Below are positions 1 to 64,000 of a stretch of DNA of 64,000 nucleotides, piece by piece. The position numbers were made by a program, and so were the translations under genes. The notes beneath the pieces were generated by a model. That model saw only the letters and a program-made list of their open reading frames with translations. It ran no database searches and was not told the DNA's origin. This stretch comes from Cetorhinus maximus (taxonomy: Eukaryota): the NCBI RefSeq assembly GCF_964194155.1, contig NC_135889.1, forward strand, positions 110,360,001 to 110,424,000. Direction: 5' to 3'. Within the stretch, counting starts at the first letter, position 1, and each line of letters starts with the position of its first letter.

Positions 1-989
1 AGGCAGCAGCTCACTACTTTCTCAGGGCAGGTAGGCATATTCAATAAAGGCCATCCTTGCCATGAAGCCCACATCCCAGGAACATCTTTTTTAACTCGGA
101 AGGTGTTAGTGGATACTAAGCAAGAGTTAAAGGAATGATGCAAGGCAAAGAGATGGATTTTGAAGAGCCTTTGAAAATGCAAAGAAGTGGCATGGAAGAT
201 GAGCGTTAAACATCCACAATGGACCATCACGACTGAATGGTGTAACATGTGCATGTGGTTACATGCACAGCCAACCCCTTCACAAAGTTTTGGGAAATAC
301 CATATTCCCCAGTACAATTACAAAAGTTAATCAGCACATATTTCCCTCCCTGTGCTAAAGCTTACAGCCAACTTTACAAAATGACCTACGGTATATCTGA
401 ATTCTAGCTTTTAAAAAATGCGAGACGTTACAGTTTATTCTCCTTGTCAAAAGATATACCGAATTTTCTGATTTATAGCTATCAGATAGAAAAAAAATGC
501 ATGCAAGATGATAAAGCACCATAGTATAAATATCAAATATAGAAGAAAAAGAATGAATTATGATCCAAAAAACAGTGCCTTGAGTAACTAGAAGGCCAAC
601 TGAACAACAACAATATGGCAGCACAGACCATATTTGCGTAAACCGACTTATGAACAATTTGATCACAATTGGAACCAGCCTATGTTAAATTTCCTTATGG
701 TAATGTCTGCAGCTCATTCTTTTCATGCTGACCAGCATCTGACCAACTAGTAGTATTAAGTTTATGTTTCACGATATGATCAATGAAGCTGTAGATACTT
801 AGTCATGATGGTAAGGAATGTTAGCACATCCCTTTAAATTAGTGTTGGTAACAGTGGAATTAGGTAAAGTGGAAGACAGATATAGAGCAACTTCTCTCTA
901 CATTTCCCAAAAATTCACCACTACCTAAAATACCACTGTACCAATAACACTTGCCATTCTCTGGGCACTCAGTCAGACTATCAATTAGG

Positions 990-1600
990 TTCAAAGGAAC
1001 AGGAGTAAGTTATTTGGGCACTCCACCCTCTTCCACCATATAAGGTCATGGCTGATCTGTACCTCAACTCCATTTACCTTTGATTTATATTCCTCTATAT
1101 CCACACCCAACGAGAATCTATTGATGTCAGTATTGAAAATTTCAATTGATGTAGCACCCACAGCCTTTTGGCAAGAGTTCCAGATTTCCATTACCTTTTC
1201 TGGAAGTCAATTGAGACAAATACATAAAATTCCACCATTCCTGTTCAGGAGTTCAAAAATTTAATCTAGATTAATCAAAAATGTCCTGTCCTTCACAAAT
1301 CCATGCTGACCCTCTGAACAGCTCATATTTGTCAAGTGTTCAGCACTCTGTCCCCAATTATAGGTATCAGTAACTTCCCAACAACGTATGTTAAACACAC
1401 AGGTCTGTAGTCTTCTGGTTTCTCCCTTCTTAAATAATGGACTGATAATCAAGTTTCCAAACCCATTGCACAATTCCTGAATCGAGGGCAGGTTTGTAAA
1501 TTATGACCAACACATTTGCAATTTCCTCAGTCATCTTTTAATATCCAAGGGTGAAAAATAGACTCTGGAGATTTTTCTATACCAAGTCCATTTATTCTCA
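990..1600 (-). mobile_element. Decayed CR1-clade LINE fragments (3' tail plus RT piece)
   Basis: The minus-strand translation contains QHGFVKDRTFLINL (CR1 RT 'QHGF..GRSCLTNL' motif). A CR1 3' tail at ~990-1060 matches other copies in the window. Confidence 0.7.
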
Positions 1601-3307
1601 GCATACCATTTTTCTTATATATACTAACCAACCTGCTTTTCTTTGTCCTCCTTGAATCTCATTCTGTTGAAATGAAAGTTCACATCTCCTTCAGAGAACC
1701 TTAAAATTGAGAATCTATTTACCTCATTGGATTCCCCTTCTCCAACAAAGTTCACGCTTCTAAAACCCAGCCTTGATAGTCTCTAATCATTTCTTCCCCA
1801 TTTACTTAGCATTCTCTTTTTACACTTCCACCTTTGATGGCACTGTGGACCTTGGCTCTTTGCTCTTTTACTATTTTTTTCTGAATTAAGAACAAATATT
1901 TCCCAGAAATGGAATTGGCTTAGTTCAATACATAGAACCCTTATGAGCCTGCAGAGGGCAAACACATTTGAAGAGAGATCAGAGAGGCAAAAGGACCAGA
2001 TTACATACCTGAACATCTCGAAAAGTAAAAATAAATTTACACACATTCCTGATTTGCAACAGAACGTGCAATTGTTGCTAAATTGGCACACGACTGGCAT
2101 TTAATTCCAAGCCATTTAAGCACTCATGCACACCCATAAGACCTCAAACACTTCTTGATTTGCATTCCTTCCCATCACAAATAACAAGCTGAAAACATTG
2201 TAATCTCAGATTCTCCACTGGTACAGAGGAAATGTGAAGTCTCATCAATGTTCACAGATTTTGAATGCAGACATTTAAAAACTTGAATTTCTGTTTAACG
2301 GTAAATTGTATTATCTTCCTCAATTTTGGGCTCTGCCCCATAAATTAAATAGCAACATAAACATTCGTGCTAAAGTACTTGTGGAGAACACTGAAAATAA
2401 ATGTGTAGACATTTGATTAATTATTACACAACAATTGTCCCTTTTCAAAGAACATCTAACACACTGCAAAATGTCAGTTTGCTAGTAATACAGCTCCTGA
2501 ATCAACCCGAATGGAAAAGCTGAAAATGTTACATTTTAACTGTTTAAAAAAGAACTTGCACACTCTTGAATGGCATTCCACCCTCATGAGACCCTTTTCT
2601 TATGCAAGCGGGCATCAAAAGGCACATACCTAGTGTAGGGGAGCACCTCTCATTTTTCTGTCCCATGGTTAAAGTACCGTACTGGAATGAGTGCAGAAAC
2701 CTTTCGGGGTAGAACAAAATCATAATTGGAACAAACATGCCAGAGGTGTCATCCCTAGCATTTTAGAGATTTAAGATAAATATTACAGCTACTTCACTGT
2801 TCAAATCATATCAACTGATATAATTCAAAAGGAGACATGTCATCTTATTTTTACCATTCAATAGCCTGGTCTGCTCATAGAAGGAAGTTTAGGGATGTCA
2901 TTTTATGCTAAATATACTAATTAAACGTAAATCAGAAATCTGCTTGAAATTTCACTGGAAAATTAAATAACTGACATTACTATTCGCCTCTGGTAAATTA
3001 AAGGGCGGAAGAAGTCACAAAATCAATCAGCTTCTCATTTAAATAAAAATATTTATCCCACAGGTACAGTAAGAAAAATTATGAACAGTGTTCAGGTTAT
3101 AAAGTAGTCATGCACCATCCCCAATGCCCATGTTATAGCAGTAACATTGCATGCAAATAATGATTGTAACTATAACGGTAAATTGTTTCTCTAGCCAAGT
3201 GACCAAGAGAACGCAATATGGAGACCGTGCAAGGCAACATTTTGCCATAGCAGTTTTCTACAAACAAATCATTTTCTATTTGACTGGGGTTGGCGAGTGG
3301 CATGTTC

Positions 3308-3989
3308 CAACTGATGCAATGACATACTTAGCCTCTTTGACATCCAGCGTCAACAAAAAGCACTTTTCCACAGAAAAGTGGAAGGTTGATTCGTCGTAAA
3401 ATGTCTTCTACATCTCCAGAACAATATATCTCAATACTACTATATAAAGCCCCAGGCAAGAATTTCATCAATCTGGCATTTTCAACAGCAGCCACCTTTG
3501 TGTTGCATCCAGCGCAATTGATATTTTAGTTCCAATTTGTGTTGTGGTCTCATAGCCATCAGGAAATGGAATAAAGCTTTTCAAATGTATTTTATTTAGG
3601 AGCCTTACAGATGTCAGATTTCCATCTCATTTGTCTTGGTTGGATTCACAACTGATGCAATGACATACTCAGCCTCTTTGACATCCAGCATCAACAAAAA
3701 GCACTTTTCCACAGAAAAGTGAAAGGCTGATTTGTCGTAAAATGTCTTCTACATCTCCAGAACAATATATTTCAACACTACTATATAAAGCCCCAGGCAA
3801 GAATTTCATCAATCTGGCATTTTCAACAGCAGCCACCTTTGTGTTGCATCCAGCGCAATTGATATTTTAGTTCCAATTTGTGTTGTGGTCTCATAGCCAT
3901 CAGGAAATGGAATAAAGCTTTTCAAATGTATTTTATTTAGGAGCCATACAGATGTCAGATTTCCATCTCATTTGTCTTGGCTGGATTCA
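3308..3989. repeat. Direct tandem duplication, 2 x 341 bp
   Basis: Both copies start CAACTGATGCAATGACATAC (3308 and 3649) and end GGATTCA (3648 and 3989). About 9 substitutions counted by eye. Confidence 0.95.
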
Positions 3990-6339
3990 AACCCACATTC
4001 CAAGAACGAAGAGCATTCTAACCCACAGACGGACACAAACTTTTAAAAGATTATCATAGTCTGCAGTTACAAAAAAGCACCCATAAATCAAATGAGAAAA
4101 TATTTCAAAAGCAGCACAAAACTCTGAGCAGGCAAGTTCAAAGAAATCATCCTTTCAACTTAAATTCGTAGTTTTGCAAGAGTTGGATTTATCTAGACTC
4201 TGAAATATAGATCAAAATGGCTGCTTTAATAAATTTAAGAATTCTGTCACTTTAAGCATTAGTTTAAAAATAAGTTTTCATGAACATTTTTCCTCTGCCC
4301 CCTTTATTGAAAAATTGCATATTTTAACATCAAATAGAAAGATAAACACAACATAGTTGTCTGTCTCCATTTAGACACAGTTTAACAGTAGCTACTACTT
4401 TTTGTTTATGGTCACATTCTCTCTGGTTTCCATTTCCTGCTTTTTCTTCCCAAAACTCATATTCCTCTAAATTAGTAGGGGCAGTATAGATTATCCAATA
4501 AGGAATGGAACATTTAATTTAGATACTATTTGCAATTAGTTTAACACAAGTGGTTGCTTTGGGAAATTATAATGAATTGAATCCTGGGATTACTATTCAA
4601 ATGTATTGAGAAGCATAAATTTTCTGTATTTGCACGGTAGATAGGAACTAAATTCACTACAAAGTCAAGCCATTTCAAGTCTAGGTACCCTTTAACAATA
4701 TAACTGTCAACTACTTCCAGTCAACTTCTTTGACACTGAAAATTAATTATTACAAATGTAGAGTCTCATTCCTTCAAGTTTTAAAAGTTGGAGATTTAAC
4801 AGAACTAAAGTTTATTAAAATGTTTTAACTTTGTCTTTCTTCTCTCTTAATCCAACATTTCAATCTCTACTTCTTATTCAGAACCTTATTTGACATATAA
4901 TTCAATCACTTACTTACAATCCCTTCAGTCCTTGGACTGTCCTTTAATCTGATAATAGTTGGTTGCTCTGTTCACTCTACTCAAAGATACCCCATTTCCA
5001 TCTCACACTTCCAGAAACTTGGACTGCAATATCAGAGATTACACAGGAAAGGGAAGGTCTAACAGCAGGTGCCATACATTGACTGACTACAATAAATTCT
5101 GGGCCGGCTGTTGGCGTATTGACTGCTTAAATCTTTGCTTAGACAACAAAAACAAAGCTGAAGTCAGACATTAAGAAAAATGTTTTCAATTTCCTCTAAT
5201 TTTTCTGGTACATTTCAAAAGAGTGATTTTCCCTCTAAGATCTATGATATGCATGTGTAATCTTGAGGCGTTTTAATGCTGGTAGAGCACATAGCAATTT
5301 CCATTACAAAAAGTTAGAAATTTTCTTTAAAAAAAGGGTCCTATTACTTGCCAACAGTTCTATTTAACTGCAAATGCACAGATGTTGATTTGATACAGCA
5401 AGAACAGGGATGAATGGGGGTAGGCAAGGGAATCATAGAACTGCTCTCCTGGGTCTCTTTTTTTAAAAAAAAGTGCACAATGAGCACACTCGTGAGACAA
5501 TTTACTTTTATTAGGACAGAGAATACACTGCACACAAATGGGCTGTTGCACCCGAAAGGGAGTGCTAAAGGCACCAACAATACTGTAGATTCAAGCAGAG
5601 TGTTTCTAATTCCAGAACTTCCAAACTACTTATCCACATTCTAAGGTCTACATCCACCTGAGTAGAGGTGGTCATCACAACCCTCAGACACAATTCTAAA
5701 ACACCAATCCTGGTCACCTCCCACGGTTAAGTGATCCTTGCCCAGGACCACTGAAGCTCTATAGGTAAAGTTAGATGCACAGACTGCTCACCAATAAAGG
5801 CTTCCATTCTCTATTCCCACCCCACAACAGAAATAGCAAATACAAAGTATATAACTGATCATGCCAAACCACAGGTTATTCTTGCTCCAAAAAAATACCA
5901 CAATGCCCAATTTTTTTAAAAAGCATAATATAGTACAAAATAACCATTAAATTATATAAGATAATTACTTGTACTCAGCGAACTTAGTCACACTAGTGAT
6001 TGCAAATTGTTTGACCCACTACAAAAAAACTTTATTTTGCACTTTACAACTACCTAGCATATCTTTGATGTAGCACAACTGAGGGACGCACTTGACATCA
6101 TAAACTACAAGAATGACAGCCCATGAATGCCATTTGAATTTCTGACAATTAGGCTTTCAGTCCAGTCCTGCATGAAGAATTTTAAATTCTGGAAAATGTT
6201 TATGATTAATTAAACTGGGAAATGCTGCAGACATTCTGACATACCATAAAAGGTTGAAGTTATTTTGAAGAAATCAAAAATTAAGTGTCTTAAGCAAATC
6301 CATAATAAAGCAGGGTGGAATGTCATGAAGCCTCTATTT

Positions 6340-7735
6340 CTCAGCTATATGATGCACCTTGGCAAAATCATCCAAAAACATCAGGTTCCTCATGTATTCC
6401 GAGGACACCACGTCTCTTGACCCCAATCAATGTCACCCATTTAGTTGCCTCTGTCACATAACCCACCCCACCTTGCCCATCAACCAACTTCCCAAAATGT
6501 TCCTCCTGCTCTGGTTCCAAAAAGCACACTTTTCTCCAGTGAGCCTCCCATGTTCAGTCATACGCTTCCCAAACCCAAATTATGAGAAACACTTGATGCT
6601 CCTGACCTCATTCCCATTAAACTGTTGATCATTCAACTTTGCTTCCTGGATTTCCTGCTATCTGGCATAATAATAAATGGTTGCCTCTCCTCAGGTACTG
6701 TTCCCTTCCCTTTCAAACCCTCTCCACTCTCAAAAAACATCCTTGATTCCTGTGTCCTTGCAAACTGCAGCCACATCTCCAACCTCGCTTTCCTCTCCAA
6801 AGTTCTTCAATGAGCTGTCAATTCCCAAATCTATGCCCATCTTTTCCTTAACTCCATGTCTGAATCTCGCCAAATAATTTTCCAATCCTGCCATGTTCTA
6901 AAATGCTCAACGTCCACCCTCGAATGAGCTGCAATTTCCTCCAGTTAGGTATTGGAAAAACCAAAGACATTCTCTTAGGTCCCAGCCACAAACATCAAGC
7001 TCTTACCACTGATTTTGTCTTGCTCCCCAGGCCTTGCCTTACATTAAAACTAGCTGTTCATAACTTCAGCATCCTATCTGACCCCGCATCCTCTTTGTCA
7101 CAAAGACTGCTTACTTTCATTTCCATAACATTTCCCTTCTCCGGCTGCCTCCACCCATCTGTTGCTGAAACAGACATCCATGCTTAATTCACCTCAAGAC
7201 TCAAATTTCTCTTGGTCAGATTCCCAATCTTAACACTCCAAAACTCTGCTGTTTGTAACATAATGTACACCAAGGATCACTCATCCATCACCACAGTCTT
7301 CTCTGACATACACAGGAGGAACTGTGGGACCTGAAGCCAATTTCAATTCTCAACTGCATGTTCAAGTCTCTTCTTAATCTCAGCCATCTCTATCCCTAAC
7401 ATTCTCCAGCTTTACAGCCCTCCGAGAACTCTGCACTTTTCCCAATTCCAGCTTCTCATGCATCACCAATTCCCTTTGCCCAACCAATGGGACTTCAGCC
7501 TTCTAAACTCCAAGCTCTGGAATTCCTTTGTGGAATTCCTCTCTGCCTCGGCTTGTCTCATCTCTTTTAAGGCCTTCCTTAAAATCTACCTCTGACTGAG
7601 CTTTTAGTCACCCCACCTGGTAGCACATACTTTGGCTTGTTGCCACTATGTGTCAGTTTACACTTCTGTGAGTGCCTCAACAAATTTTGCTACATTAAAG
7701 GCACTACACAAATGCAAGCTGCTGTTGTGTTGTTA
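6340..7735 (+). mobile_element. Decayed L2-clade LINE 3' portion
   Basis: Frameshifted RT C-terminal remnants (ANCSHISNLAFLSKVLQ; MSCNFLQLGIGKTKDIL). Ends in an L2-type tail AAAGGCACTACACAAATGCAAGCTGCTGTTG. Confidence 0.7.
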
Positions 7736-9189
7736 TATTATATCAAAGGACTCCCTAACAAGTTCAGATCAGGTTTTGGAGAAGCACAGAGTTCTACCAA
7801 AGAAATGCGAATGCATCCTTAGTCTCTGGATGATCTCACTGAGCTCAGAATCTCTCAAAACAATTCTTTGTCTGCTGCTCTTATCATGCCACATGCAATC
7901 CTGATTAAATTTACTGGATTGAGAATTCACCTTCCAATCTGCATGGAGAGAGCTGAGACACTAAATTTATTAGGAAAAATCAAGGGCAGGGCAAGAAATG
8001 GAAATAGAGCCAGAAGCTAAAGGAAGCGCTCATCAAAAAAAGTAAAGCCAAATGTTGAGACTGGTAAAAGCAAACTAAATAATGAAACACAATTTTAAAA
8101 AGATAACAGGAGTTAAGATGAAAACCACCCAAGTAAAAACATAAGCCAAAGCAAGTTTCTTAAATTTAGTCACCCTTTTTTGGTCTTCACTTCAACCCTA
8201 TAATCATGCATAATTATGCTCAAAATAAACGACACAACCCTTCTAGTTTGCACTGGATGGGATATGAATGAAGAAGAGCCTTTTAAACATGCAGACAGAA
8301 CCACAAACTCCATTTTAAAAAAATATCCACTACAGCAAAGCCCAAATTTACAATCAAGAAACTCAGAACATCAGAGCAGAAATGCTGGCAATTTGGCTCA
8401 TCTTTTCTGTACTTTTTTTCTTCATATCCTTTAAGCCACTGTTCACATTAATTCCTTTAATATTCATTTTTTTCAAACAACTATTTAATTCCCCTTTGAA
8501 AGTACTTCAACAACAACTTGTGGCAGAGTACTCCACATTCTAACTACCCACTGTGTAAAGATTTTTTTCTAATCTCCCCTTTTATTCTTTTATGATGTTA
8601 AATTTGGGCACTCTGATTACCGTCTCAATGGAAGCAAACCACTATTTATCCCATCATAATCTTGAAGACATCTAGGCGTCCTACCTCAACATTCTTGGCT
8701 ACAATGCTTGCTAGGCCACATCAGAAAACAGCCAGCGGGAGTCAGTTATTTAGTGAGGGACTGGAGTCACATGTAGGCCAGGTTGGATAAAAATGGCAAG
8801 TTCCCTTCCTTAAAGAATATCAGTGAAACAGTTGGGTTCTTAAAATAATCTAGCAGTTTTCATGGTCACTTTTTCTTTTAATAGCAGCCCATAAATTGCC
8901 TTTTCATTGAATTCAATTTTGCAACTCGTCATGGATAGAATTGAGCTACAACATTACATGATATTTTTCTATCCCTCAATATCCTAGTGAATCTATGCTA
9001 CACCTTTTCCACTGCTTGTATTTCTTTCCTACAACGTTGGGCCTAAACGGTTTTGACAGAAAGAAAATTCATCTGTCTAAATAGTTCCTTTTACATCCTT
9101 AGGAAATCTGAAAACTCTTCACAGACACTTATGTAGGCAATACTCCAAGTACAACTTAAATAAGACCTTATGCAAGTTTAACATTAAGA

Positions 9190-9960
9190 ATTTATATAGA
9201 ATCTTAGGGCACCACAAAGCACTTTACAGCCAATGTATTTCTTTTGATGTTTAGTCGCTGTTATAATGCAGGGAAACGTGAAACAATTTGCAGATAGCAA
9301 GGTCCCAAAAACATCTCTTGAAGTGATGTCAGCCAGCGTACCAGTAACACCTCCAGCTCTTCTTCAAATAATGCCATAGGATCTCCAACATCCATTTAAA
9401 ACTTAATGCCTAGCTGCCCTATTTATGTGAAAAACAGCATAACAAGGGTTATCAAACAAAATATAACACCAAACCATGCAAGGAACTTTAGGTCAAATGA
9501 CCAAATGTTTGATCAAAGAGCTAGGTTTTAAGGATGAAAGTGAGGTAGAGAGATGGAGAGGTTTAAGGGGGAGAAACTTCAGCGTTTAGTACCTTGACAG
9601 CTGAAAGCAAGGCCATCAGTGGTGAAGTGATTAAAACTGGGGATGTTCAAGAAGCCAGAATTGAAGAAGTGCAGGGCTCTCAGAGGGATGTAGGGTCAGA
9701 GGCAGTTACAGAGATAGGAAGGGATGAATCCATGGGGGTAGGGTGTTGAAAACAACAATGAGAATTTTAAAATTAAACATGCTTAATTGGGAGCCAATGT
9801 AGGTCAGTGAACACAGAGGTGAGAAGAACTTGGTTCGAGTTAGGACATGAGCAGCGGAGTTTTGAATAACCTCAAGTTTACAAAGGGTAGAAAGTGGGAG
9901 TGAAGTTCGGACATAACAAAGGCAGGTGCAGCTTACTACACTGGCAATGAGAAAGGTGGC
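9190..9960 (-). mobile_element. Deu-domain SINE remnant (9190-9400) abutting an L2 3' fragment (9440-9960)
   Basis: The reverse complement has a Deu-like GATCCTATGGCATTATTTGAAGAAGAGC and the L2 peptide LEVIQNSAAHVLTRTK. Confidence 0.6.
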
Positions 9961-10604
9961 ATCATGATGGTTTCTCATGGTCCCCTCACATTACACATGT
10001 AAAGCATTTTTATCAAATTATACTAGTGTGCTTGTGTGGCAAGTATGTTTTTTTAGAAAAATTTTCATACCTCCTAAAGACAAAGTTAACTCTATATGCA
10101 ATTGCACAGTAAATCTGAGCTTCTGATCCAAATATATGGCTGGCAAAGTGTCAAAAATTTCTGTATCCTGTCACTAGATTTACAAAAAGGACTATTTATC
10201 ACAATTACACAAAATAGAGCGATCAGAGAGCACAAGTGAAATTTCTGAAGTAATCCATTATTCTTTAAGATCCACCATTCCTCACTGATTGATCATACCC
10301 GAATGAACAAACTTCGCCATTACTAAGGCTGCCTTCAAATAGTTTGGTTTCCTCTATCATTTCCCCTCCATGCTCATCTAAGACTATACAAGAACTGAAT
10401 ATTCTTTCATAGCCGACGACACTGTTCTAGCAGTGTCTCCTTACTGCAACTCCTTTCTACCCAGGTACCAACATATTTCGAAGGTGGCAGCAAAAAGATT
10501 CTACACCACTGATTAAAGAACTCTCCCCAGTTCGATCATGCACTTTCACACTTTCCTAGAGGAAGTTCTTGTCTGCTTTAGCTGGGTCAGGGAAGGGGAC
10601 GTCC

Positions 10605-10806
10605 TTTACTTCACCTACATCGCCATTCCTTCACTGTCACTGGGTCAAAATCCTGGAACTCCCTTCCTAACAGCACTGTGGGTATTCCCCCAACACATGG
10701 ACTCAGCGGTTCAAGAAGGCAGCTGACCACCCCCTTCAAGGGCAATTCGGAATGGGCAATAAATGCTGGCCTGGCTGGCAACACCCACACCTCATGAAAG
10801 ATAAAA
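10605..10806 (+). mobile_element. 3' tail of CR1-like LINE family A
   Basis: Carries the tail motif ATGGGCAATAAATGCTGGCC, which recurs in many copies across the window. Confidence 0.8.
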
Positions 10807-13800
10807 AAGCTAATTGCAACTCCTGCAATTTTGTTAGGGAGACTCACAGTCTGGATCATTCTTTCTTCTCCACAAAGGACAGTGTGGTCAGCTCACATCA
10901 ATTCAATTTAGCGATATAAAATGCAATTACACTTCACGGACAGAGTGAACGACATTTGCAGCTTATGATTAAATATAAAAAATGTGGCCAGTGGATCTAA
11001 CATACCACATCTGGATAGCCCCAAACCTGATGCTCAGCAAGCAGTAGAAAGCAATAACAAAAGGACTGTGTGCTAACCTACTGGAAGTAAATACATTGAA
11101 ACAAGCCAAACTTCTAGTTTTCCTAATCTCCTGCAACTTCCAGCTACCTTGATCTCAGATAAACTCTGAACATTATTGTACAATAGACATCCCTCCTTAA
11201 GGAAAAAAATGATATAGGGTAGCTGCAATGCTGTTTAATGCATTAAAAAGGCATAGCACTCACCTCTTCATTTGTTGTTTTCAATGCCTGAGGCTATGGT
11301 TACCACTGCAAAGGTCAATCTAAACAACAGCTCCTAAAAATAAAGCTACCTGACAACAAATGTGCTAATTCTGCCCTATATACCACAGCACTGCATTCTG
11401 GCTCGCTTTTTTGCAATGCATACATACCCTAATTTAAGAAGCAAAGAATATAATTTATAACAAATTAAATACAGATTATTGTGGCTTGAAATGAATATAA
11501 TCTGTGGTGCAAAAATAATGCAAGCCAATATATTTTTCCTGTTAGAAAGGAAGGAGGTCGCTTCACTTGGCTGAACTGTGAATACTTGACTTTTAACTTG
11601 ACTTTTGAAGATCCAGACCACTAAGAGGTATTCTTCGGAAGTCCAAAATGCCAATAATTCACAGCAAGATTCAGGCTCTCCTTCTCCCATTGATGACAGG
11701 AAGGATTAATTAAAAAATGGCTTTTGCAAGAAAGACATTTTGAAGTCCACAAAATCTGATAGCAGTTTTCAAATCAGAAGCATTCATTTTTCTCCACACA
11801 ATGATAAAATAACAAAAAAGCAGGGTGGGGGCAAATCATTTTGATGCTGTGCAGCACAATTTTAAGCAGAATAAAGGATCAATTGGGATTTGAATGAGAT
11901 AAAAGTGAACAAAAATTCTTCACCCCAGCCCTCTAGAAATCTTCTCAGTCCCTTCCGACATCTCATTTAATCACTATCTAACATTGAAAACACAAGATTA
12001 CAAATTTTACCAACCTGTGTAAGTCACTGGATTCCAGCACGTTTTTCACGTCTGTAGCAGGCACTACATGGCACGTCTGATTTAGCCATAAGAAGGTTGG
12101 TTGGTCTGTTCTCCCACCCTGGTACATCACACTCCTCTTTAGATTCATCACTGGGTGCGAGTCACCATTATAGATAGGTTCCATTACATAAACAGTGATC
12201 AGATTGCAAGGTAGTGTAGACAAGTGCGACTACCACTGTTTACCTCACATATTAATGGTGTCCGATTTGTAAACCCAAAGCTGCTAGCTTTCTACAGGTC
12301 AGGTCGATTATATTTAATAGTGTTGCCAACAAAGGAAATGGTGCATCTGGCATCAGATGTACTTGCGCACTGCAAGAGCACCCAGAGACATATTGTTGAG
12401 ACTGGATAGTGTTTGTAATCTGACAATTGGTTGCAAAAGTGGAAAATGTTCTCTTTAGCAATGACTTCACTCAACTTTGTGACCAAAAAGAAACCTGAAA
12501 ACAAAATGTGTAGGATTTGAACATTTTAACCAAAGGAAAGCATGCCAAGGACAAGGTTCAGATTGTAGCATTCATATACCTACATGCAATGCCTACATTA
12601 CAGATTGAAGTGCTCAGGATATTAACTGGTTAACAGGTTTTTAAAAAAAAACAAATCAGCTTTCCAGGTAAAAAACAATATACCATTACACCTTACAGAA
12701 CTGGTTTGCAAGGATCATTAATATTAGTCTCGCATCAGCTACATTAAAAATTCATGATCATCTTTTGTTTGGAAAAGCTGCTGATGCTTATCTCCCATCA
12801 CTCAGCAAATAAAACCAAGCAGCCCCCACAAGAATGCCCTTGCCCAAGAATGCTAATGGCTTTAAATCAGATTTACAGCAAGACGTTTTCCAGCCTATAT
12901 CATAATACCTAACATATAAAGTATACATTTACATTAAGTTTATGACCAGTTAACATGGAGTCCCATTTCTATACCAACAGCATACAAATAGCACAAAGTA
13001 TAGCATTATATTTGACAACTGTACAATGCAGCTATGCTGTGCAGGTCCAACCAGCTCAGATGTTCTTCTCATTTCACAGAAATAGACATGTCATGACCAG
13101 CCATGTGATCATGATACATCCCTCAGCAAGTGAGGCTGGCCAAGGTAAGTCACGAGTGGCTGACAGTCAACCTCACGACTGGAGGTAATTATTCTAATCT
13201 TGTGGTCAGCCACGACATTCCACTTAAAACCGCTTCCAAGAAACCAACATGTTTATTAATGGTCTGTTTAGCTGTGGGCCATTCTGCATTACATTTAGAA
13301 TTCTAACCCTGAGTACTTAAGGAGCAGATGCTCCCGGCCTAAGATTGTCACAGCTCTCCACAATCCATGGTGTATTTCACTCAGATTAGAATGGAGCTAG
13401 AGAGCAAGTATTCAAGATCATAATGAAACTTGGCCATATTTAATGAAAAGTACTTCTGGAACTGACTCTCAGGTTTCCTTTAACCTTCAAACCATCATGG
13501 CATTTAACATTGTTAACAGGATAACCATTCTTCCTGTATGACACATTTTCCCCAACTTAATTCAGTTTCTTGCACTGTTACTCAATTATTTATAGCGCCC
13601 ATCTTCGTCAAGTCAGAGGGGAGAAAATTTGTATACCTGGTGCACAGATGACCTAGTTTTCAGTTGCCATATCTGGCTTCACCACACCACACTTTGATGT
13701 GAGTCAGTCAATTAGGAGACACAGTAAGTTGCCTTAACTCATGGTGAACTCAAGGTTAAATGTTTAACTTTTAAGGGCAGACTTCACAAACTTGCTTTGT

Positions 13801-16406
13801 ATTTCTTTGATTTAAGAAGGTTGAAAAGTAATCCAGTGACCTAGCCCTTTTGCGATGTTCATTCTGTACTAATTTTTACTCCAGGGTCCTGGAGGACAAG
13901 GATAGTCCTTGGTTCCCTTCCTCTGCAATCAACCACCTCCGTGGACACCTCTTTCCTGTCCTTTACAACATCCAACTCAAACAGAAACCTTCAGGAGTTC
14001 ATATCTCCTTAAGCAAGACTATAAGCATAGATGCCTCTACCACATCATCCACTTGTCTCCAACTCCATCCACCCACCCAAATCCAGTCCCCTTCCTCATT
14101 CTAATGCAGAATCCCTGCCTTATTGCAGCTTCTCAGCCAACTCCTGACCTCTCCAAACCAATTGCCCATGATGCACAGCTCTGCTGCATCAATCCCATTT
14201 GCTCAGTTCAGCTTTTTAGCTCATTTTAATGGTTCTTTTCCTCAGGCACTGCAACTCAGCCCTTCAAAAGATTGCCTCAAGATCCTGTTCCCCTGACCAT
14301 GTACTGTACCTCTCCTTTTAGCCCAATCACTGGTCATATAATCTTCAGCTGCTCCTACTCACTCCTCCAAGGCCCTTCCTAAACCCCTTACTACATTTCT
14401 CTTCTCCCTGAAAATCAGGTGCTTCAAAAGGTGTTCGGTCAGTTATCTTGACACATAGTCATGAACTGCCTTGGGATGTTACTTTATTTTCACAGGGACA
14501 ATCAAAATGATAACTACAGTTATTGAAAGACCCAACTTTACTGAGCTCCGAGACATATTTTACCAGAAAGATAAAACTAAGAGATTGAAAGCTGTGTGAA
14601 AATAGAAATATTTACTCAGTCATGGAAGTAATCATTTTTGAAGTTACAGAATATTTAATTAACTGATTGTTGTAAACAGAAAGCAAATATTAAAATAGTC
14701 AAAATGATAGTCAGTAATCACTTGGAGGGTAATGAATATATAGGAGTGATGGAATGATTACAAGTCTAGCAGTGTGACGAAATTGGTTTGAAGTTTGAGA
14801 CGCTCCCAGCAGTCACATGATCTCATATTTGGCCGTTGCCAGTAGTCCACCATAGATCACTCTAACTTAGTGACTAAATCACATTAATTCAGTGTGAATG
14901 AGATCATATAATTGACATGAAACACAGGAGATCACTAGCATAATCTGCCATGCCAGCCACAATTTAGCTATTCTTTTTCTCAAGTCAATAATTGTGGAAC
15001 AAAGTCCAACGGATTCTCTAATTATCCGAGTTATAAACGCTGGAGCAGAATCTTGCAGAAGCCAACTTTTTCCCCCCCGATTCATTACAATTAACATTGA
15101 TTCAAGGAGTGAGAGAATTTTTGACTTGAATGATCAGGTGTTATTTCAAAGTGTTCAAGTACATTAAATAATTCTGGCTACTGTATATAAACAAAATCTA
15201 TACTTCATTGCAGGCTCTAGAAAGAGCAACAGTGAGCATAACCAGTATTATGAAAGTCAACCTTTTAGTTACTGTTCCTCTGAGAAGGTTACAGATTAAT
15301 CCACTTTATGTTTATCCTAACCATTTTCCTTTAGAAATTAAGTACACAATGCATTCCATCAAAATTAGGCTCCAACATTAAACCTTACTTAAACAGCGAG
15401 TGTCTACAGAGCAGGCAGAAGTGTTAAACAGCTGGTTTTTATACAGCCACTAGTGGCACATACAATCTTTGGAATGCTTCTATCGTGATTATAACCCCAA
15501 AATAATAGGTTCATTAAATTGATAATAATGAAACATTATTATATAGGAAATATTTCCACACTGTTTGAAACACTCCAGATTAGATAATCTTTGAGAAGTT
15601 TCAATTCCTCAGAATTTAAAATGCAGAATAGCATCATTGTTTCCAAAGCAAAAAATATGTGGATCATGCCAAAGACCAAAAACTAGTAATCTAACCCCTC
15701 ATGGGGGAAACAGATAAGTGCTTTAAAAAAATGAGAAGTTTCAGTCTAAAACTATAGAGAATGTATTCCAAAGTCTTATATTAAAGTTTTTAATCACCCG
15801 ATCTAATATCTCATGTAGCTTGCTGCCTTTGTTTGATAACAGTCCTTTTACAATGTTAAAAAGGTGCTATATAAATACAAACTGTTGTTGCTTAAAGGTA
15901 AAAGCTTAAAAGTGAATCTAGCCACATAAAGACCAAATGCAGGAAGTAATCTGTGCCACACTGACCATTCCCATTTATATATTCTCACTTCATGCTTGAA
16001 AGGCATCTAAAAGCACAATGTGGAAGTGGTCATTACAACCAGAGTGCACGTTTTACATCTGGGTATCCAATCCATATTTATTTTGGTGATTATCAATTGA
16101 TAAAAGATGTTCTTTTTTTAAAAAGACAGAACTCTGTGAATCTCTTAGTACCTGGCTAAAGATGTATAGGGCAATGACACTAGAAAAGGGCTGCCCACTC
16201 GAACCAGTTTTAAACTTAACCATTAAAATGCCTTCTGAACTCAAATGCAGCAATATGGAAGGTTTGCCCATGAATGACACCCCTAAAATCAATCGGTTTA
16301 AGGGTCAGTGCATTGATTTAATATATTATCTCAGAATGCCAGCTCAACATGAGTGAGTACAAACTATCCAAGATTCCATTTAGCTGGAAATGTTGCTTTG
16401 CTTTTT

Positions 16407-16932
16407 TTAAAATTCATTCACAGGATGTGGGCTTCGCTGGCTGGGCCAGCATTTATTGCCCATCCCTAGTTGCCCTTGAGGAGGTAGTAGTGAGCTCCCT
16501 TCTTGAACCGCTGAGTCCATGTTATGTAGGTACACCCACAGTGCTGTTAGGGAGTTCCAGGATTTTGACCCAGCGACAGTGAAGGAACGGCGATATATTT
16601 CCAAGTCAGGATGATGAGTGACTTGGAGGGAACTTCAAGGTGTTGGTATCCCCATCTATCTGCTGCTCTTGTCCTTCTTGATGGTAGTGGTCATGGGTTT
16701 GGAAGGTGCTGTCTAAGGAGCCTTAGTGAATTCCTGCACCGCATCTTGTAGGTGGTACACACTGCTGCTACTGTGCGTCAGTGGTGGAGGGCGTGAATGT
16801 TTGTGGATGCAGTGCCAATCAAGTGGGCTCCTTTGTCCTGGGCGGTGTCAAGCTTCCCGAGTGCTGTGGGAGTTATACTCATCCAGGCAAGTAGAGTATT
16901 CTATCACACTCCTGGCTTGTGTCTAGTAGATG
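16407..16932 (-). mobile_element. 5'-truncated LINE family A copy
   Basis: Collinear with the 3' ends of the copies at 17160-19765 and 59175-60020. Confidence 0.85.
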
Positions 16933-17159
16933 GTGCTGAGGGAGGGAAAGGCCTAGAGCTGGAAATACCTCTGAAATTTAAAGATTTTACGAAAATCTGA
17001 AATACCCACCAAATATGTGTGAATTAACTTCACTAATTTATTATGGAGGAGGGTTATCACCAGTAAGTTATCCTTTATTTTAAAAGGCAGTGGTCATGGG
17101 TTGGAAAGCCCCTGGAAGTTGCACAAACCACCACCCCCAGTTCTCTGGATTTTTAAAAA

Positions 17160-19765
17160 TTCTTAGGGCATGGATGTGGCTGGCTGGGCCAGCACTTTTA
17201 CTGCCCATCCGTGATTGCCCTTGGTGAGCAGCCTTCTTGAACTGCAGGTGGTGCAGGTAGACCCGCAGTGCTATTAGTAAGAAGTTCCAGGATTTTGACC
17301 CAGCGACAGTGAAGGTAGAGTGATACAGTTCCAAGCCAGGATGGTTTGCGACTTGGAAGGGAACTTGCAGGTGGTGATGTTCCCAAGTATTTGCTGCCCT
17401 TGTCCTCCTTGGTGGTACAGCTCACGAATTTAGGATGTGCTGTCAAAGGTACCTCGGTGATTTGCTGTAGTGTATCTTGTAGATCGTACACGTTGTTACG
17501 GTGCATCGGTGGTGGAGGGAGTGGATGTTGAAGGTGGTGGATGGGTTGCCAATCAAGCAGGCTGCTGTGTCCTAAATGATGTCGAGCTTCCTGAGTGTTG
17601 TTGGAGCTGCACTCATCCAGGCAAGTGGAGAGTATTCCATCACACTCCTGACTTGTACCTTGTAAATGTTAGACAGGCTTTGGGGAGTCAGGAGGCGAGT
17701 TACTCGCCACAGGATTCCTAGCCTCTGACCTGCTCTTGTAGCCATAGTACTTACACGGCTCGTCCAGTTCAGTATCTGATCAATGGTAACCCCCAGGATG
17801 TTGATAGTGGGGAATTCAGCAATGGTAATGCCATTGATTATCAAGGGGAAATGGTTAGATTCGCTCTTGTTGGAGATGGTCATTGCCTGGTACTTGTGTG
17901 GCAGGAATGTTATTTGCGACTTGTCAGCCCAAGCCTGAATGTTGTCCAGGTCTTGCTGCATATGGGCATGGACTGCTTCAGCATGTGAGGAATTGCAAAT
18001 GGTGCCGAATATTGTGCAATCAGCAGCAAACAGTCCCACTTTTGATCTTATGATAGAGGGAAGGTCATTGATGAAGCAGCTGAAGATGGTTGGGCCTAGG
18101 GCGCTACCCTGAGCAGCACCTGCAGTGATGTCCTGGGACTGAGATGATTAACCTCCAACCACAACCATCTTGCTTTGAGCTAGGTATGACTCCAACCAGC
18201 GGAGAGTTTCCACCGCACCACCCCGATTCCCACTGACTTCAGTTTTGCTAGGTGTCCTTGATGGCACACTCGGTCAAATGTTGCCTGATGTCAAGGGCAG
18301 TCACTCTCATCTCATCTGTGGAGTTCAGCTCTTTTGCCCTTGTTTGGACTAAGACCAAATGTAACGAGGTCAGGGGTTGTGTGGCCCTGGTGGAACCCAA
18401 ACTGAGCATCAGTGAGCAGGTTATTGCTGAGTATGTACCACTTGATAGCACTCTTGATGACCTCTTGCAACACTTTGCTGATGGAGTGTAGACTGACGGA
18501 GTTGTAATTGGCCAGGTTGTATTTGTCCTGCTTTTTGTGGACAGGACATACTGGGCAGTTTTCCACATTGCTGGACAGATGCCAATGTTGTAGCTGTACT
18601 GGGACAGCTTGGCTAACAGCATAGCTAGTTCAGGAGCAGATGTCTTCAGTACTGTTGCCGGAATGTGTCAGGTCCTACAGCCTTTGCAGTGTCACGTGGA
18701 GTGGATCGGATTGGCTGAAGACTGGCATCTGTGACGTTGGTGGGATCATCCACTCAGCACTTCTGGCTGAAGATGGCTGCAAGTGCTTCAGCCTTGTCTT
18801 TTGCACTGATGTGCTGGGCTCCCCCATCATTGAGGACGGGGATATTTGTGGAACCTCCTCCTCCAGTGAGTTAATTGTCCACCACCATTCATGACTGGAT
18901 GTGGCAGGACTGCAGAGCTTATGCTGCTTTTGATGTTTGTCATGTACGTAGTCCTGTGTTGTACATTTACCAGGTTGACACCTCAGTTTTAGGTATGCCT
19001 GCTGCTGTTCGTGACATGCCCTCCTGCACTCTTCATTGAACCAGGGTTGATCTGTCAGCTTGATGGTAATGGTAGAGTGGTGGATTTGCAAATTGTGGTT
19101 GCATACAATTCTGCTGCTGATGGCTCACAGCACCTCATGCATCCCCAGTTTTTAGTTGTTAGATCGGTTCGAAATCTAACCCATTAGCACAGTGGTAGTG
19201 CCACACAACACGATGGAAGGTATCCACAATGTGAAGACGGGACTTCGTCTCCACAAGATGGTCATTCCTACCAATATTGTCATGCACAGATGCATCCTTG
19301 ACAGGTGGGCTGGTGAGGACGAGGTCAAGTGGATTTCTCCCTCTTGTTGGTTCTGTCACCACCTGCCACAGACGCAGGCTAGCAGCCATATCCATTTGGA
19401 CTCAGCCAGCTCTGTCAGTGGTGGTGCTACCGAGCCACTCTTAGTGATAGACATTGAAGTTCCCCACCCAGGAGACATTCTGTGCCTTAGCCATCTTCAG
19501 TGCTTCTTCCAAGTAGTGTTCAACATGGAGGAGTACTGATTCATCAGCTGAGGGGGAAAGACGGTAGGTGGTAAATCAGCAGGAAGTTTCCTTGCCCATG
19601 ACTGATCTGATGCCAGTAGAATTCATGGGGTCCAGGGTCGATGTTGAGAACTCCCAGGACAACTATACCACTGTGCCACCACCTGATGGGTCTGTCCTGT
19701 CGATGGGACAGGACATACCCAGATGGTGATGGTGGTGTCTGGTGGTGTCCGCAGGGCACCATGAG
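17160..19765 (-). mobile_element. Long, frameshifted CR1-like LINE family A (APE endonuclease and RT remnants)
   Basis: APE C-terminus: QVVTEPTRGRNPLDLVLT...NDH. Linker: DQPWFNEECRRAC. RT: QFGFHQGH, ALDI, LFAADCTIF, QQDLDNIQAWAD, YKVQVRSVMEYSPLAW. Multiple stops and frameshifts. Confidence 0.9.
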
Positions 19766-19899
19766 CACTTGGCACGTCATAACATTCAAGGTTATGGGCC
19801 AAGTGCTGGTAAATGGGATTAGGTAGGTAGGTCAGGTGTCTCTCACATGTTGGTGCAGACTCAATGGGCCGATTCTGTGCGATTCTGATTCCTGTCCTT

Positions 19900-20280
19900 G
19901 CTACACTACATTATCCCCCAGTGCTTCGAAATTAAAATTCCTGCGCACATCGTTAAGTTCCTTCGTGGCCTGGGCCCTCCTCTCATCTCCTTCAGAACAC
20001 TGAACCTCTGGCTGTGACCTCTAGTGCACCTACTTCTTTGCCCCACCATTGGCACCCATACCTTCAGCTATCTCAGCTCCATGCTCTTGAATTCCCTCCC
20101 GTAGCTCCTCTTCCTTGTCACCATCCCACACTCAAGCCACTTCTTTGATCAAGCTTTTAGGCATTACTTCGAACATCTCCTTTGGCTGGAAGCCATTTTT
20201 ATTTGAGCATACATCATGAAGTAGCTTGGTATTTTTTTTCTATATTAAGGTCATTCTAAAAGCGCAAGTTGCTGTTGCTC
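19900..20280 (+). mobile_element. L2 3' fragment
   Basis: Similar to the L2 3' ends at 7300-7735 and 44265-44700; tail GCAAGTTGCTGTTG. Confidence 0.6.
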
Positions 20281-21642
20281 TTTAACATTGCATGGCATTA
20301 AAAAGCTGTAACTTCTTCCAGTATTCTGCCCAATACTACTACAACAGATGACACAACAAAAACAGGGATCAATCATTTCACTGCTTTACCAGGGAGACTG
20401 CTTGCTCAGAACGGCTGCTACTTTCGCTTAACCCAACAGTCGTAATAAGTTGTTTTGAATGTTGATGCGATAGGATGCTATGGAAAAAGTAAAGAAAAGC
20501 TTTCCTATGAATCTTTTTCTAATGCTATCAATTTCAATAGCCTTGCTACAAATATTAAAAAGCAAGAGGACAGTCAGATTGTTTTAGATACACTCAGAAC
20601 TGAATCAGGCCACTCTTCTTCACAGACCATTGATCCTTCTACACCTGATCAATTCTTTTTTCCTGTGTTCTACTGAAGTCAGCATCCAATAGGGAAATAG
20701 CACATTGCAGAAGTAAATTCCAAAATATGGGTACTACCTTCTGATTAAGTGAGCTCATGGCCTTTTTAAGCTTATAAATCATAACCTCAGATCTTGATTC
20801 TGCAAAAGCAAAAAGTCTACCCACCTGTTCGATCCTATTCATCAGTTTAAAAACTGGATTCAAGGTATCTCCCATGCAGAAAAAAAACTACCTCCACCAA
20901 TGTAACCAGGATAACCTTTACTTTCTTCAATGGTTCAGGTTTTTAGGTCATTCTCACTAGCTTTTTCTTTTCTGAAGGATACACAGTGATAACAGCATTT
21001 CTAAGTATGACCCAACACTTCAAATACATTTTGCAACTTGCATCTCTTCCTTAAAACTTACCGAGATAATTGGCTTTCCATTGCCTTTCAAATTTGACAT
21101 TTTCTCTGATCTACCATAATGGTGCACTTATGTATTCACGTTTTTATTTTTAAAATTTCAATACTGATTATTTATTCAGCCAGATAAGTTTGAATTCCAT
21201 CACCCTTGCAAGTATTGCAAGCACAAGTCCCAGAACCAATCCCTATAGTAGACCAGTCACAGCTACCTAATTAAAAGTCATTGATAACTAAAATCTATTT
21301 CTTGTCCAGACATTTCACTATCTAAACTACAACTTAATTATTTCCAGAAGCTGTCAATTCAATGCTTTGTAAATGAACCTCATTACACTCCTGGTTTAGA
21401 AAACATCTGATAACAACCACAAAATATTCTAGTTCAGGTTTTGGTAGCTGGCACAATCCAGGCTACATCAACAAAAATGATGGTTGTTTCACATAAAATT
21501 ATGGCTGTTTCTCTTAAAACTACTTACATTATAAAACATGTAGATTCAAAAAATATTCCAACTCCGAGAAACCTCATGACCAGTTACTGCAATGAATTGT
21601 TGCCAAAAAGTTTTTGACATATAATTTATTCCTCACTCTAGT

Positions 21643-21842
21643 NNNNNNNNNNNNNNNNNNNNNNNNNNNNNNNNNNNNNNNNNNNNNNNNNNNNNNNNNN
21701 NNNNNNNNNNNNNNNNNNNNNNNNNNNNNNNNNNNNNNNNNNNNNNNNNNNNNNNNNNNNNNNNNNNNNNNNNNNNNNNNNNNNNNNNNNNNNNNNNNNN
21801 NNNNNNNNNNNNNNNNNNNNNNNNNNNNNNNNNNNNNNNNNN
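21643..21842. other. Assembly gap (200 N)
   Basis: Run of N. Confidence 1.
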
Positions 21843-23544
21843 TATGAAAGTGTTGACTGAGGTGCTTTTAATGACAAACATTGAATTGCACGTAAGGCAG
21901 CTGAAGTGTCCAAATATTTGCCAGAAAAAAAAGGATCACAATCAAAGGTAATCATTGATAATTGATTTCTAAGGGTCACCATTGACCAAATGTTTGATTA
22001 TACTGCTAGTCAGATTGTAAATGAAGATTGCACTTGTCATGTTAAAAATAAATGGCTTGCACCAAATTCCAACACGAAACATATGTAGGGCTGATAAAAT
22101 TATAATTTAATCATTAAAATGGTTTATGATGCTATCGCTTTGTCTTTAATTCCTGTTTCATTTCGCAGTTTTATTTTCATAATTCAAGGTATACCTTTAA
22201 AATGTAAAATACCTTTGCAAATTAAGAGCTATGCAGCAGTTCATGTCTTTGAACTATGTTTCAATGCAACGAGTAACAAAATAATAGATACTAATAATTG
22301 TGAATATATTTGTATATTTTGACTCCTTTTGTCTATAGGTGACTTTATATCAAAAAGTTGTTCACTGGCTGTAAAGCATTTTGGGCACCCTGAGCTTGTG
22401 TGTGACACAATACAAGTGTAAGTTTTGTGTAAGTGTAAGTGTAAGTTTTCTTTCTTTATTTCCACTGTGTTAATATGTTACAATATTACAACAGCTATTA
22501 TAGTCCTTTAACGAAATTAAACACCAATAACTTTCTGGACAAATTCCATTGTACACAAGCTACAGCATGCTATTGGCCTTCTAGGATAATAGCATTTGTA
22601 ACAAAAACCAAAACAAAACCGTTAAAGAGAAATGTAATGATTTCTTCTAAACTTCTCATATGTACAGCTTGTTTGGAGCTTGTTTCCCGGCAGTAATACA
22701 CTTCAGAATTGAGAAAATACTATTTCACTCTCAGGGCTTGCTATGGCAGTGTGACTCAGTTGGTAGCACGCTTGACTCTGAACAATGTCGATTTGAATGT
22801 CATTATAGATTGAAGCACACAACCCAGGCTGATGCTTCAGCTTAGGCAGTGCCTCATTGCTTGGGGAGTCGTTACAGTGAGGCCCTACCATATCTTCTCA
22901 TGTGGCTATAAAGGATCCTTTTGTATTATTGAGATACCCAAATGGACAAGTTATGCCTAACATGAAAGGTCGAATAGGCTGGGCTCTTTTCTCTAGACAA
23001 GAGAACAGTAAGGTGTCACCTGATTGATGTCATTTAAGATTATGAAAGGATTTGATAGGGTAAATGTAGAGAAGATGTTCCACTTGTGACAAGACCAAAA
23101 TTAGGGCCATTAATACAACATAGTCACTAACAAATACAGAATATTCAGGCGCATATCATAGGTGCACTTAAGGGGAAGAAAGGAATACTGTAGGCTTCTC
23201 CAACCTTTGTGAGTGAGGTGGGGGGGGTTCCACAATTATATTTTTTTCCTCATTCAAGGGGCCAATGAGCAGATTTTGGAACGATATATGAATTTTAAAT
23301 AAAATTGTGTGTGAAGAAAAGAAACAATTTGCTGAGCAAAACTAAAGTGATGTCAAAAACAGCAAATGGTTAATTTAAAAAAGAGTAATTAATAAAAATG
23401 ATCAGTAGAGTGTATGAGTGTGTGTGTGTCTGGCTTACTCCCAGTCTCAGGGTGTTTACTCACTCACCCTCACCCAGTGTGAGAGTAGGTGAGTGTATAT
23501 GTTGAGTGACTGAGAATCCTAAGACTGGAAGTGAGCCAGACACA

Positions 23545-23592
23545 GACACACTCGCTCCCTCGCTCTCACACATACACACACTCACTCCCTCG

Positions 23593-23623
<31 letters not shown>

Positions 23624-23693
23624 GCTCTCACACACACACACACTCGCTCCCTCGCTCTCACACACACACACTCGCTCCCTCGCTCTCACACAC
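23545..23693. repeat. Compound (CA)n / CTCGCTCCCTCGCTCT microsatellite running into a gap
   Basis: About 5 units visible, followed by 130 N at 23694-23823. Confidence 0.95.
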
Positions 23694-23823
23694 NNNNNNN
23701 NNNNNNNNNNNNNNNNNNNNNNNNNNNNNNNNNNNNNNNNNNNNNNNNNNNNNNNNNNNNNNNNNNNNNNNNNNNNNNNNNNNNNNNNNNNNNNNNNNNN
23801 NNNNNNNNNNNNNNNNNNNNNNN

Positions 23824-24980
23824 GGCCCCGCAGCACCCTCTCTCTCCCCAGACCCCGCAGCACCCTCTTTTTCCCCGGGCCCCGCAGCATCCTCTTTTTC
23901 CCCGGGCCTCGCAGCACCCTCTCTCTCCCCAGACCCCGCAGCACCCTCTTTTTCCCGGGCCTCGCAGCACCCTCCCTCTCCCCAGACCCCCGCAGCACCC
24001 TCTTTTTCCCCGGGCCCCGTAGCACCCTCTCTCGCCCCAGGCCCCGCAGCACCTTCTCTCTCTCCCTGGGCCCTGCAGCACCTTCTCTCTCCCCGGGCCT
24101 CACAGCACTCTCTCTCTCCTCGGGCCCCGCAGCACCCTCTCTCTCCCCGGGCCCCGTAGCACCCTCTCTCTCCCCGGGCCCCGTAGCACCCTCTCTCGCC
24201 CCAGGCCCCGCAGCACCTTCTCTCTCTCCCTGGGCCCCGCAGCACTCTCTCTCTCCTTGGGCCCCGCAGCACCCTCTCTCTCCCCGGGCCCCGCAGCACT
24301 CTCTCTCTCCCCGGGCCCCGCAGCACTCTCTCTCTCCTTGGGCCCCACAGCACCCTCTCTCTCCCCAGGCCCCGCAGCACCTTCTCTCTCTCCCTGGGCC
24401 CCGCAGCACCTTCTCTCTCCCCGGGCCTCACAGCACTCTCTCTCTCCTCGGGCCCCGCAGCACCCTCTCTCTCCCCGGGCCCTGCAGCACCTTCTCTCTC
24501 CCTGGGCCCCGCAGCACTCTCTCTCTCCTTGGGCCCCGCAGCACCTTCTCTCTCCCCGGGCCCTGCAGCACCTTCTCTCTCCCGGGCCTCACAGCACTCT
24601 CTCTCTCCTCGGGCCCCGCAGCACCCTCTCTCTCCCCGGGCCCTGCAGCATCTTCTCTCTCCCTGGGCCCCGCAGCACTCTCTCTCTCCTTGGGCCCCGC
24701 AGCACCCTCTCTCTCCCCGGGCCCTGCAGCACCCTCTCTCTCCTCGGGCCCCGCAGCACTCTCTCTCTCCTTGGGCCCCGCAGCACCCTCTCTCTCCCCG
24801 GGCCCTGCAGCACCTTCTCTCTCCCCGGGCCCCGCAGCACTCTCTCTCTCCCCGGGCCCCGCAGCACCTTCTCTCTTTCCCCGGGCCACGCAGCACCTTC
24901 TCTCTCTCCCCGGGCCTCACAGCACCTTCTCTCTCTCCTTGGGCCCCGCAGCACCTTCTCTCTCCCCGGGCCTTGCAGAG
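23824..24980. repeat. GC-rich minisatellite, ~29-32 bp unit GGCCCCGCAGCACYYTCTCTCTCCCCG
   Basis: More than 35 tandem units with a variable (CT)n core. The unit has almost no stop codons, which generates spurious long ORFs. Confidence 0.97.
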
Positions 24981-25190
24981 CAACTCTCTCTCTCCCTCTC
25001 TTCCCCCACCCTCCCAGGCTCTACAGCACCTTCTCTTTTCGTTCCCCTCCCCCGCCAAAATCCTCTCTCTCTCCCCAGCACATTTACCTCCACTAGTGAT
25101 CGCTGCTCGTCTAATCAGAGACTCTTTCTCTACCACATTTGCTGCTAATAGGCTCACTAGTAGATCAAATCCACTAGGGAAACTTGATCA

Positions 25191-26017
25191 CGTCATCACA
25201 ATGGTTTTGCAATTTGTATTTATTTCAAGATGCGTGCTCTGAAGTCAGTAGTAATAAGTCCACCAAGACTTGGTAGTTTCAGAGGTTTTTTTTGGAAAAC
25301 TAAATTAAACATTTCTTAACAAAAAAAAAGATTTCAAGCACATGCATAGGTTTACAAATTACAACTATAACAACTCCTAAAACCCCTAATTAATCTGACT
25401 TCCAGTTACACCCCCGTTAAGGCAACTGTAAAAATAGATTTAAACAGATCCCGGCAAGTCACCACAATATCCTGGACAGTATAAGTCAAAATTGCTTTTC
25501 CCAGCTTAGGTTTCTGTAGACAGCAGCTTAATGCATAAATACTGAAGGCTTTTCACACTTCTGGTAGATCTTATAATGCCTTCTCTAACACATAACCTCA
25601 ATTTCCTTTATACATGTTTCTCCCTTTTAATGCAAATTCCATTGTTCCCATATGCCTTTGGAACTTTACCTTTCTCATAATATAAATCATTGCATAGTGC
25701 GATTATTATCAGTACCTTTGGGAAAAATAAACACACCGCTTGGCCTAGCTTCTCTGGCTAGGTGTAACATCCTACCATCTATTTGAAATTCAAGCTACCT
25801 CAATTTATCTAAAAATTCAAATTCTCCTCCCCTTCAGCCATGTTTACATACTTAGCATTTCAAACCTAGCTTCTTTTGATGAGTTAAAGCCTCCAGATCA
25901 GCTGTCTCCAATTCAATTAAATCCCACACACACACGCAATTTATCCAAACCCCACTATTAATCTATTTTTACAATAAATCACAATAATATTATGAGAATT
26001 ATTATACTTTCACGACA
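25191..26017 (-). mobile_element. Solo LTR (~830 bp)
   Basis: The reverse complement begins TGTCGTGAAAG and ends CATTGTGATGACG. It resembles the LTR at 56652-57455 at both ends. Confidence 0.65.
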
Positions 26018-26040
26018 TGGACAAGCCTGCTGTAAAAGGA

Positions 26041-26628
26041 AAAACAGAAATACCTGGAAAAACTCAGCAGGTCTGGCAGCATCGGCGGAGAAGAGCAGAG
26101 TTGACGTTTCGAGTCCTCATGACCCTTCAACAGAACTAAATAAAAATAGGAAAGGGGTGAAATATAAACTGGTTTGGGGGGGGGGGGGGGGGGGGGGGGT
26201 TGTTGGGACAAGCAAGCAGTGTTAGGAGGAGATAACCAAAAGATGTCACAGACAAAAGAACAAAGAGGTGTTGAAGGTGGTGATATTATCTAAAAGAATG
26301 TGCTGATTAAGGGTGGAGAGCAGGACAAGCAAGGTAGCTCTAGTGGGGGTAGGGTGAAATAAATGATGGTCATGTCTGTGACATCTTTTGGTTATCTCCT
26401 CCTATCACTGCTTTCTTGTCCCAACAACCCACACCACCCCCCCACCCCCCGCTTAAACCAGCTTATATTTCACCCCTTTCCTATTTTTAGTTAGTTCTGT
26501 TGAAGGGTCATGAGGACTCGAAATGTCAAAGCTGCTCTTCTCCGCCGATGCTGCCAGACCTGCTGAGTTTTTCCAGGTATTTCTGTTTTTGTTTTGGATT
26601 TCCAGCATCCGCAGTTTTTTGTTTTTAT
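26041..26628. mobile_element. Penelope-like terminal-repeat insertion in inverted (hairpin) arrangement with 14-bp TSD
   Basis: Arms 26041-26254 and 26373-26589 are reverse complements. CTGCTGTAAAAGGA is duplicated at 26027-26040 and 26629-26642. Confidence 0.85.
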
Positions 26629-27149
26629 CTGCTGTAAAAGGATATGCCGTCTGAATTAGACAGAGGAAGCTCAAGTGGAGCATAAACACTGGCATGGACA
26701 AGTTGGGCTGAATGATCTGTTTCTGAACTGTAATTACTTCAAGAACAGCATGAAGTTCTCCTGATTACCTTGCCAACATTGCTCTCTCAACAAACACTAA
26801 TAAACCTAAATAAATAAATTTTACTAATAAATTTGCTTTTATCTAATCAACCAATTATCTGGCCATTCATTCACTTAATGTGTGCAGATTAGTTGTCAGC
26901 CAACATAAACAACAGCAATTGTTCAAAATCAATGCAGTGGTTGAGGAGTGCTTTAAGGATGCATAAAATGCTGTAAAGATTTTTTCCTTCAAAATAACTG
27001 AATGTTGCAAAGGGAATATGATCAGGGTCGAGTGACAGGGGCAGGGGTGGTGTTGACGTGCGGGGGAAGGAGCTTAGGGGGTCAACTTTAATGATAGGTT
27101 AGCCTTAGATTTTCATTTGCCAAGACTCAGAGATTTTCACCAGCAAGAT

Positions 27150-27295
27150 ACAGTAGTTCTGTTGAAGAGTCATTGGACTTGAAACGTTAACTGCATTCCT
27201 CTCTGCAGATGCTGTCAGACCTGCTGAGTTTTTCCAGGTATTTTTATTTTTGTTTTTGTTTTGGATTTCCGGCATCTGCAGTTTTTTGCTTACAT
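27150..27295. mobile_element. Penelope-like terminal repeat fragment
   Basis: Same family and orientation as the right arm at 26490-26628. Confidence 0.75.
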
Positions 27296-27329
27296 CATCA
27301 CTCGATTGATTCCTGGATAAAAGGGTTAT

Positions 27330-29280
27330 AAAAATACGAATTAGGAGCAGGGGTAGGCCACTCGGCCCCTCGAGCCAGCTCCACCATTCAATAAGATCAT
27401 GGTTGATCTGAATGTAACTTCAACCCCACATTTCTGCCTACCCCTGATAACCTTTCACCCCTTGTTAATCAAGAATCTATCTAGCTCTGCCTTAAAAAAT
27501 TACAAAGACTCTGCTTCCACCACCTTTTGAGGAAGAGAGTTCCAAAGACTCACAACTCTCAAAGAAAAATTTTCTCCTAATCTCCGTATTAAATGAATGA
27601 CCCCTTATTTTAAACAGTGTCTCCTAGTTCTGAATTCTCCCACAAGGGGAAACATCCTTTCCACATCCACCCTGTCAGGTCCCCTCAGGATCTTAAAGGT
27701 TTTAATTAAGTCACCTTTTACTCTTCTAAATTCCAGTGGATACAAGCCTAACCTGTCCTGCCTTTCCTGATAAGACATCCCACCAATTCTTGGTATTAAT
27801 CTAGTAAACCTCTGAACTGCTTCAAATGCATTTACATCTTTCTTTAAATAAGGAAACCAGTACTGTACACAATACTCCAGATGTGGTCTCACCAATGTTC
27901 TGTACAACTGAAGCATAACCTCCCTACTTTTGTAATCAATTCCCCTCACAATAAATGATAAAATTCTATTAGCTTTCCTAATTACCTGCATACTAACCTT
28001 TTGTGATTCATACACTAGGACACCCAGAGCCCTCTGAGTCTCAGAGCTCTGCAATCTCTCACTATTTAGATAATAAGCTTCTTTTTTATTCTTCCTGTCA
28101 AAATGAATGATTTCACATTTTCCCCACATTATACTCCATTTGCCAGATCTTTGCCCACTTACTTAAAGCATCTATGTCACTTTGTAGCCTCCTTACGTCC
28201 TCTTCACAATTTACTTTCCTACCTCTCTTTGTGTCGTCAGCAAATTTAGCCACCATTCCTTCGGTCCCTTCATCCAACTCATTTATATATGTTGTAAAAA
28301 GTTCAGGTCCCAGCACTGATCCCTGTGGTACACCATTCGTCACATCCTGCCAACCAGAAAAAGACCTATTTATACCAACTCTCTGCTTTCTGTTAGCTAG
28401 CCAATCTTCTATCCATGCCAATATGTTTGCCACTACATCATGAGCTTTTATTTTCTGCAATAATCTTTGATATGGCACTTTATCAAATGCCTTCTGCAAA
28501 TCTAAGTATAGTGCATCCACTGGTTCCCCTTTATGCACAGCGCAAGTGATTCCTTCAAAGAACTCCAATAAATTGGTTAAACATGATTTCCCTTTTACAA
28601 AACCGTGTTGACTCTGCCTGATTACCTTGAATTTTTCTATAATATCTTTAATAATAGCTTCTAACATTTTCCCTATGACAGGTGTTAGGCTAACTGGCCT
28701 ATTGTTTCCTGTTTTCTGTCTCCCTCCCTTTTTGAATAAAAGAGCTATATTTGCTATTTTCCAATCTAATGGAACCTTCCCTAAATCTAGAGAATTTTGG
28801 AAAATTAAAACCAGTGCATCAACTATCTCACTAGCCACTTCTTTCGATACCTTAGGGTGAAGTCCATCTGGGCCTGGGGATTTGTCAGCTCTCAGCCCTA
28901 ACAATTTGCTCAATACCACTTCCCTGCTGATTGTAATTTTCCCGAGTCCCTCCCTCCCTTCTATTTCCTGATTTACAGCTATTTCCGGGATGTTACTTGT
29001 CTCCTTTATAATGAAGACCGAAGCAAAATACCTGTTTAATTCATTCGCCATCTCCTTACTTTCCATTATCAGTTCCCCAGATGCATTCTTTATAGGACCA
29101 ATGCTCACTTTGATAACTCTTTTCTTATTTAAATATCTACAGAAACTCTTACTATCCATCTTTATATTACCAGCTAACTTTCTCTCTTACTCTAATTTTT
29201 CTCTCCTTATTAATGTTTTTGCCATTCTTTGCTGTTCTTTATATTCTTTTCAATCTTCTAACCTGCCACCCGTCTTTGTG
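27330..29280 (-). mobile_element. CR1 LINE, 5'-truncated, RT domain nearly intact
   Basis: The 348-aa and 174-aa ORFs contain KSPGPDGLHP, RPVSLT, QHGFVKGKSCLTNL, LDLQKAFDKV, GVPQGSVLGP, KFADDT and LVRPHLEYCVQYW. One frameshift lies near 28120 and the 3' tail is at ~27335. Confidence 0.95.
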
Positions 29281-29284
29281 TATG

Positions 29285-29692
29285 AGCTTATGAGGAAAGG
29301 TTGGATAGCCTGGGCGTGTATCCATTGGAGTTTAGAAGAATGAGAGGTGATCTTATTGAAACATACGAGATCCTGAAGGGACTTGGCTGGGTGGGTGCTG
29401 AAAGGATGCTTCCCCTTGTGGGAGAGACTAGAACCAGGGGACAGAGATTAAAAATAAGGGGTCTCCCATTTAAGATGAAGATGAGAAGAGATTAGAGGAG
29501 AAGTGGAGGCAGGGTCATTGAATATCTTTAAGGCTGAGTTACATAGATTCTTGACTGACAAGGAAGTCAAAGAGTATAGGGGTAGACAGGAAAGTAGAGG
29601 CCACAGTCAGATTAGCCATGATCTTATCAAATGGCAGAGTAGTCTCGAGGGGCTGAATGGCCTACTCCTGCTCCTAATTCGTATGTTTGTAT
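29285..29692 (+). mobile_element. CR1 3' end; its 5' continuation is at ~27298-27329, split by the minus-strand CR1
   Basis: LEFRRMRGDLIETYEILKG motif. The stub GATTGATTCCTGGATAAAAGGGTTAT at ~27304 is collinear with TTATGAGGAAAGGTTGG at ~29288. Confidence 0.8.
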
Positions 29693-31498
29693 CATTGACA
29701 CCATCAGCTAGCCACTCAGAACCCAAACACAAGCTTAACAACTAAGCTGACATCAACTAAATTGCAAATGTCATTCATGACTGGACATGGACCACCAAGC
29801 AGACTCCAATCCTACCTGTAAACCGAGTCGCAGAGACTGACTGTCTGCCCAGTAGCTGGAACCCAACTACCAGCCCACAAATCTAGAAGCCAGCACCACA
29901 ATTGCCAGCCTGAATTTACAGTCCAACGACAGGATCCAAATTCCCTTCAACTATTAACTACCCAATACCATGGCTTTCTCAAATTGCCAGGTTGAAATCA
30001 AAAAATAGTACAGCATAGAAGGAGGCCATTTAGCCAATCCGATCTGTGCTGGCTCTTTCAAAGGCAGTCCAGTTAGTTCTGCACTCTTGCTCCCTCCCCA
30101 TATCTCTGCAATTTTTAACTCCTTCTAACTAGCCACCTGATCCAAGGATATCAACAGCTCCCTTTCTTGGGATCTAATGCCCAGCCATTTAAAACTGCAT
30201 CATAACCCAACTAACCTTTATCCCTCCACGATTGAACCATTATTCCACCTCTAATCTCTTTTTCCTGTCTAGGGCTCTTTATCATCACCTAGTTGCACTC
30301 TCACCTCTCCTGCTGTTCCCTATTCAAATCTTTATAGTTTGCTTTTTGATCTTCACAGCACACTGTGAGACCACTATGGTTAAAATCACCAATGACAATG
30401 TGACTGTAAATCCAGTGTGCAATTCCTTATTATTCTTCTTGACCACTCTGTGGTGTTTAACAGGCGAGTTCATCACCCCTTTCTTAATTGTTCATCACCA
30501 TTGCTTAAACTTCTGCTGTTTTCATTTCTACCTGACCTGATGCAGCCAGCACAGCTGCTATAATGGCTTCTCCTTCCAACACTGTATAGTCAACTAAGGA
30601 GGGGTCAAAGGATGATACCTTGAGAGACTCCTATTTGCTTGTACGTTCTGTCCTTCAATGATGTTATCTGTAGGCATGAAATCAATTTTTCTATGTATAT
30701 AGATAATAGCACCTCTCTGGCACCAACCTGAACTCCACCAATAAGACTGCACCGCTCGATGGTTTGTCTGATACCAAATGTGTTAAGTTCAAAATCTCCA
30801 TTCTCATTTTAAAAACCCAAATACACCTTCAAATCCTACATGCCAGGCTCCACTTTTCCAACTGCAGCCTCTTTAGCATCTCTCCGTTAATTTTATACCC
30901 TAATGTAACAGCCTCCAGGTGCCTGGAACATTCATACTAAACACCTCCACATTATTACATCTTTCTCCATCTTCAAAAGCCTCCTCAAGATTCATCTCTT
31001 TGACCATAGTTTGCCATCTAAACTAAACATTTTCCCGACTGTTGCTCAGCATCAAGTCTAGCCCTTGTGAAGTACCTTGGGATTTTATGATTTAGATTAG
31101 AAGGCACTTAATAAAGGAAAGTTGCTGCTGAATTCTGCTGGGAAGATTCAGCACTGTACAATCCTTCATGGCTTAAGCTGAAATGCAATTGAACCTTTTA
31201 AGATACTCTAATATGGTTACAAAAATGTGCTTATTTCTCATTTCATCTTTAATTAGGGTTCCAATATGGCTCACCCAAAGTAGGCAGGATTGCATTTATT
31301 GTCCACTCCAATAGCCCAAAGAAGATGGTGGTGAACCTTCTGCAGTGTTTTTACAATTGAGCAGCTTTTGGTACAATTCAAATAGCATTAAGAGTGAATC
31401 TCAATATGTGGTTGGGATCATAAGAACCAGGCCAGGTAAGGATGGAAGCTCCATGGTCATTTATTTATGGTGCCAAACCATGGAATTTTAGAACTATT

Positions 31499-32265
31499 GG
31501 CTAGGATTTTGTTGGGCCGATGGGAATTGGATGGGGTGGGGGGGTCTTACCCACCAATTGGAGAACTGGTGGGGGTACCCCCATAAGTTCCATGCAGGAG
31601 GCTCAACAGAATCACGTGCCCTTCAGGCACTTAATTGACTGCCATCAGGCCTTCCCAGAGATTGAAGTCCCCAGCGGCTGAAGTCCTGCCCACCGAGAGC
31701 TGTTGGACAATCAAGAGGCCAACAGCTCATCATTGCTGCTAGCGCCAGCAAGAGTAGTGGCTGTTGGTGGCACAGCACTCAGCTGAGGCCCAGGATCGTG
31801 GAGGGTCAGCAGGCCACAGGTGAGTGAAGGTGGGATGGGCATCGGAGGCAAGGGCAGGGGGAGTGGCTTTCAGTGGCCACTCCCTTTCCGATGCTGGATC
31901 CTTATTCAGGCAGAGTGTCTGAAAACATATCCACCCCCCGACCATCTGGGAGGCCATTGGCAAACCAAACAGATTTTGCCAGGCGACTTTGAGGGTGCAA
32001 GAGATCCATGCGGCTTCAATTTAATCCATGAGCCACCACTAAATTGCGGTGGGCTCAGGGATAATGGGTATCAATTAACTCATTAATGAACCTAATTGAC
32101 ATCCCATTGATGCTGGCCAGGAATTCCATGTCAGTTTCTTCTGCCCTCTGACTTAATCAGGAGAGGTGTTCCCACTGCCAGGAGACTGTAATGGAGCCTC
32201 TCTCATAATTAAGTGGGCCTGGCTGCCATAGTTCCCGCTATAACAGGCTATGTAAAATCCATCCC
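31499..32265. mobile_element. Harbinger-type non-autonomous DNA element
   Basis: ATT|GGCTAGGATTTT ... AAAATCCATCCC|ATT: imperfect TIRs, a 3-bp duplication and a GC-rich interior. Confidence 0.55.
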
Positions 32266-32499
32266 ATTAAATTCAACTTCATAACATATCCTAGTGGAAT
32301 CTATTGCTGGTCTAGTATCATAGACACAACATTACCAGACCCTACTTAAGTGAACATTCACAGGTCATAAGGTGAGTTCCTGATCTGAATGAGAGAATTA
32401 CATGAAATATGGGGCCTAGCAATGCACAAATCAGCATTTTTCCTACAAAACTGGGTGACAACGCTTCCAGTGTAACTCAATCTGTGAAACACTGGATCA

Positions 32500-33040
32500 T
32501 CCTGAGGATATTGGTCCCCTTATCTAAGGAAAGATATCCTGGCATTGGAGGCAACCCAGAGAAGGTTCACTAAGTTGATCCCGGGTATGGAGGGATTTTC
32601 TTATGAGGAGAGGTTGAGTAGGTTGGGCCTGTGCTCATTGGAGTTTAGAAGAATGAGAGGCAGCCTTATTGAAACATATAAGATTCTTAGGGGGCTTGAT
32701 AGGGTAGATGCTGTGAGGTTATTTCCCCTTGTGGGAGAGTCTAGGACCAGAGGGCATAATCTCAGAGCCCATTTAAAACAGATGAGGAGGAATTTCTTCT
32801 CTTAGAGGGTAGTGAATCTGTGGAATTCTTTACCATAAAGGGCTGTAGTGGCTGGGTTGTTAAGCATATTTAAGGCTGAAATAGACAGATTTTTAATCAG
32901 TAAGGGAATCAAGGGTAATGGGGAAAAGGCAGGAAAGTGGAGTTGAGGATGATCAGATTAGCCAGGGTCTCATCGAGTGGCGGAGCAGACTTGATGGGTC
33001 GAATGGCCTACTTCTGCTCCTACATCTTATGGTCTTATAT
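32500..33040 (+). mobile_element. CR1 3' fragment
   Basis: QRRFTKLIPGMEGFSYEERLSRLGLCSLEFRRMRG followed by a CR1 tail. Confidence 0.9.
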
Positions 33041-33897
33041 TTCTTAGCTGCATAATGCTGTCTTGAGCAATTGCAATGTGATAATGCACTATGATCAGAA
33101 AACCATTTACAAGCCATCCCCGGTCTCTTTGAGAAGTTTGAATTATCATTTGATTTGTTCTATGAAAGGTATTAATGGGAGATTTCCAAGAATGATTGTC
33201 CCTGACACCTATTAATAAAAGGACACTGAAAAGTACTATGATTCTTTTAACTCCCTGCTTGAAAATGATGGTTCTACGATCTTGAAAAATGAGAAAATCA
33301 AACCAATTTAACTGGTTATGTTTGTATTTGAATATATCTCTGAATACATAGGCTTTTACCTCACTTTATGTATATTTAGACTGTGCTTAATATTCTTAAT
33401 AAGCCTTTTAAAATTGTAATTATATTCATTATAGTTTTAAGTTTATTAGTCATTCTGAAAAATGAGCATGACAGTGTAACATTCAAGTGAATATATATCA
33501 GTAAGGTTATCCCTGGCATGGGTTAATTGTTGCCCTTAATGTTATGCAATTGTGCAAGGATAGGTCACATTAAAAAGTACCTTTTTGAATTATAGAAAGC
33601 AAGGTCCGCTGGTGGGAACTGTTTTGGAGAAAAACATTCAATAAAAAATAAAATTATATTGCTTATGATACATTTAATTTTGTTTCTGCAAACACATTTA
33701 TTAAATTTTAGATGAGTGGTTCACAAGAAATGTGCATTTATCTGTAGATAAAAGGCAGGATAACCGCGGATAGTCCCTACAACATGTTCCAGCTGTTAAG
33801 GCGATCACCATATGTTCAGGGCATGCTCAATATAAATGTCATTATCTATAAACTTAGTTAATTTTTAATGGTTAGTGACAATTTAAATCCAGATCTG

Positions 33898-33962
33898 TAT
33901 AAAAGCAAACAGTGAACCTTTTAATTTATTTCCTGTTTAACCTTCTTCCAGCAAGGCTCTCA
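33898..33962 (+). promoter_or_regulatory. TATA box and probable short non-coding exon 1 of the FReD gene
   Basis: TATAAAA at 33898-33904. Consensus donor CA|GTAAGT at 33962/3, then a 75-nt intron to TTTTGCAG (34037), 10 nt before the ATG. Confidence 0.6.
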
Positions 33963-34047
33963 GTAAGTGTGGAGGAATTTGATATAAATTTAAAAGTTAA
34001 TTTATAAGATTAACTTATGTGCTTCATCCTTTTGCAGGTTTTCAATC

Positions 34048-34231
34048 ATGAATTTCCACAATCAGTTAATGGCTTTTGCAGCTATTCTGCTGTCTGCTCA
34101 GAGTTTTACTTCGGCAGCTCAGAGTATACTGACCTACAAACAAATGCAACTTAAAGTAGCTAATGCTGCTTTGATACATGAAAGCCAAGTGCACAAGGTC
34201 ATAAATATGAGAGATATATTTCTGAAAACTG
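34048..34231 (+). CDS. Fibrinogen-related (FGL1-like) secreted protein, coding exon 1: signal peptide plus short linker
   Basis: MNFHNQLMAFAAILLSAQSFTSA is a hydrophobic signal-like N-terminus. The exon is preceded by an acceptor and ends at a phase-1 donor G|GTAAGC that matches the phase-1 acceptor at 35583/4. Confidence 0.85.
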
Positions 34232-35583
34232 GTAAGCAATTTCAATAATATTTTTCTGAAAACTTTGGTGTGAACATCAATGAGTTTTCCCTCTTAACTT
34301 ACATATTTTAATTCAAAAATAAGGTTCAGCATTACATTTTTGTTCTCAGTGTCTCAATAATCCCTATGTCTGGTATGGTGCAGCCGACCATGGAATAAAA
34401 CTTTCTATGTTCTGTCTTAATCAGGTCAGGAGAGAACTCACTGCATTCATCAGTATACATTTTCTATTTTGAACACTCTTTAGTCCTTTTTTTAAAGAAT
34501 TGCAATTTAGAGTTTTTTTTTGTCAATGATCACAAATTTGTACTGGTTTTCAAGGAGATATCATAATTGAGAACAAACAGTGGTTTTGTTTTACTTTTTC
34601 ATTTTATAAAGCGTCTTTATATGATTTGAAAGACTCTGTGATCCCAATTTAAAATGAAAACAAGGCCAACTTTTTTTTTCATTTAACCACTTACTCAATG
34701 TATGGTATGAATGGATGAAAAATTCTTAGGAGGATACAATCATAGCTCATTGGTAGCACTGACTAATGACTCAATCAGAATTTGGTCGACATCAACAGCA
34801 CTGGGCTACAAAATGAGATCACCAGGCATTATGCAAACTAGAATTTCGGTTTTCCCTGTCCACAAAATCAGTTTTGAAATGACTTTCCCTTCTTTAAAAT
34901 AATTCCCAAATGGAAATATTTGTCCTTGACTATTGCAAATGTAAGGAATTAAGGGAATGGTGTGCGCAATTTTCTGATATTCACTCATGGTGGGCAGACT
35001 TTTGCACCTGGGCTAGACCTGGAAAATTTTACCATAGATATTCGTGACATTTTAGATGTTACAAGTATAAGTATCTATCCTCTTAAAAGAAACGTATTTA
35101 AAACAAGAGAAAGAAAGCCCCTTTGGCGTAGAAGCTGAGAGATTCAAGCAACAGGTAAAAAGAAACTTCCTTGGTGGTTAAGTGATTAACTGAGTTGACA
35201 ATGTGCCTTAGACTGTAATAATTTTCATATCCTCAGGATGATCCAGTGGTTTCACAGATTGAGTTACACTCGAAGCGTAGTCACCCAGTTTTGTCGGAAA
35301 AATGCTGATTTGTGCACAGCCAGGCCCCACATGAAAGGCAACCAATTCTTCCAATTTAAACTACAGTATAATGGAAAATATAAAAGTTCTATAAATAGCA
35401 TGCTTGGTAGAAAGGTTTTTTTAGGGGCTACATTATTTTACCGAGTTGCATGTTTATTCATAATGTGCCATCTTCTTAAAATAGTTATGAATGTATTTAA
35501 GACACAAGTAAACCAAGCACGGCCATTCATGCAAAAATATACATTAAAATATGCATCAAAAAATTTAATGCTTGTTGTTACAG

Positions 35584-36242
35584 CAAGATTCTCCGAAGAT
35601 TGCGCCAGTCTCCGTCGCCGAGGTTTCACTGAAAGTGGCCTCTACGTGATCCACCCACAACCGACAAAAAAAACGCCCCCCATTGTGGTCAACTGTGACA
35701 TGGCCTATGACTGCGGTATCGGATACACCGTGCTGCATCGGAACAGCAGAGGCAGCGAATTGACGTGGAACGAGACATGGACTACATACAAGTTCGGCTT
35801 TGGCAACATTCAGGGTGACCACTACATTGGCAATGAATACATGTACTACTTAACTAACCAGAAGTGGTATAAAGCAAGAATAATTATAGATGGAAAGAGC
35901 TACGCTGAGTATGACATCTTCCGGTTAGATAATGAGAAGACACACTATAGGCTGTATCTTGGTGCATACAGGGGTAATGCTGGTGATGCACTGGCAAATT
36001 ATACAAACATGGTTGATAATATGCCATTTAGTTCAAGAGATATGGATGCTGATGGTGATGCAGATAACTGTGCTTCAAAGTATGGCGGTGGGTGGTGGTT
36101 TGACACTTGCTCTACTACAAACCCATTTGCCATGTTGACCCAAAAAGAGAACATTCACTGGGAACCTTTCGGCAAGGACGCGAACCATGTCACTCTCATG
36201 GTCAAACCTGTCAAAATGTATTGCCGCTCTGAAGGTTACTAA
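35584..36242 (+). CDS. Fibrinogen-related (FGL1-like) secreted protein, coding exon 2: complete fibrinogen C-terminal domain
   Basis: Acceptor CTTGTTGTTACAG. FReD motifs: EDC, SGLYVIHP, VNCDM, W..YKFGFGN, IGNE, YAEYDIFRL, YRLYLGAYRGNAGDAL, NMPFSSRD.D.D, NCA....GGWWFDTC. Spliced CDS is 184+659=843 nt = 280 aa plus stop. Confidence 0.93.
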
Positions 36243-36355
36243 TTGTAGGTGAAAAACTAGTCTTACTTCAAAATGCAAATATCCTTTTGTGAAATCTGTA
36301 ACCGGGACAATATAGTCCAGATTCTCCATGCCGGGACCTTCGGTGTAATCTAAAA

Positions 36356-36361
36356 AATAAA
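36356..36361 (+). terminator. Polyadenylation signal of the FReD gene
   Basis: AATAAA ~115 nt after the stop, with a T/GT-rich tract downstream. Confidence 0.65.
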
Positions 36362-37254
36362 ATTAATTAAAGCACCCATGTACGTTTTTGGTGACTGAAG
36401 ATTATTTTAACAAGCAAAGTAAAAATGTGTCTGCCTCCTACCCTTATTTAAACACAGCATAACGGGGCCAATTTTAATTTTCTTCATTGGCAAAAAAAAC
36501 TGATGGTAATGGATCAAGCACCTGTTTCTCACCATGGAAAGATATAGAGAGTGGTACATAACAAATGGATTGATCAGCTACCGCCAGTCTTGCACCCATG
36601 TTCAAATTATCCAGCTGGTGCCCCTTAAAATGTTATCCCGAGACAGTGAAAGATGCTGGGCAAATGCAAGGTGTTTTTTGCCCTTTGTGGAGTTAGGAAA
36701 AACAAGAGTTCCACAGGGAAACTGCAGGTAGCTGCAGGCCCATACATATGCCCCCAACATTCGCTACCCCTCACCCCACCAGGGCCTCGATTGGCATTGC
36801 AGCCCCCACTAAATTGGTGCAGAGGAAACTGGCGAGATTTCTCAGGACCGCCAATAGGTACATGGAGCTTAATGTGATTAATCAGATGAGGCTCCTTGGA
36901 CCTATGGATTCTAAAGCGCTGTGAGCCCACCATCCATTTGAGGCTCCAAAATGAATTTTCCTACATCATGCATACTAAGTTCAGCACATAATGGCGGCTT
37001 TAGCTACTCACCTGTGCTATTACTTTTCAGCCTATGAGGCTGTGGCAGAGGAACAAAGCTGGCCTATATTGAGGAAATTTTCAATTGCCATCGACTTGGG
37101 GAGGGGGTGAAGTTAGGATAATTAATTTAGCATGGTCGCAGGATTGGATTTGGCAAAAGTCCCAGGAAATAATGATGTAGCCTGAATAATGTTGTCAATG
37201 AATGAAATGCTGCAGCTATGTTAATCCAGTGGTGTAAATTGTTTTTTTTAAAAA

Positions 37255-37570
37255 AAAATACATTCATGGGGTGCAAGCCTTGCTGCCAAAGATAACACTT
37301 ATTGTCCATTCCAATTTGTCCTTGAAAAGGTGATGGTGAGCTATATTCTGGAACTCCTGCAATCATTGTGGTGAAGGTACTCCCACAATGATGTTAGGTA
37401 AGGGGTTTTAGAATTTTGACCCAGTGACAATGAAGGAATGGAAAAATAAATTTCCAAGTCAGGATGGTGTGTGGCTCAAAGAGGAACTTGCAGGTGGCGG
37501 TGTTCCCACGTCCTAGTGCCCGTGTTCTTCCAGGTGTTCGCAGGTCGTGGACTTGGGAGCTGCTGCCAAA
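37255..37570 (-). mobile_element. LINE family A 3' fragment
   Basis: Matches the family A tail. Confidence 0.75.
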
Positions 37571-38229
37571 GGAGGAAATTATAAGCCAAAGTACACCAAT
37601 GTTGTTTGGTGGTATAAAAAAATTAAAATTGTTGTTAGGGAAAAAGATCAGTTTATGTACACCAGTGATAAACAATTACGCCCCTGAAATTCTGAGGGCA
37701 AATCCTATTCTCAGTAAAACGGGGCAGAAGCCATTCAGGCAGTTTTCTGCTTCAACGTTGACCCCCATCCCATCCTTGAATTCTACAGGCCTTTTCTGTT
37801 CAACTGTCAGCTCCCATTTAACATACGTTAAAAATAAGGCCTTTGGCACTGCAGCCATGAATTTATAGGTGTTCCGCCCACAAAAGGTTGTGTTATAAGA
37901 AATACAAGGTATAGCTGCTGCCGAGGTTGGCCGAGACTGTCAAAAGTGAGGAGTTTTGAGCCTGAAGATTACTGAAAGTTCAAAATTAAATACTGTATTT
38001 GGGAACAATTTTTTGGAGGGATAACTTTTGGGCTCAGTTTGGACTTGGCTCTGACTACCTGTGGACATCAGAGACCTCTGAACTCCAACCCCCACATTTC
38101 AACAGTAGGGATGACGTACATTTGTCAGAGAAGTTTAGGGACAAAATTCCAGAGTAGAGGGCCCAGGCGACTGCCTGGCATCAGAACACAAATGATAACT
38201 GAACTCTTCTCTTCTATTTTCCTTAACTC

Positions 38230-38560
38230 TCTGAGGCCTGAACTGATAATCCAGAGAATGAGTTTAAATCCCACCACAGGAGTTTGAGAACTTGAACTGT
38301 TACAAAACATACAGTATTGAAATAAAAAACTAATGTCAGCAAAAGTGACCAAGTGAAATTATTGGATTGTCATAAAGGCCCAGCTGTTTCCTTAATATAT
38401 CTTGGGGAAGGGAACCTACTTGTTCTCACCTAATCCAGCCTATAAAGTACTCCAGGTCCGTGCAAACGTCCCTCTGAAGCAGCCTAACAAACCACCCAGT
38501 TGTCAGGATAACTGGGATGGACAAGACATGCCAGCCTTTGGACTGTGCTTGCACAGCCCG
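38230..38560 (+). mobile_element. tRNA-derived SINE ending in a LINE-A-like tail
   Basis: B-box-like GAGTTTAAATCCC, body AAGGGAACCTAC and tail GGGATGGACAAGACATGCCAGCC. A related reversed copy lies at ~8740-8950. Confidence 0.5.
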
Positions 38561-41420
38561 AGAATGCAGTTGTGAGCTCTTTAGTCCCTTCTTTGGCTAA
38601 CAGTGCCAATTGCTCCAATGGAAGCAGTTCTCAGAGGCGATATAAAATGACATGAGCCATCCGGTATCTTGATTTGGCCATGAACTCAGAGCATACGTGC
38701 AAAGATGGACTTGAAAGAAGTGGCTAGTGAGATAGTTGATTCACTTTTAATTTTCCAAAATTCCCGAGAATTGGGGAAGGTTCCATTAGATTGGTAAATA
38801 ACAAATATAACTCCTTTATTCAAAACTCCTTTATTAGCGAGACTTGCTAAGGCTAGGCTCCAATTTCCACTTCGAAAATGACTGTTTTTAGGCAAGATCT
38901 GCACTCCATCTACAATGGTTAAGCAAATGAGGTGACTCACAAAATCTCTGGTGGGTTCAGGTCTGTAGAGCAACAACAGGCACAAATTTGGCACAGCTCA
39001 TTGTTTGGAATTCTGGGGCTTGCATTCTTGGCCTAGTGCTCTGTCTAAGCAACAGAACTATACTCATTGATGGTCCACCTTCGAGTTTGTATTACTTTAG
39101 ATATTGTTTCTACATAATTAATACATAATGGCAGTGCCCCTTTTCAAAACAGTCTGCTGGTATAAATCAAGTCCTACTCATCTTGCAAATACAACTAATC
39201 AATTTTCTACAGGGCGAGTTTTGGTGGCTAAATGCACTGGCCTTTCAATGAGACATGGGGTCCAATACAGCTCAGAGTGCTAGAAAAAGCAATTCTTTAT
39301 TTTATACAAACCATTGCAGTCAGCATAAAAGTTATGGAAGACAGTCAGTTATAATTTATGCAAATAAAAAGTGCAACAAGAGAAAGAGAGCCGGCCCTGT
39401 GGAAGCATCCCAAAACATTCCTTTTTAAAAAAAAAATACAGATTGTTCAGACAGGATGCACATGTTGCATTTCCAACATTTTAATGATTTTAACTGTGGA
39501 GTGTAGCACTTTCAATAACGAAATGCACATGTCTGTGAAACCTTCAACGATCAGCACAATGAGAACTCAAGGTAGGAAGAATCAAGTTTGAAGCACTTCC
39601 TATCAGACCGCAGAGGTTTTAAAACATGCCTTGTTAGCACCTGTAAAAATCACAAAGTCCATTCAGCCTCCTAACACCCAGCTGGTACTTATACACTGGG
39701 CCCTTATTTAATGTGAACACTTATTTTCAATAATTTTGGAAGTCTCAAACTTTGGGTCAACTAACAAGGCAGCCAATTTCTTTTCTCTTCCTGCATTTAC
39801 ATTCCTGATTCATGTGTACTGTTTGATTTCAAAATCATCTTAAATATCAAATGTCATGGAAAATTGGGCAAGTTAATACTTCATAATGTTCCCATCCTCA
39901 CTAACTACCCAGATCCATCCTATTGCTGGATTTCTGATACTGAGAATGATGTGTTCCAGCCACACACAATATGCCTTTCTGCACTCTAGTTACTTCATCA
40001 ATATGAATGGAGATCCTTTTTGGATAAGCTTTGCCCACTGGCAATCAGACTGTAGAAATTCACCCTTCTAGGCAAATTCAAGAGTTGGCTATCAATTAAG
40101 GCTGGCATTCAAATTCAGCTCTTTTAGTTACAATTGTTTTCATTGTTTTAACCCACAATGCTTAATTGGGGATTTCTGATAGATCTTCAACACCTAACAA
40201 AAACGTTCCCTTACTAATCAATGTAAGAGGGCAAGAAGGAAAGCTTTGCTGACAGATTTAAGTCTACATGTTCCAAAAGACCATAGCCAGAACTTTGCGC
40301 TCCCCCACCGGAGGGTTTTAGGCAGGTGGGGGGGGGTGGTTGGTGGAAACACATGAAGTTGAAGGGACGGGATTCCCTCCTGCTTCCCGCCTGTCCCGCT
40401 CATAGTGATTTTATGTTGGGGCAGTCAAGCCCTCGGACAGGAAACTCAACCTTGTCCCAAGGGCCGTTTCCTGCCCAGCCTCAATTTTTAGGCTGGCAGG
40501 AGGATTGAAGCTGCGTAGGGGAAGGCTGAAAATCATCAGAGTTACATCTCAGGCAGGAAGCAGCAGGTGACCTCTCCTCCTCACCCCAGCCTCTTCCCTG
40601 AGGCCATGATCGACCCCTTCACCACCCCCCCAAGGTCTTCCCTATTCTCCCTGCCCCAGGACCCCTTGAACTTACCTGGGCCTCCAGTGCTCAGCCTTAG
40701 TCTTGGGGTGTCCTCCTGAATTTCTTTAGCCAACTGCAGCACTGTCGCAGCAGGGGCTGGAGAGCTAATGGCCAATCAGATGGGCAGAAGTTCCGCCTGC
40801 AGCCACTTAATGCTCATTCGAGCACGAAACAGCTGCGGGGCACTTGGAGTCGGTGGGGATGTGTTCCCCACTGACTTTTCGGATGAAGGCAGGAGAGCCC
40901 CCGCCATCCAAAAAACTCAGGCCTGTGTAAAATCATCACACTGATGGATTAGTAACATGAGAAAAATTAATAGATTTCTTCTTGGTCACCAAAAGGCAAA
41001 AAAAAAAACCCAACACTCCAGAATACCAGCCTGTCTGTTTCTTGCTTTTCGTATAATGTGTTTACATTTCATGAAATCAGATTAATGTACTTCTCTGCTA
41101 TAAAAGTGAATGCCGTAGGTTTCAGCAACACAACTGGTGGCAAGTCGCAAAACCACCAGCGAGTCTGACATTATTATTAATCACTGTACCGGCTCACTTC
41201 AATGTAAAGTGCAGGGACAGAGCTTGCTGACTACAAAATTGTAGTGATGCTGGGAGATGGCACGGAGATACTTCTCTTTTAAGAAAGCGGTGGGGGGGGG
41301 GGGAAGAGGAGGAGAAAGCAAAACTGATCCAGAGGAACACAAAAACTAGGGATGAGAGCAAAGTGAAATTGAAGAGAATTCACTGACCCATGATACTTAT
41401 GCAAATAAATACCATCAGAT

Positions 41421-41826
41421 CATTTATTTTCTTTCATGGAATGTGGGTGTCGCTGGCAAGGCCAGCATTTGTTGCCCATCCCTAACTGCCCTCAAGAAGG
41501 TGGTGCTGAGCCACCTTCTTGGACTGCTGCAGTCCATCTGCTGCAGGTACACCCACAGTACTGTGAGTTCCAGGATTTTGACCCAGCAATAATGAAGAAA
41601 TGGCAACGTAGTTCCAAGTCAGGATGGAAAGTAGCTTGGAGGGGAACTTGCAGATAGTGGTTCTCCCACGCGTCTGCTGCTCTTGTCCTTCTAGGTACTG
41701 ATTGAGGGTTTGGAAGGTGATGTTGAAAGAGCTTTGATGAGTTGCTGCAGTGCATCTTGTATATGGTACACACTGCTGTTACTGTACATTTGTGGTGGAG
41801 AAAGTAAATGTCTAAGTTGATAGATG
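41421..41826 (-). mobile_element. LINE family A 3' fragment in the TMEM177 3' UTR (sense orientation)
   Basis: AVCTIYKMHCSNS peptide and family tail. Starts ~18 nt after the TMEM177 stop. Confidence 0.85.
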
Positions 41827-41843
41827 AGGTGCCATACACTAGT

Positions 41844-42779
41844 TTACATCCAGCAATCTTTCAGAGTATTTTCAATCATCTCTTTTCTGGAAGTATATGG
41901 AGCATGTTTTAGTCTGAACCAGTGTTTTGGGAACAGGTTTCCATTTGTTGCATACATTTCCACTCCTTTTTTGCCCAGCAGAGAACGAAACGTTCTATTT
42001 CGTGCAAGTACTTTATCATAAAACTCAATGCCTCCCTCCGCATAGTTCTTTGATATTGTAGCTGTGTGGCGGTCTGATTTGTAGTCAAGCCAGTGACTAA
42101 CTGCATCAGAAAGAAGAAAATAACCCACAAGTCCTATTGCTGCTACAGACAGGTTATAAAAGCCACGTAATAATAGAGGGCCAGAGTAAAGGCCAAGGGC
42201 TTGTTTTGCTGCCAGCCCAGTCAGATATGTGCCTGCTAAACAGGCTGATCCTACCAGTGAATGAATGATGGGGCTATTACTCTGCAAATATATAATCTCT
42301 CTTGCAATGGCAAACTTCTGTGCGTCAGATGAGAAGGTGAGGGATTCTCGGAGGGCTTTTCCAACCTCACTGTCCCACTTGACGTCCCTGCCATTGATCA
42401 TGACAATTCGATTAGTTATCCCTTTCCCTTCGTCATCTGTGCTATTGAAATTGGCAGGGATGCCAATGATGGCACCAGCTGGTAACCAAGGAACGCCCGC
42501 ACTCACTGGCTGAAAGCTGAAGGCAGCAAACGCTGTGTAATTCTGTGTTGAATCCACTCCGGCATCTTTAAGCACCTCTTGGAAAGTATCCTGCAACTTG
42601 TCTGAAAGCTGAGCAGGGACTCCTCTTGTCCAAGCTTGGTACAACTTTCCATATGTCCGCTGGGGGAAAACATGACAGAAGGCATTGGCAACAAACAGCC
42701 CTCCACAGGAAACAGCCAGCAATTTTATTCTATGCTTGCTGGCAAATACAGTAAGTTTCCTTACAAACCGACTTGCCAT
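41844..42779 (-). CDS. TMEM177: Transmembrane protein 177 (mitochondrial inner membrane, COX20-associated), single coding exon, 311 aa
   Basis: Recognised motifs: FQEVL.D.GV, FQPVSAG.P.LPAGA..GIPA.F, AQKFAIAREIIYL, GGIEFYDKVL..N...RSLLGK.G...Y...GN..P.H.FRLKH.PYT.R. Acceptor TTTTCTCTTACAG lies 29 nt upstream of the ATG (exon starts at 42808). Confidence 0.97.
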   Translation of the reverse strand: MASRFVRKLTVFASKHRIKLLAVSCGGLFVANAFCHVFPQRTYGKLYQAWTRGVPAQLSDKLQDTFQEVLKDAGVDSTQNYTAFAAFSFQPVSAGVPWLPAGAIIGIPANFNSTDDEGKGITNRIVMINGRDVKWDSEVGKALRESLTFSSDAQKFAIAREIIYLQSNSPIIHSLVGSACLAGTYLTGLAAKQALGLYSGPLLLRGFYNLSVAAIGLVGYFLLSDAVSHWLDYKSDRHTATISKNYAEGGIEFYDKVLARNRTFRSLLGKKGVEMYATNGNLFPKHWFRLKHAPYTSRKEMIENTLKDCWM

Positions 42780-43109
42780 CACCCAAATGTATATAGGAAC
42801 TTGTCTACCTGTAAGAGAAAATATAATATTCAGCCATGGGCTAGTGCATATACCAAATACTTTAAATAAAAAATTCAAAATTTAAAACCATTAAACTAGG
42901 GGAGAAAAACAAAGCCATTCTTAAGTAACACTTTCCTGTAATTTCCTACCTTTATGGCTTTCAGTCTAGCTCACAATTAAAATAAATTTGAGCCACAGTA
43001 TCAGTAAAAATGCTGGGAGCAATTAGCTGCAGACACATTCTGGCAGATCTTTGGCAACTGCATTTTTTACTCTGTCAAACAAGATGATGCACGATTTTAC
43101 TTGTTCAAG

Positions 43110-43970
43110 ATGCTGAGAGGATGTTTCCCCTCATAGGTTAGAACTAAAGACACTTTAAAAATAAGGGGTCTCCTATTTATGACTGAGATGAAAGGTGCCT
43201 GGATAGGCACCTCAAGTGTTGTAACCTGCAGGTCTAAGGATCAAATGCTGGAAAGTGGGATTAGGCTGGGCGGCTCATTTTTTGGCCGCGCAAACACAAT
43301 GGGCCAAGTGGCCTCTTTTTGTGCTGTAAACTTTCTATGATTCATAAGGTGAATCTTTCACTCTCAGAGGGTCGTTAGTCTGTGGAATTCTCTTCCCCAG
43401 AGAACAGTGGATGCAGGGTCATCGAATCTTTTTAGGGCTGAGTTGGATAGATTCTTGATTGACAAGGCAGTCAAAGGTTATCAGGGGTACATGGGAAAGT
43501 GGAATTTGAAACACAAACCAATCAGTCATGATCTTTTCAAATGGTGGGGCAGGCTCCAAGGGCTGAATGACCTACTCCTGCTCCTAATTCATGTTTGTAA
43601 GACAACTCGCTCATTCCAGGTATCAATCTAGTAAGCTTTTTCTGAACTGCCACCAATGCATTTACATCTACCCTTAAATAAGGAGACCAAAATTGCAAAC
43701 AGTATTCGAGATGCGGTCTCAACAATGCCCTGCATAACTAAGCATAGCATCCTTACTTTTACGTTCAATTCCTCTCGTAATAAAGGATAGCATTCCTTTA
43801 GCCTTCTTAATTACTTGCTGTACCTGCATATTAACCTTTTGTGTCTCGTGCACTAGAACACCTAGATCCTTCTGCACCTCGGAATCCTGCAATCGTTCTC
43901 TGTTTAAGTAATACCCTGCATTTTTATTCTTCCTACCAAAGTGAACAACTTCACATTTTCCCACATTATA
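43110..43970. mobile_element. Two opposed CR1 3' fragments in the TMEM177 intron
   Basis: A plus-strand tail ends at ~43598. The minus-strand piece has RPHLEYCLQFWSPYL and KCEVVHFGRKN. Confidence 0.8.
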
Positions 43971-44264
43971 TATGTCTGTTTGATGCAGGGAAAGAAAAAA
44001 TACAACTGCAGTTCCATTTCCACAAACAGGCAGTGATTTGCCATTTTTCTAGTTGTATGTGGATGAATATCCTCAAAAAATCCTTTACACTGCTTGTAGT
44101 AGCTACACCCAGTTTGGCACAGATTTACGACTTGAAAATTAGGAAAAAAAAAGTAGCTGCTCAAAACTATCGGCGGACATGGAGGCCAACAAATAGAACT
44201 CAGTGCATATGTTCAAAGTCACAAATATCTACTCCTGGTCAGCCTACCACTGTAAACTTGAGCT

Positions 44265-44700
44265 AATCCAAAAATCTGCTGCCTGCATTTGAACTCGGAC
44301 CATGCCCCCGACCCTTGTGCTCACTGACCGAGTTACTCATGGTTAAGTAACGCCTCAGTTTTAAAATTCTCATCCTAGTTTTCAAATCCCTCCCATCTCT
44401 GTAATTTCCTCCTAAAACAACTCCCGCTCCTTGTGCTTATAAAATTCTAGCCTCTTGAGCATCCCTGATTTGAATCACTCCACTATTGATGACCATGCCT
44501 TCAATGGCCTAGGTCCTAAGTTCTAAAATTCCCAACTCTCTCCACCACTCAAAATATTCCTTAAAACCTACCTCTTTGACAAAGCTTTTGGTCATTTAAT
44601 CATCTCCTTACGTGGTTTGATGTCAAATTTTGTTTCATAACGCTCCTGTGAAGCATCTTGGGATCTTTCATTACATTTAAGGCACAAGTTATTATTGCTC
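44265..44700 (+). mobile_element. L2 3' fragment
   Basis: CAAAAATCTGCTGCC...TTTAAAATTCTCATCC...AAAACCTACCTCTTTGAC, as in the other L2 copies. Confidence 0.7.
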
Positions 44701-45076
44701 CAGTCTGCAATGCTCTGTTTCCCTGATTAAAGCTTTGCAAGGAGCCAGTATAACTTGGCATGGTCCACTTACGCTTTAGAGGAATGCAGGGAGTGTTACA
44801 GCACAGAAGCAGGCCATTCGGCCTATCGTGTCCATGCCAGCTGAAAAAGAAATATCCAGTCTAATCCCTTGGTTTGTAGCCCTATAGGTTATGACACCAC
44901 AAATGCATATGCAAGCTTTAAATGCAATGAGTATTTCTCCCTCTACCACCCGTTCAGCCAGTGAATTCCACACATCACCACACCACATCCCGCCTCCCCC
45001 CACCCACCCAACACTCTGGGTGAAAAATAATTCCTCAGCGCCCTCTAACCCTTCCACCAATTACTCTAAATCTATG

Positions 45077-45490
45077 ATAAAAGCAAAATACTGCGGATGC
45101 TCAAAATCTAGAACAAAAACAAAAAATACCTGGAAAAACTCAGCAGGTCTGACAGCATCTGCGGAGAGGGATACAGTTAACCTTTCGAGTCTGAATGACT
45201 CTTCACCAGAACTAAGGAAAAATAGAAAAGGGATGAAATATAAGCTGGTTTAAGTGGGGGGGGTGAGACAGATAGAGCTGGATAGAGGGCCAGTGATAGG
45301 TGGAGATTGCCAAAAGATGTCATAGACAAAAGGACAAAGAGGTGTTGACGGTGGTGCTATTAGCTAAGAAATGTGCTAATGGGGACATTAAGGGTAGAAA
45401 GCAGGACGAGCAAGGGACAGGTAGCCCTAGTGGAGGTGGGGTGGGGGATCGAAATAGGCTAAATGGTAGAGAAAAACCAATGGATGGAAA
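45077..45490. mobile_element. Penelope-like terminal repeat inserted in a minus-strand CR1 (44790-46070)
   Basis: TACCTGGAAAAACTCAGCAGGTCTGACAGCATC family sequence, collinear with 26041-26360. Confidence 0.8.
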
Positions 45491-47309
45491 TACATCCTTC
45501 CTATCCTTCCCTCAAGACCTCTCAGTTCTTTTTTTACACTCAAATAGGTCTCCCCTCAGTGTCCTCTATTCCAAAGAAAACAAAGCCCAGCTCATCCAAT
45601 CTTTTCTCACAGCCAAAATTCTCCATTCCTGGCGACACCCTCAAATCTCCTCTGTACCCATTCTAGTGTGATCACATCCTTCCTGTAATGCTGTAACCAG
45701 AATTGTCCACAGTACGCTAGTTGTGATTTAACAAGCATTTTACACAGTTCTCCCTGCTCTTTTATTCAAGGGTTGGCCAATAAAAGGAAAGTAACTCGTA
45801 TTGCTTCTTGACCATCTCATCTACCTGGCCTGCTACCATCAGCTATCTGTAGACATACACACCAAAGTCCCTTTGTTCCTCCACACTTTTCATAGTCCTA
45901 CCATTTATTGTGTATTCCATTAGCATGTTTGTCCTCCTGAAATGCATTACCTCACAGTTCTCGGGGTTCAACCCCATTGCCCACTTTTCTGCCCAACTGG
46001 CAGTCCATTGGTGGCTTCCTGTTGTCTATGATTTTCTTCCTTACTATCAACCACACAGCCAATTTTCATGTTATTTGTATGCTGGTTTAGTCTAAATCAT
46101 TAATCACTTCTGCCCAAATGCACTAAATTACTGCCAATAGTATAATTGTACCACAATGGGACAGTTACATTATCACTTCTGCATCAATGTGAAGTGCATC
46201 AGAAATCAATCTACAAAGAACTGACAGCATCTGTCAAGTTAATTCCACTAAAGCCAAGTTATGTGAAACCACCTCAATGGAATGGATCTGCACCACTTAG
46301 ATGAAACTATAGCCTAGTGAGAAGTCAAGGATGGTTTCATAGCTCTAGGCCAACATTAAAATGTAATTGAAGACTAGGGGAAGGGAATTGGGATCTGCCA
46401 GCTCATCATCACATACAGGCAATGATAGTAAACTATTACCTATAGGATAACCAACTCATAGACATTGAATCATGTGGACTGCCCAGCCCACTAGGGAGCA
46501 GTCAGGATGCGTTTAAAATGTGCAGTGAGCTGAGGACATATTGCATTCATGTCTGCTGTGCAGTCAGAGAGCTTACTTAGTCTGGGACTTCACATTTCCA
46601 GAGACAGTTTTAATCCCCTGGATATTACAAGACTGAATACATTTTTAAAAAAAATGTTATTCACAGAATGTGGGGAATCACTGTCAAGGCCAGTATTTAT
46701 TGACCATCACTAACTGACCTTAAGAAAATGGTGGTGGGCCATGTTCTTGAACCACTGCAGTTCTGTGTTGAAAGTACTCCTACAGTGCCTTTAGGGAGTT
46801 CCAGGTTTTGGCCCAGTAACAACAGAGGAGCTGCGACATAGTTCCAAGTCAGGATGGTGTGTGACTTGGAGGGGAACTTGCAAGTGGTGGTGCTCCCATG
46901 CCTATAATTGGGAAGAGGATTCTGGAACCTGGAGCACTGACAAACACATTTATACTGTGGTTACAGACCTAGTCAGGTTTGAAACCAGTCCTCCTAAAAT
47001 AAATGCAGCTGTGGGCTTTATGAATGAGAGATTTTATATGACTATGTTTTGGAATGCTCTGTCTCTGGAATTCAAAGTAAAATGGAGGAATGAAGAGAGT
47101 CATCTGATCTGCTAGGAGTTCCACCTGACAACAAACTTGTGTGGCTTGGTTACCATGAGGGAGGGCGGGCCAGGTCAGAGGCGATCAGAACCTACATGCT
47201 GTATTTCACACCTGAAATCAAAGGCAAGAGCAGCTGGGCTGATTGCAAACGGACTTTCGGTCTCTGAAATTTTGGATAGAGTGAGAGAGACAGGTCTCAG
47301 AGACAGAAG

Positions 47310-48280
47310 GCCGCAGCCAGTGCAGATAAATGGGTCATTCTCAGGATGGCGGGCTGTTACTAGTGGGGTACTGCAAGGATCAGTGCTAGGACCACAGCTG
47401 TTTGCAATCTATATAAATGATTTGGATGCGAGGACCAATTGTAATATTTCCAAATTTGCTGATGCCACCAAAGTGTAAATTGTGAAGAGGCTGCAAGGAG
47501 GCTTCAAGCAGACTTGGACGCCCAAAGTGAATGGGCTAAAACATGGCAGATGGAATATAATGTGAATAAGTGTGAAGTTATTCCCTTTGGTAGAAAAAAC
47601 ACAAAGGCAGAATATTTCTTAAATGGTGGGAGGTTCAGAAGTGCAGATGTACAAAGGGAGCTGGGTTTCCTTGTTCATGAGTCACTAAAAGTTAGCATGC
47701 AGGTGCAGCAAGCACATGGTATGTTGGTCTTCATCGCAAGGGGATTTGAGCATAGGAGTAAAGAAGTCCTGCTGCAGTTGTATAAAACCTTGGTGAGACC
47801 GCACCTAGAGCACCGTGTACAGTTTTGGTCCCTAAGGAGGGATATACTCACCAGAGGGAGTGAAATGGAAGTCACCAGCGTTTTGAAGAATGAGGGCTTA
47901 ACTCACTGAAACTTACAAAATTCTTAAAGGGCGTGACAGGGTGGATGTAAATAATATGTTTCCTCTGGCTGGTGAGTCTAAAACCAGGGGACATAATCTC
48001 AGGATAAGGGGTAGGCCATTTAAGACTGAGATGAGGAGGAATTTCTTCACTCATAAGGTGGTGCATCTTTGGAATTCTCTACCCCAGAAGGCTGTGGAAG
48101 CTCAATTATTGAGCATGTTCAAGGCAGGAATACATAGATTTCTGGAAACTAATGATATCAAGGGATAAGGAGATAGTGCAGGAAAGTGGTATTGGGATAG
48201 ATGTTCAGCCATGATCTAATTGAATGGCAGAGCAGGCATGATGGCCTGAATAGCCTACTCCTGTTCCTATGTACCTATGT
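47310..48280 (+). mobile_element. CR1 3' ~1 kb (RT C-terminal half)
   Basis: [20 protein letters not shown] and LVRPHLE motifs, plus a CR1 tail. Confidence 0.92.
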
Positions 48281-49849
48281 GCAGTCAGCAGAGTGGAGAA
48301 GCCAGAGCCTCCTTGGCAAGGTACCAGGCAGAATGCAGGTGGGAGAGATGGTGGTCTCTGGTCAAATAAATGCATCCTGTGGCATTCTAAAGGCTCTGAA
48401 AGACTTGCCCTGCTGAGGCCAGGGGCAAAAATCGCCAGAGTGGACTTTACTTCTGGTAGTGCTTTCAGGAATTTTCAAAGCAGGAGGAAAGCACCTTTTG
48501 ACAGTCACAGGACATTATAACTTGGCAAAGTAGGGAGACATAAACCCATTGGAATCTGGGAGTGGCTGTGAATGGTTTCCTATAAAGACTGCAGTTGGAA
48601 GGATATGCATGGGGTTATTGATCACATTAAAACATTAATAAGGGCAATCTTTTCCTAAACTACCTATTTATTTAACCTAACATTTAAGGGTATTAGTTGC
48701 CTACTAAGTAATGTTTAGTCAATGTTGCTTTTAGTTGGTTTCTTACAGCAAAAGTCTTAAAGATTGAGATCTTGTACAGTTCCTTTAAATTGGTCAATAG
48801 GAATTGCAATATCATTTTAAAAGTTCTTGATCTCGATGGAGAGCTTCACTTTCCACATCCAACTGCAATTCGGAGATCGAAAGCTCATGTGTGTTGACAG
48901 CCCCTCGAGCCAGTTCCACAATTCGATTAGATCACGCTTGATCTGTATCTCAACTCCATTTCTCCATCTACACATCATACCCATTGATCCCCTAACCTAA
49001 CAAAAGTCTATCAAACTCAGGCCTGAAAGCTCCAATTATCCTTGCATCCACAACCTTTTGAGAGAGTTCCAAATTTCTACTACCCATTGTGTGTATGCGT
49101 TTGTGGGTGTGTGTGGAGGGGGGAGTGGGAGGACAAACATCTCCTGATTTCACTCCTAAATATCCCCACTCAATTTTAAGGTCATGTCCCCTTGCTTTTC
49201 ATTTCTTCACCATAGTTTCTCCATATCTACTATTCACATTTGAAACAGCTCAATCAAATCACACTTCAATCTTGTTTTTATTACTGGCTCATGGGACCCG
49301 GGGTCACTGACAAGACCAGCATTTATTGCCCATCCTAATTGCCCTTGAGAAGGTGGTAGTGAGCTGCCTCCTTGAACCACTGCATTCCACCTTGTGCAGG
49401 TACACCCTCAGTGCTGTTAAGAAGGGATTCCCAGGATTTTGACCCAGTGGTGAATGGACGGGCAATACAGTTCAAAGTCAGGATGGTGCAGGGTGACCAA
49501 AGTTTCCATAAAATACAGGATCATACCTTATTTGCACCATTCATCCTAAGTTGCCTCCATCTGGGACGCTGTTAGTCATGTATTCTGCATCAGTGAAATT
49601 TGTGCATGCACTGCATGTATCACGATCTCCTCCCAGCAGCTTGGCACCAGCAACTGATACACATTCCCCACCACCCCTTACAGTCGTGGCACCCCCCAAC
49701 AGGTTCAGGCCGATTCCAAAGCATCCCTTAAATTTTTCACCAGGAGTTGGTTACCCCCAGGGTGATGTGTGGCTTGGAGGGGAACATGCAGGTGGTGGTG
49801 TTCCCATGCATCTGCTACCCTTGCCCTTCTGGGTGGCAGAGGTCGAGGA

Positions 49850-50670
49850 TGCGGTGGAAGGAGGCCTTAGCGATAGACTCAAGCCTAGTCTTCGCCGCCT
49901 GTCATCGGGGCAATTGGAACCCCAGCATCATCCCTCTGGGCGGACCTGCACTGCGCCAGCTGCAGCTTTAACTCCAGGCCCCAGTCCATAAAAGGAGCGC
50001 GGGGACCCAAACGAGCTCCTTGGGAGACACGCATTCATGAACGGAGAAGTTTTTTTTCTTCAAAAACGAGCGGCACCGGGTGCAGCAAAACCAGACCCAG
50101 GGCTGGTGTCCCGGGACCTCTGGGGCCTAGTCGGCATCTACAGCCTGAGCCCACCCACCCAGAGACCGAGACTGACTCACTGAACACCCGGGCCTGAGAC
50201 ACCACACTATCAAACAACCTGATCGTTACCCACATTCTCACCCCCACGCAACCCCCCCCCCCAAAACACTAATTTGCTTTCCCCTTTTTACCTCCGGCTC
50301 CAGGAAACCGCACAAGCAGACTCACGTCGCAACACGGTCCACTTTACGCTACTTCCCAGCAGCAGGAGCCGTTGCTCTCGAAATACGGCAGGATTTAGGT
50401 CACGTGCGCCCCCTCCCCCCCTCCTCCGCGCCGCCATCTTTGTGAGGTCAGAGGCTGGTGAACGAGAGGTCGGGTCAATGAGCAGCCATCTTTCTAAGGA
50501 CAAGAGCCAACCAGTGCGAGGGTGGCTCGATGAGCGGCCATCTTTGTAAAGTCGATGGCCAACGAACGAGATGGTGCCTCAATGAGCGGCCATCTTTGTA
50601 AGGTAAAGTCCATGAGCAAGCCCATGAACTGGTTTGTAGAGTCAATGAATGACCATTTTTGGATGAGCTT
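49850..50670 (-). promoter_or_regulatory. TMEM177: CpG island promoter and first exon of TMEM177
   Basis: The main non-repeat CpG-rich block upstream of the coding exon. It has repeated GCCATCTT (YY1-type) motifs, a GTCACGTG E-box at 50399-50406, a GC-rich box, and a minus-strand consensus donor GAC|GTGAGT at 50326/50325. Confidence 0.75.
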
Positions 50671-51054
50671 TTTTTTGGACCCTCTTGCTGGTATTGAGTT
50701 ATTTGTTGGAATTGTCAAATAAAACAATATAACGTATAGAAAAAAAATGACAATTTTTGTAGAGTTAATATGTTACAGTGCATCGAGTGGGAGGAATTAG
50801 TAAATAACCATTGTAAAATATGTTTTAAGAATTAATTTTATGAAGTAGCATTGGTGCCACACAAATGCCAGGCAATGACCATTTCCAACAAGAGAGAATC
50901 TAACCATCTCTGCTTGACATTCAATGCCATTACCATCACTGAATCAATCACTATCAACATCCTGGGGATTACCATTGACTAGAAATTGAACTGGAGCAGA
51001 CATATAAATATTGTGACTACATGAGCAGGTTAGGAATTATCCAGCGAGTAACTA

Positions 51055-52335
51055 ACCATCCTGTGCTCAAATTCCCCTTCGAAATGGAACAGTCAAATGA
51101 ACTCCCTTTCCTTGATGTATTAGTTGTGAAGTCTGACAGGGAGCTTTCTAACACGGTCTACCGCAAGCCTACCTTCACTGGTAAATGCAGCGTTGGGATT
51201 CTTACAGTTCCACACACTATAAGAATGGCCTTATCGGCATCCTCCTAAATAGGGCCCGAGCCATTTTCTCATCATACAAGCTTGATGCTGAAATAGGGCA
51301 CATCAAAGGCATCCTGTGGCATGATGGCTACCCAGCTCAGATTATTTCACGCTGTATATCACACAAACTCATGAACGGGCCTAAGGCCATCACTTTTGGA
51401 CCTGAAAAGTACCCAGTCTACCTTAGAGCAACAGGTGAAACTGGCTGTTTCACACTGCCACTATGCAGTAGCAACACGAGTGGTATTCGCCACTATCAGG
51501 ATGCTGTTGTCAAGCCAAAAATACGTTCTGCCTATCACACAAATAAGTAATGTGGTATATGAATTTCAGTGCCAGTGTAGGCTGTACATCCCAAAGAATG
51601 GCAAATTGTATCAAACAGCATGTCTCTTCTGCTCCAAACAAAAACAAAAAATGCTGGAAAAACTTAGCAGGTCTGACAGCATCTGTCGAGAGAAAGACAG
51701 AATTAACGTTTCAAGTCCGTATGACTCTTCTTCAGAGCAACATTGCCCCTTCTGCTGTTTGGAATGGGCATGGTACAGACCGTACCCAATCAGCCTGCGC
51801 TTGCAAAACTCAAGACACAACCAAAACACAACTCCAACATTAGATGTGATTCCATGATTGGACAATATATGCTAAATAACCCTCAGTGTGCTAAAGATTA
51901 CGTTGACAACCAATTTAAGATTGTCAGTCGGACTTGCAGTGTGGCACGTTTGCATGTACTGGAAGTTACATATATTAGGACTGTTTTTTTGCAGACGAAA
52001 AGAACATGTACACACATTACGCCTGCTAAACAGCTAAACAAAATAAGTGATAATCATTCCTCAGGGCAATATCTTGACCAATCAGGGTCAAGCTGCCTGG
52101 TTTAAATTAAAACAATGTTTGGCAGTTAACTGTCAGTCACCATTAACTGGTGCATTCTCCATGGCAACACCTCTACCAATCAGAGTCCACTGCCAACCAA
52201 TCAGCACTCTCTTCTCATATAGTATAAAGTTGTTGCCTCCCCTGATATTGGTATTCTTGCGATTGCCCTGATTAGTGCAAGATGAAAAGCTTTGACAAGA
52301 TGTCTTTTTTCAGCAATACTCAAGTTCTGTACTAA
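51055..52335 (+). mobile_element. Decayed Penelope-like element (RT thumb, GIY-YIG endonuclease and terminal repeat), with a second PLE-family fragment nested at ~51635-51740
   Basis: HPVLKFPFEMEQSNELPFLDVLV...TVYRKPT, NRARAIFSS...DGYP, NVVYEFQCQC and HVLEVTYI; frameshifted. Confidence 0.88.
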
Positions 52336-53364
52336 CAAATGACTATTTGGAATAGGAGATGATCCCCATTCACACTCCTTCAAGGCCATTGTTCCTGGTG
52401 AGGCTTTATAGGCAGGGTGTCTCCATTTCAGTGGTTTTGGAATGTAGAGGGTGCAGTGGTGCAAGTGTGCAGCCACAAGTCACTGGAATGTGGCTTTAGT
52501 CTTTTAAGAAAATTCAATTAGAGATTTCCAGCCAGTACATTCAAAAATCCATTTTTGATATAAAGCATGGTTTCACAACAGCCTAAATTTTTGTACTCAA
52601 AGTTCTGGAGTAGGACTTGAACCCACAATCTTTTAATGCTTAGGTGAGAGCACAGGGCTGTGAGGAAATAGGTATGTGGGACTTAATGGATAGCTCTTCC
52701 ACAGAGTTTACTAGGCGTGATTGACTATAGGATTCTACGATTATCCTGTTTCCTCTTAAAAGTTATGATAAGGCAAAGTATTCTGATAGGGTTAGCCTTG
52801 TTTTAACAGCCCTTACCATGACATCAAATAATCCTCCTAAATTCCCACTTCATCTTTTTGAAGGTGTTCATAAACTGATGCTCCTTGGTTGCCAACTGAT
52901 CACTGAAAATTATTTTCCCCATTTTACGTAATTCCCCTCATAATTTTGAACATTTCTATCAGACTTCCTCGTAACCTTCTTTGTTCTAATAAATTAATCT
53001 CCATAACCCTAGTCTCTTAAAATGACTGAAGGTTTTTTGGTTTTTGCCTCTCCTGTTTACGTGACTGCAGTGGATAGAGAGGGAGGGTTTAATGGTGTAT
53101 GCAGGTTGGCATGAGCTTTTTGAGATGGAATAGACTTGATGAACCAGCTAATCTTTTCCTTGTTTTTGTATGATATATAACAAAAACTTCCGTGCTTGCT
53201 ATATGAATAAAGAATGTATTGGATATGATTCCATACATTGAAATCAACACTTTTGTACAAATTATTTCTCTCAGAGGTCAGAAACAACAAGACTTATGTT
53301 TGTGTAGCGCTTTCCATACCATCAGAATGCCCTAAGATGCTCCCTAACCAATCTCTTACTTTTG

Positions 53365-55335
53365 AGGTGCACAAAATTATGAGGCCCTGTGTTGGGGTAG
53401 ACAGGGAAGACTTGCTTCCCCCAATATTCCTCAATTACCAGGGGGCATAGATTTAAGGTGATTGGCAGAATGATTAGAATGGACATGAGGAAAAACGTTT
53501 TCACCCAGAGGGTGGTGGATGTCTGGAATTCACTGCCTAAGTTGGTGGTTGAGGCTGAAACGCTCAACTCATTTAAAAAGGTACCTGGATCTGCATCTGA
53601 AGTGCTGTAACCTGCAAGGCTACGGACCAGGTGCTGGAAAGTGGAATTAAAATGAGTGGCTAGTTTCTTTTTTCTCTTTTTGGTTGGTGCAGACACAATG
53701 GGCTGAATGGCCTCTTTTTGCACCATAACTTTTCTATGGTTCTATGGTTTCTATTGTAATGTAGGCAAAAACACAACAAAGCCCCACAAACACCAAATTG
53801 AGTAAGTGAACGGTTAATCTGTTTTATTTGGAGGACAAATTCTGGCCAAGACATCTCCCTGCTATTCTGCAACTAATGTCATATTTGTATCCACTTTCAG
53901 AGGCAGGCAGAGCTTCCATTTAGCGTCTTATCCAAAAGACAATGCTCCCACAGTAATGCACTGAAGAGCCTTTGGACTGAACTCAAACCACCTAAGCCAA
54001 AACTATTAAATTGGCATTAAGGACATTGTAGAGATTGGACAGGGGAAGCCTTCCCAAGAAAAGCTAATTCCAACCTTCCCATATCTGAGGGGTATTGACT
54101 TCTGTTGAACATTTTACCAACTTTTGAGGCATTAAGAACATAAGAAATAGGAGCAGGACTAGGCCATTTGGCCCTGTGAACCTTGTCTACCATTCAATAA
54201 GATCCTGGCCAGTCAGATTCCTCCCTTTCCCCCCTAATCCTTGACTGCCTTATCAATCAAAAATCTGTTTACTTAGCCTTGAATATATTCAATGATATAA
54301 CCTCCACTGTTCGCTGGGGAAGAGAATTTGCTTTCCTAATTACTTGCTGTACCTGCATGGTAACAGTTTCTGATTCATGTACAAGGACACCCAGGTCCCA
54401 CTGTACTGCAGCATGGTGCAGTCTCTCTCCATTTAAATAATTGGCAGCACATTTTATAAAATGAGGTGGTGTAACAACATGGTGTAGCCAGAGACAATCT
54501 TACAAGGAGCCATGTCACATGAATTGATCTAGCTGGTTGTTTGGACAATGGAAGGACTTAAAATTGAAGCATCATAAAATGAGCTACAATTTCCATTGTC
54601 TAATTGCTAAATGATAGGGGGTGCTGGAGCAGAGGACATGGGTGTATATGTGCATAAGTCATTGAAGGTGGTAGGACAGGTTGAGAGTGTGGTTAGCTTA
54701 CAGTATCCTAGGCTGATTAATAGGGGCATTGAGCACAAAAGCAACGAGGTATGCTAAACTTGTACAAAACAGTGGTTCAGGCCTTAACTGGAGTATTGTG
54801 TCCAGTTCTTGGCATCACACTTTAAGAAAAATGTGAAAGAATTTGAGACAGTGCAGAAAAGATTCACAAAAATGGTTCCAGGCATAAGGAACTTCTGTTA
54901 CGTAGATAGATTGGAGGGGGTGGGACTATTTTCCGCGAGGAAGAGAAGGTTGAGAGGAGATTTGATCGAGTTATACAGAATCATGAGGGGTCTGGGCACA
55001 GAGTAGATAGGGAAAAAAAATGTCCCCATTGGTGGAAGGATGGAGAACAAGAGGGCACAGATTGAAGGTAATTGGCAAAAGAAGCAATGGCGACATGAGG
55101 AAAAGCTTTTTCAGACAGCGAGTTATTGGGATCTGGAATGCACTGCCTGAGAGTGTGAGGGAGACCGTTTTCAAGCGAGGAATTTAAGAGGGAATTGGAT
55201 TATTATCTGAAAAGGAAGATGGTGCAGGGCTATGGAGAGATGTCCGGGGAGTGGCACAAGGTAAATTGTTCCTTCGGATGGTCAGCGCAGACACGATGGG
55301 CCGAATGGCTTCCTTCTGTGCTGTAACTATTCTGT
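53365..55335. mobile_element. Cluster of CR1 3' fragments (53365-53750 +, 54135-54440 -, 54590-55335 +)
   Basis: VQKRFTKMVPG and RRLRGDLIELYRIMRG motifs; tails of the GGGCCGAATGGC..CCTTCTGTGCTGTA type. Confidence 0.8.
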
Positions 55336-55446
55336 GATAATGCTTTCCTCAGTGAGTGACAGTTAATGCTGCACTTAAACGTTGCACGTAAGGGACAGAA
55401 TTGCAGCCAATGGAGAGAGTTTTGGAGACTGACATCAAGTGTTGTT

Positions 55447-55832
55447 ATAACAAAACTGTCGATGCTGCAAATCCGAAATAAAAACGGAAAGTGCGGGAAA
55501 AGCTCAGCAGGTCTAGCAGCACCCGTGGAGAGAGAAACAGAATTAGCGTTTTGAGTTGAATATGACTTTTCCTCGGAACTGTTCCAAACAGTTCAGTTCC
55601 GAAGTAAAGTCACATTCGACTCAAAGTGGTAACTCTGGCCAGGCATTTCCCGGTCCTGCCCATGATGGGGATCATCGTGGGCGTGACGGAAAATTTGACA
55701 GGCCACCCAATATCCGTTGACATTGGGTGGGAATTCCCACAGCGGGCGGGAGCGGAAAATCCCGGCCTCTGTTTCTCTCTCCACGGGCACTGTCAGTCCT
55801 GCTGAGTTTTTCCTGAAACTTTTCTGTTTTTA
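55447..55832. mobile_element. Second inverted Penelope-like insertion with 13-bp TSD; contains a 131-bp Harbinger-type MITE (55637-55767)
   Basis: ATCAAGTGTTGTT occurs at 55434-55446 and 55833-55845, and the arms are inverted about ~55587. MITE ends: TCT|GGCCAGGCATTTCC...GGAAAATCCCGGCC|TCT. Confidence 0.8.
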
Positions 55833-56651
55833 ATCAAGTGTTGTTTTTCATTTGTTCTGACATTTTAAATGTAACTGATACATTACAACGAGATACCATT
55901 GCTGCAGCCTGGCTAGATTTACGATTTTCTTGTCAGTGCTATGATGTTTGGAAGTTTCTTAAATGTGTGCAATTCCCATGAGAACAATAAATGTAGCTTT
56001 TTACATATTTGAATTTCTGGAAGGAAGTCCAAGTATTTGAAATATTTCCATAAATTGGCAGGCGGGCAAAAGTATCAAGAGAGCTCGCAAAGCTGCCACA
56101 GTGCCTCTTGTGTTTGCAGGGTGAACTGCACTGTCTGATATCAATGCTCGTTTTTTGCTGTAACCTTAACATGAGATAGACTATATGCCTGGTCCTTTAT
56201 CGAAGAAGGTGGGTCCTGACATGAGTCGACCATGAATTAGCTCAGAATTGCTCAGTCTGCATTAACTCCAGAACCATACCGACTCCAGGAGTAAAGCTTG
56301 AGTTTTCTTTTATATTCTAAGCTGGCATTAGCTTGACTCAGTGTTTGTAATTTTTTTCCCCAGGGTCAGTAAATTGTATGTTCAAGTCCACTTTGATCTT
56401 AATCACTCGATTTAAGCAGACACTGCTGGGGGAATGTTATCTCATAAGAAGTTTCACCTTTCTGATGAGATACTAAACTGAAGCCGCATCCGTCTGCTGT
56501 GGTGGATGTAAAAGATCTCACGGTACTTTTCGAAGAACAACAGAGAGCTGACATTTTCCCCTCAACTTTGTTGTTTGAGGGACTTTGTGCACAGGTTGGC
56601 TGCCACATTTGTTTACAGAAACAATACTGATTGTGTTTTAAGAGTGGCCGT

Positions 56652-57455
56652 TGTCATGAAGATATTCATGTATATAATGTTATTGGAAATTATTTTAAAT
56701 TGAACTTATAGTAGGGTCTGTGTTGGTGGGTGTGAGTGTGCGTGTCTTAATTGGATTAAAGCCAGCTAGCCTGGGTACTTTGATGTACAGTAGTTTTGAG
56801 ATGTTAACAGTAAGGTAGAGGGTACATTCGCATTTTGTTGAATAAACCATTCAACACTGGGGGTGAAATCTTGCACCTAGTGAGGAGACACCAAGCAATA
56901 TGTTTACATTACTAATAAAATTGGTACTATGAAAGGGGTTTTATTGTTATAAGAGGTGGAGTTCAAAGGGCTTGGTGACACTATGAGAATTTACATTCAA
57001 AGGGAAGGCTAGGTATATACAGAACAGAGCTTTGTGTGATGGTTAGATGCTTTAAACATCTAACTAGCCTGTAAGCCTACAACTGTCTGCAAATGAACCA
57101 AGTTGAAAGGAACCAAACTCATTTTGAATTCGTATTCAATGTGCTTTGCCTGTGTCTGTTTAAGTCTATGGGTTATTGTTGCCTTAGTGAGGTTTTACCT
57201 GGGAGTGATTAATTTGGGGATTCGTTTAATAGTTACTATGGTAGTAATTTGTAGACGTGTATGTGTTTAATTTGTTGTTAAATTAATAAATGCTTAATTT
57301 AATTTATACTAAAACCTCTGGAAGCTTGGTTTCATTTCTGAATTCAAAGCTGCATCTCAAACATACCAATTGAAAATATAGGTTATGACAGTTGTTTAAA
57401 GTTTCCCTCTGGGATTTTAAATAACTCAGCCTTTACCAACTGCATTGTCATAACA
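56652..57455 (+). mobile_element. Solo LTR (804 bp) inserted in a Deu-domain SINE (~56325-57500)
   Basis: TGTCATGA...TCATAACA termini, flanks CCGT/CCAT (4-bp TSD with one transition) and an internal AATAAA. The SINE Deu motif GATGTAAAAGATCTCACGGTAC lies upstream and the SINE tail resumes after the LTR. Confidence 0.8.
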
Positions 57456-58022
57456 CCATAAATTACTTTCAGATGCACAAGGATGTGAATTGGTTCTATA
57501 ATTGACTTATAGTGGGTTAAAATTTCACAGGTACCAACAGCTTCCTTGTCCGTGTCACCATGGGAGTTGGGGGAGGAGAGTAACATTCTAAATCCAAGAA
57601 TCTTTTCTTTGTAATAATGCTTCATTAGATTTCCTTGAGATACAAACAGGGCTCAGTACTTTTAACCTTCCCTTCTAACAGCCTTTTCTGGTTATTTTCT
57701 GCTGCAGCATAGATGAAATCAGATTTGAATTTGCTCCCTGAAGAGAGCTCTCTGCCTTTATGGATTACTCCTGTAAGGGTGGGTGGACGTTCTCACAGTC
57801 AGCCTTTTCTGTTCATAGTAATTAAGCTGCTTAGGGATAAAGAAATGACATAGCTATTGCCTGACAACTGTTCATTCCTGTCTGTAACTGCTTGCTGTTT
57901 CTGTTAAACTTGTTGCACAAGTTGATAACTCTCTGAGCAACAAAAAGGAGCAAGTCAGCTCACTACTTCTATCATCCAACTTTTTACTGCATTCAATGAC
58001 ACTGAAATTATCCCAAATCATT

Positions 58023-58352
58023 TTTTGAAATTCATTCATGGGATGTGGGCGTCACTGGTGAGGCCATCATTTATTGCCCATCCCTAGTTGCTCTTGAGAA
58101 GGTGGTGGTGAGCTGCCTCCTTGAACTGCTGCAGTCCATGTGGCGTAGGTACACCCACAGTGCTGTAAGGAAGGGAGTTCCAGGATTTTGACCCAGCGAC
58201 ATTGAAGGAACGGCGATATATTTCGTAGTAAGAATGCTGGGTGACTTGGAGGGGAACTATCAGGTGGTGGTGTTCCTATGTCTCTGCTGCCCTTGTCCTT
58301 CTAGATGGTAGGGGTCATGGGTTTGGAAGGTGCTGCTGAAGGAGCCTTGGTG
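58023..58352 (-). mobile_element. LINE family A 3' fragment
   Basis: Family tail; AATCAT is present on both flanks. Confidence 0.85.
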
Positions 58353-59174
58353 AATCATATTACTTTAGTGATTGGATGTTCTGGAACTTTGTATTTCCCT
58401 GTGATATGGTTATCAATAATATTCAAGTATCAGTGACTACTAGCATTTCTTTGGCCTCTCTAGCTTCTTCCTTGTCTCCTCCAGAGGATGCTGACTTATA
58501 GTGGGTTAAAATTTCACAGGTACCAACAGCTCCTTTGTCTATGTCACCATGGGAGTTGGGGAGAAGAATAAGTAATACTTCCCAGAAAGAGAACTGGCTA
58601 ACAATCATGTGTAGGAACTCTGATTGATTCAAACCCTCCCCCAAATCCTCCTCCTGCTCACTGTTCCTTAGCCTGGGACACAGAGCAGTGCGGGACTGAT
58701 ACTAGCTAACTCCGGGCTGAAAACTGGGCGATTCTTGGCTCAGTACATTACCATGCAATGGATTTAGTCATTAAGCTATTCCATTTTGTCCACTAGGATA
58801 TCCTTTGGCATCCACAAGGTGAACTTTAATCATTACCTTTAATCCTGAATAGGAAGGAGATTGAGGCGAAAGATATCTGATTTTACAGAACAGTGACAGC
58901 AGTTACTCAGCTAACCTATGTTTGCTGATAATAGGGATTGATGTTGTCTTGGTAAAGGGAGAAGGTCGCTGTAACTGGGAAATAACCATAAATTCTAATC
59001 AGTAGTGAATCAAATTCACTGAATCAAAAGCTATCATTTAATGACAGGTATCCTAGATAGGACTTTCATCCTTAAAATGTTCACATTTTCATTATAAGTT
59101 TAATGATTTATTTGCAAATAAAGATCTTCCCTGTATTTCTCCTCCTTTCTACCATCCTCTGTTGAAGGCATTGA

Positions 59175-60020
59175 CTCAGATAGTGAAGCTGTCCATGGCC
59201 AAATGCAGCAAGACCTGGACAATATCCAGGCTTGGGCTGACAAGTGGCAAGTAACATTTGCGCCAGGCAAATGCCAGGCATTGACCATCTCCAACAAGAA
59301 AGAGTCTAACCATCACCCCTTGATGTTCAATGGCATTACCATCACTGAATCCCCCACTATCAATGTCCTGTGGGGTTACCATTGACCAGAAACTGAACTG
59401 GACTAGCCAACTGTGGTTATAAGAGCAGGTTAGAAGGTAGGAATCCTGCGACGAGTAACTCACCTCCTGACTCCCCAAAGCCTGTCCACCATCTACAAGG
59501 CACAAATCAGGAGTGTAATGGAATACTCCCCACTTGCCTGGATGAGTGCAGCTCCAACGACACTCAAGAAGCTTGACACCATCCAGGACAAAGCAGCCCG
59601 CTTGATTGGCACCACATCCACAAACATTCACTTCCTCCACCGCCGACACACAGTAGCAGCAGTGTGTACCATCTACAAGGTGAACTGCAGAAATTCACCA
59701 AGGCTCCTTAGGCAGCACCTTCCAAACCCACGACCACTACCACCTAGAAGGACAAGTGCAACAGATAGATTGGAACACCACCACCTGGAAGCTCCCCTCC
59801 AAGTAACTCACTATCCTGACTTGGAAATATATTGCCTTCACTGTCCTTGGGTCAAAATCTTGGAAGTCTCTTTCTAACAGCATTGTGGGTGTACCTACAC
59901 CACAGGGACTGCAGCAGTTCAAGAAGGCAGTTCACCACCACCTTCTCATGGGCAACTAGGGATGGGCAATAAATGCTGGCCCATCTAGCGAAGCCCACAT
60001 TCCATGAATGAATAAAAAAG
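59175..60020 (+). mobile_element. LINE family A, 5'-truncated
   Basis: MQQDLDNIQAWADKWQVTFAPGKCQ and MEYSPLAWMSAAPTTLKKLDTIQ; tail ATGAATGAATAAAAAA. Confidence 0.92.
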
Positions 60021-60359
60021 TTAGGTTACAGTTTCTTAAGTGCCACCAGTTTTTTGATGACACACCCAAGTGTCTATTCATCATCCATCAATCTTGGGGG
60101 TAAGAACATAAGGAATAGGAGCCACTTGACCTTGCTTTGTCATTAAATGAGATCATGGCTGATCTTTGACCTCAACTGTGCCTTCTTGCACAATTCCCAT
60201 ATCCCCTGACTCCCTTTGAGTCTAAAAGTCTATCGAGCTCAGTCTTGAATATATTCAATGACTGAGCATGCACAGCTCTCTGGGGTAGATAATTTCAAAG
60301 ATTAAAAACCCTCTTAGTGAAAAAAAATTGTCTTTATTGACCACAAATCATGAGACTAT

Positions 60360-61745
60360 GGGCCAGATTTTTGCTACTGAGTCAGGGAATTTCACGACTC
60401 AGCAGACCCGCCTTAGTTGAAAGGGCCCCATTAGACCTAGTTTTCACTCCGGGGAGGTGGATGCAGGTTAGAGTCAGGCCTGCCAGCTGTGGAAGTAGAT
60501 CCTAGGCAGCCACAAGGGGCAAGTGAGTTCTGAGGTGGGCTGGTTGGAAGGCCCATCTCGGTTCCCTGGAACTTTATCCCAGTTGTTTTAGATGCTATTT
60601 GTCCTTCTAGCCCTCAATCCTCTCACTACTATGGCCCTGTGTCAGCTCCATGCCAGCTTATGCCCCCCCCACCCACCCTCATGCTCCTTCATACCCCAAT
60701 GCCAATGTAATGCCAACTCATGTCCCCCACTCACTCTGCCATGCCATAGTCACTTACCCAGTATCCACCATGGACAAATCTCAGGAGGCATATGGAGATA
60801 AAAAAAATAAACTTCTAACAATCAAATACAGCTCTCACTCATATACACTTGATAGTGAAAAAACTTCCATTTATGAAACCCATTCAAAGTTTTTAAATCT
60901 CCTCAAGTGGTTAATCTCTTATAAAAACAAACAAACTTCTATTCAGACCCCACAGCAAATACCACTAATCCTTTAATAGCCTCTTTAAACTGTCAATAAA
61001 ACTGTGAACTCAGAACTCCCTGCTAAGATAATTGTAACTTTTGAAACTCAGCCAAACATTCATAATGACATAATCATAGCCCTTGGGGAAGTGTCAACAA
61101 AGATCTCTATTGAAACTGCATGACCAGACACTGATGTTTTTTTCTCACCTTCACCAGATGGCCTGTCAATCAAAGTCCAGCAGAGGGTTTTTTAAAACTC
61201 TCACTGACAGTGAAGTTTTCATATTTAAAAAATGGGGGATTTAAGAAGCTTCAGATCATGACACTTAAAAGACCACATCCACCCTTCAAGGGCACTTGTG
61301 TTTATCAATTCATGATTCCCACACTGCGGGTTAAGGTCCGCAATAGCTCTCACTCAAACACCCTTGATGGGGAAAATAACTCTTATTCATGAAGCTCGTT
61401 TGCTGCAGGAAGTAACACAAACTGCATGCTGTAGCTCAGCCATGACATCCTCATCATTGTGCATTTAAATTCTCTCTTGTTCTTTAATCATTTGGCAGTA
61501 GACTAAAGCAAATCAAAAGGGTCTACCACTCAACAGCCAAAATGGGGTCTGTTTGAACTCAGCACTAAGTTCAAATAGCCCTGCTGAGTTTGGGTTTCCC
61601 TTTTGTGAGTGAGTCATGCCTTGCCTCTTTGCCCTGTTGGTAAAAATTAGACCTGTCGGAAATGTGGTTGTGCCTCTGAATCCTGGTCCTGTCTGCCATT
61701 TTTAAAGGTCTGTGGAGTCTTCCTGATTCTGCAAAAATCTGGCCC
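60360..61745. mobile_element. Non-autonomous PIF/Harbinger-type DNA transposon (1386 bp) splitting a minus-strand CR1 fragment
   Basis: Perfect 15-bp TIRs GGGCCAGATTTTTGC / GCAAAAATCTGGCCC, TAT duplicated on both sides, and no transposase ORF. Confidence 0.88.
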
Positions 61746-63749
61746 TATGTACCTTTGTTCTAGCCTCTCCAGCGAGAAAAGCAACCTCTGTATCGACCCT
61801 ATTAAGCCCCCTTGGAATTTTATCCATTTCAATGAGATCACCTCTCATTCTTCTAAACTCCAGAAGGTGTCGACCCATTCTACTCAATCTGTTACCATAG
61901 AATTATCCTCTCATCCCACGAATCAATTTGGTAAGTGCTGTTGGACTATTTGATAGTGCAAGACAGTAGAGTGGACACACTGGCATCCCCGCTTCGCAGC
62001 AACATCCATACAAACAAGCTTTCCAGCAACAGTCACAGGTAACAACTGGGTTTAGAAACCTTGGATGGTTCTAATTGTTCCCTAGCCCAGTGCTACCAAG
62101 CTAAGTTGCGGATGGCTGGGATCAGCTAACAGCACAGGCCAAAACTGTCTGTTCATGACTCAGTTCCACACCAGGATGTCCATTGACTTACTAGACCATA
62201 GTATAATTTGCAGTCCAAAATGTAAAGTTAACATAAACTTTAAATAGTGTGTATAAGTAAATAAATATACACAAGCTCTAGTTAATTAAATTACCACAAG
62301 GGCATGGCACAAAAATCTTTTGTTTTAGCATGTATAAAATTCTATATATCTGGTCTAGTACAATCTGTACATGGATTAGTCAGCGCAGTAATCACCAAAT
62401 AATTTGGGTTTCTTAATTGCTCAATATTGCATGCGGATATTTGATTTCACGCCTTATTATGAACTTTGGGGTGCACTTGGATATAGTGGATTTTCATTTA
62501 TAATGTAAAAGTTCTAATACTGCAATTCATTTTTCATGAAACTGTATTGAATCTTTCGTTATGGTGAAATGATTATCCTTATATATTGGGTCAAGGTTCC
62601 TCCAAGGTGACAAGCCTGCCTGTTCAGAGGAAAAACTGGGGGACTCTGTGGTAGATTGGGTAAACCAATACATAAATGATCCACGGTACTTCAGGGAGAT
62701 GTTGGTGATTCACCAGACATCTTGGCACACTAATAGTAGAGGGAGATCTTTCAGTGGGGAGTTGGGTGGTTGGCAGGGAGGAGCGCATTGGAATTCTTCG
62801 CAACAGACCTCAGAAATCCTTACGATGTAATGTCCCAACAGGACGAATGATCCCATCTGGACAAACAACAGGGAACAACTTCAATAAGCTGTGCAATTTT
62901 AGCTGGTAAAACTCCAGCACTATCCCTGAGCGTACTTCAGGTTCCCCTAAGCCTTGGCATTATGAGTCTGCACCTAAGCTGTCTAAGCTTGGGTAAGAAG
63001 GATATGTTCACACTGGTAGAGGGTGTAATCCATATTGGATAAACAGAAATCCTGCAGGCAGGTGTCAATTTCTTAATTTGGAGACTCTTACAACATAGTG
63101 ATGGGTTTCTGCACATCAGGATCCTGGTTGTTGAACAATAAAATAGTTGCTAATCTTTCATAGTGTAATATGTAAAACAGTGTATCATGTTTCAGACATG
63201 ACTGAAAACCAGTCTTTCCCCTCATAAAGTAATCATTGTTGTCTGTACACCAATTAATTCTCCCCTTTCTTTCACCTATTTTCTTCCCTCCTCTCCTTAC
63301 CTCAAGGCATTAGGACCTTGCTATAGTTACATCAGCACTTGCTATCCTCTGGTAACTTTCCCAAGGAGTTAGAGTTCATGCATGATTTGATAATGAGTAA
63401 TAATAGGTTATTCTACCTTGTGAGGCATCAGTAATGAGCTTGATCCTGGTCCTGCCCAGTTCTTCACACACAAGTACTTCCAACATGGGTTATCTGATAG
63501 ACATCAGGAGAAGGGACACTGGCAGATTTTCACTTTTTTAACCTAGGGGCACCGAAGCCAATTGAAACTGCTGTCCAGTCAGGAGTAAGTTAATTGACTC
63601 AATGGGGAAGTAGAACTTGGGATCCTCCATGTCAATATGGCTCCTGTGTATTGGACAACTACTGAAACACCAAGGGAGTCAACTGCTTTAATTCAAGGAG
63701 AAGGTTACTGCACTGCAACCATATTAGTTGGACAAAGAACCAATGGCCA

Positions 63750-64000
63750 AGATCAGCATCTGGGAATGATACCAACAGATCTCAGCAACATTAGTGCTGG
63801 GAGCCACTGACGAAGCCTATGGCTGATGCCAACAGAGTGAGTCTCTGTACCCTCATCCATGGGTTTGTTATCTCTAGATATTCCAATGCCCACTTGGCCA
63901 GCCTTCCATGTTCTACTTTCTGCAAGCTTGTTGTCATCCAAAACTGCTGTCCATAGCCTAACTCGCTCCAAATCCTGTTCACTCATCATCCCTGTGCTTG
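63750..64000 (+). mobile_element. Probable L2 fragment running off the window
   Basis: ATCCAAAACTGCTG...CATCATCCCTGTGCT is similar to the other L2 copies. Confidence 0.5.

What the first reader, a model, noticed from the sequence alone, without database searches (positions are those of the whole stretch)
33898..36361. Compact secreted FReD-only gene (FGL1-like group) with an intronless domain and an atypical cysteine/motif set
Seen: the gene model closes in frame (TATA, short 5' exon, signal-peptide exon, phase-1 intron, one exon for the whole FReD, AATAAA) and gives 280 aa. There is no collagen or long coiled-coil region, only a ~38-aa linker. Departures from the FReD consensus: HYIGNE instead of (F/Y)WLGN, no NLNG after the WW..C motif, a very acidic Ca-loop region (DMDADGDAD), a shortened C-terminal subdomain, and two extra Cys (YDC and the terminal MYC) beyond the four canonical ones. 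Established: ficolin, MFAP4 and ANGPTL FReDs are split over several exons, whereas FGL2 and fibrinogen alpha-E have single-exon FReDs. Inference: the ELTWNETWTTYKFGFGN segment resembles, from memory, the poorly characterised non-mammalian 'fibrinogen-like protein 1-like' proteins. I know of no such gene beside human TMEM177, so this may be an old lectin or matrix gene lost in mammals, with a novel disulfide.
Basis: partly seen in the sequence, partly recalled or inferred. Interest (0 to 1): 0.7.

Follow-up and report, generated by a model that had tools for sequence, protein, structure and literature searches.

The report
Shark gut-type fibrinogen-domain gene, already annotated
This is a real, already annotated shark gene for a small fibrinogen-domain protein, predicted to be secreted, from an old and little-studied vertebrate family whose chicken members coat gut bacteria; it likely binds microbes or mucus, and this particular branch appears to be lost in mammals, birds and ray-finned fishes.

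Summary
The gene is real. [quoted passage not shown] It is not FGL1. It belongs to a clade found in chimaera, sharks, rays, coelacanth, amphibians, lizards, turtles and crocodilians, inside a wider non-mammalian 'FGL1L' radiation. No mammal, bird or ray-finned member was listed. Most of the 'oddities' are family or clade traits: single-exon FReD, short C-terminus and terminal Cys (family), Cys105 (60 of 60 orthologues, 0 of 68 paralogues). The calcium loop is canonical. The fold is an ordinary FReD (pLDDT 93), but the ficolin acetyl pocket keeps only 1 of 4 residues. Chicken paralogues (CDD, DMBT1-L, FGL1-L) are induced by microbiota and coat gut bacteria, so a mucosal microbe- or mucus-binding role is likely, though untested for this clade. 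The Cys105-Cys275 bond is inferred only. The scan met this family before in another shark genome. Verdict: new member of a known kind, modest interest.

The parts
22339..22417 (+). Distal 5' non-coding exon (acceptor-like AG at 22337-22338, donor GT at 22418); start inferred, may be an internal exon
   Evidence: Loose 5' end (49 nt) of the X1 contig at 34038; the 30 letters shown match 22388-22417 with 0 mismatches, 0 expected by chance
33898..33904 (+). TATA box of the likely proximal promoter
   Evidence: Sequence; stretch 33868-33962 conserved in the Heterodontus model P0009; no transcript evidence for it here
33930..33962 (+). Proximal short 5' exon (start approximate), donor GT at 33963
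   Evidence: Sequence; translated stretch matches N-terminal extensions of Heterodontus, Hypanus and Mobula gene models; not used by the one RNA-type contig
34038..34231 (+). Exon with ATG at 34048: predicted signal peptide (about residues 1-24) and conserved N-terminal segment (about 25-62)
   Evidence: (hydropathy only, no SignalP run)
34232..35583 (+). Phase-1 GT-AG intron, 1352 nt
   Evidence: Joint in X1 contig; same phase-1 acceptor before the FReD in 4 of 4 own-genome paralogues inspected
35584..36242 (+). Single exon encoding the whole FReD (residues 63-280) and the stop codon
35712..35714 (+). Cys105, the clade-defining extra cysteine
   Evidence: 60 of 60 orthologues, 0 of 68 paralogues, 0 of 22 canonical FReDs in alignment A2
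36039..36053 (+). D-x-D-x-D calcium-loop motif (D214, D216, D218)
   Evidence: FIBCD1 ligand spacing from PMC3908420 section 15
36171..36182 (+). Site of the family's CxxC pair, here G258/A261 (pair lost)
   Evidence: Both Cys absent together in 4 of 60 orthologues, never singly; runs X1 and X2 also show no Cys codon there
36222..36224 (+). Cys275, terminal cysteine
   Evidence: 59 of 60 orthologues (the exception is a truncated record), 56 of 68 paralogues
36356..36361 (+). AATAAA poly(A) signal (ATTAAA at 36366)
   Evidence: X1 contig ends at 36372
41844..42779 (-). Neighbour TMEM177 (311 aa, single coding exon), convergent with the FReD gene
   Evidence: Atlas score 1.00, 253 of 256 features

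Best explanation
This is an intact, already annotated shark gene for a small stand-alone fibrinogen-domain protein of the non-mammalian 'FGL1L' family, predicted to be secreted, which likely works at a mucosal surface such as the gut as a calcium-stabilised, likely disulfide-linked binder that coats or cross-links microbes within mucus. Shown: gene structure, identity with the RefSeq protein, one spliced contig in a relative, place in a gnathostome orthologue clade, FReD fold, conserved calcium aspartates, altered acetyl pocket, cysteine pattern. Inferred: secretion (hydropathy), tissue and function (from chicken paralogues), the C105-C275 bond, any oligomer, and a ligand other than plain N-acetyl groups.
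For: Identity and range. Tree: query in a 26-row clade at 98/98 (93/94 in a 28-row rebuild); the FGL1L rows split from canonical FReDs at 100/99. Fold: pLDDT 93, pTM 0.88; VIA Z 27-30 to ANGPTL2, FIBCD1, tachylectin 5A, ficolins, all about tied. Function of paralogues: PMC5042506 (passages and Discussion read) reports that chicken FReD proteins CDD, DMBT1-L (FReD+SRCR), 'ANGPTL6', 'ANGPTL1-L' and FGL1-L are among the top host proteins bound to caecal bacteria, and that CDD, DMBT1-L and 'ANGPTL6' are induced by microbiota. The published CDD primers translate to two motifs exactly 50 residues apart (150-bp product) in P0183, 1 of the stored proteins, an FGL1L member; SRCR+FReD members are among our hits. 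The chimaera orthologue's cluster has 28 members, 14 of the 15 listed with cDNA-type AFM accessions, which suggests high expression in some tissue.
Against: No functional or tissue data exist for this clade itself; the chicken proteins are paralogues about 36-46% identical, and birds show no orthologue. The chicken study shows co-purification with bacteria, not direct binding, and notes food particles as a possible ligand. The DMBT1-L primer matched no stored protein. Only 1 of 4 FIBCD1 pocket residues is kept, so the ligand is unknown. The domain is near neutral (net charge -2; clade median -4), not cationic. FGL1L-named proteins also occur in turtle plasma and trout liver, clade not checked.
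Confidence: 0.55

Rival explanations
1. It is a secreted plasma or extracellular-matrix adaptor (MFAP4- or FGL1-like in role) that binds proteins, not microbes.
For: Acetyl pocket not conserved; two FGL1L-named proteins rise in plasma of moribund turtles (PMC8084024 passages) and one is listed in a trout liver infection proteome (PMC6167799 passage); extra Cys could cross-link to matrix.
Against: Those proteins were not assigned to this clade. The only located, function-bearing family members are gut-luminal.
Confidence: 0.25
2. It is a receptor ligand in the manner of angiopoietins or FGL1/FGL2, with the remodelled P-subdomain loop as a receptor-binding face.
For: Best single-sequence PDB match is angiopoietin-1 (118 bits); best profile match is FGL1 (162 bits); one-to-one conservation from chimaera to crocodilians fits a fixed partner.
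Against: These scores are far below those of family members (200-390 bits) and structure matches are tied across FReD types; no coiled coil for receptor clustering; the apparent cDNA abundance of the chimaera orthologue fits a bulk product better.
Confidence: 0.12
3. It is a classical acetyl-binding pattern-recognition lectin like ficolin, FIBCD1 or tachylectin 5A.
For: Same fold; calcium aspartates, the C224-C237 pair and Y228 (FIBCD1 Y405) are kept.
Against: His after the second Cys is Ser; the loop bearing FIBCD1 Y431 is deleted (C237-to-P270 span median 31 in orthologues against 42.5 in canonical FReDs); W443 has no aromatic counterpart by alignment; no collagen stalk.
Confidence: 0.07
4. 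It is a cytidine deaminase, as the database name of some relatives says.
For: P0152 (chimaera paralogue) is named 'cytidine deaminase'; the chicken gene is called CDD.
Against: Only Pfam hit is Fibrinogen_C; fold is a FReD; PMC5042506 lists CDD as a FReD protein; predicted signal peptide. The name looks like a propagated misnomer.
Confidence: 0.01

Closest known systems
[quoted passage not shown]
   Same: FReD-only secreted layout, phase-1 intron then single-exon FReD, TWxExWxxYKxGFGN segment, short C-terminal subdomain, terminal Cys, conserved N-terminal Asn motifs
   Different: Separate clade with Cys105; elasmobranch members insert about 4 residues after C237 and replace xLN by MLT; this species lacks the CxxC pair and has a shorter hairpin at 163-167; no bird member of this clade; the chicken gene labelled FGL1L lies near THSD1/VPS36 on chromosome 1, not by TMEM177 (PMC10976558 passages)
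Human FGL1 (hepassocin)
   Same: FReD fold (TM 0.84 by target length, 32% identity); small secreted protein; source of the database name
   Different: Only 93.7 bits against 200-390 for family members; recalled, not tested here: FGL1 has a multi-exon FReD, a short coiled coil and an N-terminal interchain Cys
Ficolins, FIBCD1, tachylectin 5A
   Same: Fold (Z 27-29), calcium site, P-subdomain disulfide, one pocket tyrosine
   Different: No collagen or membrane stalk; 3 of 4 acetyl-pocket residues absent; C-terminal loop about 10 residues shorter
FGL2 and fibrinogen alpha-E domain
   Same: Single-exon FReD (own-genome loci L008, L009)
   Different: Fall with canonical FReDs, away from the query, in both trees; keep NLNG and the long C-terminal loop

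Membership tests
FReD (Fibrinogen_C) superfamily | Pfam PF00147 above cut-off and FReD fold | tested here: met
   138 bits against cut-off 22; Z 27-30, rmsd 1.3-2 A over about 200 residues
FGL1L family (non-mammalian) | Groups with FGL1L-named proteins apart from canonical FReDs | tested here: met
   Trees; profile scores 310 (own clade, query included in the profile), 219 (paralogues), 173 (canonical)
FGL1L family (non-mammalian) | Phase-1 intron then single-exon FReD | tested here: met
   Query and 4 of 4 own-genome paralogues inspected
FGL1L family (non-mammalian) | Short C-terminal subdomain with a CxxC/CxxxC pair | tested here: not met
   Short subdomain present; the Cys pair, kept in 56 of 60 orthologues, is lost here. 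A lineage-specific loss: Carcharodon shares it
FGL1L family (non-mammalian) | Mucosal expression and binding to bacteria (shown for chicken paralogues) | not testable with these tools
   Runs carry no tissue label
Orthologue of FGL1 or another studied mammalian FReD gene | Closer to the mammalian protein than to FGL1L paralogues | tested here: not met
   Best mammalian PDB matches 118 bits or less; own-genome paralogues 107-159 bits, orthologues 200-390. Mammalian proteins themselves were not in the trees
Ficolin / FIBCD1 / tachylectin acetyl lectins | S1 pocket Tyr405, His415, Tyr431, Trp443 (FIBCD1 numbering) | tested here: not met
   By sequence alignment only: Y228 kept, S238 for His, Tyr431 loop deleted, no aromatic for Trp443. 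F243 of the inserted loop might substitute; not measurable here
Ficolin / FIBCD1 / tachylectin acetyl lectins | Calcium-binding Asp pair before the P-subdomain disulfide | tested here: met
   D216, D218 at Cys-8 and Cys-6, as FIBCD1 D393/D395 to C401
Ficolins / angiopoietins / ANGPTL | Collagen or long coiled-coil oligomerisation stalk | tested here: not met
   Only about 38 residues between signal peptide and FReD
Novel intrachain disulfide C105-C275 | The two Cys lie within bonding distance | not testable with these tools
   The fold tool returns no coordinates; co-occurrence only

The most novel reading that the evidence does not exclude
An undescribed, single-clade gnathostome mucosal defence gene, kept from chimaera to crocodilians as half of an ancient tandem pair beside TMEM177, and lost independently in mammals, birds and ray-finned fishes. 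It carries a clade-specific disulfide (C105-C275) and a rebuilt ligand pocket that recognises something other than N-acetyl groups; lamniform sharks and myliobatiform rays each opened that pocket further by dropping the same CxxC bond. It would mark a pre-IgA, lectin-based layer of gut microbiota control that mammals abandoned.
Probability: 0.3. Interest if true: 0.55.

Novelty: new member of a known kind. Interest (0 to 1): 0.3.

Why it matters
The gene is annotated but unstudied, and its name misleads: it is neither FGL1 nor a deaminase. The family is large in non-mammalian vertebrates and its chicken members are among the top host proteins on gut bacteria, yet the held library showed no paper that defines it (searches; subscription journals are mostly not held, and Doolittle 2012, PMC3575912, could not be opened). 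Sorting it into clades gives testable handles: a conserved orthologue in Xenopus and Anolis, a diagnostic cysteine, and natural variants with and without one disulfide. A specialist would find this useful, not very surprising.

Tried and rejected
First AlphaFold run with 20 sequences was poor (pLDDT 56.9) and was not used. Homodimer prediction gave no verdict (score 0.31, mark 0.32); it says nothing either way. No RNA holder of this species was listed; X7 laid nothing and X2 gave unspliced pieces, one in the intron and one across the acceptor; none of this bears on expression. X6 matches the stretch in one piece but may be the assembly's source, so it is not independent. Laying X1 and X2 on 4000-21600 showed only repeats. 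A furin site before the FReD was considered: R-x-x-R in only 7 of 53 full-length orthologues, a dibasic pair in 39 of 53, neither in this protein, so a propeptide is not supported here. No FReD paralogue lies within 74 kb upstream or 68 kb downstream. Contig C2193 shows no unique overlap with the region, so its placement is open. Assembly error as the cause of the missing CxxC and the short hairpin was rejected: Carcharodon P0272 shares both, and X1 and X2 show no coding indel. Supplements of the elephant shark cDNA paper could not be read; they may give the tissue of the chimaera orthologue. Searches for the zebrafish and chicken gene identifiers found nothing relevant (the second identifier was recalled). 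TMEM37 lies 25 Mb away on C11, so it did not help with synteny.

Full report
Observation. The model closes as described: ATG at 34048, a phase-1 GT-AG intron 34232-35583, one exon to the stop at 36242, 280 residues, six cysteines, TATAAA at 33898 and AATAAA at 36356. [quoted passage not shown] Of four runs laid, one contig of a related organism (X1, RNA by guess) joins the two coding exons exactly and ends at 36372. The proximal TATA and mini-exon stretch is conserved in the Heterodontus model, and similar residues head the Hypanus and Mobula models. Two 5' ends are therefore plausible; neither is shown in this species. The signal peptide rests on hydropathy only.

What it is. Pfam gives Fibrinogen_C alone. 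With 150 sequences the model reaches pLDDT 93 and matches ANGPTL2, FIBCD1, tachylectin 5A, tenascin, fibrinogen and ficolin domains about equally (Z 27-30). Sequence searches return a large family that databases call FGL1L, from lamprey to birds. In a 79-row tree the query lies in a 26-row clade (98/98) of chimaera, sharks, rays, coelacanth, amphibians, lizards, turtles and a crocodilian-cluster sequence (P0060 shares a cluster with Alligator). A 28-row rebuild gave 93/94 for that clade and 100/99 for FGL1L rows against canonical FReDs. No mammalian protein was in the trees, so separation from FGL1 rests on scores: 93.7 bits for FGL1 and 118 for angiopoietin-1, against 200-390 for clade members. 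Of 461 stored proteins, 87 scored into this clade; none carries a mammal, bird or ray-finned name. Both profile searches listed only the best 120 of 195 and of 292 hits, but paralogues already fill the lower ranks, so an ordinary mammalian orthologue should have shown. Remnants and monotreme genomes were not tested.

Neighbourhood. TMEM177 lies 5.6 kb downstream on the other strand. Two FERM_C exons lie about 155 kb and 395 kb upstream on the minus strand; from recall they read as PTPN4 and EPB41L5, the order found at human 2q14. Synteny in other species was not tested. Fused gene models in sawfish (P0025), alligator (P0026) and a skink (P0443) place a paralogue directly upstream of the orthologue, and these paralogues form one clade (98/97, through their close relatives), which suggests an ancient tandem pair. 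Here the matching paralogue is intact on an unplaced 50-kb contig, C2193. At least five more family matches lie on C9 and C19.

The single-exon FReD after a phase-1 intron is shared by 4 of 4 own paralogues inspected. The short C-terminus is a family trait (span C237-P270: median 31 in orthologues and paralogues, 42.5 in canonical FReDs). The calcium loop is canonical: D216 and D218 have the spacing of FIBCD1 D393 and D395 (PMC3908420 section 15). HYIGN is a W-to-Y change shared with other elasmobranchs and many frogs. Loss of NLNG is real: the family has xLN without the following loop, and elasmobranch orthologues insert about four residues and read MLT. The 'linker' is conserved, with two asparagine motifs in all 22 orthologue rows printed, and modelled at pLDDT 92-97.

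Cysteines. In alignment A2, Cys105 is present in 60 of 60 orthologues, 0 of 68 paralogues and 0 of 22 canonical FReDs. The terminal Cys is in 59 of 60 orthologues (one record is truncated) and in 56 of 68 paralogues. A further CxxC or CxxxC pair is in 56 of 60 orthologues and is absent as a pair in four: this species, Carcharodon, Hypanus and Mobula. On the tree these are two independent losses. Joint loss marks that pair as a disulfide, which leaves C105 and C275 as likely partners; from recall of the fibrinogen gamma fold, the last strand runs beside the strand after C105. Against this, paralogues keep the terminal Cys without C105, so it may link chains or mucin. One chimaera cDNA has Ser at 105 (P0274). 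The tools give no coordinates, so the bond is not shown.

How it likely works. FIBCD1 holds the acetyl group with Y405, H415, Y431 and W443 (PMC3908420 passages). By alignment only Y228 is kept, so plain acetyl binding is unlikely and the ligand is open. The best functional lead is PMC5042506 (passages, Discussion and supplement rows read): chicken FReD proteins CDD, DMBT1-L, 'ANGPTL6', 'ANGPTL1-L' and FGL1-L rank at the top of host proteins bound to caecal bacteria, and three of them are induced by microbiota. The CDD primers map to P0183, an FGL1L member; the DMBT1-L primer matched nothing stored. These are paralogues, and the evidence is co-purification. The chimaera orthologue has 28 near-identical records, 14 of the 15 listed with AFM accessions. 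I infer that they come from the six-tissue cDNA study PMC3466250 (passages read), where the text does not mention them; the tissue was not found. FGL1L-named proteins also occur in turtle plasma and trout liver (passages). I commit to a secreted mucosal microbe- or mucus-binding protein at 0.55.

Novelty. The protein is annotated and sits in a known fold and a database-named family: a new member of a known kind. Ten library searches (listings seen, six further papers opened as stated, plus PMC13337447 passages with nothing relevant) showed no paper that defines the family or this clade; subscription journals are largely missing. Interest 0.3.

Noticed in passing
G000:C2193:43655-45190 (+), loci L006, L034: Intact two-exon FGL1L paralogue on an unplaced 50-kb contig. 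Its relatives sit directly upstream of the orthologue in sawfish, alligator and skink gene models; it may belong in the N stretch at window 21643-21842.
   Followed up: partly
G000:C9:37.59-37.78 Mb, loci L002-L005: Cluster of four FGL1L genes as two near-identical, oppositely oriented pairs; they look basic in composition, and one pair lacks the CxxC motif.
   Followed up: partly
G000:C19:96172221-96172865, locus L007: Member of the FGL1L clade that includes lamprey, bird and lizard proteins (a lamprey record is named after zebrafish zgc:194887).
   Followed up: partly
window 22339-22417: The distal exon resembles, from recall, the 3' tail of a shark SINE, so it may be an exonised repeat; one weak similar stretch lies 61 kb upstream.
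   Followed up: partly
window 35886-35900 (residues 163-167): The hairpin after the WYKARI strand is 3 to 9 residues shorter than in other shark and ray orthologues; shared with Carcharodon.
   Followed up: partly
window 23540-24996: Two minisatellites: a 30-bp unit (about 5 copies) and a GC-rich 27-bp unit (about 43 copies), separated by an N stretch.
   Followed up: no
window 3308-3989: Direct duplication of 341 bp at 97% identity.
   Followed up: no
window 17200-19100, 27600-29190, 47100-47900, 51185-52105, 59170-59880: Decayed LINE-type reverse-transcriptase fragments; the 51-52 kb piece resembles, from recall, a Penelope-like element.
   Followed up: no
window 50001-50750: CpG-rich stretch upstream of TMEM177 on the minus strand, a candidate for its promoter.
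   Followed up: no
protein lists: No snake name appears among the listed orthologues, though many lizards do; skates have up to three copies (Rhinoraja).
   Followed up: no
P0152, P0288, P0289: The chimaera paralogue is named 'cytidine deaminase' and 'ryncolin-1-like' in databases; both look like propagated misnomers for a FReD-only protein.
   Followed up: partly
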